A stretch of 64,000 nt of DNA from Gemmatimonadota bacterium (GTDB lineage: Bacteria > Gemmatimonadota > Gemmatimonadetes > Gemmatimonadales > GWC2-71-9): the NCBI GenBank assembly GCA_036679605.1, contig JAZDCZ010000407.1, forward strand, positions 32,001-96,000, written 5' to 3'. A program made the position numbers and the translations under genes. The stretch's first letter is position 1, and every line of letters begins with the position of its first letter. Positions 1-64,000 of this stretch are shown here, in pieces. The notes beneath the pieces are model-generated. The model did no database searches. It was given only the letters and a program-made list of their open reading frames with translations, and was not told the DNA's origin.

Positions 1-1
1 C

Positions 2-3000
2 GCCAAACAACAGTATTGGCACGGGTCGTCGGGCGTCAACATCAGGGAAATCGCCTCCGCAGGGTTTGTGAACCCATGGGTCCCAAAGGGCGAGTCGTGC
101 AGGGGTTATCAGAAGCCTATGTCCGGACGCACATACGCCACGACGGATCTCAGCTATGCCCTTATTTATGCCCTCGGCGCGGCGATGGTCGGGCAAGAGC
201 TTCCGAACAACCAAAATTTCGACGGCGAGGGCGGTATTGTATTATTGGAGGCTGGCGGCGATCCGCTGCCGGATGAGGATTGGGTCGGTGAGTTGATTGC
301 GGAGTGTGAGAGCCGCCGCAGGCGGATGCGGGGCGATCTGAACGCTAGGGGAGGTGATGTACCAGAGTGGAAGGAAAACCTCTACATTGAGATGCGCAGG
401 CAACTGCCGCCCGAGGTTGTGTCTATGATCGACCGAAAGCCTATCTGGAAGCTTGACGAGATGGCCACGCAGTCCATGATTGGGAAGAATGTGAACAAAT
501 GGCTCCTCAAGCATGATGGCGCGCTAAAGACGAAACTCGTACATCACTCGCCGCACCATTCCTATGCGGGAACCATGCGGGTGATCAAGGCGTGGGTATT
601 TAACAAGCGGGAGATAAGCCCTAAGTTGGAGAAGGACGGTTCCAATTTCCTGAAGTTGGCGATGGAGATTCCGGTCGCGAAGGCTGTATCCGCGTCGTTA
701 TGTTCGTACGATGACTACAAACCCTATTCTTGTTCGCCGAGTGGCGTGTGTATGCCGTCGCGCGTCACACCTGATATTCATGATGCCGTGAGCCGCTTGT
801 TCGGCGGAAAATGTCCCTGTCCTAGATGTAAATCTGTGGACAGGACTGCGTCATCGGTGGAGGACAAGTGTTGGTCGCACGCGGTCGAGGCCCTCGCGGC
901 GAATGGGTTTGAGGACATGGATGGCATGTGTTTAGAGGCGTCAGTCGTGCTTTGTGAGAGGCTCCGTGACGAGGGCGTGGACGCGAGATTGGCGCGGCGA
1001 TGGTCGGACGAATACGGTGGACATTGGACGGTCTGCACCTCGGCTGGGGAGTTCGATCCGACAATCGCTTGGTGGGGCGACTCCGCACCAAAGGGAGCCT
1101 CAAAGGGCCAGTTATACGAGGTGACAAATGTCAGTCCGCACGCCGGATGGGAGAAGGACGACTCGGTGGATGAATCCACTGCGTACCGGATCGCGATAGA
1201 AGAGTTGGGTGTGGATGATTTGGAAAATCTGTACGACAACGCCCTAGAGGGGATTCTTTCCCGCAGTGCGCGTCGTGTCGCAATGCCATATCTTCACGAG
1301 CCAAAGTGTCCCTACTGCGGTCACATGGGGCCGCAGGATCCAAAAGTGGAGTTCTGGGAGTCCTTATCGGATGACTATCGCGGTTTCCTAGAGAGGTACT
1401 ATGGCACCGAAGACAGGCTGGAGATAGCGCGTAAGCTAATGTGGGATCGCACGGTACCGACATATTGCGGTAAATGCGGGCAGACATACCTTTTCGAGAA
1501 GTCGGAATCTGATTCGCTTGCCGAGAAGGTTGCTGGGCGTTTTAAGGCATGGCACGGCACGAGCGACATCCTGCTGGACGATATCCACACCGCAGGCGGC
1601 CTGATTGACCCGTACCTCGCCGCGACACTATCGCTGGCGGAGTATTATGCGGGCGTGGCTGCAGAGAATGACGGTGGCTCGCCAATTGTGCTGGAGATCG
1701 ATATCCGTGACAGATCTAGGCTCCGATATGATGGCAACGCCATGGACGAGCCAGTCACGGTTGGCGTGAGCGAGGCCGACAGAGATTTCGAGTGGGGGCG
1801 CGCCGAGAAGGAACACCCTGAGTGGGTGCATGGCGACACTATATCCATACCAGCGGACGAGTGGGAATACTCTTGGCGCGGCGCACATTCGGTGCGGTAC
1901 GACGGCCTGTTGCCGTCGTCCGGCATAAGCAGTACGGCTTGGGAGAGCAGATCGGAGGGCAGCGACTTCGGCAGGGAGGCGTCCGCCACATTGACATTCG
2001 GCGCGTTGCCGCCCGCCGTGCAGACCGACATAACGGACAACATACACGACATGTTCTTCGCCGGGACGGATGTGAGCCGTGAGATATTGCGCGGCGTGCT
2101 GGAGGACATGGACACGCCGTTGCCGGTGCGACGCCTTCCCGTTGCCGACTTGGCTGGGCAGGCACGATCGACGCACTGCGTGTCGGAGACGGTCGTGTCC
2201 ACATTGGCGGACACGCTCCGCCGAGTCGGCGATCTGGATCTAGTACTCACTGATGGCGTCCGTTTCCTCGATGGCGGACACAGGGTGATGGCATACGAGT
2301 CCGAGGGCAAGGGCAGCATCCCGACCGTGGATGTCTCATCCCTGCTGTCTGCGGACTGGGAGTCCGAGTTCCGCGAGGACATTCTAGGACTCGGCAGAGC
2401 CGCGAGACGAATCCTGGCCACCGCAGTCCGGTACTGGCACGGCACCACCGCCGCCGCGATGCGCTCGGCCGAGCGTGACGGGTACCTGCGCCCGCCCGTG
2501 TACCTGGCCGACTCCCCGGAGGCTGCTAAGGAGTTCGCGGAGATGGCCTCGGACGACGCCTGTGACCGTTCGGTGGTGCTGGAGATCGTACTTCCCGAGG
2601 ACAGGGTTGCCCACCTCCGCGCCGACGCTGGATTTGACGGTGCCCCTGGTAACTTTGTTCTGAATGAGACCGTCCCGCTAGAGTGGATTCCGTGGTATCC
2701 AAATCCAGAAGATTCCGATCCCACTATGGCGTCCGCGCTGTTCTGCGCGGCCGTTAAGGCGACATCGGCGTCTGGGCTGGACTTAGCTGCTATCCGGGAG
2801 TTCTTAGAGTCTAAATGGGCCGCGAGGGGCAGGCCAGAACCTGGCCAGAATTGCATCACCACGGCGTCCTTCCTCTCCAAGCTGATCTCTGGCGCGGAGG
2901 TGCGGGGTGGACAGCCGGAGGGACACAGAAATCTTGTGCGGCATGGACTTGCCACGGATGAGGAATCTCGCTCCGGCGGCGGTTATAAAGATGACGAAGG

Positions 3001-6000
3001 TTACCTCTACCCCCACTTATGGGTGGAGTCCAATGGCATGGTATATGACCTGACGGCTGACCAGTTCGGCGGTGATCCGGTCACAGTCGTCCCCTCCGGC
3101 GGGCGGTATGTGCCATCAGAACTGTCCGAGAAGAATACACGCGCCCTCCGAGCGGTAGATGCGGAGACGGACGCTTGGTTGGAGGAATGGATGGCGCAGG
3201 CCAACACAACATCCGCCGCGCTCATTCTCTACCACGGTACCGCTATTCCCGACCTTGACAAGCTGCGTGTCGGCTCCGGGGCGGAACACATGCGCGTCGC
3301 GGGCGTGTACCTCTCCAAGAGCCGTGACGAGGCTGAGAAATACACCAAGGTGGCCGGAGTCAGACACCCTGAGAATATCCTCACGGTCGAAGCTAAACTG
3401 TCCAACCCCGCCACAAGGGACACGCTCGACGGAATGGATCGTCGCTTAGACGGATGGCAGGCACAGGCCGAACTTATCCGCCGTGGGTACGACAGTGTAA
3501 TCGATGATTTGATGGACGAGGTGATCGTGTTTGACCCCGCGAGGTTAAGAATTCTTGGAGACCGCACTGCAGCGACGGTCGACGAGTTCCTCGACCCTGT
3601 CATAGCCTCCACTCCATCGCCGTACCCATCATTGAAATGGGTAAAGAATCAACTCCAATACTGTTCGATGTGGTTGCCGATCCTTGACGCCTACATCATT
3701 GGCAGCGAGGCAAAGGGTACAGCCAGCCCAGATAGTGACTTGGACATCGCCGTGATCATCGGCGATGTGTCGCATTCGACATCGATCAGGTTCAGTGAGG
3801 ACTTCCACAGTGAGCAGATTGAACTCCCAGATTGGCAAGGACGCCAAGTGGATTTCCAGTTTTTCTACCCAGACGACCCTGAAATAAAAGAGTACTCGAA
3901 AATCCCCCTCGCCCCAGACTCCGAGTACACCAACACGACAGAAGCACTCAGGGAGAAGCTTATTCAGCGGGGCATCATCTCTGCGTCCCTCTCTTCGACC
4001 GCCCGAAGTGAGACGGCGACCGCGTACAAGACTCTGGCCACCGCCTTCTCGCGAGCCGCCTCTGCCGTGATCCCGCCGCTGAGCATGAGGGCATACCGCG
4101 CGGAGGGTTCCAGCCGAGGGGTGATGGCGGACGCCATGCTGGGCGGGATATACTTCTTCCCGAGGCGGGATACAGCCGAGCTTTGGGCTGGGGATCGCGG
4201 CACAGTGGTCGGGTGGATGATCGACACGAGCGACGCGGATGTGCAGGATGTGCCGGAGGGGGAGATGATCCGCAGGGACTCGGATGTGATAATCCGCCGC
4301 GACCCAGACGGGAGTGGCGATGTGCTGGAGATAGTGGTGTTTGACGATTCACTAATCCATCCGTTGGATAATCACACACACGCGGCTAGGCAAACATTCG
4401 AGTTGAGTACCCTCGGAGATACGGTCTCGTACGATGATGAGCTATATCACGGTACATCTATCAAGGCGGCCGCAGCGATAGCGAAGCGTGGGTTCAGCGT
4501 CGAGCAGCACGGCGAGATGAGCTGTGGCACCATATCGCTGACGAGGAATCCTGTCGCGGCGCAAATCTTCGCCGGACACGATGGCGTGGTTTTCGAGTTC
4601 GATATATCGCTTCATCGCTTGTTCGTCCTCCCCGAGTTCGTTTACGACGCCATGGGCTGCTACGCGGGAACAGGCATGTGTGGCGATGACTTCGTGCGCA
4701 GGATGTCGGAGAATGCCGACGCACTGAAGCGAATCGGTGCGGTGCCTGAGTCTTGGGATTCGGAGTCTGGGGAGCCGCCGGATTGGTCGGAGTGGAGAGA
4801 CAGCGACATGGACGAGTTCGGCTGGCTGGAGCGGTCGCTGCCCGGTTATGACGGCGTCGTCGTGCCTGGGTTCGACAGCAACCATCCGCGCGCCGAGGCG
4901 GAGATCGCCTTATTCATGCCCGCCACCGCTCGCCTCAAAGAGTCGGTCTCGGCGATGTATGTCGGCGAGAGGGAATACTGGAAGGGCGGCCCAGAAACCG
5001 AGTCCTTGGATGATGGTTGGGATGTCCTCGCCGGAATGGGAACGGACGAAGATGACGAAGAAGGGATGGAGTTGGACGCCGCTCTCTCGAAGGCTGCACG
5101 TGCCCTAGGCGAGCACCTCGGCGACACGGTGACTGCGTACAGAGCGCTCGCCACTGAGCACGCCGAGAAGGTCATGCAAGAGGGCTTCATGGGTCCCCAT
5201 CACGCACACGGTGTCTATTACACCGCCAGCCCAGAGCGGGCTATGTTCTACTCCAGGTTCATGGCGTCGTCCAAACTCCAAGGCGTGATATTCGAGTTGG
5301 AGGCCGACACCAGCCGTTCGACGGCTGATGTGAACGACACCACCGAGTGGCAGTCCAATGAGCTGTACGAGGAGGTCAAGTCGGCTGCGGGCGACATGGT
5401 CGAGACGGTATATAAGAACACTGAAACGCGGTTATGGGACAGCGACGCCGCAAGGTTACTGGAGTCATGGCTCGGCGGACTCACAGTGTCGGAAGGCTAC
5501 TACGATTCGCCGGAGCAGCACTCCGTGTGGCAGTTGCTCGCGGACGAGACCAAGGGGACGGACAGCGAGATGACGATCTCCGAGGCCAAGGACGCCCTGC
5601 CCCCCGGCAGGTACGGCGGGATGACGGTGCTGGACAGTCGAGGCGTCGCGGGGATCGACGCAGGTGAGATGGATGGTCAGGCCCAAGCGAAGTCCCAGGA
5701 GGGGATACCGGCGGACAGGCTGAAGGCCATATGGATTCCGACGGCCATGCTGCACTCTGCCGGAGTGGATGCCCCGGCTGGGGCGGAGACGATGGAGGAT
5801 TATGTGGATGTCATCCCAGCCAAATTTAACATGGACTACGACATTGACTTCGTCTCCGAGATCGAGAAACAGAGGGACGATGCTAGGGAAACAGGACCAC
5901 CACCAGGACTGGACAAGGAGGCTGAGGAGGTGTGGCATCTCGGAATGGAGGCGGTGGCCGATGAGATGGACTCCATCTTGGACAGGTGGCGGGACGAGGG

Positions 6001-6763
6001 TGACTCCACCATGCCAGGTCACATCTACTCGAAGCTTATTACGGGTGAAAGAGTGACCCCAGAGGACCTCGACCGCGAGGAGGGGTTCGTCAGGTATCCA
6101 TTGCCGCAGGGCAGGCTGCTTGTGACGAAGATACTGCGGAAGGCGATCGCGAGGCAGGGTCGGCGACCCGCTGAAGGGAAGGCCGCCCGGAGGGCGGCCT
6201 TGGATGACGATATAACGCACATCCTTCGGCACGCCGCTGATGGCATGGGTTGGAGCGAGGAGAGCGATGTTGATCCGGACAGTTTCGTTGACGAGGGGTT
6301 CATGGAGGACGAGAGTGGACACACCTTCTGGGGTTCGCGGGGAAGTGGGCTGCTTTTTGTGCGCAGCCATCCAGATCACGGTTGGGAATTATTGCTTGTA
6401 AAACGGTCACCAATAGTGGAGGAGCCGAACACATGGGGAACGACTGGTGGCGCGGTGCCGAAGGACGAGAATAACTTGTTCGCCTCTGCCGTGCGGGAGA
6501 CTCGGGAGGAGATAGGCGGTATCCCGCCATATGAGGCGGTCAGACAATATGTGTGGAAGGCTCTCGGCGGCAGCTTCACATACACGACATTCATTTTGGA
6601 ATGCACCGACATGGATTGGATGCCATCCGTATTTAACTGGGAGGCCACAGCCGCCCAATGGGTATCTCTCAAGGAAGCTAAGTCATATGAACTACATTTT
6701 GGTTTGGTGTCTATTTTGAAGGATTTGGGTGAGTCCATATTCCCCGCAACGGAGGATGTATGA
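2..6763 (+). CDS. Giant multidomain (polyvalent) protein, 5'-truncated by the window: about 7 ART-like domains, 2 papain/transglutaminase-like domains, Zn ribbon, ParB-like domain, nucleotidyltransferase, C-terminal Nudix
   Basis: Frame is open from base 2 (AKQQYWHGSS...). Repeated [YW]HG[TS]/AYRA plus downstream [VI]Y[LF][ST] and E-x-x-F motifs; C..HW..D motifs; DGGHR; GSxAxG..DSDLD; GG..E...A.RETREEIG Nudix box. Confidence 0.8.
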   Translation, partial: AKQQYWHGSSGVNIREIASAGFVNPWVPKGESCRGYQKPMSGRTYATTDLSYALIYALGAAMVGQELPNNQNFDGEGGIVLLEAGGDPLPDEDWVGELIAECESRRRRMRGDLNARGGDVPEWKENLYIEMRRQLPPEVVSMIDRKPIWKLDEMATQSMIGKNVNKWLLKHDGALKTKLVHHSPHHSYAGTMRVIKAWVFNKREISPKLEKDGSNFLKLAMEIPVAKAVSASLCSYDDYKPYSCSPSGVCMPSRVTPDIHDAVSRLFGGKCPCPRCKSVDRTASSVEDKCWSHAVEALAANGFEDMDGMCLEASVVLCERLRDEGVDARLARRWSDEYGGHWTVCTSAGEFDPTIAWWGDSAPKGASKGQLYEVTNVSPHAGWEKDDSVDESTAYRIAIEELGVDDLENLYDNALEGILSRSARRVAMPYLHEPKCPYCGHMGPQDPKVEFWESLSDDYRGFLERYYGTEDRLEIARKLMWDRTVPTYCGKCGQTYLFEKSESDSLAEKVAGRFKAWHGTSDILLDDIHTAGGLIDPYLAATLSLAEYYAGVAAENDGGSPIVLEIDIRDRSRLRYDGNAMDEPVTVGVSEADRDFEWGRAEKEHPEWVHGDTISIPADEWEYSWRGAHSVRYDGLLPSSGISSTAWESRSEGSDFGREASATLTFGALPPAVQTDITDNIHDMFFAGTDVSREILRGVLEDMDTPLPVRRLPVADLAGQARSTHCVSETVVSTLADTLRRVGDLDLVLTDGVRFLDGGHRVMAYESEGKGSIPTVDVSSLLSADWESEFREDILGLGRAARRILATAVRYWHGTTAAAMRSAERDGYLRPPVYLADSPEAAKEFAEMASDDACDRSVVLEIVLPEDRVAHLRADAGFDGAPGNFVLNETVPLEWIPWYPNPEDSDPTMASALFCAAVKATSASGLDLAAIREFLESKWAARGRPEPGQNCITTASFLSKLISGAEVRGGQPEGHRNLVRHGLATDEESRSGGGYKDDEGYLYPHLWVESNGMVYDLTADQFGGDPVTVVPSGGRYVPSELSEKNTRALRAVDAETDAWLEEWMAQANTTSAALILYHGTAIPDLDKLRVGSGAEHMRVAGVYLSKSRDEAEKYTKVAGVRHPENILTVEAKLSNPATRDTLDGMDRRLDGWQAQAELIRRGYDSVIDDLMDEVIVFDPARLRILGDRTAATVDEFLDPVIASTPSPYPSLKWVKNQLQYCSMWLPILDAYIIGSEAKGTASPDSDLDIAVIIGDVSHSTSIRFSEDFHSEQIELPDWQGRQVDFQFFYPDDPEIKEYSKIPLAPDSEYTNTTEALREKLIQRGIISASLSSTARSETATAYKTLATAFSRAASAVIPPLSMRAYRAEGSSRGVMADAMLGGIYFFPRRDTAELWAGDRGTVVGWMIDTSDADVQDVPEGEMIRRDSDVIIRRDPDGSGDVLEIVVFDDSLIHPLDNHTHAARQTFELSTLGDTVSYDDELYHGTSIKAAAAIAKRGFSVEQHGEMSCGTISLTRNPVAAQIFAGHDGVVFEFDISLHRLFVLPEFVYDAMGCYAGTGMCGDDFVRRMSENADALKRIGAVPESWDSESGEPPDWSEWRDSDMDEFGWLERSLPGYDGVVVPGFDSNHPRAEAEIALFMPATARLKESVSAMYVGEREYWKGGPETESLDDGWDVLAGMGTDEDDEEGMELDAALSKAARALGEHLGDTVTAYRALATEHAEKVMQEGFMGPHHAHGVYYTASPERAMFYSRFMASSKLQGVIFELEADTSRSTADVNDTTEWQSNELYEEVKSAAGDMVETVYKNTETRLWDSDAARLLESWLGGLTVSEGYYDSPEQHSVWQLLADETKGTDSEMTISEAKDALPPGRYGGMTVLDSRGVAGIDAGEMDGQAQAKSQEGIPADRLKAIWIPTAMLHSAGVDAPAGAETMEDYVDVIPAKFNMDYDIDFVSEIEKQRDDARETGPPPGLDKEAEEVWHLGMEAVADEMDSILDRWRDEGDSTMPGHIYSKLITGERVTPEDLDREEGFVRYPLPQGRLLVTKILRKAIARQGRRPAEGKAARRAALDDDITHILRHAADGMGWSEESDVDPDSFVDEGFMEDESGHTFWGSRGSGLLFVRSHPDHGWELLLVKRSPIVEEPNTWGTTGGAVPKDENNLFASAVRETREEIGGIPPYEAVRQYVWKALGGSFTYTTFILECTDMDWMPSVFNWEATAAQWVSLKEAKSYELHFGLVSILKDLGESIFPATEDV

Positions 6764-7485
6764 GCAAATTCATGATGAGTGTTGTGGTGCCTGTCTGGAA
6801 TCAACTACGGTTGTCCGTCCAGCTCTTGAAACATATAGATGCGGATCCAATGCCCGAGCGCGAAGTTATTTGGATCGACAACGGCAGCACGGACGGCACA
6901 CCGGAGTTTTTGGACGGCCTACGAAAGAGGTCGAACCATAGGGTGATTAGTTTTCCGGAGAACCGAGGTTTTGGTGAGGCTATGAACGCTGGTGTTGCCT
7001 TGGCATCGAGCGAGTTTCTGGTGCTGCTTAACAATGATACGGAACCTTCCCCAGGACTCATGAAGGAGTTGGTCGCCTGTCTGCGATCTAATTTGAGATT
7101 TGGGATAGTCATACCGCGAGTGACCCAAGCTGGTTTGCGGGTGAATGTGTTCCCCGTGGCGGATCCAAACAGAGGTCCAGAGATCCTGAAACGGTTCGGA
7201 CAGTACCCTAGCGGTGTGTGTTACGCCATGCGCAAGGAATTCTTTGACGCGCTCGGCGGGTTCGATACTGAGACATACAAGTTAGCAAGCGCCGAGGATG
7301 CAGATTTGTGTTACAAGACATGGGATGCCGGACGGGAGGTAGTGATACATCACGGGTTGTGTCTGAAGCATCTCGGTGCTGGCACTAGCTCAAGGCTTCC
7401 TGACAAGATGTCGATATGGAGGAGGAACGCCAAATTGTTTGAACAGAAATGGAAGCGTATATTTGCTTCAAGGGGTGGTAAATGA
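6760..7485 (+). CDS. GT2 family glycosyltransferase
   Basis: SVVVPVWN, IDNGSTDGT, LLNNDT, EDADLC motifs. Confidence 0.9.
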   Translation: MSKFMMSVVVPVWNQLRLSVQLLKHIDADPMPEREVIWIDNGSTDGTPEFLDGLRKRSNHRVISFPENRGFGEAMNAGVALASSEFLVLLNNDTEPSPGLMKELVACLRSNLRFGIVIPRVTQAGLRVNVFPVADPNRGPEILKRFGQYPSGVCYAMRKEFFDALGGFDTETYKLASAEDADLCYKTWDAGREVVIHHGLCLKHLGAGTSSRLPDKMSIWRRNAKLFEQKWKRIFASRGGK

Positions 7486-8132
7486 GGGCGATAATGCTAG
7501 GATTAGGGGCGTCGGGCACATCTTATTATGCCGCGCTCGCCGACAGGATGGGGTGGATCACCCCCCGACCGCACAAGGGACACATGCCATTCCCCACGCA
7601 CGAGACGAATCGCGGCAGGGAAATCAACGAGAGGCTGGTAGGCGAGTATGGTCACCATGTGTATGACACCGAGGCCTTCGTACCGCTTGCCCCTGATGCC
7701 ATCGCCTCCGAGGCACAGATGTTTGTCGCGGATATGGATGATGAACACGACCGATGGCTCTTCAAAGATCCACGATCCACCCTCACATTTGATGCCATCT
7801 GGCAACAGTTTAGTTGGGACAGGATTATCTGCGTCTACAGGCATCCGGGCGACACCACGGCATCATTGAAGAAACATCATGTTCGCGGTCCGCTGGCAGA
7901 GGATTCGTCATTAAGGACGCTTTGGACGCAGTGGTCGCAGCTAATGCTGCGTATGCCGGATGCTGAGTTTATACGGTTCCCCGGGGACGAGGCTAAACTC
8001 GCAGCTATTCTCGGGTGCGAACTGCCAATTAATACCGGATTCAGGCCGAGTTTGAACCATGGTGTCTCCGCAGCAATACCTAACTGGGCCTCCGTTGCGT
8101 GGGACGCGATGGAAATCCGTCGGGCTACTTAA
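7482..8132 (+). CDS. Sulfotransferase-like protein
   Basis: N-terminal GxGxSGTS loop, FKDPR, YRHP..T..S. Confidence 0.7.
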   Translation: MRAIMLGLGASGTSYYAALADRMGWITPRPHKGHMPFPTHETNRGREINERLVGEYGHHVYDTEAFVPLAPDAIASEAQMFVADMDDEHDRWLFKDPRSTLTFDAIWQQFSWDRIICVYRHPGDTTASLKKHHVRGPLAEDSSLRTLWTQWSQLMLRMPDAEFIRFPGDEAKLAAILGCELPINTGFRPSLNHGVSAAIPNWASVAWDAMEIRRAT

Positions 8133-8781
8133 GGATATCGGTGCATTTCGTGTTTGAAGGATCCGTAATCACAACCCAACTCTGGTTGTTTGGATGTTTC
8201 CAGCCGATGGGTATGCACGTTAGACCGTGTAGTTCGGCGACTTTCTTCATGTAGCTCAGTGTGTATCGTACGCATCCTGGATATGTCCAAGTGTTACCTG
8301 CGTAGTTCTCGGTTCCATTCACAAATGTGGCTGCGAACACTGATGCTGATGTCATGACCTTTCTGGCCTCGCCCAAACATCTCGCGATTTGTGACATTGC
8401 GGCGTGCGAGAAAATTGACTGCGCGACGATAAAATCAAATGTTTGTCCAAACTCGCTCAGAGTGAATTCTGCATCGTTACTGAACTTCGGTCGTTTGAGA
8501 TCAACCATGTCCTGGCCGATCTCGTGCTTTATGCCGTCCTTTATGAGCCAGCCATTCGGTTCCACGCCGAAATACCGATCTGGCATCAAATATGGGATGA
8601 ACAGTCTCCCAGCTCTCAGAGAGCCGCACCCAATGTCGAGAAGGCTGTGATGTTCCCTCAATCCGAGTTTGGTCAGCAGACTGAATTGCATCGCGGACAC
8701 GATGTCGTACGCTTCCGGCCAGCCGACGAACGCCCTGTAGTGTTTTGAACCAGGACGAAGCCCTTTACCACTGCTGCCCAT
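8125..8781 (-). CDS. Class I SAM-dependent methyltransferase
   Basis: LLDIGCGSLR, FDFIVAQSIFSH; GGAGG RBS before ATG at 8781. Confidence 0.85.
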   Translation of the reverse strand: MGSSGKGLRPGSKHYRAFVGWPEAYDIVSAMQFSLLTKLGLREHHSLLDIGCGSLRAGRLFIPYLMPDRYFGVEPNGWLIKDGIKHEIGQDMVDLKRPKFSNDAEFTLSEFGQTFDFIVAQSIFSHAAMSQIARCLGEARKVMTSASVFAATFVNGTENYAGNTWTYPGCVRYTLSYMKKVAELHGLTCIPIGWKHPNNQSWVVITDPSNTKCTDILK

Positions 8782-8820
8782 AGTTGAACCTCCAGTATTC
8801 CAGCGGACGGAACACTTTAT

Positions 8821-10072
8821 GAAGGCGAGTGGGAATACCACCCCCCCTTGTGGGGGTGGATGAAAACGAGCATCTTCCGCAATCCTTTCGATAGAATAAC
8901 ATGTGAAAATGGTTCGTACAGTATCATTGCGTCCAAACCTTCCGAAGGACAGGTTCCTTCCAATGCTCGAGTCCTGCGTCGAAATCTTCGATGAACACAC
9001 CAGATGGGCGACTGAGAACAGGACATACAGCAAACAAAAAGCTCATGAAGCACTCTATCGCAGCATCCGCGAATCCCGCCCGGAGATCCCGTCCGCCATC
9101 CTCCAAGCGACGAGAGATTGCGCTCTTGAAGCATCCAAAAGATGCAATAAGGGCAACAAAGGCGAATGGAAGACGCCTACGAAAAACACTCTCAGTGTCA
9201 GGTATGACCTGCGCACACTCTCTGTACGCGGCAATCTCCTGACCCTGTCCTGCATCGGCAGGCGGTTCAGGATTGTGCTTGACTGCGGAGATGCTCGCAG
9301 CTCGACGCCTGACACGATGGTTTTGCGCATCCCCGAGCATTTCCGGAATGTCGTCCAAAACTGGAAATGCAAAGCTGCCACGCTGAAATACGACAAGCGC
9401 AATGGGTTCAAGCTTCACCTCAACTACGATATGGAAGCCCCTCCTAAGATCACAGGCCGTGGGTTGGGCATCGATCTCGGCATCAGGAATTTCGCCGTCA
9501 CTTCTGACGGCAAAAGGCACCCCGGTCTGCGGACTGCGAAGCGGCGCTACGGCCACAACAGACGCACATTGCAGGCAAAAGGCACCAAGTCCGCCAAAAG
9601 GCGTTTGCGCGCCGTGGCGGGCAAGGAAATGCGGTTCAGCCGCGATGTGAGAGGCAGACGGCTCAACCGAGAAATCGGTAGTTGGCCATGCCTGTTCCTA
9701 GATTCCGTATGTCCGCATTCAGAGCAGCGCTGACTGGTGTACGCAGGCGGGACAGTCACGACCGTCTTGCCTAGTGCATCGGCCTTGTAGGTCAGACAGA
9801 AAAGGAAGGCAGGATGTGTGGTATTTGTTGTCATTCTGACACCAACGCTGCTAAAAACATCCTTTTTGTGCATGAGACCGATGTTAAGCTCCATGCATCA
9901 GTTCCCTGCTCTCCCGCCTCGCGCCGCAAAGCGCCTTGTGGGCAGGCTGCTGTCAATCAGCCGAAATGCAGGACTTGTTACACGCCGATAGCGTGTGACA
10001 TTTCCAGCATTACGATGCGGCAGGCTTTCAGCTTAGCTGCAAGCCACCGGCCTTGTGCTGGTGGTAATTGAC
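8821..10072 (+). mobile_element. IS200/IS605-type tnpB element, copy A (rearranged)
   Basis: Preceded by TTTAT; subterminal hairpins at both ends; ends GGTAATTGAC; tnpB carries an internal inversion. Confidence 0.85.
8903..9900 (+). pseudogene. tnpB: tnpB pseudogene
   Basis: RuvC-I GIDLG present; YTSQRCSECGH segment lies on the opposite strand (~9650-9810); HSDTNAAKNI resumes on + at 9814; RuvC-II Glu region missing. Confidence 0.85.
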
Positions 10073-10593
10073 TTACCATAGCGGTAGATGGATACATTCG
10101 CCCGCGTTTTCGCGGCGAATCGTTCGATCATCGGCAGATATTTGTCCCAGTTGCCGCCCGCCATGCAGCACCCTATGCCCCAAGGGAACGCCACACTGTG
10201 CAGGCTCGGGATGTGCAACATCTTTAGGAGGCAGTTGGCGAACGCCACGCGTCTTGCTTTGAAGCCGTCCTTCGCGCTCTCCGAAAATTTTGGTTTCCCT
10301 GGGTAGAATTGGGCCAGCATGTTGATGATGAATCGCTTGTCCACGCCGTCGCCGCACATAACTATGTCGCCCAGACATCGGCTCGCTGGTGGTTTGCTAC
10401 CGTACATGCGGTCCGAGTATATGTCCGCCCAAGGGTAGCGGTTGAATATATCGGCCGCCAGCCCTGCGGATTGTGTCGTGATGCAGTTGCATTGGTGGCA
10501 GATGTACTTCGCGTCCGTCCCGAACAGGTCGCCGTCGATGATGGTCGGAGTCGTGATGCTACAACCCTTTGCCGAAGAGGGTTTTGATGGCAT
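10033..10593 (-). CDS. Macrodomain protein (ADP-ribose binding/hydrolase); start uncertain
   Basis: IIDGDLF, ICHQCNC..SAGLA, VAFPWGIGCCMAGGNW. Confidence 0.85.
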   Translation of the reverse strand: MPSKPSSAKGCSITTPTIIDGDLFGTDAKYICHQCNCITTQSAGLAADIFNRYPWADIYSDRMYGSKPPASRCLGDIVMCGDGVDKRFIINMLAQFYPGKPKFSESAKDGFKARRVAFANCLLKMLHIPSLHSVAFPWGIGCCMAGGNWDKYLPMIERFAAKTRANVSIYRYGKSITTSTRPVACS

Positions 10594-11650
10594 CTAGGAT
10601 GTCGTCCTTCGACTCGACCATGGTCGCGACGCATTTTTCCTCGTCTTCAAGGTATTTCTTAAACGCATTCATGAAGTCGCCGCTTCCGTACGCACTCTTG
10701 ACCTGACTATATGCGACTTGGTTCACGATTGGCAGGAAATGTTCTTTTATGAGTTGGCAGGTCTCCTCGCTGTCGGATTCGCTTGAGTTGTCCCCGTCCG
10801 AGAAATAGAACAAATAGATGTTCCAGTCCTGCGGGTTGAATTTGGTTTGTGTGAGTTCCTTGACGACCTTGAACGCACTGCTAATCTTGGTTCCACCATC
10901 TTCTCGGATGTTGTAGAAGGTGTCTCGATCCACCTCTCCAGCGCGGTAGTCGTGCACCACATACCTGCTCTCGATGCCGTCGTAGTTGCGTCGGAGCCAT
11001 GCGTCGATCCAGAATGCTTGCGTCCGGACGATCTCCTTTTGTTCGTTGCCCATCGAACCGGAAACATCCATCATATATATAGCCACGGCGCAGGACTGCG
11101 GGTTCTGTATGGTTGTCCAACTCCGGTATAACTTGTCGTCTCGCTCTATGACCACTGTGGGGTTGTCTGGATTATAATTTCCCTCGATGATATGGCGTTT
11201 CATCGCTTTCCTGAAGGTGCGTTTGAAGTGCCTCAACGATTCTGGGCCTGTGGGACGCAGTCCGCTGTACTTGGCTTTGTCGTCCGTGATGTTCTTCTTG
11301 CCCTTCGGTTCGATGCGCGGAAGCTGGAGCTCCTCGCCCAATATGTCCGCCAATTCCTCGAGGGTTAAATCCACCTCTAAAATGTGTTGGCCAACATTGG
11401 TGCCGCCTGGTCCCATCCCACCATGCCCATCACCCTGCCCATCGCCCGGCTTCGCTTGCCCGTCACCCACGCCACCACTGTTGTCGCCGTATCGGAAACG
11501 TGGAATCTCGATGGACTTGATCGGTATGGAGATCAGTTTTTTGCCTTGCTGGCCAATCATCTCGCCGCTGGAGATGTGTTTCTTGAGATCTTCCCGAACT
11601 TTGCCTTTGACTATCTCACGGAATCTCTTGTGATCCCTTCGGATTTTCAT
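10559..11650 (-). CDS. DUF444 / YeaH-YhbH family vWA-like protein
   Basis: MKIRRDHKRF, IPRFRYG, LPRIEPKG, MMDVSGSM, FSDGDN. Confidence 0.9.
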   Translation of the reverse strand: MKIRRDHKRFREIVKGKVREDLKKHISSGEMIGQQGKKLISIPIKSIEIPRFRYGDNSGGVGDGQAKPGDGQGDGHGGMGPGGTNVGQHILEVDLTLEELADILGEELQLPRIEPKGKKNITDDKAKYSGLRPTGPESLRHFKRTFRKAMKRHIIEGNYNPDNPTVVIERDDKLYRSWTTIQNPQSCAVAIYMMDVSGSMGNEQKEIVRTQAFWIDAWLRRNYDGIESRYVVHDYRAGEVDRDTFYNIREDGGTKISSAFKVVKELTQTKFNPQDWNIYLFYFSDGDNSSESDSEETCQLIKEHFLPIVNQVAYSQVKSAYGSGDFMNAFKKYLEDEEKCVATMVESKDDILDAIKTLFGKGL

Positions 11651-12239
11651 AAAGTGTGAGCGGGGACACCACCGGTCTTGTGCCGGTGGAGGAAAGCGAA
11701 CCCCCGCATTCCTCCTTTCGATAGAATGTTGTGTGAAGATGGTTCGTACAGTGTCATTGCGTCCAGACCTTCCGAAGGGTAGGTTCCTCCCCATGTTGGA
11801 GACTTGTGTCGAAATTTTCGACGAACATACCAAGTGGGCTACCGAGAATCGAACATACAGCAAGCAAAAAGCCCATGAGGGACTCTACCGCAGCATCCGC
11901 GAATCCCAGGCCGATGCACTGGGCAAGACGGTCGCGACCGTCTCCCCCGCGTACACCAGCCAGCGATGCTTCGAGTGCGGACACACGGAGTCCAGGAACA
12001 GACGGGGTTCCAGATTCCTCTGCAGGATGTGCGGTGTTTGTCGTCATTCCGATACCAATGCTGCCAAGAACATCCTTTTCGTGCATGAGACAGATGCCAA
12101 ACTGCATGCGTCAATATCCCGTTCTCCCATCTCGCGCCGCAAAGCGCTCGGTGGGCAGGCTGTCGTCAATCAGCCGACGATGCGGCGGGCCAACACGGCC
12201 TAGCTGCAAACCACTGGCCTCGTGCCGGTGGTAATTGAC
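11651..12239 (+). mobile_element. IS200/IS605-type tnpB element, copy B (internal deletion; ORF 11733-12203)
   Basis: TTCAT, then left-end hairpin CCACCGGTCTTGTGCCGGTGG; tnpB N-terminus fused directly to the Zn finger; ends GGTAATTGAC. Confidence 0.9.
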
Positions 12240-12287
12240 AAGTTTCTGGCTCCCCTTTAGGTATTGCCCTATGGATTATACGCACGG

Positions 12288-12857
12288 TCATTTTGCCAGT
12301 ATCCTTCTCCATGATTCCGGCGTAGCCCCTCTGACCCTCTTGGCGAACATTGGGGACCATCTTGGCTCGAATGGTTCTCGGATCAGCTTCACGCCAGCCT
12401 GACGCGGAGTGCGACCACCTTTCGATACATTGCACCTGAAGCACGCCGCTACGACATTCTCCCAGACCAGCCTGCCCCCCTGTGATTTGGGTATGATATG
12501 ATCCAAGGACAGCTCCGACTCTGGGAATTTCCTTCCGCAATACTGGCATCGGTGTCCATCCCTTTTGCACACGGTGGATTTGTTCAGGTTGACCCTTGAG
12601 TTGCGAAATTTCTGCACAGCGTTGGTCACAACGATCTCTGGGGCGTCGAAGACCGTGTTGGTTGTGTGAACAGGCCTCCCAGCCGGCGTACCACGATCCA
12701 CCCATTGCTCGAATCCATAAGTTGAGAAGTCCGTAGGATCGACGAAAAGGTGTCCCCGTCCGTAGCACATACAGATGGCTCTGAAGGCAGGGACGACATT
12801 TATCGCCCTCCACGCTTGGTCGAGCACGAGACAGGATTTGTTCAGCCAAGAAGGCAT
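12288..12857 (-). CDS. HNH endonuclease
   Basis: RDGHRCQYCG, LDHIIPKSQGG..WENVVAACFRCN. Confidence 0.9.
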   Translation of the reverse strand: MPSWLNKSCLVLDQAWRAINVVPAFRAICMCYGRGHLFVDPTDFSTYGFEQWVDRGTPAGRPVHTTNTVFDAPEIVVTNAVQKFRNSRVNLNKSTVCKRDGHRCQYCGRKFPESELSLDHIIPKSQGGRLVWENVVAACFRCNVSKGGRTPRQAGVKLIREPFEPRWSPMFAKRVRGATPESWRRILAK

Positions 12858-12911
12858 GGGGTTCTCTCATCAGTCAAACACGAACTAGGACTACAATACA
12901 AACGTCATGCC

Positions 12912-13550
12912 CTATGACGAAGTTATAAGCATGAACGCCATCTTCGCGAATCCGGACATCTCGATCCGGTTCGCTGTCCCGTCGCGGTCATAGAGCGATA
13001 GACATGTCTCCAGCACTGGCCTCCAATAGCGCTTAGTGCTGTCCAGGCACAGCAATTCATTTCGCATTTGCGGATGATCCGCCTTCGGTCGGATGAGAGC
13101 CACCCGCCCGCGGTTCCCTAGAATCTCGATCGCCCTCTTGATGCGCCGTCGGTAACCCCGTATCTCCTCGTTGTTCGGGAAGAAATTCCTGTTCAGTCCC
13201 GCTGGATCCACAGGTTTCGGTATCTCGTCGAGGAAGACGGCGACATGGGTCTTTGGCTGCATGAGCGCGGCCCACATATCTGCCTTGATCCTATCCATGC
13301 CGTCTCTCGCGTACGGCGACACACTGGCCTCCTCTTTGCCGTATCCACCTATCATGTCGAGGATGGATTTTGCTTTTGGCCTCCAAATGCGCCGCGCCAC
13401 GGCCTCGAAATCATCCACCGTGCGTTGGAAGCCCCATGCGGCGCACATGCCCCTCTTGCGAGCCTCTGTCACGAAGAGACTTGCGGTTTTACCGCCTAAC
13501 GCCACAACACTACTGCCCGTCGTCATCGTCATTATCCTTCTCGTATCCAT
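12912..13550 (-). CDS. Hypothetical protein
   Basis: 212-aa ORF in the same-strand gene run. Confidence 0.55.
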   Translation of the reverse strand: MDTRRIMTMTTGSSVVALGGKTASLFVTEARKRGMCAAWGFQRTVDDFEAVARRIWRPKAKSILDMIGGYGKEEASVSPYARDGMDRIKADMWAALMQPKTHVAVFLDEIPKPVDPAGLNRNFFPNNEEIRGYRRRIKRAIEILGNRGRVALIRPKADHPQMRNELLCLDSTKRYWRPVLETCLSLYDRDGTANRIEMSGFAKMAFMLITSS

Positions 13551-14520
13551 TTGGGTTCTCTGCGTGCCACTCTGCCGCCGACCTGACTATGTCCTCTATG
13601 TCGTATCTCGGCTCCCACCCGAGCTCCGTCTGTATTTTGGTAGGGTCGGCATACAATTCCGGCGGATCGCCCGCCCGCCGCCGCGCAGGATTCACTGTGA
13701 TCTCCGAGTGCATCACCCTCCGCACTATGTCGATGATCTCCTTGACAGAGGTACCCCAACCAGTGCCGACATTGAAGCACCTGAACTCGCCCTCCTTTTG
13801 TGATTCGATGGCCGCGATGTGCGCCGTAGCCAAGTCATCGACATGGATATAATCTCTCACCGCCGAGCCGTCTTTCGTCGGATAATCCACCCCAAACACG
13901 CGCACTCGCTCATTCTGATCCAAGGCAGCTCGTACAACCAGCGGGATGAGATGCACCTCTTCGGGATGTGCCTCGCCCAATTCACCGTTCGCCGACGCGC
14001 CTGCCGCGTTGAAGTACCGCAGCGATGTGCTGCCCAGCCCCCACGCCCGGGAACAGTCGTCTAGTATGCGCTCCACCATGAGTTTGCTGCTTCCGTACGG
14101 CGAGATCGGTAGGCACGGCATCTCCTCTGTTATCGGTGTGGCTAGAGGTATGCCGTAGACGGAACAGGACGAGCTGAACACGATCTTTTTCACGCCGGAC
14201 CACGCCATCGCCCTGAGCAGGTTGAGGGTGTTGCCGACATTCTGCACATAGTAGTTGACTGGGTGTTCCAAGCTTTCGTTTACATTGAGCGCGCCAGCGA
14301 AGTGCATGACCCCGTCAATCTTGGTGCGCATGATGTCATCCAACGCTTCCAGATCGGACAGGTCGGCGACGATCAGCTTTGCCCTTCGATCCACTGCCTT
14401 GGCGTGTCCGGTAGACAAATTGTCGTAGACGACAATATCGTACCTGCGGTCGCATAGCATGCGCACGCAGTGTGAACCCACATAACCCGCCCCGCCAGTA
14501 ACCAGAACCCTCATGGACAT
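13510..14520 (-). CDS. galE: UDP-glucose 4-epimerase
   Basis: VLVTGGAGYVGSH, YGSSK, LRYFNAAGA, RDYIHVDDLA. Confidence 0.95.
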   Translation of the reverse strand: MSMRVLVTGGAGYVGSHCVRMLCDRRYDIVVYDNLSTGHAKAVDRRAKLIVADLSDLEALDDIMRTKIDGVMHFAGALNVNESLEHPVNYYVQNVGNTLNLLRAMAWSGVKKIVFSSSCSVYGIPLATPITEEMPCLPISPYGSSKLMVERILDDCSRAWGLGSTSLRYFNAAGASANGELGEAHPEEVHLIPLVVRAALDQNERVRVFGVDYPTKDGSAVRDYIHVDDLATAHIAAIESQKEGEFRCFNVGTGWGTSVKEIIDIVRRVMHSEITVNPARRRAGDPPELYADPTKIQTELGWEPRYDIEDIVRSAAEWHAENPNGYEKDNDDDDGQ

Positions 14521-14527
14521 CCCACCT

Positions 14528-15007
14528 CTACTTGTATTCGGTTCCCCAGTCGAAATCAAAGCAATCCCAAGCGCCCCGTTCCTCGTCCGGCTTTGCCGGA
14601 TTGTATTTCTTAGTCACATGATATAGCAGTAGGGCATTTTTGCCGCCGATCGCGACGCCGCCATGCCACATCCCAGCCGGGATGTGGAGTACGCCCGGTC
14701 TGTGCTCGCCGAGGTACACCGCTTTGCCTGAACCGCTAGGTAGAACAATTTTGATGACGGTTTCGCCGTCCGGTGTCCCATTAGCTAGCCGGAGTTCTGT
14801 GACCATTTGCGAGTCCTCAGTGTTAAACAGCCCGATTTTCATATCTCCCGACAGCGGAATCCAGTAATCGTCTTGTAGGGCATGCCTATGCCACGCTTTC
14901 ACCGCGCCCACATACATGGTCGAAGCATTGAATTGTCCAGGCAGCTCCCCCACATGGTCGAGGAGAGACATAGCCGATCGTCCACGGTCGTCTGAGAACA
15001 CATGCAT
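14528..15007 (-). CDS. dTDP-4-dehydrorhamnose 3,5-epimerase-like cupin (RmlC-like)
   Basis: VFSDDRG, VKAWHRH..QDD, HIPAGMWHG, Y.P..PDE. Confidence 0.8.
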   Translation of the reverse strand: MHVFSDDRGRSAMSLLDHVGELPGQFNASTMYVGAVKAWHRHALQDDYWIPLSGDMKIGLFNTEDSQMVTELRLANGTPDGETVIKIVLPSGSGKAVYLGEHRPGVLHIPAGMWHGGVAIGGKNALLLYHVTKKYNPAKPDEERGAWDCFDFDWGTEYK

Positions 15008-15050
15008 TGTTTACACCCCCTTCGTATGATTCTAGCCGCTAGAACCAATC

Positions 15051-15659
15051 ATGAGAGCGTTTTGGATTTGGATTGCGATATGCGCACTGAATTTCGTGGC
15101 GGTCGGACTCTTCGACGCGGTCACACAGCCGACGGGTGTATATTATCTCGATTTCACTGGCGGCGCGGTTCGGCTGAACACAATGTATCCTCTTGGGACA
15201 TCGGCGGATCTTCGTGTGCCGCCGTTTGGAGGCAGAACTCAAGCGGTACTCAAGGCCGTCAGGGCCGACTTTGCCCGTTGGCCCGACATCCGGATTGAGA
15301 TCGGCGAGTCACACGACCATTGCGACGGCAATGTCGTGTTTGTGGGCGATTTGAAAGCCACGGGCGGATTGCTTGGCATAGCTGCGGAAGTAGATACAGG
15401 CGATATCTCACATGATGACAGGGCGGTCGTGTTCGCGGCCAGCATTGTATCTAGTCCGTACGGTCTGACGGATGATGAAAAACTTCAAGCTGTGGCCAAT
15501 GTGGTCAGCCATGAGATTGGGCATCTACTCGGCTTCAGTCATGTCGGGTTCAAGGATGATATTATGGTGCAGGGTTTTTTCAAGGTCGATCAGGCTTTTC
15601 TTCTCCACCAACAGTCGTATGTCGATAGGAGATCCCTTTGGCTGGCATGTACGAGATAG
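15051..15659 (+). CDS. Secreted metzincin (matrixin-like) metalloprotease
   Basis: Hydrophobic N-terminus; HEIGHLLGFSH followed by DIM Met-turn. Confidence 0.8.
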   Translation: MRAFWIWIAICALNFVAVGLFDAVTQPTGVYYLDFTGGAVRLNTMYPLGTSADLRVPPFGGRTQAVLKAVRADFARWPDIRIEIGESHDHCDGNVVFVGDLKATGGLLGIAAEVDTGDISHDDRAVVFAASIVSSPYGLTDDEKLQAVANVVSHEIGHLLGFSHVGFKDDIMVQGFFKVDQAFLLHQQSYVDRRSLWLACTR

Positions 15660-16375
15660 TCAGGCGGCGATACGCTGGTCAAATGGTGGACTTGATCCGC
15701 ATATCTGCGGATGTCTGGAGAGAGGCTCTGAAGGAGGACAAGTCTAGGCAAGGGTGGCACGGCCCGAAGCGTAAGACTAACCACTGGCTGGGGAAGCAGG
15801 AGCAGGTACTCGGGAACGGCGCGGAGATAATGGCTCGGATGTACCTTGAATCTCTGGGTGTCCGTGATTGGAGAGCCGCTCCTCTCTTCAACGATAAGTT
15901 CCACAAGCCACTGGAGCAGGGTGGATCTCCGGATTGGGACTTGGAGTTCCTTCCGCACGATGGAGAGGATTTTCCCATCGATGTAAAGGCTACCGGATGC
16001 GGACCACGGCCAAAGTGGGTTATGCGCGTCAAAGAGGAGGAATACAAACCACATCCGCGCCTCGTGTTTTTCGCCACATTGATGATCTCATTGCGCGACC
16101 CGACGCTCGGCGTGCAGGGCTGTGGTTACATACGGAGATTGCCTGGATACATGCTTCCGTTCCATTACATTGAGAACAAGTTTGTCGAGACCGTTCCGCC
16201 TGTCCCGGTGGAGGAACCGTTCGCGCCGCACAAGGCATGTCGCGTATTCCCGTTCCCTGGCTTCGTCCATTCCGCGATGGTCACCGGAAAGACAACCCTT
16301 GGTCCCCCGCTGAAGCTGCTCACTAAAAAATCCTTGCTTCGCATGTTTGGGAGGTCTATAATCAGACAGTCATGA
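15638..16375 (+). CDS. Hypothetical protein, possible PD-(D/E)XK nuclease
   Basis: G..AE, PDWD...IDVK pattern. Confidence 0.5.
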   Translation: MAGMYEIVRRRYAGQMVDLIRISADVWREALKEDKSRQGWHGPKRKTNHWLGKQEQVLGNGAEIMARMYLESLGVRDWRAAPLFNDKFHKPLEQGGSPDWDLEFLPHDGEDFPIDVKATGCGPRPKWVMRVKEEEYKPHPRLVFFATLMISLRDPTLGVQGCGYIRRLPGYMLPFHYIENKFVETVPPVPVEEPFAPHKACRVFPFPGFVHSAMVTGKTTLGPPLKLLTKKSLLRMFGRSIIRQS

Positions 16376-16384
16376 TGCACCGCC

Positions 16385-16966
16385 ATGAAAGGTAACCAGA
16401 GCAGACAACCAGAACCCTCCCACCGGGTGAATGAGCGCATACGGGTTTCCCCCGTCATGCTCATCGCCTCCGATGGGAATAAATTAGGCGTCACCTCGAC
16501 CTCGACGGCTATGGAAATGGCTAGGGATGAGGGTCTGGATCTCGTCGAGATTGTCCCCACCGCCCGACCGCCCGTGTGCCGGATAATGGATTTTGGTAAG
16601 TTTCGGTATGACAAGGGCAAATCCAAGAAGTCCCAGAAGAAACAAGCACAGCTCAAAGAGGTACGGCTGAGGCCGAAGACAGATGTGGCCGACAAGGCTA
16701 GGGTGGTGGGCAAGGCTAGGAAATTCCTTGTGGCGGGTCATCCGGTTCAGTTCACCATGCTGTTCCGTGGTAGGGAAAACGCATTCAAGGCTGATGGCAT
16801 GCGGGCGATGTCTGATATCGCCGCCACTTTGGACGATGTCGGACAGCTAGACAGGCCTCCGACCCCCGCTGGTCGCAGAGCCACGATGGTTATATCGCCG
16901 CGCAAACAGACGAAATCGCCCGTGATCCGGAAAAACCCGCCTGCTTCTCCCCAAGAGTCGCAATAG
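16385..16966 (+). CDS. infC: Translation initiation factor IF-3
   Basis: VNERIR, GLDLVEI, PPVCRIMDFGKFRY, KEVRLRP, FRGRE. Confidence 0.95.
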   Translation: MKGNQSRQPEPSHRVNERIRVSPVMLIASDGNKLGVTSTSTAMEMARDEGLDLVEIVPTARPPVCRIMDFGKFRYDKGKSKKSQKKQAQLKEVRLRPKTDVADKARVVGKARKFLVAGHPVQFTMLFRGRENAFKADGMRAMSDIAATLDDVGQLDRPPTPAGRRATMVISPRKQTKSPVIRKNPPASPQESQ

Positions 16967-17052
16967 TCTTTGATTCCGTAGGCGAACCGCTGCTCGACTA
17001 TATATCTGTGTGAGGGGTAGCCTCCCTGAAAACGAAGCATAGGAGAACCGAA

Positions 17053-17448
17053 ATGTTCGATCGACCGACCGTGAAAAAGACTCGTGACAAGATTCAGGCC
17101 GTCTTGGACATCCTGTCCAAGGAACTGGGATGCCAAATCAAGGTCGGCCGCGCGTCCTTCGCCCGCGATGGCTCCAATTGCACCTTCAAGGTGGAGTGTG
17201 CCATCATGTCTGCCGACGGTACGGTGGAGACGAAGGAGGTGACGGCTTTTCGCAAGATGGCGTCGTTGTATGGCCTGTCGCCGAACGATCTCGGAAAGGT
17301 ATTCACCAACGCTGGCGAAAAGTTCACTATTAGCGGACTCAAACCGAAGGCAAATAAATATCCGATTCTGGCGACGCGGTCGGATGGCAAGGGCTTCAAG
17401 TTCCCTGTGGACATGGTGAAGTTGGCTCTCGCCGCAGCAGCGGCGTAA
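17053..17448 (+). CDS. Hypothetical protein
   Basis: AGGAG RBS; 131-aa ORF. Confidence 0.7.
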   Translation: MFDRPTVKKTRDKIQAVLDILSKELGCQIKVGRASFARDGSNCTFKVECAIMSADGTVETKEVTAFRKMASLYGLSPNDLGKVFTNAGEKFTISGLKPKANKYPILATRSDGKGFKFPVDMVKLALAAAAA

Positions 17449-17470
17449 TGTCTGTTACAGGAGGCTGAAA

Positions 17471-17599
17471 ATGGGAATCGGAGCAGTATTGTGCATTTGG
17501 GTGGCTTTCATCGTGGTTGTGTTGGCCATCGGCAGGGGGTTCGGCGACACCCTAAAACGGCAGCCCTTGGATCGCGTGGAGGAACGGAAAAATGGCTAG
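17471..17599 (+). CDS. Small membrane protein (42 aa, below the ORF-track cutoff)
   Basis: GGAGG RBS; MGIGAVLCIWVAFIVVVLAIGRG hydrophobic helix. Confidence 0.55.
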   Translation: MGIGAVLCIWVAFIVVVLAIGRGFGDTLKRQPLDRVEERKNG

Positions 17600-17745
17600 T
17601 GCGCCTTGGGCAAGATATTTGGATGATTTGGATGATTTTCCTGCGCGGGCTGGGTATAATAAGGTTGTGATGTGTGTGTCCGGCGCGAACCGGACGGGAT
17701 TCGGCGTCCGGGTGTACCGGGCAGCACTAAAAAGGAGGAAAAGGT

Positions 17746-17961
17746 ATGTTTAAGATGTTGAAGCGGAGCAAGGGTTTTGTGTTTGGTATTCTTACGACTG
17801 TGGCGGTCGTTTTCGCGGCCATCCATTTCGGGTTCGTTAAGGTTGATCTCACGGTCACCGAGAAGGGCCAGACAGCCATTGATCGAGGTTCGGCCTTGAT
17901 CGACACGGCGGTTGAGGGCACCACAGGTCTCTTCGGGGACGACAATAAAACCAACGACTAG
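17746..17961 (+). CDS. Small membrane protein
   Basis: AGGAGG RBS, upstream TATAAT, one hydrophobic helix. Confidence 0.7.
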   Translation: MFKMLKRSKGFVFGILTTVAVVFAAIHFGFVKVDLTVTEKGQTAIDRGSALIDTAVEGTTGLFGDDNKTND

Positions 17962-17977
17962 ACCGCGAGCGGATTTG

Positions 17978-18013
17978 GAAAGGGCACCCTGGTTTCGGGG
18001 TGCCTTTTTTTTT
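17978..18013 (+). terminator. Intrinsic terminator immediately before a tRNA gene
   Basis: GGGCACCCT/GGGGTGCCT stem plus T-run. Confidence 0.85.
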
Positions 18014-18014
18014 G

Positions 18015-18089
18015 GGGAGTGTAGCTTAGTCTGGTTAAAGCAGTCGACTCATAATCGACCGATCGTGGGTTCGAATCCCACCGCTCCCA
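18015..18089 (+). tRNA. tRNA with CAT anticodon (elongator Met or Ile2)
   Basis: Full cloverleaf: GGGAGTG/CGCTCCC, GTCGA-CTCATAA-TCGAC, GTTCGAATC; no encoded CCA. Confidence 0.9.
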
Positions 18090-18138
18090 TAGAGCAATGT
18101 CCCACGCAACTCGCTGAATTGCCGACGAGGAACTCATC

Positions 18139-18591
18139 ATGAGCAGAAGCACACAATTCGTAGGGATGACCGCTGCGGGCGTGGCGTTCACGGAAACTTT
18201 GGAATTGACAGGCCGATATGTTGGGGCGCACGGAATCGCCTCTGAAGATATCGAACTCGGCTTGTGGTGCGACTCCGACGGCAACAAATACCGAGAGGTC
18301 TCACAAATCATTTCTTGGTCGTCTGGTCCGTGCATATTCACTTGTTTGGAGGTTCGATGGGCTAACGAAGAATCTCCAGCCACATCATCGGAGGATGCAC
18401 TAGAACAGGTCCGGGCGCGTCTGAGGGAGACTGCAAATGGAGATGGAGCCGATATTAATGCGACCACCGCCCTTGATATGCTTACCTTATTGGATGTTTG
18501 TCCGTATACATTACTTTTCGAGTGGACACTCGACCCTTCGCTCGAGGACGATACAGAGTGGGATTATGACCGTGGAGCGTACTGGGTTTGA
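18139..18591 (+). CDS. Hypothetical protein
   Basis: GAGGA RBS; 150 aa. Confidence 0.6.
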   Translation: MSRSTQFVGMTAAGVAFTETLELTGRYVGAHGIASEDIELGLWCDSDGNKYREVSQIISWSSGPCIFTCLEVRWANEESPATSSEDALEQVRARLRETANGDGADINATTALDMLTLLDVCPYTLLFEWTLDPSLEDDTEWDYDRGAYWV

Positions 18592-18620
18592 TTTGCTGAC
18601 ATTCATCGCCTAATATAGGC

Positions 18621-19313
18621 ATGAATCGATTAATTGTAATGTTGTCATTGTGCCTCTCTGTACTTTTACATGGTTGTGGAACCGAAAGTCTCCGATCGTT
18701 TGCCTACCTCAGCAACACAGTGGTGTTGGATTGGACTGGTGGCGATAGCCCTCTTTGGGATGGCAGTCTACCCCCCATTGACCTCGCAGAATTCAAGTTA
18801 GATTGGCCCGATGAGAGGACACTGGCGGATGTAGAAGGTTTTAAGGAGATGGTACGTGCGGAGGTCGAGAATGTTCTGAATGGCTCTGGGTTGCATATGA
18901 CCATCGAGGGTGGCGAACAGCGACTCGGCATCACCGTGGTTCACTTCTCGCAGGTGACTGATCCCAAGAACCCAGCATCGCTGGGTCGGGGCCACTTTGA
19001 CATATGTAATGTCAGTGATCAGGACTACTCCATCATATATGCAGCAAAGTTTTTGGAAGGGCGGAGACTGGACGAGGCTGAGTGGGTGCGATTCTTCGCG
19101 AATGTAGCCGCGCACGAGATAGCCCACAACATCGGCTTCGACCATGTGGAACCCGGAGATGTGCCAGAGTCTGAGTTCACGGAGCTGATGCTCGTTGGGC
19201 AGACAACCTCGCAAAGGGTATCGGCGCAGAGAATAATCGTGGAACAGGACACATGCGCCCTGTTCGCCGCGAAGGCACAGTCGGATCGGCGTGGGCGATC
19301 GACACTTCCGTAG
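18621..19313 (+). CDS. Lipoprotein-like metzincin protease, paralog of 15051-15659
   Basis: LLHGC lipobox-like; LDWTGG vs LDFTGG; HEIAHNIGFDH..ELM. Confidence 0.75.
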   Translation: MNRLIVMLSLCLSVLLHGCGTESLRSFAYLSNTVVLDWTGGDSPLWDGSLPPIDLAEFKLDWPDERTLADVEGFKEMVRAEVENVLNGSGLHMTIEGGEQRLGITVVHFSQVTDPKNPASLGRGHFDICNVSDQDYSIIYAAKFLEGRRLDEAEWVRFFANVAAHEIAHNIGFDHVEPGDVPESEFTELMLVGQTTSQRVSAQRIIVEQDTCALFAAKAQSDRRGRSTLP

Positions 19314-19324
19314 ATAGGGAACAC

Positions 19325-19819
19325 ATGAAGCGCAGGCACCCGAGGCAGATTGTATCTCACACCGAACTCCGTCCAGGCGACAAATACGCATGGATCCGAG
19401 TAGAACACAACTGTGCCGCGCAGAAGACGACAGTCCGTTGCGAAAAGACGACATTCGTGGCCGCCTTGGCTGATGGCAAACTCGCCTCTGCCGCGGCTGC
19501 CATCATTCGCCACCCAGCTATCGACGGGGAGATGAGACTCACCACACACTGCATATGGGACGAGGTTGTACTTTCGCTTTGGACTCCCGACGGCACTTAT
19601 GTTGACACTTTCTCCGATTTTTTCGGGGATAGTATGGCTCCTTGGATACACCAGTTCATCGTCCCGTTGGGGGACTGGGACGCCGATCCGCGCGTACATG
19701 TGATTGATTGGATCAATCCGGACGATGTTTGTGAGGCCGCATTCACATGGGCCGAAGAAGAGGCGGAATTAAGGCATCGGAGGGATGTCGCTATGCGCCG
19801 AGCGCTCGGTTTTGAATAG
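19325..19819 (+). CDS. Hypothetical protein
   Basis: ORF following the protease with AGGGA RBS. Confidence 0.55.
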   Translation: MKRRHPRQIVSHTELRPGDKYAWIRVEHNCAAQKTTVRCEKTTFVAALADGKLASAAAAIIRHPAIDGEMRLTTHCIWDEVVLSLWTPDGTYVDTFSDFFGDSMAPWIHQFIVPLGDWDADPRVHVIDWINPDDVCEAAFTWAEEEAELRHRRDVAMRRALGFE

Positions 19820-20020
19820 TTCGCATGCTGTCCAGGGTGGAGGAAAAACGCCAGAGGCACAGTCGCGAGCGCCGCCGGACGCACGAAGCTGTCGGCTGCC
19901 CAATGAATTGAGTGATGGCTCCTGCCCGAAACATACTGGTACCTCGTGATCGAGAGGTCTCAAATAACCATTTAGCCGCTAACAATAATTGCTAACAAAA
20001 TGTTGGCTGGAGTCAATTAT

Positions 20021-20112
20021 TGGCACAGCCGGGAATCGAACCCGGTAGCAGAGTAATGTATCTCCACAAGCCGAGACCGCCAGAAGACAGAAGACGGGCT
20101 TTTTCCTGCACC
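20021..20112 (-). ncRNA. tRNA-like RNA with acceptor stem and T-arm but non-canonical D/anticodon region
   Basis: GGTGCAG/CTGTGCC-A acceptor; CCGGG-TTCGATT-CCCGG; TATAAT 5 nt upstream. Confidence 0.55.
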
Positions 20113-20802
20113 AGTTGATTATACATGAGGACACCCAGGCCAGCTCGCACCAGGCCATTTCGATTTTGAGAGCCTGACGCCACGCGGCTTTCTCCGAATG
20201 TTTCCAGTACCGCCGATTGGGCACCTACTCTGGATAGCAGGCTGAAAGGATTGTCTATCCCAGAGAGAAAGGGATAGAATATCGCGCCGAGTACTCGACT
20301 TCCCACCGCTCGAACGGCTGACGGCCCAGCAATATGCTGGGTGTTAGACACCTAAATATACAATCCAATTGGCGGTGGGTCAAGCCAATGTCCTGAATCA
20401 CACTTATCGGAGGTTGGCGAGAGCCGAACTGTCAAGGATTACTTGACTGTCGAACCGGCAACCAAGTCTAGTCCCAAACTCATGACTCGACTTCCGCGTG
20501 GATGTGCTTTCACTCAAGAACACTTATGGGACCGCATGCGTGGTGTTTTGATAGACCTGACAAGCTTATAGGTGGTTATCTAACTGTTGGATGGTCAGGT
20601 CAGTTATCTGCTGAAGAGGGACGCCCCCAGAGGGGGCGGCCAATGACGGTTCTCTCGTCAGGCGGCTGTTCGCCCACCTTTATGCGGACATAGGATGCGC
20701 CCGCCCGCCCAGTGAGTCCGAGATGGCCTTGTGAGTTTCAGCGTCCCATTTGGGCGTATCTCATGTTGTTTACAAGGAACCGTTAGCAGTAAGGAGGCCA
20801 TT

Positions 20803-21300
20803 ATGCCAAATGAGATAGAGGTATACGCAAGAAAACATCGGAGGCTACACCCGGAGTTAGTAAAGGCTCTGGCACCATTCTTCAAGGAATATAAATGGAA
20901 CCCGTCCAAGGCTAAGGTACGCATCGTGAGTCCTTATTGGGGTAAACTAAGCGGGCGAGGTCAGCCGACAGCCGTGTTTGTAGTGAAGGGAATCATCTTT
21001 GTAATGCGCGGGGCGATAAACGCCAAAGGTCGTGTGCGAGGCAACAATTGGAATCTGGCCTCTAAGGTGGGATTTGCCACCTTTGCGCATGAGGTATTCC
21101 ACACATATCAGAACGACAGGGATGGGTTTTCCAAGTTCCTGATCAGCCTGTTCTCTGGGATATGGAAGTCCATCACCCGTAGTAAGAAGACATATGACCA
21201 CAAATTTTTCGACTTTGAGCAGGAGGCAATCGCATTCCAGAAGAAGGTCATGTCCACAGTAAAATTGAAGGACATAAGCATGTTCAGCAACATGCGTTAG
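20803..21300 (+). CDS. HEXXH zincin-like protein (DUF4157-like)
   Basis: AAGGAGG RBS; AHEVFHTYQ...FEQEA. Confidence 0.7.
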   Translation: MPNEIEVYARKHRRLHPELVKALAPFFKEYKWNPSKAKVRIVSPYWGKLSGRGQPTAVFVVKGIIFVMRGAINAKGRVRGNNWNLASKVGFATFAHEVFHTYQNDRDGFSKFLISLFSGIWKSITRSKKTYDHKFFDFEQEAIAFQKKVMSTVKLKDISMFSNMR

Positions 21301-21335
21301 TAGAGACTTGTAGAGACCTCTTATATGGAGATATA

Positions 21336-21665
21336 ATGAAAAGCGCAAAGAGCATCGCCATAATTTTGTCCATTTTACTCCCTCTCTCACCGTCGCTAGT
21401 TTGGGCACAGCATGTATCGGACTCGCCTGTCAACTTGTCTGATTCCCAGTCCTTCGATATGCCGTTGACATCGATGCTGTCACATGCAGAAATCACCAGT
21501 GCGCGGCGGAGGGTGGCGAACGCAGTCTCTGTCGAGAAGTTCATCGACGGAGTCAAGACTGCATTTTTTATAGCGCTTGCCGCATATAGTGCATCCGCGT
21601 CGCGAGCGGGTTCGACGACGAACACACGGTTTATTTTTGCTCCATCAGCACCTGCTACACCCTAG
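21336..21665 (+). CDS. Putative secreted hypothetical protein
   Basis: GGAG RBS; signal-peptide-like N-terminus. Confidence 0.55.
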   Translation: MKSAKSIAIILSILLPLSPSLVWAQHVSDSPVNLSDSQSFDMPLTSMLSHAEITSARRRVANAVSVEKFIDGVKTAFFIALAAYSASASRAGSTTNTRFIFAPSAPATP

Positions 21666-21785
21666 CGACCGCTTTGGTGTTCCGCGTAGAATTGGTTTCA
21701 GTCAAGAAAAACAGTATATCCTACACGGAGACGGCCTAACCTTGCAGCAGCCTAGCCAAATAAATGGCTCAGATGTTCTAACTGG

Positions 21786-21865
21786 CCTACTTTAGTGCGC
21801 TTGGTTATAGGACGCACTAAGCGGGCTTCCTGCTTCAGCGAGGCGCCGTAGATGGGTTTCCCCTG
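21786..21865 (-). ncRNA. Right end / omegaRNA scaffold region of the intact tnpB element
   Basis: TTAGTGCG/CGCACTAA hairpin; ends AAGTAGG; partly repeated at 28604-28629 and ~26277-26300. Confidence 0.6.
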
Positions 21866-23029
21866 TCACGGACGGGCCAGAGCCTTCCTCTTCACAGGCG
21901 TTTTGAGCCGGGTTGTACCCGACTTTGGTCCCCCGTCGTTCACGGGTACCAGATTCAACAGATTCATCGCCGCGTTCAAGTCCCGATCCATCTCAAGTCT
22001 GCAGGCATGACAATGGAACACGCGCTCACTGAGCTTCAGCTCGGCGCGCACTGCTCCACAGTCGCTGCATGTCTTGCTGGACGGGAAGAACCTGTCCACG
22101 ATCACGAGTTTGGTTCCGTAGATCAGGCACTTGTACTCCATCTGTCTCCTGAACTCGTACCAGCCCATGTCGGCGATGCTTCTGGCCATCCTGTGATTGC
22201 GCATCATTCCGCTGACGGACAGGTCTTCGATCACCACCGCTTGGTTCTCGCGGCATAATTTGGTGGTCAGCCTGTGTAATGTGTCCTTACGGATGTTCCT
22301 GATGTGCTTGTGCAGCTTGGCCAGTCGTCTCCTAGACTTCTCCCTGTTCTTCGATCCTTTCTTCTTCCTCGAATGTTGCCTGGAACAGCGTTGCAGCTTC
22401 TTCAACGACTTCTTCAGTGGCTTCGGCCCCTCAATCTTCTCTCCAGTCGAAAGCGTCGCCAGCGTCGTGATGCCGAGATCCACTCCGACTTCGCCGTCGG
22501 CTGTCCTCTCCTTCCTGTAGTTATCACCGACATCCACCTGCACGGAGAGCATCCACCTGTCGCCGTCTCTGCGGATTGTCGCACCCATAACCTTGCCAAC
22601 GTATCTCAGCTCCTCGTGCATCCTGATTGGTCCCAGCTTGAACTTGTCAGGCCCGAGGTGTAGGGTCTTGCCATTGAACTCCATCTCCCTGTGGCAGACA
22701 TAGAAGCTCTCCGGGCTGCGGTGCTTTGCACGGAATTTCGGGTGCCTCGCCTTCTTGCGGAAGAACGCGGAGTAGGACTTCTGGAGCTGAATCCACGGAT
22801 ATGCGTAGACATAGTTCGACACTTCACCCATCCACGGGAACATCTCCTTCCGGGTCGCGTTGAACTCCTGCCTGAGCTTCCCGGGGTTCGCCTTGCCATC
22901 CTTCTTGTATGCCGCTTTCCACATCGCCAGGGCGTTGTTGTACGCGAACCGTGCCGTTCCGGCGGCGCGTGCGAAGTACTCGTACTGCCGTTTGTTCGGG
23001 TTCAAGGCTATGGAATGGGCCAGAATCAC
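21866..23029 (-). CDS. tnpB: TnpB RNA-guided nuclease, apparently intact (IS607/IS1341-like; no tnpA nearby)
   Basis: AHSIALNPN..YFARAAGTARFAYN; RuvC GVDLG / VIEDL / DRDLNAA; CSDC..CHAC Zn finger. Confidence 0.95.
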   Translation of the reverse strand: MILAHSIALNPNKRQYEYFARAAGTARFAYNNALAMWKAAYKKDGKANPGKLRQEFNATRKEMFPWMGEVSNYVYAYPWIQLQKSYSAFFRKKARHPKFRAKHRSPESFYVCHREMEFNGKTLHLGPDKFKLGPIRMHEELRYVGKVMGATIRRDGDRWMLSVQVDVGDNYRKERTADGEVGVDLGITTLATLSTGEKIEGPKPLKKSLKKLQRCSRQHSRKKKGSKNREKSRRRLAKLHKHIRNIRKDTLHRLTTKLCRENQAVVIEDLSVSGMMRNHRMARSIADMGWYEFRRQMEYKCLIYGTKLVIVDRFFPSSKTCSDCGAVRAELKLSERVFHCHACRLEMDRDLNAAMNLLNLVPVNDGGPKSGTTRLKTPVKRKALARP

Positions 23030-23152
23030 TCTTTATTCTAGCCGATGCGCCCGATAACAGCCTGAAATTTGCCTTTTGGCCGAATGAATGCTATGCTTTC
23101 CATAGCGGATTTGATGATATTCGCTATTTGTGATTTGGGTCAGGAGACAGCC

Positions 23153-24355
23153 ATGAAGATAATGCTTATGTTGATGATGTTGATGATGTCGTGTACGGTT
23201 TTTGCAGAGCCGCCATCGGAGGTGCAGAGGGATACCAAGTCTGTTCTGACTGCTTATAGCCGCATGTTTGGGCAGTCCTCAGTGCCGCTCGATCCTAAGC
23301 TGATTCGGGTCTACGCCGGAGGAACTGCCGATTGGAAGACCGAAAATGATGTGACCATATTCATTGTTGGGAAAACCGTGTTCGTCGTTGCTGCGAGATG
23401 GGTTAAAGGCAAGGGGATCACGGTGGCTCCTGTCTGCGGTAGAGAGAATATCATCAAGTTGGCTGACAGCCTTGCCAAGCCTCCTATCATGCCCGATATT
23501 GAGTGGATCAATAAGCACGCCGACGGTAGGTTGGATCTGCTCATACGGATGACATCCGTATCATCTTTGGATTCACAACTGAGAATCTTTCGGAACTTGA
23601 ATGCCACCGACTTGAATGCCACCGACGACCATGATGTTCATATTGAGATAGCCAGCAAAATCGGGAACATAGGAAAAATCAGCATGGCCATCTCACTTGG
23701 AACAGCCAAGGCGATGTCAAATGCGATCCGGCACTACATTCCATTGTCAGGCGGTGTTCTGGAGGTCAACAGCGAGCTGCTGACATCCGCACGCACCAAA
23801 GTTGCAGGACTTCTTGACGATGCGAAAAAGCTACGGGAGCAAGGGGAACGCAACGACGCTTTGAAGGTGCTGATTACCGCCACCGCAATAATAGATGAAG
23901 CTCAACAATCAGTTCCCAAGGGGGTTTCGCTCAGTTTGTCGAATCAGAAAAAACTCCTTGGACTAGAATTCGCGGCCTGCGTGCTTCACATCGGGCTAGG
24001 GCTTACGGAGGCCGACAAGGCGACAGACGAGGTCGCGGGGATCAACGCTGTCAGACAAATTGTAAACGAATGGGGCAGAGAAAAATGGTTGACCAGTCCA
24101 ACTGGTGGCCTCAGCACTTTCCTCAAGACCCTTCGTGAGCAGTATGTTCTGAAAGACGGCGATCCAGGTGCCGCTAATGCACAGATACAGAGACGGTTTT
24201 TCTTCGCCAGTAAAGAAGTAAAGCGGTTGAAGAAACTGGAGAAGAACCGAAAGAAGGCATATAAAGGGCGCAATGTCCACGGCAAGTTTATACCTCTGCG
24301 CGATCCTTGGGTTGATATTCCACTGGCTACCTTGGAGTCCCGCAATGGCGGATAA
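23153..24355 (+). CDS. Secreted hypothetical protein
   Basis: AGGAG RBS; MKIMLMLMMLMMSCTVFA signal peptide. Confidence 0.7.
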   Translation: MKIMLMLMMLMMSCTVFAEPPSEVQRDTKSVLTAYSRMFGQSSVPLDPKLIRVYAGGTADWKTENDVTIFIVGKTVFVVAARWVKGKGITVAPVCGRENIIKLADSLAKPPIMPDIEWINKHADGRLDLLIRMTSVSSLDSQLRIFRNLNATDLNATDDHDVHIEIASKIGNIGKISMAISLGTAKAMSNAIRHYIPLSGGVLEVNSELLTSARTKVAGLLDDAKKLREQGERNDALKVLITATAIIDEAQQSVPKGVSLSLSNQKKLLGLEFAACVLHIGLGLTEADKATDEVAGINAVRQIVNEWGREKWLTSPTGGLSTFLKTLREQYVLKDGDPGAANAQIQRRFFFASKEVKRLKKLEKNRKKAYKGRNVHGKFIPLRDPWVDIPLATLESRNGG

Positions 24356-24887
24356 CGCGCATCCTAGGGAGATTACCGTGATTGGATTGTGGAAATCATA
24401 CGCGGCGCACAGGAAGGTTTTTGCCCTGCGAAGGCGAGACCTTGATTTTTTCACAATGCGCGCCCACGGAATCTTCGGGGTTTTCGGATACATCGCGACG
24501 GCGCTGGCGGCAACGTTCTGCCTGATTCTCGGCGGACAGTGGTTCTGGTCCATGCCGTGGTCGCTCATCGCCGTGGAGTTCGTCATGATCTCGGTCGCAA
24601 TCCTAGGCTTCGGCGTGGCTGGCTTGGACACTTGGGGTCGGCTGGATGATATGTGGCGAATGAAGCACGATCCTGTTTTTCGCCGAAAGCAGGAGGAATG
24701 GCATCGGGAACTCGCCAAATGGCTGGGTGAGACCGAGTGGATGGTTGACGCGACCCACGAGATCAACGAACTGGCGGCATCATGCCGCGAGGGCGCGGAT
24801 GGCGTCAAGCGCGGGCGGGAGCGTAGCCCCGACGGAGGCGAGTCCGGCCCGAAGCTGCGGGTCGTGGGCATATCCGATGTCACGTAG
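24345..24887 (+). CDS. Membrane protein, hypothetical
   Basis: GGAG RBS; two hydrophobic helices. Confidence 0.6.
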   Translation: MADNAHPREITVIGLWKSYAAHRKVFALRRRDLDFFTMRAHGIFGVFGYIATALAATFCLILGGQWFWSMPWSLIAVEFVMISVAILGFGVAGLDTWGRLDDMWRMKHDPVFRRKQEEWHRELAKWLGETEWMVDATHEINELAASCREGADGVKRGRERSPDGGESGPKLRVVGISDVT

Positions 24888-25217
24888 CGGCGACAGGAAA
24901 TCCTTGAAATACTCGATCACATTGCCCGTCCCGACCTCCACAGGCCGTACCTTGGGTATGCGGCCTGCGGAAATTGCTCGACCAGCGTGCTTGATGGCGG
25001 CCAGCGCGATTTTCTTGAGGTGATCTGCGGTCAGCATGTCCTTCTGAACGGCGGGCAACGCCTTCACTGCCTTTTCAAGATCGTTCAGCCTGTCCCACGC
25101 GGCTTTTTCATCGGGTTTCAGTTTTAGACCCCGCCCGCGCATCCAGTCCTTTACGCCTGCCTCCACGACATCTCTGACGATTGTCTCCATGTCCAGCGAT
25201 GCCATTGTTTCCCTCAT
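24780..25217 (-). CDS. Hypothetical protein
   Basis: 145-aa ORF convergent with the previous gene. Confidence 0.5.
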   Translation of the reverse strand: MRETMASLDMETIVRDVVEAGVKDWMRGRGLKLKPDEKAAWDRLNDLEKAVKALPAVQKDMLTADHLKKIALAAIKHAGRAISAGRIPKVRPVEVGTGNVIEYFKDFLSPLRDIGYAHDPQLRAGLASVGATLPPALDAIRALAA

Positions 25218-25251
25218 AATACGTCAGGATTAGGAAAAACAAGATAAGCTG

Positions 25252-26151
25252 TTAGCTACAGATGTGGTACTTGTTCTGCCACGCGATGTACAGGTTCAGG
25301 TGATCCTGCAACCGCGTCGCCAGCTTCGAGATGCACCATGTTTTGCGTCGCAACCGCGCGATGTCCGCACGCATCTTGGCGCAGGTGTGGTTGATGCGGA
25401 ACAGCGGGTCGAAGCCACCGTCGCAGCCGTCCCGACGACCGCTGGACACATATGTCCTGTGCTTCGCACTTGGCACAATTGTAGCAATAAGCCTGCGGTA
25501 GTGGTTCAGCTCGTCCGTGGCGATGGTCGCGCCAGGCTTCGCGCACACGGCCACAGATTCCAACACTTCCCGACGGATTCTCGTGCGCTCGTCGGCACGC
25601 TTCCCGTAGCGGCGCTCGCTGTCGGCCTTCCTGTGCTTGCAGGTGATCGTCCCGACGCGGGCGTCGATGATCTGCCCAGTGCTGGCACGGACAGCCAAGG
25701 CGATCATCAGCGGCTTCAATTTCGTGTGTTCCACGGATTCCATGTCGTCGAACTGGACGAACGAGGTCTCCATGTCGCCGCCTCGCAGCGCCTCCGCATG
25801 CGCATCCGCCGCACGGGATGCCAGCCAACGGAACTTGCGTTCGACGGTTCTCCTTGCGATTCCAGCGACATCTGCGGTTCGGCGCTGTGTCATGCTGTTC
25901 GGCATGCTGTGTTCCACCTGCCTGTTCACATGCGGCTTGTGCTGTCCGGCGGTTGGGGTTCCTGTGCGGCTGTTGAAGCACTTGCCGCAGGCGCGGCAGG
26001 AGTATCGCGGCACGGCGCGGTGGTCGTGCTTCGTCCTGTAGTACCCGCGCTTGATCCAGAAGCGGTTTGAGCCGTAAAGCCGTTCGGAACCGTTCGATCC
26101 GTCGCGGAAGCGGCACTTCTGGTTCGGGCATTTGGTGGGCTTGGTGAACAT
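25252..26151 (-). mobile_element. IS1-like DDE transposase
   Basis: CPNQKC..RYSCRACGKCF Zn finger, HTH, QFDDME, ATDE, LRRKTWCISK...LYIAWQN. Confidence 0.75.
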
Positions 26152-26365
26152 CAATTCAAGTATACGATATCCTGTCGCAAGATGGATGACCTTCGGGCGA
26201 CGGAAGGCAGCGATGTCTGGGTGCGGTAATAACCGTGAACCCGCCCACCACGGCTGCAAATAGCGGTTTACAGCCCCATAACCAAGCGCACTAAAATATG
26301 GCACTTACATCAGATGTTTTGTAGCCGCTGCTCTTTGTTGTGGGTCTGCAAGGCGTCACCGGCAC

Positions 26366-26417
26366 GAATGTCGTGTGAAAATGGTTCGTACAGTGCCGCA
26401 ATCCTTCTTTCGATAGA
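26366..26417 (+). repeat. Permuted fragment of the IS200/IS605 element left end and tnpB start
   Basis: GAATGTCGTGTGAAAATGGTTCGTACAGTG precedes CCGCAATCCTTCTTTCGATAGA, the reverse of the order at ~11704-11753. Confidence 0.8.
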
Positions 26418-26451
26418 TGTCGCTACGCGAGCGCTCGGCTTTGAATAGTCC

Positions 26452-27290
26452 TTATTTCCACATCCCTTTCATGTCGTACCACTCGATTCGCAAATTATTG
26501 GCATACGGCCCAGAGGTTGGAGACCACCCATTCAGCGGCGTCCTCAAAGTCTTTCGCGGGGGCATCCTCATGGTACAAGTCCGGATCGGCACCGAACACC
26601 ACCCTGCCAGAGGCGTCCTGCACATGCCAACCATCATCACTGCCGTTCCACAGGATGAATATCCTGTCCGGCGGAATCTCGGGGCTGGCCGCACAACCGG
26701 ACGGTGCGTGAGAGTATTCTCCGACCCCAGAATATGACTTGGCTCTCCTCGTCCCCGTAGTGGTACGCCTCGACGCCGCCGACCCAGAAGACCACGGCGT
26801 GCTTCCCGTACTTCGGATCGGCGTCGAAGTATCCGGATGCGGCGTTCCTCGCGTCCCTGGAACCGACGACGAACGCGAAGTTGTAGCCAGGGCCGCGTTT
26901 CCTAACATTGTCAGTGAAATGCGTCGTCAGTCCGAGTCCCTCGGTGCCGTCCCATCCGTACTTGAACCCGTTCTCCGCGATGTCATCCGGATCGTCCGTG
27001 AAATGCACGAGCCATGTCGGCCTGACAAGGCGGCTGTATTCCATGTGCTCGTAGACTGGCCGATCCAAGCTACTGGGGAGCCGCGACTCCTCGATGTGTC
27101 TCCTGAATTCCTCAATCCTGCCCGCCGTCGCGGAATCCACCCACTCGTACAGTTTGTCGTAGTCCGGCAGTCCGTCCTCGTCGCGCCAGTCGCCGGATTC
27201 CTCGCTCTCCAGCCAATCCGCGAGTTCCTCGGCGTAGTCATTCGGGTCGAAGCCGGACTCGAGGTACCGCTTCAGGTAACCCTGCTCCAC
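26452..27290 (-). pseudogene. Frameshifted ART-like protein
   Basis: LVHFTD..GF, YNFAF, EESQVIFWG; continues in another frame after ~40 nt (PEIPPDRIFILW). Confidence 0.55.
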
Positions 27291-27411
27291 ATGCTATCTA
27301 AGGTGGAGGAGAAGCGCAAGAGGCTCCGACGCGATCGAGCTAAAGCCGCCGGACGCACGAAACTGTCGGCTCCCCAGTGAATTATGGTTGAGTTGATGCC
27401 CACGCCCGAAT

Positions 27412-27440
27412 TTGACATTATCGCCCGATGGATGTATAAT
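27412..27440 (+). promoter_or_regulatory. Consensus sigma70 promoter
   Basis: TTGACA-N17-TATAAT. Confidence 0.9.
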
Positions 27441-27527
27441 ACATCACGAGGTGCAATCCGTACCGGTATGTTTCCGCCAGTGCGAGAGACATGCCTTTCC
27501 GGTCAGCTCGTGCAAAAGGAGGCTCAT

Positions 27528-27827
27528 ATGGCGAAACAGAGGCAGTCTGTACAGAAGAGGATACGTGAGCAGAAGAAACGGGAACGGGAGCAACGGAAAC
27601 ATGCGAAGGCCACCGCGAAGGCGGAACGCCGTAAGGGCAGCAATGCGATGACCGAGGCGGAGTACGACAGGGCTATGATTCGTATCAAGGAACTCATGGA
27701 CACAGATGCCAAGAAGGATTCCCCAGAGGGGGAGGAGTTGGATCTTCTATCCACCCGTGTCGAGGGGTACGAGAGAGAACATAACCATCTAGGCGATGGA
27801 CAAGGCGAACTCGGCGCGATAGAGTAG
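27528..27827 (+). CDS. Basic peptide fused to a HigA-type antitoxin N-terminal-like segment, no HTH
   Basis: AAGGAGG RBS; TEAEYDRAM.RI.ELMD..SPEGEELDLL...VEGYEREH. Confidence 0.65.
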   Translation: MAKQRQSVQKRIREQKKREREQRKHAKATAKAERRKGSNAMTEAEYDRAMIRIKELMDTDAKKDSPEGEELDLLSTRVEGYEREHNHLGDGQGELGAIE

Positions 27828-27922
27828 TACCGGAGAACCAAGCGATGCACATGTCACACAAAATTGGAGGGCGTCAGGCCGTAATCAGCCAGTCTTAGTT
27901 ACTCAAGACAAAGGAGGTTGAC

Positions 27923-28303
27923 ATGGCAAACGAGCGCCGAGACCCGAAGAGGGAGAAACTCCGAGACCTGCGACGCATGGACACAGGGCGCCTCTCGGGC
28001 ATCTTCTTCAAGCGCCACCCAGAACACGACTGGAGGAACTTCAAATTCCTCCTAGGGACTTCTTGGGAGGATCGTCGCATGCGCTGGCGTGAGTCCGACC
28101 GCGTCGGGGATGAGTGGATTCTTCGTGCTGTCGGTCCCGGTCGCTCGCGATACTCATGCGGAGTACCGCCTGCGTCGTTCCGCCGCGGACTTAACAGGAA
28201 ACGCCGCGCCCAGATGAAGCAGGCCATGAGTAAACAGCTATGCGACGGGGATGATGTGACAAATCCCCGCCCCCACCGCAATGTCCGCTGGGAGTGGTGG
28301 TAG
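27923..28303 (+). CDS. Basic hypothetical protein
   Basis: AAGGAGG RBS; 126 aa. Confidence 0.7.
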   Translation: MANERRDPKREKLRDLRRMDTGRLSGIFFKRHPEHDWRNFKFLLGTSWEDRRMRWRESDRVGDEWILRAVGPGRSRYSCGVPPASFRRGLNRKRRAQMKQAMSKQLCDGDDVTNPRPHRNVRWEWW

Positions 28304-28358
28304 GGACTGGCCGTAGCGGTCGGTGTTCGATTTGCGATAACATCGAGTGGCAAGCTGA

Positions 28359-28629
28359 GGAGCAGTGCGCGCCGAGTTGAAGCTCAGCGAGCGCGTGTTC
28401 CATTGTCAAGCCTGCGCGGCGATGAATCTGGAGAATTTGCTGGCCGAGCTGTTCGACGTCTGTGGAGAGGAAGGCTCTGGCCGTCCGTGACGGGGTAAAC
28501 CCCGCTGCGGCCGAAGCAGGAGCCTACGAAATGTCGGCATTCGGTTGTACAAGATGGGAAAAGACTAGAATCCCGACAAAAATCCCGACAAAGTGCTGGG
28601 ATTCCTATAACCAAACACACTCAAGTAGG
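28359..28629 (+). mobile_element. Scrambled remnant (3' end plus right end) of the 21786-23029 tnpB family
   Basis: Near-identical blocks GGAGCAGTGCGCGCCGAG..CATTGTCA, GAGGAAGGCTCTGGCC, TCCTATAACCAA..AAGTAGG. Confidence 0.85.
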
Positions 28630-28647
28630 AGAGTTATGGCGGGCAAA

Positions 28648-28719
28648 AGCTGCTGGTCGGAGTCGAACCCACAATTCGGACTTACAAAATCCGCGTGTTA
28701 CCGTTGACACTACAGCAGC
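28648..28719 (-). tRNA. tRNA-Thr(TGT)
   Basis: GCTGCTG/CAGCAGC; CGGAT-TTTGTAA-GTCCG; one T-stem mismatch. Confidence 0.85.
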
Positions 28720-28723
28720 AGAA

Positions 28724-28795
28724 TCGTGGCACTCGGATTCGAACCGGGAACCTCAGCTTTATGAGAGCCGCGCTCTTCCAATGAGCTATGCCACG
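28724..28795 (-). tRNA. tRNA with CAT anticodon (Met or Ile2)
   Basis: CGTGGCA/TGCCACG; CGGCT-CTCATAA-AGCTG. Confidence 0.85.
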
Positions 28796-28798
28796 TAA

Positions 28799-28870
28799 CT
28801 TACCGGACGGGAGTCGAACCCGCGACAATTCGCTTAACAGGCGAATGCTCTGCCACTGAGCTACCGGCAA
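28799..28870 (-). tRNA. tRNA-Asn(GTT)
   Basis: TTGCCGG/CCGGTAA-G; TTCGC-CTGTTAA-GCGAA. Confidence 0.9.
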
Positions 28871-28873
28871 GAC

Positions 28874-28946
28874 CTGCAGGGGTGGGAATCGAACCCACAA
28901 TGACCGCATTAACAGTGCGGCGCTCTACCAGTTGAGCTACCCTGCA
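28874..28946 (-). tRNA. tRNA-Asn(GTT)
   Basis: TGCAGGG/CCCTGCA-G; CCGCA-CTGTTAA-TGCGG. Confidence 0.9.
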
Positions 28947-28952
28947 ATAACA

Positions 28953-29013
28953 AGCTGGCCCGGGAATCGAACCCGGAATATCCACTCGCTCTACCAGATT
29001 GAGCTAGGCCAGC
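28953..29013 (-). pseudogene. tRNA-like gene lacking the anticodon arm
   Basis: Acceptor, D-arm (GCTC..GAGC) and T-arm present; only GAGTGGATATT lies between the D- and T-arms. Confidence 0.8.
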
Positions 29014-29029
29014 AGTTCCCTTCCTTCAA

Positions 29030-29103
29030 AGTCGCCACCGGGATTTGAACCCGGACCGCCTGGGTGGAAGCCAGGTATGCTATCCGTTAAACACCACGGC
29101 GAC
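29030..29103 (-). tRNA. tRNA with TCC (Gly) anticodon, atypical acceptor
   Basis: GTCGCCG/TGGCGAC-T; CCTGG-CTTCCAC-CCAGG. Confidence 0.85.
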
Positions 29104-29114
29104 GCAGTAAAAAA

Positions 29115-29188
29115 AGTCGCTGGCGGGATTCGAACCCGGCACCTCCTCGATGGCAACGAGATGTGCTACCGTTAAACACCACAACGAC
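29115..29188 (-). tRNA. tRNA with GCC (Gly) anticodon, atypical acceptor
   Basis: GTCGTTG/CAGCGAC-T; TCTCG-TTGCCAT-CGAGG. Confidence 0.85.
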
Positions 29189-29235
29189 AATTTGGCTTCT
29201 CCTCTGCCTCCTGTTTCATCAGATCACCCCCTGCA

Positions 29236-29296
29236 CTCAAACCTCCGCCCTTCGGCTTCGCAAGCCGACGCTCTGATCCAATTGAGCTACATGGAC
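29236..29296 (-). pseudogene. Truncated tRNA-Arg(GCG)
   Basis: D-arm and TCGGC-TTGCGAA-GCCGA intact; 3' T-stem and acceptor strand missing. Confidence 0.75.
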
Positions 29297-29305
29297 TCAT
29301 CCAAA

Positions 29306-29373
29306 AGCCACCGGAGGGAATCGAACCCCCGCCATCTCCTTACGAAAGAGACAGGTTACCACTACACGGTGGC
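29306..29373 (-). tRNA. tRNA-Thr(CGT), D-stem shortened
   Basis: GCCACCG/CGGTGGC-T; TCTCT-TTCGTAA-GGAGA. Confidence 0.7.
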
Positions 29374-29443
29374 AAAATGGGTCTGGGATCAATTTGGGTT
29401 ACCCCCATAAGCGTAAAAGCCCGCCGGCTATCCCAGACCCAAA

Positions 29444-29513
29444 AGCCGCCGACGGGAGTCGAACCCGCGATCTCTTTTTTACCGAAAAAGTCTTCCAACT
29501 GAGCTACAGCGGC
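29444..29513 (-). tRNA. tRNA-Thr(GGT), ~3-nt deletion at the D-stem 3' side
   Basis: GCCGCTG/CGGCGGC-T; CTTTT-TCGGTAA-AAAAG. Confidence 0.7.
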
Positions 29514-29522
29514 GTACCAACG

Positions 29523-29556
29523 AAAAAAGCCCCGAAGACTTTCGTCTCCGGGGCTT
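29523..29556 (-). terminator. Intrinsic terminator (putative attenuator) upstream of the tRNA array
   Basis: AAGCCCCGGAGAC-GAAA-GTCTTCGGGGCTT then T-run. Confidence 0.9.
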
Positions 29557-29581
29557 CGCAAATTCAGTTCAATGCGAAAGC

Positions 29582-29680
29582 TTAGCCGAGGACGCACCTC
29601 CGTCCGCGCGTACCATTATTGGTTGTCCCGGCCATGTCGTTACGGAATGTAGATGCGCTCGTTTGCATAACTTTCACCAT
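29582..29680 (-). CDS. Putative attenuator leader peptide MVKVMQTSASTFRNDMAGTTNNGTRGRRCVLG
   Basis: Lies between promoter and terminator; Thr/Asn/Gly/Arg/Met codons match the array anticodons; alternative ATG starts at 29668 and 29635. Confidence 0.65.
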   Translation of the reverse strand: MVKVMQTSASTFRNDMAGTTNNGTRGRRCVLG

Positions 29681-29684
29681 TTCC

Positions 29685-29713
29685 AGTGTATCGCGCCACC
29701 GAGCCATAGTCAA
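29685..29713 (-). promoter_or_regulatory. sigma70-type promoter of the leader and tRNA array
   Basis: TTGACT-N17-TACACT. Confidence 0.8.
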
Positions 29714-29859
29714 ACGGAAATTTTTGTCTACCACATGGCGACCGTACATACCAGTGTCAGGAATAGTATCCAGAGTCCTCTCTTCAGGCCTTCCGAATCC
29801 GTACCTAAAATGTTCAAAAGCCTGCCCATGCCGAATTATAGGCTTGCCAAGCCGCCGAA

Positions 29860-31758
29860 TCAATGTACTTCAAACTCTGCGTCTATGACATCGTCCTTTT
29901 CCGGCGGATCATTATCACCCCCTTCTTGGCCATCATCGACCGTCGCTCTTTGTGTTGCCTCGTATATCGCCTTGCCCATCTCCTGCGCGTCGCACATGAG
30001 CGAATCTCTAGCCTTCTCGATGGCGACCGTGTCGTCGCCTTTCAGAGTATCCCGTAGGGAAGACACGCTGGATTCGATCTTGGATCTTGTCTCTGCCTGT
30101 ACTTTGTCCCCGAACTCCTCAAGCTGTTTCTCCGTCTGAAATGCCAGTGCGTCTGCCTGATTTCGAAGCGCGACCAGCTCAGCCTTCTTTTTGTCGTCGT
30201 CGGCGAAGGCCTCTGCGTCCCGTTTCATGCGTTCGATTTCATCTTTGCTAATCCCACCGCCGTCCTCTATCCTGATGGACTGCTCTTTTCCGGTGGCCTT
30301 GTCCTTGGCGGACACGCTGATGATCCCGTTTCTGTCGATGTCGAATGCCACATCAATTTGTGGTACGCCACGTGGGGCAGACGCTATGCCGGAGAGGTTG
30401 AATCTGCCGAGCGTGCGGTTGTCGGTCGCCATCGGGCGATCGCCCTGTAGCACATGCACTGTGACTTCCGTCTGACCATCTGCTGCGGTGGAGAATGTCT
30501 CCGACTTGGATGTCGGGATGGTCGTGTTGGCGTCGATGAGCTTGGTGGTTACGCCGCCAAGGGTCTCCAACCCCAAAGCGAGCGGCGTGATGTCGAGCAG
30601 GACGATGTCGTCCTTGTCGCCGGACAGTATAGCTCCTTGGATTGCCGCGCCGATAGCTACCACCTCATCGGGGTTGACACCCTTGCTCGGCTCCTTGCCG
30701 AACAGTTCGTGGCATAGTTCCCGCACGGCTGGTATCCTAGTCGATCCGCCGACCAGTACTACCTCGTCGATGTCCTTTGCGGTCAGTTTGGCACCAGAGA
30801 GCGCGTCAGCGACTGGCTTTCGGCATCTGCTGGTCAGTTTGGAGGTGATTTGCTCAAACTTGCTCCGATTGATGGTTTCTTGTAGATGTTTGGGACCAGT
30901 GTCGGTGGCGGTGATGTACGGCAGATTCACGGTAGACTCCACTGCGGTGGACAGTTCACACTTCGCCTTCTCGGCTGCCTCCCTAAGCCTCTGCCGAGAC
31001 GCTGGATCTGTCAAGATGTCCACCCCCTCCTGCTTGCGGAATCCCTTGGCCAAGTGCGCGACTAACGCCTCGTCGTAGTCGTCGCCGCCGAGATGGCCGT
31101 CGCCGCTGGTACTCAAGACTTCAAAGGTGCCGACATCTGGGTCGATTTCCAGAATGGACACATCGAAGGTACCCCCGCCAAGGTCAAACACCGCGATTCG
31201 CTGCTCCTTTTTTTTGTCGAGTCCATAGGCAAGTGCGGCTGCCGTCGGTTCATTGATGATGCGCTCGACCTTTAGGCCAGCGATCTCCCCAGCGTCCTTG
31301 GTGGCTTTTCGCTGCGCGTCGTTGAAGTATGCGGGGACCGTGATGACTGCCCGCTCAACCTTCTCGCCGAGATAGGCTTCTGCGGTGTTTTTTAGGTCCT
31401 GCAGGATCATGGCACTGATCTCCGCCGGCCCGTATTCCTTGTCTTGAATCTTTATCTTGACTGGGTTCTTGCCTTTGCTGCTGATGACTTTATAGGCAAC
31501 GCCCTTGTCTGCTTCGGACACTTCGCTGCCCCGCCGCCCCATGAACCGTTTGATTGAATGTACTGTGTTCTCGGCGTTTGTGATCTGCTGGTGATGGGCT
31601 GTTTTCCCCACTAGGCGTTCACCCTTGGCCGTTATGCCGACCACGGACGGTGTAGTGCGTGAACCCTGTTCATTCGTCAGCACCTTGGCCACATCGCCCT
31701 CCATCACCGCCACAACCGAGTTTGTCGTTCCCAGATCGATACCTATGATTTTTGTCAT
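29860..31758 (-). CDS. dnaK: Chaperone DnaK
   Basis: [43 protein letters not shown]. Confidence 0.98.
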
Positions 31759-31808
31759 GTCGTGCTCCTTGTGAAAAAGTGTCCTCTATCCTTACTATAC
31801 CCGTAACA

Positions 31809-31823
31809 GCAAGTCATGTGCCA
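31809..31823 (-). promoter_or_regulatory. sigma54 -24/-12 promoter of dnaK
   Basis: TGGCAC-N5-TTGC; TGCCA/TGGCA repeats at ~31862-31894. Confidence 0.75.
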
Positions 31824-31937
31824 CGCGAAAACCTACTTCTGTCCGTGTAAACCGCCCCTATTGCCAGTTCCTTGCTGCCAATATGGCACTTGGCAGGCAG
31901 TCCGCTGTTGTTTTCTTTTCGGATTCCGCCATAGTAT

Positions 31938-32642
31938 ATGAGACTCTACGGGTTTATGGTCGTGAGGAACGAGGCCGACATCGTCTCTGAGTCCATCACA
32001 CATAACCTCGCGATGCTTGACGCGATAGCTGTGACGGACAATGGTTCCGATGATGGCACATGGGAGATACTTCAGAGCCTCGCCGCGAGGGATGACCGCA
32101 TATGCCTTTTCCGGGATTTAGCGCCTTTCAACCACCGAGTGTTCCACCGCAGCGCAATGATGGTTCGCCGCATAGGCTGGCGCCGCCGACGGGGCGATTG
32201 GGTGGTGCAGTGTGACTGCGACGAGATGTACGAGAGTGATGTGAGGGCAGTGTGCGAAGCCTCGGCGGATCACGATCTAATACTTGGACGCAAGTGGATG
32301 TTCACATTGCTGCCAGATACGCCGACTGAGGGGCCTGTGCGCGAGAGGGTCAGGTGGCACCATCCCAAGCCACATGTCGAGCTTAGGGCGTACCGTAACC
32401 CGCGATGGTTTTTCGTGCGGGCAGTCGAGACAAGGTATGGGCTGAGCATATCCCCACTCCGTCTCGATATCGCGCATTACCAATACCGCAGCCCAGAACA
32501 GGTGGAGTCTCGACTCGCCGTGCGGCATCTGGCCGCCGAGACGCATGATCTGGAATGGTGGCGTCGGAGTCCACTGGGCGTCGCGTCTAGCAGCAGGGGA
32601 CTCGTTCGCCGAGACATTCTGGACGGTTGGAGGTCCTCATGA
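31938..32642 (+). CDS. GT2-like glycosyltransferase
   Basis: VRNEADI, DNGSDDGT, CDCDE, HYQYRS. Confidence 0.85.
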   Translation: MRLYGFMVVRNEADIVSESITHNLAMLDAIAVTDNGSDDGTWEILQSLAARDDRICLFRDLAPFNHRVFHRSAMMVRRIGWRRRRGDWVVQCDCDEMYESDVRAVCEASADHDLILGRKWMFTLLPDTPTEGPVRERVRWHHPKPHVELRAYRNPRWFFVRAVETRYGLSISPLRLDIAHYQYRSPEQVESRLAVRHLAAETHDLEWWRRSPLGVASSSRGLVRRDILDGWRSS

Positions 32643-33445
32643 CGCCAGTCGTATGGGGTATTATGCTGGCGAAGGACGAGGCTGACATTGTCGGCACGAA
32701 CATCCGGCATCACTTGGCCTTGGGGCTGTCTGGCTTCGTCGTGTTTGATAACATGAGTCGCGACGGCACTGGCGACATTGCCAGATCACTTGACGTCGAT
32801 GTATTTTTGGACGAGGAGGTGGCCTTCTGCCAGCAGACCAAGAACCGCCGCATGACAGAGAAAGCGTCGTTGTTAGGTGCCGAGTGGGTACTGGCAGTGG
32901 ACGCCGATGAGCTGTGGTATCCCACCCACGACAAGACGATACCGGAGGCGATTGCATCCCTGCCGCTAGGGACGGACGCCGTCCGCGCCCTCTCATTTGA
33001 TCATGTATGTTGCGAGTTGGACGACGAGTCTGAGGCCGATCCTGTCCTGCGCATGGGCTGGCGGCGGAACAGACCGAGCATAGGCAAAGTAGCGCACCGA
33101 TGCCTGCCTGGCGCGTACGCGTGGGGCGGGAACGAGAGTTGGGTACTCGACGGTGAGGTGAAGGAACCTGACCCGTGTAATTGTCTCCGCATACGGCATT
33201 ATTCCGTACGGGGACTATCCCACCTGAAGCGGAAGGCTGCGAACGGTTGGAGAGCCGTGAATGGACAGCCGGGCGTGAGCAGGAGAGCCTGCGGCCACTG
33301 GCGCAAATGGTATCGTAAGTACCGGGACGATCCTGTGTGGTTCCGGTCGTATTTTGAGGGAAAGGTGCGATTGAACCAGGGTAGGATTGCGCGGGAGTCC
33401 GGCGGTTGGGTTGAGGATCCCTTCACGCCAGCGCATTTGCGGTAA
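32639..33445 (+). CDS. GT2-like glycosyltransferase (paralog of the upstream gene)
   Basis: KDEADI, DNMSRDGT, VDADE, RHYSVR. Confidence 0.85.
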   Translation: MTPVVWGIMLAKDEADIVGTNIRHHLALGLSGFVVFDNMSRDGTGDIARSLDVDVFLDEEVAFCQQTKNRRMTEKASLLGAEWVLAVDADELWYPTHDKTIPEAIASLPLGTDAVRALSFDHVCCELDDESEADPVLRMGWRRNRPSIGKVAHRCLPGAYAWGGNESWVLDGEVKEPDPCNCLRIRHYSVRGLSHLKRKAANGWRAVNGQPGVSRRACGHWRKWYRKYRDDPVWFRSYFEGKVRLNQGRIARESGGWVEDPFTPAHLR

Positions 33446-33450
33446 GTCGA

Positions 33451-33572
33451 TGTCAATCAGCCGAAATGCAGGACTTGTTACACGCCGATAGCGTGTGACA
33501 TTTCCAGCATTACGATGCGGCAGGCTTTCAGCTTAGTTGCAAGCCACCGGCCTTGTGCCGGTGGTAATTGAC
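33451..33572 (+). repeat. Stand-alone right end / omegaRNA-region copy of element A
   Basis: 122 bp matching 9951-10072 with 2 mismatches. Confidence 0.9.
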
Positions 33573-33578
33573 TTTGAA

Positions 33579-34553
33579 TTACCAGCCGAGCAAATAGGCG
33601 AACATCAGGGGTACTACTATCGTTGCGTCTGACTCGATGACAAACCTTGGCGTGTCCGGCGTCAGCTTACCCCATGTGATTTTTTCGTTCGGCACAGCGC
33701 CGGAGTAGGAACCATAGCTGGTGGTGCTATCGCTCACTTGACAGAAGTATTCCCAGCACCGCACCTCCTGTGTCTCCCCGACCGCGACAGGCAAATCCTT
33801 CGCGATCAGCGGTACGACGCATATGGGAAAGTCGCCTGCGATACCGCCGCCTATCTGGAAGAACCCAGTCGGCGAGTCCTCGTTGTTCTGGTACCAGCGC
33901 ACGAGCTCTTTCATGTAGTCCACGCCCGATTTCACGCACGGTTTCGGCAATCTACCGTTGATAAGGCAGGCGGCGTAGCCGTTGCCGAGGGTGGAATCCT
34001 CCCAGCCAGGTACGAAGATTGGCAGGCCTGCCTCCGCAGCGGCTAGGAGCCAACTCGCGGATGGGTCGATACAATACTGACCCTTCAGGTCACCTTCCAG
34101 CAGGGCGGTGCACAGGAACTCGTGAGGGAAAAAGGTCTCGCCAGCTTCGCAGGCGCGGAGCCATCTCGGACGGAGGACATCTTCCAAACGCACCATCGCG
34201 TCCTCTGGTATACAGGTATCGGTGACTCGGCTCATGCCGCTATCATAGATGATTTGCTCCTCGCTCGGCGAGAGGTGTCTGTAGTCCGGCATCCTCTGGT
34301 AACCGTCCGCCGCGATGAGATTGTAAATGTCCTCCTCTAGGTTGGCTCCAGTGCAGCAGATGGCATGGACCTTATCTTGGCGTATCATCTCGGCTAAGGA
34401 AAGGCCGATCTCCGCCGTACTCATCGCGCCAGCCATGGTGAGGAGCATCTTGCCGTCCCGATTCAGCAGTCTCTCATATTCTCTGGAAGCGTCCCTTAGA
34501 GTGGCAGCGTTGAAGTGCCGGAAGTGTCTGTCCACGAATTGCCGAATGTCCAT
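33579..34553 (-). CDS. Deoxyhypusine synthase-like protein (bacterial homospermidine synthase type)
   Basis: HFNAA, AGAMSTAE, TGANLEED, IGGGIAGDF, GSYSGAVPNEKITWGK. Confidence 0.92.
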   Translation of the reverse strand: MDIRQFVDRHFRHFNAATLRDASREYERLLNRDGKMLLTMAGAMSTAEIGLSLAEMIRQDKVHAICCTGANLEEDIYNLIAADGYQRMPDYRHLSPSEEQIIYDSGMSRVTDTCIPEDAMVRLEDVLRPRWLRACEAGETFFPHEFLCTALLEGDLKGQYCIDPSASWLLAAAEAGLPIFVPGWEDSTLGNGYAACLINGRLPKPCVKSGVDYMKELVRWYQNNEDSPTGFFQIGGGIAGDFPICVVPLIAKDLPVAVGETQEVRCWEYFCQVSDSTTSYGSYSGAVPNEKITWGKLTPDTPRFVIESDATIVVPLMFAYLLGW

Positions 34554-34927
34554 TCCTTCTCCTCTGTTATTTTCCACGCGCGGTCGATTAGCTTGGCCCG
34601 ACCATCAAAAGGTGACCATAACGAGTCGATGTGCATCAACACCGCTTTGGACCGGAACGCCATACAGGAATAGAGGCAGAAGCTAAGCCTGCCAGACTCG
34701 TCCGACTCTGCCGACCACCAATGGAACGCCGCGTGGGATGTGCTGATGACCAGTATTCCTGTGATGCCTTCGTTCCCTTCGTCCAAACATTTTACACACC
34801 GCGCTGGCATGAGTGTATTCATGCCCACCAATGGCGGCAGGGCGTCCAGCCACGCCGTGCAGGCGGCGATGTCTGGGGTAGCTGCCACGCGGGCGTTGAC
34901 CATTAGATGCATGTGTTGGCTCGGCAT
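34496..34927 (-). CDS. speD: S-adenosylmethionine decarboxylase-like pyruvoyl enzyme
   Basis: HMHL, GNEGITG..VISTSH..FH.W, YSC..F. Confidence 0.8.
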   Translation of the reverse strand: MPSQHMHLMVNARVAATPDIAACTAWLDALPPLVGMNTLMPARCVKCLDEGNEGITGILVISTSHAAFHWWSAESDESGRLSFCLYSCMAFRSKAVLMHIDSLWSPFDGRAKLIDRAWKITEEKEWTFGNSWTDTSGTSTLPL

Positions 34928-35046
34928 TCAGGTTGCGTGTGCAACTAGAACAAAATAATAAGCTGACACAAAGGCTCTGGAATCCCACCGTGATGGTGAA
35001 TGCCTCGCCAAGCAGAAACCTACGAGTGTGTCATATATAATAGTGT

Positions 35047-35613
35047 GTCAATTACCACCGGCACAAGGCCAGTGGCTTGCAACTTGGGTTGCGCGCAATC
35101 GCCTTCTGGAGGAACGAGTGCCTTTTGCCTGCAATGTGCTTCTGTTGTGGCCGTAGCGCCGCTTCGCGGCTCCAATGCTGGACTTGCCAAGTGTTCGCAC
35201 GCTGTAGCATTTTCTGCATCACAGTCAAGCATGATCCTGAACCGCTTGCCGATGCAGGACAGAGTCAGAAGACTGCCTCTCATGGAGAGTGTGCGAAGGT
35301 TATACCTGACGCTAAGCGTGTTCTTCGTGGGAGTTTTCCACTCACCCTTGTTGCCCAGGATGCGATTCGCGGATGCCGCGATAGAGTCCCTCATGGGCTT
35401 TCTGTTTGCTATATGTTCGATTCTCCGTCGCCCATTTGGTGTGTTCGTCGAAGATTTCGACACAAGTCTCCAACATGGGCAGAAACCTGTCCTTCGGAAG
35501 GTCCGGGCACAACGACACTGTACGAACCATTTTCATATGACATTCTATCTAAAGGAGGAATGCGGGGGTTCACTTTCCTCCACCGGCACGAGACGTGTCC
35601 CCGCTCACATTTT
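35047..35613 (-). mobile_element. IS200/IS605-type tnpB element, copy D (multiple deletions)
   Basis: TTCAT on the minus strand, left end, MKMVRTVSL fragments, right end GGTAATTGAC. Confidence 0.9.
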
Positions 35614-36717
35614 ATGAAGCTGGATTTCGCTGAATTTTTCGCTGGCATGGGGCTTGTCCGTGTTGGTTTGGAGCCGTTTTGGCAATGTTGCTATGCCAAC
35701 GATATAGATGCCATAAAGGGCAAAATGTACCAAGCATTGTTTCCGGACTCCGCCGAGTTCCACTTGTGCGACATTTGGGAGACCGACGAGGTGATATTGC
35801 GGGCAGGTTCGCCCTTCCTTGTGACTGCGTCCTTCCCGTGTACAGATCTCTCACTCGCTGGCGTGCAGCGTGGCCTGTCTGGAGCTGGCTCCGGAGCTTT
35901 CCATGGCTTAATGCTTGTCATGCACGAATGGCTGTCGGCGGGCAAACTTCCGCCCATGGTCATGTTGGAGAATGTACACGGGTTCGTCACTGGCCGCAGT
36001 GGGCGGGATTTCAGGACAGTGTGTGGCGAGTTGCGGTCGCTTGGCTATTCGCTTGATGCGATTTCCCTAGACGCGAGGCATTTCACGCCTCAAAGCAGGC
36101 CTCGCATCTTCATCGTCGGGTTTCTTGGGGAACCGCCTGACAATATGTTTGGCGAGAGGCCGACGATCCTACGCCCACCTGCATTGGTGTCCGCGATGGC
36201 ATTAGAGGGCGGGCGGTGGTCTGGCTTCCGGTTCTCTGAGCCGCCGGAGATGAATGTTCCGTTGGAATCCATTTTGGACTCTGGGGATGGCCAAGATTGG
36301 TGGACTGAGGAACAGGTTGATAGGCATGCCGCTAGTATGAGCCGCGCACACAAAGATCGCCTCGCAAGCATTGTTCCGGCAGTCGTACCAGCGTTCAGGA
36401 GGACGCGCAATGGAAAAGTGAGGCTTGAGGTGCGGTTTGACGGATTGGCAGGTTGTCTCCGGACGCCCCGCGGTGGCAGCGGGAGGCAGATCATCGTGAG
36501 GGCGGCTATCGACGGAAGTCTGGCGATGAGGTGGATGACATCCACAGAGTACGCTCGGCTTCAGGGCGCGCCGCATCCAGGCATCGCCGTCTCTGAAAGG
36601 CAAGCGATGTTCGGTTTCGGCGACGCCGTGTGTGTGCCAGTGATTTCTTGGTTGAATCACAATCTTCTGTCGCCTCTGGCCACCCACCTCCGCCGGGAAC
36701 TAGCTAGAATCCACTGA
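35614..36717 (+). CDS. DNA (cytosine-5) methyltransferase
   Basis: EFFAGMG, SFPCTDLS, LENV, QSRPR, EYARLQG, FGDAV. Confidence 0.93.
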   Translation: MKLDFAEFFAGMGLVRVGLEPFWQCCYANDIDAIKGKMYQALFPDSAEFHLCDIWETDEVILRAGSPFLVTASFPCTDLSLAGVQRGLSGAGSGAFHGLMLVMHEWLSAGKLPPMVMLENVHGFVTGRSGRDFRTVCGELRSLGYSLDAISLDARHFTPQSRPRIFIVGFLGEPPDNMFGERPTILRPPALVSAMALEGGRWSGFRFSEPPEMNVPLESILDSGDGQDWWTEEQVDRHAASMSRAHKDRLASIVPAVVPAFRRTRNGKVRLEVRFDGLAGCLRTPRGGSGRQIIVRAAIDGSLAMRWMTSTEYARLQGAPHPGIAVSERQAMFGFGDAVCVPVISWLNHNLLSPLATHLRRELARIH

Positions 36718-37343
36718 TGAAGTTCCCCAACCTGAAGATAGTGCGGCACCCTTTGATCCAGGAGAAACTTACGCGCATCCGCGACAGACACACGGGTAGC
36801 CCAGAATTCAGGATCCTACTTTCGGAGATCGCGGAGTTGATGGCCTATGAGCTGACGGCGGATTTTCCCGTGAGGGATGTCGTGGTTGAGACCCCTCTCG
36901 CCGTCATGACTGGTGCTGAGTTGGCCATAGGCGTCACGCTTGTGCCGATAATACGAGCAGGACTAGGGATGTTGGACGGCATCTTGCGTTTGGTGCCGCA
37001 GGCTAAGGTTGGGCATGTTGGGATGTACAGGGATGAGGACACGCTTGAGCCAGTCGAGTATTACGGGAGATTGCCAAAGGATGCTGCCGACACCAATATC
37101 ATCGTCATCGACCCCATGCTCGCGACTGGCGGCTCATGTAGTGCGGCGGTGTCGAAGCTAGGGGAGTCGCACAGCGTGAGGGTGCTGTGTCTCGTGGCGT
37201 CGCCGGAGGGTGTTGCCCGCATGCTGGAGGATCACCCACTCGTGACGGTCTATGCGGCGGCGTTGGACGAGAGGCTCGACCACAGGGGATATATTCTGCC
37301 CGGACTGGGCGACGCGGGCGACCGCATATACGGCACAACATAA
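36717..37343 (+). CDS. upp: Uracil phosphoribosyltransferase
   Basis: HPLI, PIIRAGLGM, DPMLATGGS, GYILPGLGDAGDR. Confidence 0.97.
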   Translation: MKFPNLKIVRHPLIQEKLTRIRDRHTGSPEFRILLSEIAELMAYELTADFPVRDVVVETPLAVMTGAELAIGVTLVPIIRAGLGMLDGILRLVPQAKVGHVGMYRDEDTLEPVEYYGRLPKDAADTNIIVIDPMLATGGSCSAAVSKLGESHSVRVLCLVASPEGVARMLEDHPLVTVYAAALDERLDHRGYILPGLGDAGDRIYGTT

Positions 37344-37576
37344 AGGAGATACGATGCGAAGATCCGGTCAATTCAAGTCTGACCCTGAAATCCATGTTGC
37401 ATGGCCAGGTGTTTGCAAGAATTTGAGGATGCCATGAGTAAACTGAACTCGGTTTTGGACAGAGTCATCTATCGCGGCGATAAGGACAAGTTGGTGCTTG
37501 CCGTGAATCTGGCTATCTCCGCAGGGAAGGAAGCGCAGAGGGCACTAGAACAAGCATACGGGAAAAAGGAGGACAG

Positions 37577-38299
37577 ATGAGCGATGTGACCAAGAGCCGC
37601 CAGACATGCAGGGAATGCAAGAGTTCCAGTCAGGTCATCCGTGTGCGGTGGCAGGACGACTGCGGCGGCCCGACGATCGACTATGACAATCATATCTGTT
37701 TGGGGTGCGGGCTGTACGCGAATGGAAGCGGATGCAGCCTGGGCGAGCAGTCACTGAATGAGTACCAGAGGGAGTATGGATATATTGTCTCGCGGGAGAA
37801 CGCGGCGTACCGGAAACTGATGAACGCGGCGATCAAGGAGGCCAAGGCCGGGCTAGCCGAGGGCGGCATCCCGATAGGGGCAGTCCTGGGGACGCCTGGC
37901 GGTCGCATCCTGGCGAGGGGACACAACATGCGGGTCCAGGACGGGAACCCCATGGCGCACGCTGAGATCGCGTGCATGGCGGCCCTCGGTAGGGAAAGGG
38001 ACTTCAACGGTCTGGTGTTGGCGTCCACTCTGATGCCATGCATGATGTGCGCTGGCGCCGCGATACAGTTCGGTGTCGGCACCGTGCTCGTTGGCGACAG
38101 CCTGATGTTCAAAGGGGAGAGGGGACTCCTGGAGTTGCGGGGTGTGAAGGTGGAGGACATGTGCGACAAGAGGTGCACCGGCATGATGTCGCGCTTCATC
38201 CAAGACAACCCAGATCTGTGGAGCGAGGACATAGGCGTGAAGACGAAAAAGCGGGGTCGGAAGGCGCGCGCGAGCTGCGAATCGTGCGGAAGAAGGTAG
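37577..38299 (+). CDS. Cytosine deaminase-like (CDA superfamily) with an N-terminal Cys-rich extension
   Basis: EGGIPIGA, GHNMRVQ, HAE, PCMMC, W.EDIG. Confidence 0.88.
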   Translation: MSDVTKSRQTCRECKSSSQVIRVRWQDDCGGPTIDYDNHICLGCGLYANGSGCSLGEQSLNEYQREYGYIVSRENAAYRKLMNAAIKEAKAGLAEGGIPIGAVLGTPGGRILARGHNMRVQDGNPMAHAEIACMAALGRERDFNGLVLASTLMPCMMCAGAAIQFGVGTVLVGDSLMFKGERGLLELRGVKVEDMCDKRCTGMMSRFIQDNPDLWSEDIGVKTKKRGRKARASCESCGRR

Positions 38300-38314
38300 C
38301 CGACCTGCGTGCTC

Positions 38315-38599
38315 CTAGATGAACGGCGTCAGTTCCACCGAGTTCGCCGCAGGACGGGAACGGATTCCATTTCCTCCTCCGAGGAACATCTCTAGGATAT
38401 AAGACTTCGTGAATCCGTGCCACACGATCGGTGACATCTCGTCGCTGACGCATCGGGTGTAGAGAGTGAACAGTTCCCCCTTGGTCAACTTCATGAGGTC
38501 CGACTTCGTTGCTGTGAATGCCTCCAGCTTGCAGTCGCAGCATTCTTGAGGGCTGCAGCCGCAGGACAGTTTTTCCGGCTTCAAGTTGATTCCGATCAT
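38315..38599 (-). CDS. Hypothetical protein
   Basis: GGAG RBS; 94 aa. Confidence 0.5.
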   Translation of the reverse strand: MIGINLKPEKLSCGCSPQECCDCKLEAFTATKSDLMKLTKGELFTLYTRCVSDEMSPIVWHGFTKSYILEMFLGGGNGIRSRPAANSVELTPFI

Positions 38600-38770
38600 A
38601 TTCGCTCTCCGAGTTCTGTGAAAACGAGCGAATGGTCCGATATGGCGGTTAATAGTCGTTTTCCACCACCGTGAAGCTGATTCTCATCGTGTCAATCCCT
38701 TTCCCAGACGCCGTCCGGTCGCATGCGGAGGCGTTCCCTTCGGCGGCCTTCCAATTAGTCGGCGTCCGCG

Positions 38771-38833
38771 TCGTCAGGCTCTCCGCCCCGTTCGTGCCGT
38801 AGATGGATCGTCAGGCTTTCCGCCCCGTTCGTG
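38771..38833. repeat. 26-bp direct repeat x2
   Basis: TCGTCAGGCT(C/T)TCCGCCCCGTTCGTG at 38771 and 38808. Confidence 0.8.
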
Positions 38834-38893
38834 GGTCGTTGAGTTGGATGTCATAGCTCATGGATCGGCTTTCTCAAATGTCGTCATGAGAAC

Positions 38894-38932
38894 AAAGGGG
38901 GGGACGAAAACGTCCCCCCCTTTTTTTTTTTA
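38894..38932. terminator. Intrinsic terminator
   Basis: GGGGGGGACG-AAAA-CGTCCCCCCC followed by a long T-run on +. Confidence 0.85.
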
Positions 38933-38948
38933 TTCATGCGATGATATG

Positions 38949-40790
38949 TTACTCGCCTGTCAGGGAGAGGTCGATCGTGGCGACCTTCTCCTGGGCGATA
39001 ATGTCGAGCGCGCCGAGCGTCGCCCGCACGGCCGCAGCACCATCCGGATCGACTTTGGACATGCCATCGAGCAGTGCCTGCACGGCGGGCGACCTCCCGA
39101 CATTCAAACCAAGGCTCAATCCACCGTTCTCGCCGCCGTACATCGCTTGTATTAGCGACATTGGTGCAGGCAGGTTCACGACCGCATAACTGCCGATGCC
39201 CGCTGCCCTCGCCGCCGCCTTGATTGCGTCATCGACGCCGCCGAGTTTGTCGGCCAAACCTAGTCCGATCGCTTGTGACCCAGTGTATACTCGTCCGCCA
39301 GCGATCTCGTCAATCGGCTTGGACAGTTTGTTTCCACGGCCCTCCGTGACGCGCGACTTGAATACGCCGTAGATGGTCTCCATCTGTGTCCTGACGATCG
39401 CCCTCTCATCCTCGCTGAACGGCGTGGAGGAACTGTATATCCCCGCGTGCGCCCCTCGTTGCGTTGTGTGCCATTTGACGCTAAGCTTGCCCCAGCCGCC
39501 TGTGGTGACGAATTTGCCGCCCACGACGCCGATCGACCCAGTTATGGTCGTTGGTTCCACGAAGATCATCCTCGCCGGTGTCGAGACATAGTATCCACCA
39601 CTGGCGGCGACATTACCCATGGAGACGAACAGTGGTTTGCGCTTGGCCAACTTGGCCGCCGCACTCCAAATAACCTCAGACGCGAGTGCTGATCCGCCCG
39701 GCGAGTTCACGCGGAGTACCACGGCCTTGATTGTCGGATCGTTCATAGCCTGCACGAGAGCCCTACGGATGGTCGTGCTGTAAGCGCCTTTCGATGCGCC
39801 GAACAGTCCGACTTTCTGCTCCCCGCTGTGGATCGCACCGTCCACACTGACGATAGCAATCGCGGCACCGCCAGGTACAGCCTGCATGGGCTTTCCTTTG
39901 AGCATCTTCGCGAGTTCCATGAACATCCCGAACGGATTGTCGGGCATGTTCGCGAACGGGTTCTCGTTGCCACCGCCGTAATTGGCACGTATTGGACCGT
40001 GCTGCGACGCAATGCGATTGATGAAGTCCTGCTGGTGTTCGACGGAGTCAATTAGGCCAGCCGCTAGCGCACCCTCGGCTAAATATGGACCGCCGTCAAT
40101 CAACGCACGAGCCTTCTCTGGCGTCACATGCCGCCCCTCCGCGATCATGGATATGATGGAGTTGTACAAGTCGTCATAGAGCCAACCACTCATGGCCTTC
40201 GCGGCATCGGACGGTCCGTCGCGGGTGATGGTCTCCGCTGCAGTCTTGAAGTCACCAATATGTATGAAGTCCGCTCGGACGCCCACCATGTCGAGCAGCC
40301 CTTTGAGGTATGCCATGCTTGAGTGCAGCCCAATCAGGTTCACGCTTCCTGTGGGCGTCACATTGATGTGTGTGGCCGCGCTAGCGAGCGCGTACGACGC
40401 AGTGCTGAGTGTGTCCACGGTGACATACACTTCCTTGTCCGCCGCCGCGAGCTTGAACATCTGTGCCCTGATCTCAGCGAGCTGGCCAAGGCCGTATGAG
40501 GACGCGTTGAGATCCAAGATCACCGCCCGAACGGATGAATCTTGCCGAGCCGCTTCTAAGCGAGACACCAGCTCGTGAGTTGTTTGCGCCGCGCCAGGCT
40601 GCGCTCCGAAGAGTCCTTGTTGCGCTGGCGTCTCTGTTAAAGCACCTACACGGATGTGTGCAATGCCTGCCCGTTTCTGCACAAGAGGCTGGTTGCCCTC
40701 AAACTTGAGGGTGAATTGCGCCTGTGCGGCACCTGTGAACGCGAAGACCGCCAAGGCCGCCGCGACGATGGTTGTTTTCCGTTTCGTCAT
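38949..40790 (-). CDS. sppA: Signal peptide peptidase SppA (two-domain type)
   Basis: LRVNSPGGSA, SMGNVAASGGYY, TITGSIGV, GRVYTG; signal peptide. Confidence 0.92.
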   Translation of the reverse strand: MTKRKTTIVAAALAVFAFTGAAQAQFTLKFEGNQPLVQKRAGIAHIRVGALTETPAQQGLFGAQPGAAQTTHELVSRLEAARQDSSVRAVILDLNASSYGLGQLAEIRAQMFKLAAADKEVYVTVDTLSTASYALASAATHINVTPTGSVNLIGLHSSMAYLKGLLDMVGVRADFIHIGDFKTAAETITRDGPSDAAKAMSGWLYDDLYNSIISMIAEGRHVTPEKARALIDGGPYLAEGALAAGLIDSVEHQQDFINRIASQHGPIRANYGGGNENPFANMPDNPFGMFMELAKMLKGKPMQAVPGGAAIAIVSVDGAIHSGEQKVGLFGASKGAYSTTIRRALVQAMNDPTIKAVVLRVNSPGGSALASEVIWSAAAKLAKRKPLFVSMGNVAASGGYYVSTPARMIFVEPTTITGSIGVVGGKFVTTGGWGKLSVKWHTTQRGAHAGIYSSSTPFSEDERAIVRTQMETIYGVFKSRVTEGRGNKLSKPIDEIAGGRVYTGSQAIGLGLADKLGGVDDAIKAAARAAGIGSYAVVNLPAPMSLIQAMYGGENGGLSLGLNVGRSPAVQALLDGMSKVDPDGAAAVRATLGALDIIAQEKVATIDLSLTGE

Positions 40791-40838
40791 TTTCAATCTC
40801 CTTTGTATGTGCCTGTTTTCCAGACTTTCCCAAAACAT

Positions 40839-41192
40839 TCAAAACTGCCTCGCTGAGTGCCGATCCTTTGGACACGGCGACTCCAACCTATAGGAGAAGG
40901 TCTCGAAACGGGCCCACATCCTATCGGACATGCAACGTACGACGCGCCAAGCGCCGTTCACGAAAATTATTGTTTCCTCAATCCTACCTGGTTCTTCGCC
41001 CGGCGGGTGTTCTAAGAGCAACCATGCGCGCCGTCTCGCAGCTCCCCCACCGCGCACCTTTGCGCGGTGCCAAAACATGTGATTATCTAGGTCATCCCTC
41101 ACGACAGCTCTATCGCCGGATTCCAGCTTGGCAAGAGTCTTCCTCCACTCAGCGTCAAGGTGCCTTCTGTCTTTCCTAACTGTCATGGCCAC
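40839..41192 (-). CDS. Hypothetical protein
   Basis: ORF coupled to its neighbours. Confidence 0.5.
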   Translation of the reverse strand: MAMTVRKDRRHLDAEWRKTLAKLESGDRAVVRDDLDNHMFWHRAKVRGGGAARRRAWLLLEHPPGEEPGRIEETIIFVNGAWRVVRCMSDRMWARFETFSYRLESPCPKDRHSARQF

Positions 41193-41490
41193 GCCCTTCT
41201 CCGCGTAGTTCTCTTTCGCGGGCCTCTGCGTCGAACTTGGCGTACTTCGTGAGCAGGTTCAGGTCGGTCGCCTTGTCGATTAGTTTCGCATTGGCCTCCG
41301 TGAGTTCCCCTAGAGCCTGTGTGAACTCCATCGCAGCTATCCTCCCAGCTTCGCCAGCTTTCTTGATATCCGCAGCTCTCTTACGGGTCTCCTCGGCCAA
41401 CATTCTCAGTGCAGATCTGCGATCCTCCGGCAGCGACTCTATTTGCTGTTTGAATTCCGCCATTGCCTCATTGAAGGAGCGTTCTTCCAT
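41176..41490 (-). CDS. Coiled-coil hypothetical protein
   Basis: Helical 104-aa ORF. Confidence 0.6.
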   Translation of the reverse strand: MEERSFNEAMAEFKQQIESLPEDRRSALRMLAEETRKRAADIKKAGEAGRIAAMEFTQALGELTEANAKLIDKATDLNLLTKYAKFDAEARERELRGEGRGHDS

Positions 41491-41520
41491 GACCTATAGT
41501 ATCCGACATTAGGGTTCGAG

Positions 41521-42465
41521 TCAAGGGTGTTCAAGGGAAAGCCATTCGGCGTATTTGGCCACACCGATGGCGTATGGGGTGGTGGCGCGCCAACCGAGTG
41601 CCTTTTCGGCCTTGCTTGTGTCGGCATGGGTCGTCATCGCATCGGCGGGGTTGCCTGACATCCGATCGAACTTCGGCACCACATCAAAGGCGTCGGCTAT
41701 CGTGTATATGGCATCCTTGAGCGTCACTGGTGATCCATTGCCTAGATTGTAGACCTCGTGTCCTGGCTGGGCGGCGGACTCCGCCGCGAGTATACCAGCC
41801 ACGATGTCGTCGATGTATGTGTAGTCGCGGCTCAGCGCGTCCATGTTGCCATATACAGGGATGGGCTTGCTATCCAACATCAGCTTGGCGAATTTGGACA
41901 GGACAAGGTCAGGCCTACATCGCGGGCCATAGACGCAGAAGAATCGTAGGGATGTTATCGCGAGGTCGGGATTGCATATGGCGTGGGCGTCGCACATCTT
42001 CTCGGCCGCCAGTTTGGTGGCACCGTACGGGCTTATTGGTTTCGTCGGTCCAGACTCAGGCGTCGGAGCTGGCACATCTCCGTAGACCGACGAGCTGCTA
42101 GCCACGATGACCTTGCCGACCCCAGCGCTTGTGGCTTTGTCCAGCACAGATTGTGTGCCGACGACATTGTTTTTTGCGTATGCCTGCCCCATGCCGATGG
42201 ATGACCGTACACCCGGCGTCGCGGCCATATGAAACACTGTGTCCGCGCCGAGGTATGAGACTGATGTACTTGAATCCAGGATGTCCTTTCGGCAGAACGA
42301 GAAGTCAGGCAGAGACTTCAACAACTCCAGATTGCGAATCTTCTCGTCTGGGCCGTAGTATGCGTCGAGACAGTCAATCCCGACCACCTCCCGTCCCTCC
42401 CTCAAAAGGCTCTCGCAAAGGTGTGAGCCTATGAACCCAGCGCATCCTGTGACAATGGCTTTCAT
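41521..42465 (-). CDS. NAD-dependent epimerase (UDP-glucuronate 4-epimerase-like)
   Basis: VTGCAGFIGSH, ASSSSVYG, YGATK, LRFFCVYGP..RPD, RDYTYIDDI. Confidence 0.92.
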   Translation of the reverse strand: MKAIVTGCAGFIGSHLCESLLREGREVVGIDCLDAYYGPDEKIRNLELLKSLPDFSFCRKDILDSSTSVSYLGADTVFHMAATPGVRSSIGMGQAYAKNNVVGTQSVLDKATSAGVGKVIVASSSSVYGDVPAPTPESGPTKPISPYGATKLAAEKMCDAHAICNPDLAITSLRFFCVYGPRCRPDLVLSKFAKLMLDSKPIPVYGNMDALSRDYTYIDDIVAGILAAESAAQPGHEVYNLGNGSPVTLKDAIYTIADAFDVVPKFDRMSGNPADAMTTHADTSKAEKALGWRATTPYAIGVAKYAEWLSLEHP

Positions 42466-42770
42466 AAAGTGCGAATACATCCTTTTCGCGTACATGAGAC
42501 TGAAACCAGCCTTAAACCCTGTCGAACCTAAAAGCCTGTGAGATTTACCGCATGCCTTAACCCAAACCAAGTTCCACGTCGTTCACGGGTACTAAATGCC
42601 GTTTGGTTATCGTGGCACATTTCATTATAGTGGACGCGGTTTCCAGTTTTTGTTCCCACATGGGGTATCTGCATGACCTCTCCAATGGCTGTTTGTTGTT
42701 GTTTTGAGCTTCGAGTCCGATTCGGAACGGCACTAAATGTGGATAGACCCAAAGCGAAGGAGGCACGAGA

Positions 42771-43469
42771 ATGTCTAGGGAACCATCGAATTTCTTCGTC
42801 GATAACCTCGACGGTACAAGGGTAGAGTCGAGTATCCTGCCGGCTGGCTGGATTGAGATTGATCAGCAGAGCGGGCAGATTTTCTTCAGGCACCTGCACA
42901 TGCCCGGTAACCCTGGTCGTGAGGTTCTTCCGACATCGGATGGTACTGGCATCTTTAACCCGTTCAATGTCGCGCCAGGCGGAGGAGGCTCTGGCATGCA
43001 CTTCGTGGAGTCCGTGTACCTATATGGACTCGCCCCCGGCGTGGCCATGGAGAATATGAAGGCCTGGATCGATGCCCGCGTAACTGAACTTCAGCTCGCG
43101 GTTGATGATTTAGTGAGCATATGGGACGCACGAACCGAGCCAACAGCCGTCATTTCGTCGCCAGGATCAGCCGCAGCGGGGGTCGCAGTGACATTTGACG
43201 GTTCGACATCATCCGTCGGCGTCAAGGCTGCTGGCTCATTGCCATCCGGTGCCATCCATTCTGGTGACACGGGAGACTTGTTTTACACTTGGGACTTCTC
43301 CGGCGCTGCGGTGCCGGAACCAGGTTCCACACTAGCAAGTGTGTCGCCAATTGTCAAGTTCAGTGCTGCTGGCACTTTTGAAGTAACCTTGACCGTCAGA
43401 GATTCCTTCGGCAGGACATACCCAGACTTCTCGTCGGCCAAGACATCGGTGATGTACACCGCTACATAA
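42771..43469 (+). CDS. PKD-domain protein (possibly structural or surface)
   Basis: AAGGAGG RBS; PTAVI, VTFDGSTS, YTWDF, GTFEVTLTVRDS. Confidence 0.75.
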   Translation: MSREPSNFFVDNLDGTRVESSILPAGWIEIDQQSGQIFFRHLHMPGNPGREVLPTSDGTGIFNPFNVAPGGGGSGMHFVESVYLYGLAPGVAMENMKAWIDARVTELQLAVDDLVSIWDARTEPTAVISSPGSAAAGVAVTFDGSTSSVGVKAAGSLPSGAIHSGDTGDLFYTWDFSGAAVPEPGSTLASVSPIVKFSAAGTFEVTLTVRDSFGRTYPDFSSAKTSVMYTAT

Positions 43470-43491
43470 ACTGTTCCATAATTCGTTTTGG

Positions 43492-43525
43492 AAAAAGAGA
43501 GCCGCCTTTGGTGGTTCTTTTTTTT
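43492..43525. terminator. Bidirectional terminator between convergent genes
   Basis: A-run, AGAGCCGCC/GGTGGTTCT stem, T-run. Confidence 0.75.
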
Positions 43526-43534
43526 GCGCGATGC

Positions 43535-44272
43535 CTATTCGATCTTCACTTGCATGGCGTCTGGGCAGTTCGCCTTCACATCTAACCACAACCGTCGCCG
43601 CGACCCTTCAGCATCCTTTGTGGCGATGCGGATGGTGTATACGGTCGTCACCCCCTCGCCTTCGGTGTAATCGATCGTTGTGGACAAAACCTTGCCCCCG
43701 TCCTCTGCTATTGCTATCAGAACCTTCTCGCCATTATCCCCGCCCTGATGGTGTGAGATGGTGAGTTTTATGTAGTGGTGGCTTGCAAGCAACCGATCCG
43801 CAGCGCGCAACGCCAAGAGGGCGAACAGCATAATGGTTGCCCCCATGCCTGCGACCACATACATTCCTTGACCGACCGCCAAACCGACCCCAGCGGTACA
43901 CCACAGTGCTGCGGCCGTGGTCAGGCCATGCGGCCTGAGTCCTTGTTTCATTATCACACCGGCTCCAAGGAACCCAATGCCTGCCACCACGCCGTAGGCT
44001 AACCTTGCGGGATCCAAGCGCACGACGCTGTTCGCGTCGAGGTGTTCATAGATTCGCGGGAGGTTCATGGAGGTCAACATCATAATGCAGCAGCCGAGAC
44101 ACACAAGTATCTGTGTCCGTAGCCCCGCCGAGCGTCCGTGCAATTCCCGTTCCAATCCAACCGCGCCGCCAATGGTCGCGGCTATCAGCATGCGAATAAT
44201 GGCCGCCCACTGCCAAGGTTCCAGCCCTAGCCAAGCCTTGGCACTGTTGATGATCTCGCTGAGGGTCTCCAT
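43535..44272 (-). CDS. MgtC/SapB family membrane protein
   Basis: GLERE..GRSAGLRT, DPARLA, GIGFLGAG, GLTTAA. Confidence 0.93.
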   Translation of the reverse strand: METLSEIINSAKAWLGLEPWQWAAIIRMLIAATIGGAVGLERELHGRSAGLRTQILVCLGCCIMMLTSMNLPRIYEHLDANSVVRLDPARLAYGVVAGIGFLGAGVIMKQGLRPHGLTTAAALWCTAGVGLAVGQGMYVVAGMGATIMLFALLALRAADRLLASHHYIKLTISHHQGGDNGEKVLIAIAEDGGKVLSTTIDYTEGEGVTTVYTIRIATKDAEGSRRRLWLDVKANCPDAMQVKIE

Positions 44273-44326
44273 ATTGCGATTATACCTAGCGGCTGGTAAA
44301 GTCCTTATTATGTTGATCGATACCCT

Positions 44327-44755
44327 ATGAATGTATGGTATTCAGTGAGACGGCTTCTTGCATCGACTGACGAGGAAAGCTATTATATGGAAGAGGCCTG
44401 CGCCTACTTTGCATTGGCCTTGCATGATTTTTTCGGCTATCGCATCCGGATGCTCATCGATAATGCCCAGGAGGACGAATGGGATGGCCAAACTTTGCCG
44501 CTTGTTGCGCATGTCTATACCGTAGATTCGGCTGGTAACGCGGTTGATATCAAAGGGAAGCGGAGCGAGACTGACATAAGGGCGGATTTTTTTGATCTAG
44601 TCGAGCCGACCATTTACGATCTTACGCCAGTTGAGCTGGAACATGAATGGATGGGCGATGACCTTCCGCTTCACGCGCCGTCGGGGTCTGATGTCGCCGA
44701 GGCAAAGGCTGTAATCACGGCGAATCCCAGTGTCTGGGCACCGAATCTGATTTAG
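44327..44755 (+). CDS. Hypothetical protein with papain-like C/H/D pattern
   Basis: ACAYFALALH...AHVY...DIKG. Confidence 0.55.
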   Translation: MNVWYSVRRLLASTDEESYYMEEACAYFALALHDFFGYRIRMLIDNAQEDEWDGQTLPLVAHVYTVDSAGNAVDIKGKRSETDIRADFFDLVEPTIYDLTPVELEHEWMGDDLPLHAPSGSDVAEAKAVITANPSVWAPNLI

Positions 44756-44822
44756 CCCTAATCTCATTGTCTTATATGGATTTCCTTTACTTGTTATTGT
44801 GTTTCTCCCCGTCCGCACTGCG

Positions 44823-45389
44823 ATGACTGACAGTGCTAAAAAACCAAGCAGGGGCAAGAAGGTCAAGCCCATCCGTGAGACTGCGTACGGCAGGCAACTT
44901 CTGGAACGGGTGGCTAACCTTGACGAGGAGTTCTGGGGCGGCGCGTTTGAGGCCGAGTTTGTCCGCGCCGTAGTAGGCGGCGATGACTATGCGACGGTCG
45001 CTGGCAGGTTTGGCATATCATACGAGATGGCCCAATACACAGTGCGCCGCCTGCTTTGGCGGTACGATGCTATCCTGAAACTCCAGGCGGGATTGGTCGT
45101 ACTTAACGATCGGAAGACTGACCTCGCTGCTGCTGGCCTGACGGACACCCAGCGGGAGGCTTTGCTCATGCTTCTCGCCGGTCGCTCACAGGCGCATGTG
45201 GCTGGGTCCCTGCAGATCACCCAAGCCGCCGTCAGCAGTAGACTTCGTCTCGCCAGCAAATTCTTGGAGAAGTTTTCGACCGATGAGGGCAACGAGTGGA
45301 TGTTCCCGCTCGCCGAGGCCGTCAGAATCCGCCGCAGCCGCAACACATTGACCGCTTTTCAACGCAAGTCCAAGGGATCGCGAAGTTGA
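44823..45389 (+). CDS. HTH / sigma region-4-like DNA-binding protein
   Basis: LTDTQREAL..GRSQAHVA..LQITQAAVSSRL; a second HTH upstream. Confidence 0.7.
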   Translation: MTDSAKKPSRGKKVKPIRETAYGRQLLERVANLDEEFWGGAFEAEFVRAVVGGDDYATVAGRFGISYEMAQYTVRRLLWRYDAILKLQAGLVVLNDRKTDLAAAGLTDTQREALLMLLAGRSQAHVAGSLQITQAAVSSRLRLASKFLEKFSTDEGNEWMFPLAEAVRIRRSRNTLTAFQRKSKGSRS

Positions 45390-45445
45390 CTTAGCCCCTC
45401 TGGCGATATATTATTTGTGGATTCATTGCAGTCAGGGGGAATCGC

Positions 45446-46648
45446 ATGAGATTCAGGTACATCAAGCACGACAGTCCGCTCGCCACGGCCGTCTTCACAT
45501 TCAAGGCAGGCAGTTTGACGGATCCAAAAGGGCAGGAGGGTGTCAGCCATTACTTAGAGCATGTTCTGCTGGATGCGAGTGACATGTATCCGGACGAGGT
45601 AGCCGTGTCGAATGCCTTCGCTGGTTTGGGCGCGCGGACCAATGGCGGGACTGGTTTTGGCTCTGTGTCGTATTACGGCACATGTCGCGCGAGCAAATTG
45701 ACCGAGATGGTCGCCATCCATTGCGATCTCGTGTCGGCTCCGCTGCTCAAGGATGACGATGTGGAGCGTGAGGGCAAGATTATCATGTCCGAACTAAAGG
45801 ATGGGCTGGACGACGCGATGTCCGTATTCTTGCACGACACGATCGGCTCGACCTTGGGTTGGCCGCCGATAGTTGGACATAAGCCGACGGTACTCTCCAT
45901 AACGGCTAAACAGATTCGAGAGCACTACGCACGCCATTATGGTAAGTCAAACCTCATGGTCACGGTGTGCGGTCCCGCGTCCGCAGAGGACGAGATACGC
46001 CGCAGGCTGGATTTACTCCCGACGCTCGCACCGACTGTGTTGGCCAAGCCTACGATCAACCTCGACGATAGGATGATCTCTAAGCCGAAGTTCGGGCAGA
46101 CGTGCCTAGCCATACTCGCGCCGACGACGCTTGGTCAGTCTAGTCATTTCAGGGAAAACCTTGTCGCATCCGTCGCGGCCAACTGCGTCGGCGGATCCGA
46201 CTTCAGCATGCTGTTTAGGCGTCTGCGAGGCGAATTAGGGCTGACATATTGGATCGGCTGCGGCGGGTTGGCTTGGGAGGACGCTGGGATGGTGTATGTT
46301 ATGAGCCAATTCGAGCCGAAACTCGTAGATCAGGTCAAGGCGGAAATCCAGGGTGTACTCAGGAAGGTAGTCTCCTCCGGCGTGCCGGAGGAGACGGTGA
46401 GGTTTGCCAAGGATGCTATGCTGACATCCGCCGCTGGTTCCTATGAGACGACAGGAGGCCGTGCGAGGCAATTTGAGAGTTACCATCTCGCCAGTGCTCT
46501 AGACATCCCCAACTCATACGCAGAGTACGAGGCGATGATATTATCCGTGGATCAGGCGGATGTCGATGCGCATGCTAAGCGGGCGTACGCGCCGATGCTG
46601 GATTCCGACGCATGCAAGACGGTGATCATGAACGCTCCGACACCATAA
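45446..46648 (+). CDS. M16 family zinc peptidase
   Basis: GS..DP..EGVSHYLEH, LF..LR.ELGL.Y. Confidence 0.9.
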   Translation: MRFRYIKHDSPLATAVFTFKAGSLTDPKGQEGVSHYLEHVLLDASDMYPDEVAVSNAFAGLGARTNGGTGFGSVSYYGTCRASKLTEMVAIHCDLVSAPLLKDDDVEREGKIIMSELKDGLDDAMSVFLHDTIGSTLGWPPIVGHKPTVLSITAKQIREHYARHYGKSNLMVTVCGPASAEDEIRRRLDLLPTLAPTVLAKPTINLDDRMISKPKFGQTCLAILAPTTLGQSSHFRENLVASVAANCVGGSDFSMLFRRLRGELGLTYWIGCGGLAWEDAGMVYVMSQFEPKLVDQVKAEIQGVLRKVVSSGVPEETVRFAKDAMLTSAAGSYETTGGRARQFESYHLASALDIPNSYAEYEAMILSVDQADVDAHAKRAYAPMLDSDACKTVIMNAPTP

Positions 46649-46768
46649 ATACACATGCGTGTATAATGGGATATGGCTAGGTTCTGTTTTTCCAAGGCGG
46701 AGTTGACGGATTTGTATGCAGCTAGACCGTGTTATTGGTCTGCCGCATCATTGCTAGGGATACGTCAG

Positions 46769-46936
46769 GTCAATTACCACCAGCACAAGGCCAGTGGCTT
46801 GCAGCGTGCGAATGCACGCTGTATGAAATCCCGTCGCATGGCTGGGATATTGACGCATGGAGTTTAGTACCTGTCTCATGCACGAAAAGGATGTTCTTGG
46901 CAGCATTGGTATCGGAATGACGACAAACACCGCACA
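46769..46936 (-). mobile_element. tnpB 3' end plus right end remnant (copy E)
   Basis: CGVCRHSDTNAAKNILF then hairpin and GGTAATTGAC. Confidence 0.88.
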
Positions 46937-46971
46937 GGGATAGATCCGCGAGACCGCAGGAGGTACGAGTA

Positions 46972-47739
46972 ATGGCCAGAAGCATTTTCGACTGGGAGCA
47001 CATGTTCACATATCTGGCAGGAAGTATTGACTTTTCCAAAGATCGCGGTTGCGGTTGGCGCGATGTTATCATCGAGAAGCTGACGAAGATCGGCATACCA
47101 AAGGAACGCATTCTCAATCCGTGCGACAAACCAGTATGCATAAGCCATAAGACAGTGAACGCAGACGAAGGTGAGTTGATGGATAAGTATAGGTCAGCTA
47201 GAGATTGGGGTGGTCTTGTCCGTGTTATGAAGGCTGTAGCCCACTTCGACCTGCGGATGGTGGACAAGTCGGACTTCATCATCGCAGCATTCCCGAAACT
47301 CGGTCGCGGTCCATTAGAGGATGACATTGCCAATTTCGAGAGGTCATACTCGGCCATCAAAGACTTCATCGGCAGAGGGCAGGCTGAGGGCATCAAACAG
47401 GCGCGGATCGACTTAAAGCATCTGAAGGATGTGTTTGAGCGAATGATGGGTCGGTTGGCGGATTCGCATGTACCCACATATGGTACTATGCATGAGATTG
47501 TCGTCGCACGGCAGCAGAAGAAACCAGTGTTTGTTATTTGGGAATCTGATGGCATGTCCACCTGCAGCGCTTGGCTGGCTTGGTTGGTAGGACACAAGAA
47601 TGTTTTCCGCAGCCTTGATTCCTGCGTCAACAAGATTGATAGGATCATGCACGACAGAGAATCGGTCGATAAGGAAGACTGGGTCATATTCGAGCTTTAC
47701 GATGATGCCATCAAGACCGAAGAAGCGTCCGCTAAATAG
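46972..47739 (+). CDS. Nucleoside 2-deoxyribosyltransferase-like protein
   Basis: YLAGSI..GWR, ILNP, D...V..SDFIIA, GT.HEI..A...KPV. Confidence 0.75.
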   Translation: MARSIFDWEHMFTYLAGSIDFSKDRGCGWRDVIIEKLTKIGIPKERILNPCDKPVCISHKTVNADEGELMDKYRSARDWGGLVRVMKAVAHFDLRMVDKSDFIIAAFPKLGRGPLEDDIANFERSYSAIKDFIGRGQAEGIKQARIDLKHLKDVFERMMGRLADSHVPTYGTMHEIVVARQQKKPVFVIWESDGMSTCSAWLAWLVGHKNVFRSLDSCVNKIDRIMHDRESVDKEDWVIFELYDDAIKTEEASAK

Positions 47740-47819
47740 CGGTGGACATCACCCGTATCTGATGCTATAGTTATACATGAGGAAATCCATTCATGGATTC
47801 AGTGCGCGTTCCGTAGGCA

Positions 47820-50081
47820 ATGCTGTTCGGGAAGAATATGATCATGAGCAAGACTCTCTACATATTAGTCGGTCTGCCAGGGTCCGGTAAGTCATGGTAC
47901 GCGACGCACGAGTTGAAGGCTGTGAGGCGGGTGAGCCAAGATGATATGGGCAGAGATGTGCATATGAGAGCCTTCACCGCCGCCTTGGCTGCTGACGAGT
48001 CCGTGGTTGTGGATCGCGTGAACTTTGACCGCAGCCAACGGGAGAGGTACATCACCCCTGCCAGGCAGCGCGGCTACCATATCGTATGCGTCTGGTTCGA
48101 TGTGGATCGGGCGACTTGTATGAGGCGGCTGTCTGGGAGGAAGGGACACCCGACCGTGTCTAAGGACGATGACCACGAGCGAATAGTGGGACACTTCGCC
48201 AAGATGATGGTGCAGCCGCTGGGGGACGAGTACGACGAGTTGAGGGTGGTGTCCAAGCGCACGCACGCGAAGGTGGAGGACATACGGGATGAGTGCGAGG
48301 GCAGGCGGACTATCGTCGTGGGCGATATACACGGCTGCTTCGACGAGTTCATGCTCCTCCTGCAAAAATGTGGATATAGCCCAGAGGACATCGTCGTGAG
48401 CGTCGGTGACTTGACTGATCGCGGACCGAAGAGTCGAGAGACATTGGAGTGGTTCTACAGCACGCCCGGGACGCATGTGGCGGAGGGGAACCACTGCAAC
48501 AAACTGAGACGGCTCTGGTCCGGACGCCGGGTCAAGATATCCAATGGATTGGGTTCCACAATCGAGCAGTGCGATGGCATGGATCATAAGGCAATCGCCG
48601 CGTGGATGTCCCTGTGGCCGCAGATCATTCGAGTCCCAGACATCGGTGGTCTGCCTGCGTATGTGGTACACGCCGGCGTGGACGGGACCCGTCCGATCGA
48701 CAGACAGAAGGTGGAGGATTGTTTGTACGCGCGGTGTCTCGGAGGCAAGGACTATTTTGACGAGGACGGCGGGGCGTGGTGGTATCACACACTGGACGGC
48801 TCGTTTGTCGTGTTGAGTGGACACGCTATCCATGACAATCCGCGCCCAGTGGAGTGTGCATATCTATTGGATGGTGGCGCATTCCAAGGCGGGACGCTAC
48901 GGGCTCTGGTGATCAATGGTGAGGGGACGGAGGTGTTCGAGGTGGACAGTTCCGGCTATGTGACGTCGACTGAACCCAAGACTCCGGTGCAAGCGAGGGA
49001 GGAACTCGTTGCGGAGGGTTTGATCCGTAAGGATGAACTCGGGGACTTGGCCGTCTACACATACACAGATGCCTGCGTGCATGCGCGCATGTGGGACAAC
49101 ATCACCATCAACAGCCGAGGTCATGTGTTTAATCGAGTCACAGGGGAATGCGTCGCGTGGTCGTTCCCGAAGTTCTTCAACATGGGCGAGATGCCAGAGA
49201 CGCAGGAATATGTCCTGCCGTGGACTGGGGGTTTCGCGGCGTTCGAGAAGATGGACGGATGGTTGGGTAACCTCTATAGGCTGGATGACGGGCAATATGC
49301 GATATCCACGCGAGGTTCTTTCAAGAGTCCTGGCGCACTCTGGGCGACGCAATTCCTACGGGACAACCATGACCTGTCCGGCCTGCCGGACGATGTCACG
49401 CTCGTGTTTGAGCTGATAAGCCCGATCACGAGGATCATAGTGGACTACGGTGACAAAGAAGCTCTCACACTTCTGGCGGCCTTCAACAGGCACACTGGGG
49501 AGGAGTACGCTTGGCATAGGGTTATGGAATGGGCTAGTATATACAAGTTCATCACGCCGACGGTGTATTGTGGGGATTTCGCGGAATGCCGCGCCACCTT
49601 GGCTCATAGCTCCGGCAAGGACATGGAGGGATTCGTCGTGAGGTTTCACAACGGCTTGCGGGTCAAGGTGAAGGGCGAGGATTATCTGCGCCGTGCGAAA
49701 ATAGTTTCCAATATGACGCCGCTGTCCGTGTGGGGCGCCATGTCGTCGGGCAAAGTGTTGGACGAGTACCGCGACGCGGTGGACGCGGATTACAGGGGAC
49801 AATTGGACGCCATGGCTGATGAATTGGAAGAGCGGTGGGCCGCAGTAAATGAAGAAATAGACAGTGAGTTCGCCTGTAGCTTTCCGGGAATGACTGCCCA
49901 AATATCCGATGAACACGAAGGCAGGAAGGGTTTTGCCGAGAGAGTTGGGAACCTGACGCTGCGCCACAGGCGCGTGATGTTCGCCAGACTCGACGGAAAG
50001 TCGGAACTCATTGACAAGTACATAATGGGGATCATCAGGCCCCATAACAACGAAATGAAGGTGATAAATGGTGATTCGTAG
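47820..50081 (+). CDS. Polynucleotide kinase + metallophosphoesterase + Rnl1-like RNA ligase fusion
   Basis: GLPGSGKS/SQD; GDIHG, GDLTDRG, GNH; SRG..FPKFFN, EKMDG, FELI, EGFV, RVKVK. Confidence 0.9.
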   Translation: MLFGKNMIMSKTLYILVGLPGSGKSWYATHELKAVRRVSQDDMGRDVHMRAFTAALAADESVVVDRVNFDRSQRERYITPARQRGYHIVCVWFDVDRATCMRRLSGRKGHPTVSKDDDHERIVGHFAKMMVQPLGDEYDELRVVSKRTHAKVEDIRDECEGRRTIVVGDIHGCFDEFMLLLQKCGYSPEDIVVSVGDLTDRGPKSRETLEWFYSTPGTHVAEGNHCNKLRRLWSGRRVKISNGLGSTIEQCDGMDHKAIAAWMSLWPQIIRVPDIGGLPAYVVHAGVDGTRPIDRQKVEDCLYARCLGGKDYFDEDGGAWWYHTLDGSFVVLSGHAIHDNPRPVECAYLLDGGAFQGGTLRALVINGEGTEVFEVDSSGYVTSTEPKTPVQAREELVAEGLIRKDELGDLAVYTYTDACVHARMWDNITINSRGHVFNRVTGECVAWSFPKFFNMGEMPETQEYVLPWTGGFAAFEKMDGWLGNLYRLDDGQYAISTRGSFKSPGALWATQFLRDNHDLSGLPDDVTLVFELISPITRIIVDYGDKEALTLLAAFNRHTGEEYAWHRVMEWASIYKFITPTVYCGDFAECRATLAHSSGKDMEGFVVRFHNGLRVKVKGEDYLRRAKIVSNMTPLSVWGAMSSGKVLDEYRDAVDADYRGQLDAMADELEERWAAVNEEIDSEFACSFPGMTAQISDEHEGRKGFAERVGNLTLRHRRVMFARLDGKSELIDKYIMGIIRPHNNEMKVINGDS

Positions 50082-51666
50082 ACAGAAAATGACGATGCTC
50101 GTCAACTCGGTCGCTGGGGAGACCCGTGTGGCTATATGCCGAGATGGGCGACTGGAGGAGCTGTGGGTCGAACACTCAGATCAGGTTTCGCCCGTTGGTA
50201 ACATCTACAAGGGAAGGGTGACGAATGTGGAGCGTAGCCTCCAGGCCGCGTTCATCGATTGCGGGTTCGGCAAGGAAGGCTTCCTGCATGTGTCCGATAT
50301 ACTCCCTCGGTATTTCCCGAAGAAGCGCAAGAACGAGCGGATCGGGAACCGCACGCGCAGGAGTGATCGCCCTACGATCGAGAGCTGCCTCCGGAGGGGG
50401 GATGAGGTCATCGTACAGGTCATCAAAGATGGTTTCGGACATAAAGGTCCGGCCTTGAGTACATATATATCGCTTCCCGGCAGGATGTTGGTTATGTTGC
50501 CGTATAGCACTGGATCAGGAGTGTCCCGCCGCGTGGTTGATATCGAGAAGAGGCGTGAACTCAAGAAGATGCTTGCTGGGATGAGACTGTCGAAGGAGGC
50601 AGGTTTCATACTCCGCACGGCAGGCAATACTGGTGGTCTGACCGAATTTCAGGCAGACGCCAAGTATCTCGTTGAATTGTGGGAGAAAGCTGAACGCAGG
50701 ATGAAGCGAAAGGCTCCCACGGAGGTACTGCATGAGCGAGGCTTGGTTACGCAGATTCTGCGGGACAGGTGGACTAAGGACTTCGATCAGGTGATCGTGG
50801 ACAGTAGGGAGGACGCAGCAGCAGCACGGGCATACTTGAAGGCGACAGCTCCGCGGATCAAAAGGAAACTGGTCACGCTCCACACCGGCTCGCCCATATT
50901 CGAGAAATATGGCATCGAGAGCGATGTCGAAGGGTTGGCTGGCAGGAGCGCCCCACTTCCGTCTGGTGGACACATAGTCATCGATCAGACCGAGGCTTTG
51001 GTCGCGGTGGATGTGAACTCAGGCAGGACCAAAAGCAGGAACAGCGAAGACACCGCGCTTAAGACCAATTTAGAGGCTGCCACAGAGGTGGCCAGACAAC
51101 TTAGGCTGCGAGATCTCGGCGGTCTAGTCGTTGTGGATTTCATAGACATGGTGAGCCACCGGAATCGTGTCAAAGTGGAAGAGACACTGTCCAAAGCTTT
51201 GGCACAGCACAGGGAAAAGGCTCAGGTGTTGCCGATGAGTGAGTTTGGTATAATTGAGATAACGCGGCAGCGTAGCAGACAGTCTGTGGCTGCAGCCTTA
51301 CACGCCACCTGCCCTCAGTGTTCAGGCAGCGGGAAGATAGAGTCGCTCGCGTCGTCCGTGGCGTCCATACTACGGCAGATGCGATCTGCGATATCCGCGA
51401 ATCCAAGATGCAGGATACGCGCTATGGCTCCTACGGAGATTGTCACGGAGGTTTTTAATCGGCATCGGGAAGAGATGGATAGACTAGAGTCTCTGGCAGG
51501 TGCGCCAGTGGAACTTTTGGCAGGGGGGAGGACGGATGTTAGCATTGGACAGCCCGCGACGCACGGTGGAAAAACAAGTGAAAAACCAAGTGGACGCGGG
51601 AACAGTAGAAAGAGGAGGCGTCGTAGAAAGAGCCGAGGCAACAAAGTGGCCAAGGCGGTTGGATAA
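50068..51666 (+). CDS. RNase E/G family endoribonuclease
   Basis: GNIYKGRV, AAFID, DQTEALVAVDVNSG, LRLRDLGGLVVVDFIDM, CPQCSGSG. Confidence 0.95.
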   Translation: MVIRRQKMTMLVNSVAGETRVAICRDGRLEELWVEHSDQVSPVGNIYKGRVTNVERSLQAAFIDCGFGKEGFLHVSDILPRYFPKKRKNERIGNRTRRSDRPTIESCLRRGDEVIVQVIKDGFGHKGPALSTYISLPGRMLVMLPYSTGSGVSRRVVDIEKRRELKKMLAGMRLSKEAGFILRTAGNTGGLTEFQADAKYLVELWEKAERRMKRKAPTEVLHERGLVTQILRDRWTKDFDQVIVDSREDAAAARAYLKATAPRIKRKLVTLHTGSPIFEKYGIESDVEGLAGRSAPLPSGGHIVIDQTEALVAVDVNSGRTKSRNSEDTALKTNLEAATEVARQLRLRDLGGLVVVDFIDMVSHRNRVKVEETLSKALAQHREKAQVLPMSEFGIIEITRQRSRQSVAAALHATCPQCSGSGKIESLASSVASILRQMRSAISANPRCRIRAMAPTEIVTEVFNRHREEMDRLESLAGAPVELLAGGRTDVSIGQPATHGGKTSEKPSGRGNSRKRRRRRKSRGNKVAKAVG

Positions 51667-51703
51667 TGGCACAACAACAAAGGAATCAGATAGGAATGGG
51701 AGC

Positions 51704-51913
51704 ATGGTAAAGGTCACAGCAAAAGGCCCACACGAGAATTTCCGGAAGTTGCTTCGTCGCTTCAAGAAAGCGTGCGACAACGCTGGTGTAATGCGCGAGA
51801 TCAAACGAAGGGCGTATTATGAGAAGCCGAGCGACAAACGTCGTAGGGAGCGTCGCCGCCAAGTGCGCGAGGCTCAGAAGAAGCTAAGGGAAGAAAGCCA
51901 GTCCCAATCCTAG
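51704..51913 (+). CDS. rpsU: Ribosomal protein bS21
   Basis: LRRFKK...GVMREIKRRAYYEKPS..RR. Confidence 0.93.
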   Translation: MVKVTAKGPHENFRKLLRRFKKACDNAGVMREIKRRAYYEKPSDKRRRERRRQVREAQKKLREESQSQS

Positions 51914-51922
51914 GGAGGGCGT

Positions 51923-52912
51923 GTGGATTACTACAAGACACTGGGTTTGCGGAGGGATGCTACGTCAGAGCAAATCAAGAAGGCATACCGCGCGCATGCC
52001 AAGGAATATCACCCCGACAGGAATCCTGACGACCCGTCCGCTGAGGCTAAATTCAAAAAGGCCGCAGAGGCATACGAGACCCTCTCCGATACCGAGAAAC
52101 GGAGGCGATACGATCTGGCGGGTTCGGACGGGGGTTTCCGCATAAACATCGGCGACATCTTCAGTGCGTTCCAGAGTAGACCTCGCCACCGGCGAGGTGC
52201 CAACTTGGAGACGGTCGTGGAGATTGGCATTGAGGATGTCTTGCGCGGAGTGAAGCGAAGCGTCGAAGTGTCCGGACCGACGCCCTGCGCCGCCTGCCAA
52301 GGCGCTGGCACAGGCAGCGCCTCGTCGAGGCGCTGCAACTGCTGTGGCGGTTGGGGAGAGATGGAATCTGTCGATATCATGGTGGGGAGAAAGGTGTCGC
52401 CGTGCCCAGCATGCGGGGGATCCGGCAGACAGAGCGAACGGTGCGACGCGTGCGGCGGAACTGGGTCAATCCCATCGGCGAGATCGCTCGATGTGTCCAT
52501 TCCTCCTGGCATCGCCCACGGCGCGGTGGTGAGGATAAGGGGCCACGGTGGAGCTGGCCATTTGGGCGGCTCACCAGGCGACCTCCATGTCCGTGTGTTC
52601 GTCAGGCCACACCCACTTTTCGTCAGGAAGGCCAGCGACCTATGGCAGGAGGCGGCCATGCCATTTGCCGCTGCAGCCTTGGGTGGTAGGATTGATGTGC
52701 CGACCCTCGACGAGGGCGATATGACTTTGACTATTCCGCCTAGCACACAATCAGGGCAGGTTTTTCGACTCACGGGAAAAGGTCTTCCGAGGATGCGATC
52801 CGCTGGGCGTGGCGATATGCTCGTCCGAGTGTCTGTCGCGGTCCCGACTGACCTGACAGACGAGCAACGAGCCGCCATCCAAACCCTTCGAGACTCAGGA
52901 ACTTCCAGATGA
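51923..52912 (+). CDS. dnaJ: Chaperone DnaJ
   Basis: DYY..LG, HPD, four CxxCxGxG repeats, C-terminal domain. Confidence 0.95.
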   Translation: MDYYKTLGLRRDATSEQIKKAYRAHAKEYHPDRNPDDPSAEAKFKKAAEAYETLSDTEKRRRYDLAGSDGGFRINIGDIFSAFQSRPRHRRGANLETVVEIGIEDVLRGVKRSVEVSGPTPCAACQGAGTGSASSRRCNCCGGWGEMESVDIMVGRKVSPCPACGGSGRQSERCDACGGTGSIPSARSLDVSIPPGIAHGAVVRIRGHGGAGHLGGSPGDLHVRVFVRPHPLFVRKASDLWQEAAMPFAAAALGGRIDVPTLDEGDMTLTIPPSTQSGQVFRLTGKGLPRMRSAGRGDMLVRVSVAVPTDLTDEQRAAIQTLRDSGTSR

Positions 52913-53445
52913 CCGCTGGGCGCGAATCAATCAGCGGGACGAAGGATTGGTGTACACCTCCGGAGTATGTGAATGCCGTTCGAAGTGTCTTCGTCACTGG
53001 AATCGAGCTGGATCCATGTTCCAATATGCACTCGATTGTGGGAGCCGACACGAGTATCTCTTTGCCGCAGGACGGCCTTGCCGCGCTGTGGAGTGCATCG
53101 ACAGTGTATGTCAATCCGCCGTACGGCAGAGACAAGGCGAGAGGGACGACAATCAAGGACTGGCTTGCGAAGTGCAGCACTGCTGCCAAGGCTGGTTCCC
53201 AAGTTCTATCGCTTGTCCCAGTAGCAACCAACACAAGGCATTGGCGGGATCATGTGTTCACCGCGACAGGCATCTGCTTCCTGAAGGTGTCGAGGCTGAA
53301 GTTCTCGCTGGCTGGTGAGGTTGCGCCAAAGGGCGCTCCGATGGCGTGTGCCATGGTTTACTGGGGCGATACTGGATCAGGCCTTTCCCGATTCCGGACG
53401 GTGTTCGGCGAGTTCGGCGCTGTGCTGCTGTGTCCTAAAACTTGA
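52909..53445 (+). CDS. Phage-type DNA N6-adenine methyltransferase
   Basis: WCTP, ELDPCS, DGL..W, VNPPYG. Confidence 0.85.
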   Translation: MTAGRESISGTKDWCTPPEYVNAVRSVFVTGIELDPCSNMHSIVGADTSISLPQDGLAALWSASTVYVNPPYGRDKARGTTIKDWLAKCSTAAKAGSQVLSLVPVATNTRHWRDHVFTATGICFLKVSRLKFSLAGEVAPKGAPMACAMVYWGDTGSGLSRFRTVFGEFGAVLLCPKT

Positions 53446-53531
53446 CAGCGAGCCAGCCGCGCGATATACAAGTGTAGCATACCCGCTGGGCCTCTGTTGC
53501 AAAGCATGCCATACTACGGCGGGTTTTTTAT

Positions 53532-53656
53532 TAGAGTGAGCGGGGATACCACCAGCCTTGTGCCGTCCAGAAATCCCGTCTGCCATCCTTCAAGGAAAGC
53601 GAACCTCCCGCAATCCTTCTGATATACTAGCTGCAAGCCACTGGGTGGTAATTGAC
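53532..53656 (+). mobile_element. 125-bp non-autonomous miniature of the IS200/IS605 element (copy F)
   Basis: TTTAT, then GTGAGCGGGGATACCACC left end; GCTGCAAGCCAC..GGTAATTGAC right end. Confidence 0.85.
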
Positions 53657-53706
53657 GCGCTAAGCATCCTATATTGTTCCCATGTACCCGCACTGGCGGA
53701 GGCTAA

Positions 53707-54933
53707 ATGAACATGCACAGGACAGCCAGACACATTATCGTTGCGTGCGAGGAAAGCGGACGCATCACTGGGGATAGGTCGGTGACCACCGAGGACGGCT
53801 ACATCTTTCATAGGCAGCCAGACGGTTCTTGGACGGACGGCGACATGACCTTTGGATCGCTCGACGAGATCGAGTCACAGGTGGGCATAAAACATCTCGG
53901 TCCTGGCAAGTCAGATAGAGGTTTGCAGGCGTCCATAGCCGCCAAAGTGATTGATGCTATCGGCGCTGGATTGCGATCCGCTATTGAGAGGGAGGCCATG
54001 TGGCAATCCACTCTCCATGAGAACTACGACGATGACTTCGGTCAGTGGTTGGAGTACTCGGACATGTACGGCCTCGCGCGGAAACTCGGCTTTACCACGG
54101 CTGAGGAAGCATGGAAGGCTAATCCGACAGTGCAGGGTTCCATCGACCCGCAGGATTTTAGGATCGTGCCAGATGGCGAGAGGATGGACTTGAGGGTTGA
54201 TGCCGCCTTGGGTTGGATTTGTGAGTCCTGCGGCTCTGTCATGTCGTCGGGAGAGCCGTGCGACTGTATTCGCCGCCCGGAGGCGAGGCAACCAGACTTG
54301 GCCAGAGCGGCTGGTGAAGCCTTGCTCGAAGCCGGAGGGTCGGCTGGCAGCAGCTTATCCCTCCCGATCATGGCTGCCCAGATTATCGCGTCAAACGGGT
54401 ACTTCGTCGGCGAGGTGTTCATGCCAGATATGCGGACCAACCCTAGGAACAAGGGTCGCATGGGCAACATTGTCATTGGCGGCGACAGGGGCGATGTGTG
54501 GGCGACGAGTACCCATGCTGATGAGAGGGACGGTGTGGAGGGCGTTACATTGACGGATGTGGAGTTCAGGACGACATTGGATTTTGACGGCCTTGACCAC
54601 GATGAACTCTTGGATGAGGTCAGGCAAGTCGTTGGGGAGAGTTACGACTCGATTCAGGAGGACACTTTCGTGCCGACGCGGATCGCCATACTTGCCCCAG
54701 ACGAGTCTGGCAGGCTTGTTCGCCGTTCACCAGCCAAGCCAATCCCTGTTGATTACAATGTTGATACGGAGGACATGGACCCGGAAATTTGTCCTAGGTG
54801 CAAAGGACATGGAGGTGTGTTCCCTGCCGACGAGGGTGAGAATTGCAACCTGTGTGACGGCATCGGCGAGGTGTTCAGGCACCCAGATGGCTCGTATTCA
54901 AACGAGACTGACAAGAACACATACCTATATTAG
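53707..54933 (+). CDS. Multidomain hypothetical protein with Zn-ribbon motifs
   Basis: GGAGG RBS; CESC..CDC; CPRCKGHG..CNLCDGIG. Confidence 0.7.
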   Translation: MNMHRTARHIIVACEESGRITGDRSVTTEDGYIFHRQPDGSWTDGDMTFGSLDEIESQVGIKHLGPGKSDRGLQASIAAKVIDAIGAGLRSAIEREAMWQSTLHENYDDDFGQWLEYSDMYGLARKLGFTTAEEAWKANPTVQGSIDPQDFRIVPDGERMDLRVDAALGWICESCGSVMSSGEPCDCIRRPEARQPDLARAAGEALLEAGGSAGSSLSLPIMAAQIIASNGYFVGEVFMPDMRTNPRNKGRMGNIVIGGDRGDVWATSTHADERDGVEGVTLTDVEFRTTLDFDGLDHDELLDEVRQVVGESYDSIQEDTFVPTRIAILAPDESGRLVRRSPAKPIPVDYNVDTEDMDPEICPRCKGHGGVFPADEGENCNLCDGIGEVFRHPDGSYSNETDKNTYLY

Positions 54934-54980
54934 GTTTTGGGCGGGGACTCTGCGAACGGTGATCCTGTTTAGGGCTTTCG

Positions 54981-55565
54981 TTACTCGCTCGCTGTCGCGG
55001 CCATTCGCTCGCGGGTTTGCTTGTCTGCTTCGGCCATCGCCGCCTCCGCACTCTCGAAAGTACCCATGTCAAGTCCATCCCACGCCGCCAGCACATCCTT
55101 CCCGGCCTCTGACAGCCCTAACTCGCCTTCGTCGAGATGACTGGCTTCTAGTGCGTCGTCGAGAATCTCTTGGTATACAGACGATGCAGCGGAGTCCTTG
55201 TCCATCGCCGTCTCTATGCCTCTGAGATCCTGCGGACGCACGACGGCGTTCACGCCGCTGTTCTGTTTCACAGCGCGAATGCGGGACACGATCATCACTT
55301 CTTTGGACACAATGTTGAGCTGTCGCCCGATCATGAGTTCCTCTGTGGTGGTCAGGTCGAATTGTTGCGCCAGCGTCCGCCGAAGTTCTGCGGAGGTGGT
55401 TTTCGCTCCCCTGTCAAATGTCTCTTGCTTTTTCTTGGCTAGCTTGATCGCTTTTTTTTCCAGCGTCTTTCGCCTGTTTTCGGCCATCAGCTCCGCCTTC
55501 CGCAGCTCCTTGAGATCCATCTTGCCGAGCGGTTTTTGTTTCCTCTCAAATATATTCAGTCCCAT
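54981..55565 (-). CDS. Coiled-coil protein, putative ESCRT-III/PspA-like
   Basis: MGLNIF N-terminus, basic helical first half, acidic second half. Confidence 0.55.
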   Translation of the reverse strand: MGLNIFERKQKPLGKMDLKELRKAELMAENRRKTLEKKAIKLAKKKQETFDRGAKTTSAELRRTLAQQFDLTTTEELMIGRQLNIVSKEVMIVSRIRAVKQNSGVNAVVRPQDLRGIETAMDKDSAASSVYQEILDDALEASHLDEGELGLSEAGKDVLAAWDGLDMGTFESAEAAMAEADKQTRERMAATASE

Positions 55566-55568
55566 GTC

Positions 55569-55952
55569 TTATTCTCCCACTGGTATATACACATACGCCG
55601 TGCTATCCCCGCGCCATCCCGCACCGGGAAAGTCGATTGCTGCGTATATGATTGTCTCATTGCAAAGCCGCATCTCCGCCGTCATCGCATCCACCGCCCG
55701 GCGATTGGCTGTCCTGCATATCGTATCTAGTGTGGCCTCGCAGCCTATAATTTCCCTGCGTTCTCTCGCCGTCTCGTCATCTGTCAGCGACCGCACGGTT
55801 CCGCGTCTACTTGTGCCGCACGGCACCACGGTCGCCACCTTCGCAAGAGCCTCGCCAGTTGCCCACCGTGGGAACTTGCCACCACCGGCCAAGCTGCGGG
55901 CATACACAGTCAGGTCGCCATCGACGCTTTCAACTCTGTGTATAGTCCACAT
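55569..55952 (-). CDS. Hypothetical protein
   Basis: ORF spaced 2-3 nt from both neighbours. Confidence 0.55.
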   Translation of the reverse strand: MWTIHRVESVDGDLTVYARSLAGGGKFPRWATGEALAKVATVVPCGTSRRGTVRSLTDDETARERREIIGCEATLDTICRTANRRAVDAMTAEMRLCNETIIYAAIDFPGAGWRGDSTAYVYIPVGE

Positions 55953-55954
55953 GA

Positions 55955-56794
55955 TCAGAATCTCGCTATCGCATCAGACGCGGCCATGTCCCGCGCCGTC
56001 ATCCGTTTCTTCGGACCTGACATCTGTGCGTATATCCGAGTACTCTCGACGGAGTCGTGTCCCAGCCTATCCTGTATGTCCGACATCTCAAATCCGCCCT
56101 CCACCATGTGGACCGCCAGTGAATGGCGCAGCGAGTGGATTCGGCTCCATCTGTACTCGTTTGGGTTGTATGACGGGCACCGCCTCGCAACACGCTGGAA
56201 TCTACGCAGGATGGTCTTGGAACAGGCCTGTCCGCTATCCTGCCCAGGAAACACCCAAGGGCTGTCAATGTCCAGACCCTCGCGGCTTTCACACCAGTCG
56301 CGCAGAGCTCGCATTGTGCCATTGTCCAGCACGACATCGTGTACCATGCGGGTCGCTATCTCGTTACGGATGCGTCGGCGTTTTTTGACGCGGGTGACGC
56401 GGATAACCTCCGCCCGACCCGTGCGCCGCCCTTTTGGACTCCAACCCAAATCCTGCCATTGCAGGAGGGTATATTCCGCTGCGCGCAGTCCGCACAGATA
56501 ACCGACAGCCATGAGCGCGTATTCCTGCGGCGTTTCGCACGCTTTTTTCAGCTCCTGCATCATCGACCGTGTGAACCATCGGTCGGGCGAAAGACTTTCC
56601 CGCGGCTTGTCTGTCCGGGTCAGCCCAGCGTCCGGAACGAGTCTCCGTACGATTGCCAAGGCTTCCGTAATTGGCAGGTCGAGCGCTGGGGAGATGGCGT
56701 CGGCGAGTCCTTGCCCGACGATACGGACAAGGATACGGCGTCTGGTGTTCGGCGTCAACACCGCCAACCCCATAATATCGTCAAGCGTTTCCAT
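55955..56794 (-). CDS. Tyrosine recombinase
   Basis: GLRAAE, K, HSLRHS, LGH, TRIY catalytic set. Confidence 0.92.
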   Translation of the reverse strand: METLDDIMGLAVLTPNTRRRILVRIVGQGLADAISPALDLPITEALAIVRRLVPDAGLTRTDKPRESLSPDRWFTRSMMQELKKACETPQEYALMAVGYLCGLRAAEYTLLQWQDLGWSPKGRRTGRAEVIRVTRVKKRRRIRNEIATRMVHDVVLDNGTMRALRDWCESREGLDIDSPWVFPGQDSGQACSKTILRRFQRVARRCPSYNPNEYRWSRIHSLRHSLAVHMVEGGFEMSDIQDRLGHDSVESTRIYAQMSGPKKRMTARDMAASDAIARF

Positions 56795-57744
56795 TACGCC
56801 GTGTCCTTAGCTTTGGATTCGGTTTCGGTGTCGCTTGATTCATCCGACAGATCATTGCCTTCGAACACTTCAAACTCGGCCATCGCTTCCGCGTCCGCCG
56901 CGTCTGGCTCCGCCGTTTCGGTTGCTTTGGCGGGCTCGTCGGCCTCAAACTCAGCCATACAGGCCTCGGCTTCTTCATCCAAGTAATCGAACTCGACCGA
57001 CTCGGCTGCGTCCGCCGCCGCGTCCGCCGCTTCGATGGCCAACTCCGCTTCGACCTGATTATCGACAATATCCTCGGTGTCCGGCAGCCCAGAAGTCCCG
57101 GCAAGCCTCATCATTTTACGGGTGTGCAGAAAATCCTCGCATCGGTATATTTGCCGTCCTGCGAATTGCACCGTCGAGTTCTCGCGCGAGATGTCTTTCC
57201 TGAGTGCGGCTAAGCGACCTGCGAGACGTCTCTTGATGTTTGTGCTTTTCTCGGCTTTCCCATCGCGGATGATGTCCTTTTCTTGCTTCTCGAGTTCGTC
57301 CAGCTTCTCGCGGGCGTCGTCCTTCGTCGCACGGAGCTTCCCGAGTGCGTCGCGGACCCTCTCCTCTTTCTCGATCTCGGCGATCTCGCGCCGGTAACTT
57401 TTTGACGCGGCGTATTTTATGTAATGTCCAAGGCCGGGTCCTGGAGCCGTCGGGGGTGGTTCGATATCCAAACCCTGCTGCTGCTTGACATATTCGACAT
57501 AGTCGTCGAATCGTTCCATCATGTCGCGGAGATCTTCGGTGTCAAGTTCTTTGAAGTGCACAGGCGGCGATCCACTGGCGAGTCGATACCGCAGCCCTTT
57601 CTTCCAGTAGTTCATGCCCCAGCCTGGCGGTTGCCAGACGATTCCGCCACTCTCGACCACGGTCTTGATGTCCGAGAGTTTCCTGTAGAGTATCCTTTCG
57701 GCCGCAGCCAACCTGTCAAGATGCGTTTCCTTCGGTACAGCCAT
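56794..57744 (-). CDS. Coiled-coil protein, putative ESCRT-III/PspA-like with N-terminal extension
   Basis: Basic helices (DGKAEKSTNIKRRLA) then acidic tail; resembles 54981-55565. Confidence 0.55.
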   Translation of the reverse strand: MAVPKETHLDRLAAAERILYRKLSDIKTVVESGGIVWQPPGWGMNYWKKGLRYRLASGSPPVHFKELDTEDLRDMMERFDDYVEYVKQQQGLDIEPPPTAPGPGLGHYIKYAASKSYRREIAEIEKEERVRDALGKLRATKDDAREKLDELEKQEKDIIRDGKAEKSTNIKRRLAGRLAALRKDISRENSTVQFAGRQIYRCEDFLHTRKMMRLAGTSGLPDTEDIVDNQVEAELAIEAADAAADAAESVEFDYLDEEAEACMAEFEADEPAKATETAEPDAADAEAMAEFEVFEGNDLSDESSDTETESKAKDTA

Positions 57745-58023
57745 ATCTTTTCCTTTCTGCCAGGTGTCCGTCTACAACGGTTTCCATCCACTCTATCTTA
57801 CACTATGCAGGCTCCAGAATCAAGGGGACATTGTTCCTTGTCCTTTTTGCCTGTCCCTTTTCCATTATGAGAGGTGGAGGATTGCCTACGGAAGTTCTAC
57901 TGTTATCGGGTGTCGCGACCGGGCGGCTCCCTCCGGGCCAGAGTTCATTGCCCCCGCTCGCTCCGACTGCCCTAGCGACTTGATTGTTCGGGGCCGCTAG
58001 TCCCTAACCCCCTGCGGGGGTAC

Positions 58024-58857
58024 CTATGCTTTATTATACCGGACGATGTCAATGCCACGATCAGTGATATTTTTCCGTCCGGAGCGGCTGGCCCAGACGG
58101 TGTCCATGCCGGATTCCGGCATGATGTCTGGCTCGAGCATGGTTTTTTTGATGCCGAGGACGCGTTTGGATCTCGGCGCCAAACCTAAATGGGATGCACA
58201 TGACTTCATGCACCAGTAGCTGAACTCCGAGCAGCACAGGGAATCAAAGTTGGTGAAGTCGAAGTCGAAGTCGTAGGGCGTGCCGATACGGCTTATCGCC
58301 CTTTCGAGAACCGATGGCAGTATTTCCTCGCGGGCGACCCCCTCGCCCTCCTGTAGCCGAGTGTAAATCTCTAGCTCGTCCGGCGTGAACTGGGAGACGG
58401 GAATAAGGGATTCCGAGGAAATGTCGGATTTCCGGACGATGTCTGGTAGCCGAAGTATCGCCATGCGATCCGTCCTACAGAAATCCAGTAGATCTTCGCA
58501 GAGGACGCCCTCTGCCTTCGCATGAACAACCATCTGTGGACCAGGCTCAAAGAGTGCTTCGGCATCGATGCCTTCGGCCTGTTTGAGGTCGTCTATTGTC
58601 AGACGGCCCACATATGTTCCGGCGTGGCTGAAGAATCCCGGTATGAAATGGCCGTCTAGGTAATCGACATACCCGCGCAGCAGAACATCACCTGGCTGCA
58701 CGACATCCATCGCCTCGCGGCAGTCGATGCCCCGTACTTGATATCCCCTCGGTGCGTAGATTAGGAACATTGGCCACCTATAGACCTTGATATCGCCGAA
58801 TATGGTCAATAGCTTGCCCAGCAACGACTTATGGTATTTCATTTTTTTCTCGGCCAT
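58024..58857 (-). CDS. Permuted papain-like (YiiX/YebB, NlpC/P60-related) enzyme
   Basis: QPGDVLL, FSHAG, GTPYDF, CCSEF. Confidence 0.85.
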   Translation of the reverse strand: MAEKKMKYHKSLLGKLLTIFGDIKVYRWPMFLIYAPRGYQVRGIDCREAMDVVQPGDVLLRGYVDYLDGHFIPGFFSHAGTYVGRLTIDDLKQAEGIDAEALFEPGPQMVVHAKAEGVLCEDLLDFCRTDRMAILRLPDIVRKSDISSESLIPVSQFTPDELEIYTRLQEGEGVAREEILPSVLERAISRIGTPYDFDFDFTNFDSLCCSEFSYWCMKSCASHLGLAPRSKRVLGIKKTMLEPDIMPESGMDTVWASRSGRKNITDRGIDIVRYNKA

Positions 58858-58928
58858 GGTGCCTCCTTTTATCGTGTTGACGAGCCGCAAACAAAATTAA
58901 GGGCTAAAATAGAGGACTGGAGGTATGT

Positions 58929-59201
58929 GTGAAATCTATATTCGTGATAGCGGCCATAGTATTCCTGGCTGAGGCGGGTTGTATGCTGCGGTCCGCAGCT
59001 CTTGTCACGCAGCACGGGAAGTTGGCTGTGTTCCTTGGGACGATGGTTGGCACGGCTATCGCCGCCGTCATTGGTGTGTATTTCGGGGAATGGGCGGACA
59101 AGGCACTTCCGCATGGGATGGTGCATTGGATCGCAGGGCTGGTCCTCGCCGCCGTCGGCGCGTGGGTGATAGTTGAACACTACATTGGTGGTTCACATTA
59201 G
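58929..59201 (+). CDS. GDT1/UPF0016-like single-repeat membrane protein (degenerate motif)
   Basis: VFLAEAG in place of ExGD(K/R); three hydrophobic helices. Confidence 0.65.
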   Translation: MKSIFVIAAIVFLAEAGCMLRSAALVTQHGKLAVFLGTMVGTAIAAVIGVYFGEWADKALPHGMVHWIAGLVLAAVGAWVIVEHYIGGSH

Positions 59202-59211
59202 GGCGGGTTAT

Positions 59212-60579
59212 ATGGAAGAGTTCTTGGACTTGCCGCACGACGAGTTGGAGAGATTAAATCTGAAGGCCAAGCGGCTAAGGATTGCCGAGCCGACGAAGGC
59301 GGAGTCGGCGTATAGAGAATGGCTGAAGACTGAGAGAAAAATCAAGGCGGTGACAGTGTGCTTCTCGGACATCGAAGGCCGCCTCCACATGCTTGATTAT
59401 GACAAAAAATGGCTTCTGGCTCATGGTGACGCCCTGACATTTGACGGGTCGTCCATACAGGGATTCAGCGAACTGGGCGAATCTGATTTACGGTTAGAGT
59501 TGGATTGGCCCGCTTTCTATAGGCTGCCTGCGAGCGTGTTTAGGGCTGGCAAGGCGCTTGTGTTCGCCATTGTCCGCAACAGGGACGGATCGCCGTACCC
59601 AATGGATTTCAGAGGCAGGCTCGCAGACATGGATTTGGACGGACGCACCGTGTCCGCAGCTATGGAAATAGAGGGGTTCTTGTTCGACGGTGTGAACGCC
59701 GAGCAAACGTACTCAGGTGAGTTCTGGCCGTCGTCCTCCAAAGGTTACTGCCATTCGCTCCCCGGGGATTTGTTGCGTCAGTTCATGGATCGCGCGGCCG
59801 AGACGCATAGGGCGCTAGGTTTCGAGAACGAGAAGGATCATCCGGAAGTGGCTCCGGCGCAGTTTGAGATGAACTGGTCGCACACTGAGATGGCGATCGC
59901 TGCGGATCAAGTGCAGCTTTATAAGCTCGTGTGCCGGCAGGTGGCTAGCCAAATGGGGTGTACAGCGTGCTTCCTGCCCAAGCCAATCGCCGGGGTGAAT
60001 GGGAGCGGAATGCACACTAATCTGTCCGTCTCGGACTTGGGTGGAGAGAATCTTTTTCACGATCCATCGGCGGATGACGGACTGAGTGCGCTAGCTGTCT
60101 CGTTCGCCGATGGTATCTTAGCCCGCGCCAATGATATATGTCTGATCCTGAATCCCAGTGTGAACGCGTATAGGCGACTTGATCCGAACTATGAGGCGTC
60201 GAATCAGATAAGACGATCGTCCATCGATCGTGGGGCGATGATACGGGTACCCCTAGCTGAGCCGTCATCGGCTCGCATAGAAGTCAGATCCGTATCACCC
60301 GACGCGAACCCGTACATGCTGCTGTATGCGCTGGTCGGCTGCGGCATTTCGGGAAGCATGCCCCTCCGCGAAGGTAAAATTCTCCATGCCGACATACACT
60401 CGGCCATGGATGGATTCTCGGCGGATGACATTATAGGTGTCGATGAGGCGGCCAAATATGTCGCCCTCAAGAGGGCGACAGCCAGTCGCAGCCCGATGAA
60501 ATTAGGATCGCGGGTGAAGGTGTCTGAGGTAATCTTCCACCACGAAGTTACCAATCAGTCCCTGTGGAGCGATTTCTGA
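59212..60579 (+). CDS. Glutamine synthetase family protein
   Basis: FDGSSI.GF, E.EGF, HPEVAPAQFE, NGSGMH, NAYRRL, RIEVRS..PDANPY. Confidence 0.92.
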   Translation: MEEFLDLPHDELERLNLKAKRLRIAEPTKAESAYREWLKTERKIKAVTVCFSDIEGRLHMLDYDKKWLLAHGDALTFDGSSIQGFSELGESDLRLELDWPAFYRLPASVFRAGKALVFAIVRNRDGSPYPMDFRGRLADMDLDGRTVSAAMEIEGFLFDGVNAEQTYSGEFWPSSSKGYCHSLPGDLLRQFMDRAAETHRALGFENEKDHPEVAPAQFEMNWSHTEMAIAADQVQLYKLVCRQVASQMGCTACFLPKPIAGVNGSGMHTNLSVSDLGGENLFHDPSADDGLSALAVSFADGILARANDICLILNPSVNAYRRLDPNYEASNQIRRSSIDRGAMIRVPLAEPSSARIEVRSVSPDANPYMLLYALVGCGISGSMPLREGKILHADIHSAMDGFSADDIIGVDEAAKYVALKRATASRSPMKLGSRVKVSEVIFHHEVTNQSLWSDF

Positions 60580-60655
60580 TCGAGGAACGCCCTCTAACAC
60601 TCATATGCGGCATTGCATATTGTCTTTCCTCGTGCGGTGTTTCGGAGGATTGTAT

Positions 60656-61429
60656 ATGGTGCATCCGTGGCATGACGCTGATTGGTGGGATATGTACACC
60701 CCAGAGCTGGATAAGGATCGTACGCGATACGACCGTGCCATCATTGCTATGGCTGGCCTAGCCGATCGTCTGCACACTGCGATCCTTTCCTGCCAGTATA
60801 CGGATATCAACGGAATAATGGACGAATTCTTGCGGGTGCAGGACGAATATGCTGACCTCGGCGCGGCCGACAGTGAGTCGTCTATGGCAATGGCTAAGGT
60901 CGTGGAGGAGTCGAATCCATCGCTTGACGAGATAGCAGGGAAGGTGCGGTGGTGGGGCATCGTGGACAGGATTGCTAGCGCACTCAAGACCAGCTCGCCA
61001 TCCATAGACGCTTACCACGGAACAGTGTGGAACCTGTTGACAGGTGATTGGTTTGAGAAGTTGGATCCGTTGGAGGCGTGCAGGGCATTGGAATTCAGCG
61101 AGGACATGTACACCGCCCGTGGGCGGTGTTTGGACGCCAGAGATTTCGACAAAGGCGAGGTCGAGGTGGTGTTCCGTGCGAAAATAGAACTAGGCCGCGC
61201 TGAGAGGCATGGCGATGAGATATGGGTCCTTCGTCCCGACGCGGTATCTGAGACGCAGGCTAGGGCAATCGTTGGTGATGACCAATGGACGGGTTGGATG
61301 GATCCGGCCGACCTTTGGTGCTATCTGCTGAAGCTTAATGGGCTGTTGCCCCAAGGCGACGAGATCGCGATCATTCTGCTGGCAGCCGCAGATAGACTGG
61401 GGGATGGGCATGCGAATCTTCATACTTGA
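60656..61429 (+). CDS. Hypothetical protein with ART-like AYHGT motif
   Basis: AYHGT..LEFSED..EIWV. Confidence 0.55.
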   Translation: MVHPWHDADWWDMYTPELDKDRTRYDRAIIAMAGLADRLHTAILSCQYTDINGIMDEFLRVQDEYADLGAADSESSMAMAKVVEESNPSLDEIAGKVRWWGIVDRIASALKTSSPSIDAYHGTVWNLLTGDWFEKLDPLEACRALEFSEDMYTARGRCLDARDFDKGEVEVVFRAKIELGRAERHGDEIWVLRPDAVSETQARAIVGDDQWTGWMDPADLWCYLLKLNGLLPQGDEIAIILLAAADRLGDGHANLHT

Positions 61430-61793
61430 GGATAACAGCCGGCGCGTCGTGAAGTTCAGGCGGGAACTCATCGGCAACATTGTGGATCACGCCGAGACAT
61501 TGGATGTCGGTCGCAAGATGATACACGAGAACGAGTATGATCTTATTTTTTTAGATCATGATTTGGGCGGCAAGGAGATGGTCGATTCTGTGGATGAGGA
61601 CACAGGCTACCACCTCGCTCTCTTCATAGCCGATGATGACGCAAACAGAGATACGCTGTGCGTCGTCCATTCATGCAACCCAGCCGGAGCTGATAATATC
61701 GTTACCATCCTTCCGCACGCTGTTAAAGTACCGTTTCCCTCTCTGGATATCGCTGCAGCCGTCCGCTGGGCGGAGGGGAGCGGAAGTGAGTAA
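61410..61793 (+). CDS. Receiver-like domain of the cyclic-phosphate-processing type
   Basis: IFILEDN..R, IFLDHDLG, TG, VVHSCNP.GA. Confidence 0.8.
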   Translation: MRIFILEDNSRRVVKFRRELIGNIVDHAETLDVGRKMIHENEYDLIFLDHDLGGKEMVDSVDEDTGYHLALFIADDDANRDTLCVVHSCNPAGADNIVTILPHAVKVPFPSLDIAAAVRWAEGSGSE

Positions 61794-63684
61794 CGGAAAG
61801 CCGGACGGACAACAGCCTCCACGGATGCCGGCTTTCCGATTCCCAATGTTCCTTTTGCTGATAGTAGGTTTGGCCTTCCTGCTGTCTGGATTACGGCAAC
61901 CCATAGATGTCAGAGTGGATATTAATGAGTTTCGCAGCATGGTGGACAGCGGCACTATCTCGGCGATGACTATATCCGGTAACTCCATATCTGGGGAGAG
62001 GACGGACGGCTCCCGCTTCGCGTTGGACTACCCTGTCGGAGCCATTGACTCGGATTTCGTGAAGGAACTCCATGAGAGGGTACCAGACGCTGTCATCATT
62101 GTGGAGAAGCCCAGCGTATGGGTGCAATTGATGGTGATGATGCTCCCATGGTTGCTGATATTCGCCGTCGTCTGGTTTATGTTCCTCCGTCCCGGCGCTA
62201 AGACTGGCGGCAGTGGTCTCATGGGCGGCTTCGGCCGGTCGCGGCATTCCACAATGACTGCGGAGGAGGACACAAATGTCACTTTCGACGATGTTGCTGG
62301 GATCGAGGAGGCAAAAGAGGAGGTCTCGGAGATCGTCGAGTTCCTGAAGTCCCCCAAACGATTCACTAGGTTGGGCGGGCGCGTGCCGCACGGTGTCCTA
62401 TTAGTTGGTGCCCCTGGATGTGGTAAAACATTGCTCGCCAAGGCGATTGCTGGTGAGGCGAACGTGCCGTTTTTGTCGGTGACGGGTTCGGATTTTGTTG
62501 AAATGTTCGTTGGCGTCGGTGCATCTCGTGTGAGGAATCTTTTCGAGGAGGCGAGACAGCGCTCGCCGTGCATCATCTTTATAGATGAGATAGACGCTGT
62601 CGGCAGGAAACGCGGCAACTTCTCAGGCGGCCACGATGAGCGTGAGCAGACACTGAATGCCGTGCTGGTGGAGATGGACGGTTTCAAGAATGACGAGGGC
62701 GTGATAGTCCTCGCCGCCACCAATCGCGCCGACATACTTGACCCCGCGCTCGTCAGGCCTGGCAGGTTTGACAGGCAGGTGCATGTTCCGGCACCTGATG
62801 TGGATGGCAGGCTCGCCATACTGGGCATCCATGTCCAGAGTGTGGTGCTGGGTCCCGATGTTGATCTCCGGAGGATGGCGAGGGGTACCCCTATGTTCAG
62901 CGGCGCGGACTTGGAGGCTCTCGTCAATGAGGCGGCGATAGTTGCCACCATGAAAGGCAATGAACATGTGGGGCAGGACGATTTCGAGGAGGCGAGGGAC
63001 AAGATTAAGTGGGGGAAGGCTCGAAAGAGCCATGTCGCCACCGACGAGGAGCGGAGGCTCACTGCCTATCACGAGGCCGGACATGCGATCGTCCAAGCTC
63101 TGGAGGAGGAGGCTGATCCAATACACAAGGTGAGCATCATACCACGCGGTCCGTTCGGCGGCGCAACATTTTCCCTGCCTGAGAGGGACAGGACATACTA
63201 CACGAAAAGGCATGCCCTCGCCATGTTGCGGGTCATGCTGGGCGGCAGGGTTGCGGAGGAGGAGTTCCTCGGTGACATCAGCAGCGGGGCGTCGTCTGAC
63301 ATATGTCAGGCCACAGCACTCGCTCGGCGGATGGTGGAGGAGTGGGGTATGGACGACGAAATAGGATTTGTCCACCATGGGACGGACGGTGAAATGTGGT
63401 CGGTTAGGCCATCGCCGGACACCGCACGCAGGATCGAGGAGCAGATCAAGAGGCTCGTTGATGTGGCGAAGGACGGCGCGAGGCAGACAATCAAGGATGC
63501 CCTAGACAAGTGTGAGGAGATCGCGAAGGCACTACTCGAGTATGAGACCATAACGGGTGATGAGGTCACAGGACTCGTCGAGGGCAGGCCGATTGACAGG
63601 CCGGAGCCACCTTTGCCGACCACCGTCCCACCACTTTGCGACCGCAGTGTGGTGGACGATCTGCTTGATGGAGCCAACGGATAG
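61786..63684 (+). CDS. ftsH: ATP-dependent Zn protease FtsH
   Basis: Two TM helices, [28 protein letters not shown]. Confidence 0.97.
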
Positions 63685-63706
63685 ACTGTTTCAGGAGGAT
63701 GAGATC

Positions 63707-63931
63707 ATGAGGAAGCCGGAGAAGCCGGGCGCGGCAGGGCAGAAGGCCGCAGTGAACATCATGAGGCAGCGCGCGAAGGCGGAGGAGCGTCGTGGTGTAT
63801 CTGAGAACGCCGTGCGGGAGACGATGGATGAGTTTGAGGAGAGGCGGAAGGCAAAGGAGGCCATCGAGGCCGACGACGCGTCGAGCGGCACATCAGGTGG
63901 CGGGCGAGATGGCTTTGGCTTGGATATCTGA
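63707..63931 (+). CDS. Hypothetical protein
   Basis: AGGAGG RBS; 74 aa. Confidence 0.55.
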   Translation: MRKPEKPGAAGQKAAVNIMRQRAKAEERRGVSENAVRETMDEFEERRKAKEAIEADDASSGTSGGGRDGFGLDI

Positions 63932-64000
63932 TAAAGTTTCCGGCATATCCGGTGATTGGAAGATGTTTGCGAAATCCAATGGAGGGAACACTTGATGGCA

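What the first reader, a model, noticed from the sequence alone, without database searches (positions are those of the whole stretch)
28648..29713. tRNA array apparently controlled by a leader-peptide attenuator whose codons match the array's anticodons
Seen, minus strand, in order: promoter TTGACT-N17-TACACT (29713-29685); 32-aa ORF (29680-29582); strong terminator (29556-29523); tRNA array starting ~9 nt later. The leader holds nine consecutive codons GGG ACA ACC AAT AAT GGT ACG CGC GGA. Each is readable by an array anticodon: Gly TCC/GCC, Thr TGT/GGT/CGT, Asn GTT x2, Arg GCG; three ATGs match CAT. Segment GTCCTCGGCTAAGCTTTCGCA (29593-29573, spanning the stop) can pair with TGCGAAGCCCCGGAGAC (29560-29544, the terminator 5' arm) as an antiterminator, and GGACG/CGTCC (29605-29590) forms a competing hairpin. 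Established: this is the layout of trp/his/thr-type ribosome-mediated attenuators, which normally control amino-acid biosynthesis or synthetase genes. Inference: here the circuit senses loss of particular isoacceptors (for example cleavage by host anticodon nucleases) and switches on replacement tRNAs. I do not know of a described attenuator controlling a tRNA array.
Basis: partly seen in the sequence, partly recalled or inferred. Interest (0 to 1): 0.92.

Follow-up and report, generated by a model that had tools for sequence, protein, structure and literature searches.

The report
Leader-peptide switch gating phage tRNA genes
A tiny translated "test gene" and a switchable transcription stop sit just before a block of tRNA genes on a giant phage-like contig, and the test gene is written in the codons those tRNAs read, so the element probably makes these tRNAs only when ribosomes decode those codons slowly.

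Summary
On the minus strand there is a promoter-like site (29713-29685), a short ORF (29680/29668-29582), a strong intrinsic terminator (29557-29523), and a tRNA array that starts 9 nt later.

The same 155-kb contig carries two more paralogous promoter-ORF-terminator units in front of other tRNA arrays. Each ORF is rich in the amino acids of its own array and not of the others.

Six unrelated IMG/VR phage groups, picked only for having a terminator next to a tRNA, show the same design. Across all nine units the true leader-to-array pairing beats shuffled pairings (4 of 500,000 reach it; codon level 3 of 300,000).

In all nine units the ORF's 3' end can pair with the terminator's 5' arm unless a ribosome covers it. 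This folding test alone is only modestly specific.

No RNA data exist and no experiment was possible. Seven literature searches showed no prior description. This scan has noted the same idea before on other DNA.

Best reading: a ribosome-mediated attenuator that senses decoding speed and gates matched tRNA genes (confidence 0.7). The anticodon-nuclease trigger is untested.

The parts
29685..29713 (-). Promoter-like site TTGACT-N17-TACACT. The -35 TTG and the -10 TA.A.T, at the same spacing, are shared with the units before two other arrays.
   Evidence: 9 of 12 matches; alignment of the three units; A5 promoter shares GCGCGATACAC.
29582..29680 (-). Leader ORF of 32 codons plus stop as read by stage 1. 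The likely start is the ATG at 29668 (28 codons) behind an SD-like GGTGA at 29678-29674.
   Evidence: The choice of start is inference from promoter spacing.
29603..29629 (-). Run of nine regulatory codons, GGG ACA ACC AAT AAT GGT ACG CGC GGA (G T T N N G T R G).
29650..29677 (-). Region 1. This 5' half of a long hairpin pairs with region 2 in the untranslated RNA.
   Evidence: MFE; z = -3.98 for the 167-nt leader.
29573..29594 (-). Region 2, the 5' strand of the antiterminator. It covers the last codons, the stop codon TAA (29584-29582) and GCTTTCGCA.
29543..29560 (-). Region 3, TGCGAAGCCCCGGAGACG. It pairs either with region 2 (antiterminator) or with region 4 (terminator).
29523..29557 (-). 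Intrinsic terminator: 14-pair stem, GAAA loop and a run of six T.
   Evidence: (-25.8 kcal/mol when folded alone).
29444..29513 (-). First array member. The tRNA has a defective D-stem. Its anticodon is GGU (Thr) by Infernal alignment and GTA (Tyr) by ARAGORN.
   Evidence: (39.5 bits).
29306..29373 (-). tRNA-Thr (CGT), with a defective D-stem.
29232..29296 (-). Sub-threshold tRNA-like stretch whose anticodon loop reads GCG (Arg) by eye.
   Evidence: 24.9 bits, gathering score 29; not called by ARAGORN.
29030..29188 (-). tRNA-Gly (GCC) at 29188-29115 and tRNA-Gly (TCC) at 29103-29030.
28648..28947 (-). tRNA-Asn (GTT) x2, tRNA-Met (CAT) and tRNA-Thr (TGT).

Best explanation
This is a ribosome-mediated (leader-peptide) transcription attenuator that gates a tRNA array. 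It is one of at least three paralogous units on a giant phage-like contig.

Proposed sequence of events:
1. Transcription starts at the promoter (29713-29685).
2. A ribosome translates the short leader ORF while RNA polymerase moves on.
3. If Thr, Asn, Gly (Met, Arg) codons are decoded fast, the ribosome reaches the last codons and the stop. There it covers region 2 (29594-29573). Region 3 then pairs with region 4, the terminator forms, and transcription ends 9 nt before the first tRNA.
4. If decoding of those codons is slow because cognate charged tRNA is scarce, the ribosome lags. Region 2 pairs with region 3, the terminator cannot form, and polymerase runs into the array.
5. The array supplies exactly those tRNAs, which gives negative feedback on tRNA supply.

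Shown: the anatomy, the codon-to-array match, its repetition in paralogous and unrelated units, and the alternative pairings in silico.

Inferred: translation of the ORF, the start site, the dependence of read-through on the ribosome, and the physiological trigger.
For: 1. Anatomy at the stated coordinates. No promoter-like site lies inside the array on its strand, and only 9 nt separate the T-run from the first tRNA, so the array must be transcribed through the terminator.

2. Paralogues. The terminator motif occurs 3 times on C343, each time before a tRNA array, and once elsewhere in the 6.7-Mb assembly, unrelated. The three units align at the promoter, TAAGCT and the terminator, but differ in the coding middle.

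3. Own-array match, excluding the initiator codon:
- A2: 14/31
- A3: 10/20 (leader MLMIAATREQEQAAEARGVSG before Glu, Ala, Ala, Gln)
- A4: 10/19 (leader MMNLTLSPWLLPYLPEEGVT before Leu, Trp, Leu, Tyr, Pro, Pro)
- Cross-matches among these three run from 1/31 to 5/19.

4. Null of 22,428 short ORFs. The cognate amino-acid fraction is reached by 55 (A2), 1 (A3) and 25 (A4). The run of cognate amino acids is reached by 2, 0 and 5.

5. Independent DNA. A pattern asking only for a terminator tail next to a tRNA D-arm gave 43 viral loci. Sixteen of them hold 2 or more tRNAs and form 7 groups, of which 6 were testable. Example leaders are MQTTLVNIIEAMEAIMVEGAEVCL before Ala, Val, Met, Met, Ile, Glu, and ...TFCWCP... 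before Trp, Cys.

6. Permutation of leader-to-array pairing over 9 units under a rule blind to content: 4 of 500,000 reach the true pairing. For the six viral units alone it is 1 of 720. A frame-blind rule gives 49 of 200,000. At codon level it is 3 of 300,000.

7. Folding. With the A-site 7 or more codons before the stop, a helix of -12 to -31 kcal/mol captures the terminator's 5' arm in all 9 units. It is lost when the ribosome sits on the last ~5 codons or the stop.

8. Compensatory changes among the paralogues, read from the structures:
- GUC[U]CC:GG[A]GAC in A3 against GUC[A]CC:GG[U]GAC in A4.
- GCU[U]:[A]AGC in A2 against GCU[G]:[C]AGC in A3 and A4.

9. Terminator-like hairpins directly before tRNAs are rare elsewhere in the assembly: 2 of 69, against 3 of 24 on C343.

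10. Relatives about 90% alike in three other runs keep the leader and terminator. In one contig the gaps listed inside the ORF sum to 9 nt.
Against: - No RNA evidence. No RNA run holds the stretch.
- The transcript start is only predicted. The first ATG (29680) would lie at or before it, and the SD-like GGTGA before ATG 29668 is weak.
- The run of nine cognate codons needs two doubtful tRNA-like genes. With confident tRNAs only, the codon run is 4, reached by 238 of 22,428 null ORFs.
- The two tRNAs at the head of the array have broken D-stems and may not function.
- At codon level the paralogue A3 fits less well. GAA and GCA are not read by anticodons CTC, GGC or CGC under strict wobble, so 6 of its 10 cognate-amino-acid codons fit.
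- The folding criterion is weakly specific. Nine of 28 ordinary gene-end terminators also show capture of 0.65 or more, against 7 of 9 units.
- In a naive equilibrium model of A2, the region 1:2 hairpin re-forms around a ribosome stalled at codons 10-19. The clean switch appears only if pairing across the ribosome is forbidden.
- One of the six viral groups (L213) matches its array weakly: 0.30 against a mean of 0.19 for the other leaders.
- A fourth unit (A5) has a paralogous promoter and a Lys/Arg-rich ORF but no intrinsic terminator, and is only weakly significant (349 of 22,428).
- No orthologous locus could be retrieved as sequence.
Confidence: 0.7

Rival explanations
1. Same switch, different signal. 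The leader senses amino-acid starvation or general translation stress, as classical attenuators do, rather than loss of particular tRNAs. The tRNA arrays are simply co-regulated with translation capacity.
For: The match is at least as good at the amino-acid level as at the codon level. A3 scores 0.50 by amino acid against 0.30 by codon, and the diagonal sums are 4.25 and 3.50. Classical leaders respond to charged-tRNA levels whatever the cause (established knowledge).
Against: Making more tRNA does not relieve a lack of amino acid, so the feedback would serve no purpose. Each leader matches only its own array within one genome, which fits supply of specific tRNAs. The element also encodes a tRNA-repair-type enzyme.
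Confidence: 0.12
2. The short ORF is translated and codon-matched, but it acts after transcription. Ribosome position on the leader would control processing or stability of the precursor, for example access of RNase P or RNase E/G. Alternatively, the terminated leader RNA or its peptide acts in trans.
For: The window encodes its own RNase E/G-family protein. The leader is strongly structured (z = -3.98). Attenuator-derived sRNAs and peptides acting in trans are in print for trpL of Sinorhizobium; I saw only the titles and abstract openings of PMC6614838 and PMC7298713 in the listings.
Against: A canonical G+C-rich hairpin plus a T-run lies between the ORF and the array in 9 of 9 units, with the stop codon 46-62 nt before the T-run. 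That geometry is the one expected for control of termination.
Confidence: 0.1
3. Nothing regulatory. The hairpin is the ordinary terminator of the upstream dnaK / small-ORF transcript, the 32-codon ORF is a chance frame, and the array is expressed by leak-through.
For: The frame is open for 93 codons across the whole spacer. The promoter score is modest, 9 of 12. An unrelated array head on the contig (tRNA-Met, window 18015) also follows a terminator, after an ~80-codon ORF that is not visibly enriched in Met codons (by eye; no count made).
Against: The unit recurs with a conserved promoter and terminator behind different upstream genes. Chance does not explain the codon match: 0-55 of 22,428 null ORFs reach it, and 4 of 500,000 permutations reach the true pairing.
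Confidence: 0.05

Closest known systems
Multivalent leader-peptide attenuators of enterobacterial amino-acid operons (thr leader with Thr+Ile codons; ilvGMEDA and ilvBN leaders); trp and his leaders
   Same: Promoter, short ORF with a run of regulatory codons for several amino acids, an intrinsic terminator, and an alternative pairing that overlaps the end of the ORF. A2 also has a region 1:2 hairpin, as trp does. The family descriptions are recalled knowledge. A modelling paper on such attenuators (PMC1183508) was seen only as a listing and abstract start.
   Different: The regulated genes are tRNAs, not enzymes. There is no sequence membership: the best Rfam leader hit is His_leader at 22.3 bits against a gathering score of 49, E = 0.72. 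The paralogues A3 and A4 lack a region 1, so their default without translation would be read-through. The elements sit in phage-like DNA and come as a modular family with swapped codon cassettes.
pheST attenuator with the pheM leader peptide (E. coli), attenuation of an aminoacyl-tRNA synthetase operon
   Same: A leader-peptide attenuator that controls a component of the decoding apparatus for the amino acid it senses (recalled knowledge, not checked in a paper here).
   Different: It controls a protein enzyme for a single amino acid in a bacterial chromosome.
T-box riboswitches
   Same: They sense the state of a specific tRNA and switch a terminator/antiterminator in front of translation-related genes.
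   Different: T-box RNA binds uncharged tRNA directly and needs no ORF. No T-box match was found in the window. Here the sensor would be the ribosome.
Phage tRNA genes as counter-defence against tRNA-targeting host systems
   Same: Phage tRNAs are proposed to replace host tRNAs that are depleted or cleaved. Sources: PMC10264068, PMC11464382 and PMC11555353, seen as titles and abstract openings in the listing.
   Different: Nothing I saw in those papers describes a sensing circuit that switches the arrays on. I did not read their full texts.

Membership tests
Ribosome-mediated (leader-peptide) transcription attenuator | Promoter directly upstream of a short ORF in the 5' leader of the regulated genes | tested here: met
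   (site 29713-29685). (promoter conserved in three paralogous units). No RNA 5'-end data.
Ribosome-mediated (leader-peptide) transcription attenuator | The short ORF is translated (start codon with a ribosome-binding site) | tested here: inconclusive
   ATG 29680 lies at the predicted transcript start. ATG 29668 has GGTGA 5 nt upstream. The paralogue A3 has GGAG 7 nt before its ATG. No ribosome or RNA data exist.
Ribosome-mediated (leader-peptide) transcription attenuator | Run of regulatory codons cognate to what the regulated genes supply | tested here: met
   (A2: 14/31 residues; 55 of 22,428 null ORFs reach it). (permutations over 9 units).
Ribosome-mediated (leader-peptide) transcription attenuator | Intrinsic terminator between the ORF and the regulated genes | tested here: met
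   (14 pairs plus T-run). (-25.8 kcal/mol). The first tRNA starts 9 nt after the T-run.
Ribosome-mediated (leader-peptide) transcription attenuator | Antiterminator pairing that excludes the terminator and is masked by a ribosome at the end of the ORF | tested here: met
   (all 9 units). Specificity is modest: 7 of 9 units against 9 of 28 ordinary terminators reach capture of 0.65 or more.
Ribosome-mediated (leader-peptide) transcription attenuator | Read-through depends on translation and on supply of the cognate charged tRNA | not testable with these tools
   Needs reporter, Term-seq or Ribo-seq experiments.
Rfam leader families (His_leader, Thr_leader, Trp_leader and others) | Score at or above the family's gathering threshold | tested here: not met
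   (only tRNA matches at gathering score). (His_leader 22.3 bits against 49).
T-box riboswitch | Match to the T-box covariance model | tested here: not met
   Searches list no T-box match.
tRNA (RF00005), the array members | Score at or above 29 bits | tested here: met
   8 matches in 28648-29513. A ninth stretch (29232-29296) scores 24.9 bits and fails.

The most novel reading that the evidence does not exclude
Large phages of unrelated lineages run modular, codon-matched sensors of tRNA supply. Each block of tRNA genes sits behind its own leader-peptide attenuator written in that block's codons. The phage therefore reads out, through ribosome speed, which host tRNAs are scarce or have been cut by tRNA-targeting defences. 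It then switches on only the matching replacement set. tRNA genes would thus be a new class of genes under ribosome-mediated attenuation, and the unit would be a swappable cassette.
Probability: 0.55. Interest if true: 0.92.

Novelty: new variant of a known kind. Interest (0 to 1): 0.86.

Why it matters
Why phages carry tRNA genes, and how those genes are controlled, has long been an open question. A codon-matched attenuator would mean the arrays are inducible by a shortage of decoding capacity. That links the codon-compensation view and the counter-defence view to a mechanism that can be tested.

It would also extend leader-peptide attenuation, a textbook mechanism, to non-coding RNA genes. 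The leader sequences themselves would predict which tRNAs a given phage expects to lose. Finally, the modular design of a shared promoter and terminator with an exchangeable codon cassette offers a natural template for synthetic sensors of codon-specific translation speed.

Tried and rejected
- **Orthologues through the neighbouring dnaK.** Nothing in viral contigs. The metagenome scan gave 62 loci, the best at 73% and 68% identity, but none has a tRNA array behind dnaK. The record behind L038 is not held for whole-record search.
- **Orthologues by DNA.** The leader matched 0 of 200 other genomes of the assembly's family.
- **Orthologues by pattern.** TAAGCT plus terminator gave 31 viral loci, none with tRNAs. 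A pattern specific to this terminator family gave 84 stretches in species genomes (85 loci examined with the one viral-contig stretch), none with a tRNA downstream of the hairpin.
- **Cultured relatives of three viral-contig leaders.** No match in the phage collection.
- **RNA evidence.** No RNA holder is listed for the stretch.
- **Rfam.** No family other than tRNA reaches threshold. His_leader is sub-threshold.
- **RNAalifold on the three paralogues.** MAFFT put TAAGCT of A4 out of register, so the consensus (-4.35 kcal/mol, 2 compensated pairs) is not informative. I read the pairings from the single-sequence folds instead.
- **A5.** It was scored with wrong coordinates. This was corrected.
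- **Phage identity.** PHROG scans of 29 window ORFs and 48 ORFs of 230 aa or more elsewhere on the contig found a head-maturation-protease-like protein and a tail-fibre-like protein, but no capsid, portal or terminase. "Phage" therefore remains an inference.
Full report
**What is at the coordinates**

Read on the minus strand, the stretch holds the following, in order:
- the end of a 632-aa Hsp70/DnaK gene, with its stop at 29860;
- a near-consensus promoter-like site at 29863-29835, followed by a 33-codon hydrophobic ORF (29829-29728);
- the 32-codon ORF at 29680-29582;
- a 14-pair terminator at 29557-29526 with a T-run to 29523;
- the first tRNA, starting at 29513.

ARAGORN and Rfam agree on eight tRNAs between 29513 and 28648. 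Rfam finds nothing but tRNAs at gathering score. Its best leader-type hit is His_leader at 22.3 bits against a threshold of 49. The 167-nt leader folds much better than shuffles do (z = -3.98).

**Details of the observation that need qualifying**

- The ORF's frame is open for 93 codons back to the dnaK stop.
- With the usual spacing after the -10 box, the transcript would start at about 29678, inside the first ATG. The ATG at 29668, with GGTGA five bases upstream, is the more plausible start and gives a 28-codon leader. This is inference.
- Of the nine consecutive codons, seven are read by confidently called tRNAs.
- ACC depends on the first array member. ARAGORN calls it Tyr-GTA, but Infernal aligns its loop as UCGGUAA, giving anticodon GGU. 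Its D-stem is broken.
- CGC depends on a tRNA-like stretch that fails the Rfam threshold (24.9 bits).

**Context**

The window is bases 32001-96000 of a 155,416-bp contig (C343). The contig belongs to a 6.7-Mb, 434-contig assembly that is 96.5% complete with 6.3% contamination.

C343 carries 24 tRNA genes in five places. It also encodes DnaK, FtsH, glutamine synthetase, an RNase E/G-family protein, a 2231-aa polyvalent protein, TnpB, DNA methyltransferases, a head-maturation-protease-like protein and a tail-fibre-like protein. No capsid, portal or terminase turned up among the 77 ORFs scanned. I therefore call it a giant phage-like element, by inference.

It also encodes a 753-aa fusion of a kinase, a phosphoesterase and a T4-type RNA ligase domain. 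That is the domain set of the T4 Pnk/Rnl1 tRNA-repair pathway (recalled knowledge).

**The decisive finding: paralogous units on the same contig**

A DNA search of the assembly with the leader hit a second place on C343, just before another tRNA array. Reading the 400 nt before each array head showed two more complete units of promoter, short ORF, TAAGCT and terminator.

| Unit | Position on C343 | Leader | Array behind it |
|---|---|---|---|
| A3 | before 115276 | MLMIAATREQEQAAEARGVSG | Glu-CTC, Ala-GGC, Ala-CGC, Gln-TTG, and a TCA tRNA |
| A4 | before 131701 | MMNLTLSPWLLPYLPEEGVT | Leu-TAA, Trp, Leu-TAG, Tyr, Pro-CGG, Pro-TGG |

The terminator motif occurs three times on C343, always before an array, and once elsewhere in the assembly, where it is unrelated.

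The three units align at the promoter, at the last codons, at TAAGCT and at the terminator. They differ in the coding middle (69% mean column identity). This looks like a cassette with an exchangeable codon block.

A fourth array (Lys, Lys, Arg, Arg) has a paralogous promoter and a Lys/Arg-rich ORF. It lacks an intrinsic terminator, and its match is weak (349 of 22,428 null ORFs reach it).

A lone tRNA-Met (window 18015) follows a terminator behind an ~80-codon ORF that does not look enriched in Met codons by eye.

**Statistics within the contig**

Each leader matches its own array. Excluding the initiator, the scores are 14/31 (A2), 10/20 (A3) and 10/19 (A4). Cross-matches among these three range from 1/31 to 5/19.

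This comparison controls for the element's general codon usage.

Null set: 22,428 ATG-to-stop ORFs of 18-36 codons from the whole assembly.

| Unit | Null ORFs reaching the cognate amino-acid fraction | Null ORFs reaching the run of cognate amino acids |
|---|---|---|
| A2 | 55 | 2 |
| A3 | 1 | 0 |
| A4 | 25 | 5 |

With confident tRNAs only, the codon run is four, which 238 null ORFs reach.

**Independent DNA**

A pattern that asks only for GGGCTTTTTT within 8-24 nt of a tRNA D-arm found 43 loci in IMG/VR.
- Twenty-seven loci hold 0-1 tRNA.
- Sixteen loci hold two or more tRNAs and form seven groups.
- One group lies at a contig end with no upstream DNA and was dropped.

The six testable groups are AT-rich and unrelated to C343, yet they show the same layout. 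Examples:
- MQTTLVNIIEAMEAIMVEGAEVCL before Ala, Val, Met, Met, Ile, Glu.
- MIKPVTTTFCWCPKQGAMS before Trp, Cys.
- MFNFVQPCLYWSLFSHINVNRDKFVY before Phe, Tyr, Ser, Trp, Cys, Ser, Leu, Leu, Pro, Gly.

I applied a rule that ignores content. Take the frame with an ATG 12-60 codons before a stop lying 35-70 nt before the T-run, and score its last 20 codons. Define the array as all same-strand ARAGORN tRNAs within 1300 nt. This rule gives a single candidate frame in 8 of 9 units.

| Test | Permutations reaching the true leader-to-array pairing |
|---|---|
| All 9 units | 4 of 500,000 |
| Six viral units alone | 1 of 720 |
| Three C343 units alone | 1 of 6 |
| Cruder frame-blind rule (picks the wrong frame in three units) | 49 of 200,000 |
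| Codon level, strict wobble | 3 of 300,000 |

One viral group (L213) fits poorly.

**Structure**

In A2 the untranslated leader folds into a long hairpin, region 1 (29677-29650) with region 2 (29594-29573), followed by the terminator.

I then removed everything up to the 3' edge of a ribosome and folded the nascent RNA up to the terminator loop.
- With the A-site seven or more codons before the stop, a helix captures the terminator's 5' arm. Its energy is -17.9 kcal/mol in A2 at codons 19-21, -26.5 in A3 and -21.7 in A4.
- With the ribosome on the last five codons or the stop, this helix is lost.
- The six viral units behave the same way.

A3 and A4 have no region 1, so without translation they would read through.

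Read from these folds, the helices keep pairing through changes on both sides:
- GUCUCC:GGAGAC in A3 against GUCACC:GGUGAC in A4.
- GCUU:AAGC in A2 against GCUG:CAGC in A3 and A4.

Two cautions apply:
- In a model that lets RNA pair across a stalled ribosome, the A2 1:2 hairpin re-forms at codons 10-19.
- The capture measure is not very specific. Nine of 28 ordinary gene-end terminators reach 0.65, against 7 of 9 units.

**Relatives of this unit**

No orthologue could be fetched.

Contigs of three other runs, from at least two other studies, lie on the leader and terminator at roughly 90% likeness.
- In one contig the gaps listed inside the ORF part sum to 9 nt.
- The same contig joins the leader to the distal end of the array, with 147 other letters in place of 765.

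This suggests a coding constraint and a variable array. I could not read those sequences, so I could not test covariation there. No RNA run holds the stretch.

**Mechanism**

I commit to ribosome-mediated attenuation. Fast decoding of the Thr, Asn and Gly (Met, Arg) codons brings the ribosome onto region 2, and the terminator stops transcription 9 nt before the array. Slow decoding leaves region 2 free to pair with region 3, and polymerase runs into the array.

No promoter-like site lies inside the array on its strand, so the array depends on this read-through.

- Shown: the layout, the match and the alternative pairings.
- Inferred: translation of the ORF, the start site, the kinetics and the trigger.

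Shortage of specific tRNAs is the most sensible signal, because extra tRNA cannot cure a lack of amino acid. The anticodon-nuclease scenario rests only on the repair-enzyme context.

**Comparison and novelty**

The unit works like the multivalent thr and ilv leaders. It is not a sequence member of any Rfam leader family, and it is not a T-box.

Seven full-text searches listed no paper describing attenuation of tRNA genes. I saw only titles and abstract openings, and I opened no full text or supplement.

This scan has noted the same idea before on other DNA: 59 notes in at least 54 genomes, one of them later checked as standing. Those notes are leads, not evidence. The tests reported here were run independently, on this contig and on viral contigs I selected myself.

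**Verdict**

It is a new variant of a known mechanism and of high interest. No experimental support exists yet.

Noticed in passing
window 47820-50081 (+) and 50068-51666 (+): A 753-aa fusion of a kinase (AAA_33), a calcineurin-like phosphoesterase and a T4-type RNA ligase 1 domain, the domain set of tRNA repair. It is followed directly by a 532-aa RNase E/G-family protein. Both could act on the arrays' transcripts or on cleaved tRNAs.
   Followed up: no
G000:C343:115749-115819 (+), last gene of array A3: A 71-nt tRNA with anticodon TCA, which ARAGORN labels SeC and Rfam scores at 62.3 bits. It may be a UGA-reading suppressor. The window's long ORFs are nevertheless open under the standard code.
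   Followed up: no
window 28950-29011, 29378-29441; G000:C343:131575-131618: Odd elements inside the arrays. One is a tRNA-like stretch with acceptor, D and T arms but no anticodon arm. Another is a 64-nt perfect-stem hairpin spacer between the first two tRNAs. The third is an acceptor-plus-T-arm minihelix right after the A4 terminator. They could be decayed tRNAs or processing signals.
   Followed up: partly
window 29728-29863 (-): A near-consensus promoter-like site, TTGATT-N17-TATAAT (10 of 12), sits right at the dnaK stop. It is followed by a 33-codon hydrophobic ORF (MGRLLNILGTDSEGLKRGLWILFLTLVCTVAMW) just upstream of the attenuator unit. The ORF matched no family.
   Followed up: partly
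window 18015-18089 (+): A lone tRNA-Met starts 3 nt after the T-run of a strong terminator. The terminator follows an ~80-codon ORF with a hydrophobic stretch and a good SD. The ORF does not look enriched in Met codons by eye, so it seems a different arrangement from the attenuator units.
   Followed up: partly
window 68-6763 (+): A 2231-aa polyvalent protein with ART-PolyVal, nucleotidyltransferase and NUDIX domains.
   Followed up: no
window 21866-23029 (-); G000:C343:154517-155299: TnpB / IS605 OrfB-type genes, one of 387 aa and one truncated at 260 aa, on the phage-like contig.
   Followed up: no
window 28646-28752 joined to 29518-29642 in a contig of run X3: A relative about 90% alike has the same leader and terminator but a much shorter array, with 147 letters in place of 765. 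This would be a natural experiment for leader/array covariation if the contig could be read.
   Followed up: partly
window 33579-34577 (-), 59173-60579 (+), 61633-63684 (+): Host-like genes on the element: deoxyhypusine synthase, glutamine synthetase and FtsH. DnaK (29860-31758) and uracil phosphoribosyltransferase (36717-37343) are there as well.
   Followed up: no
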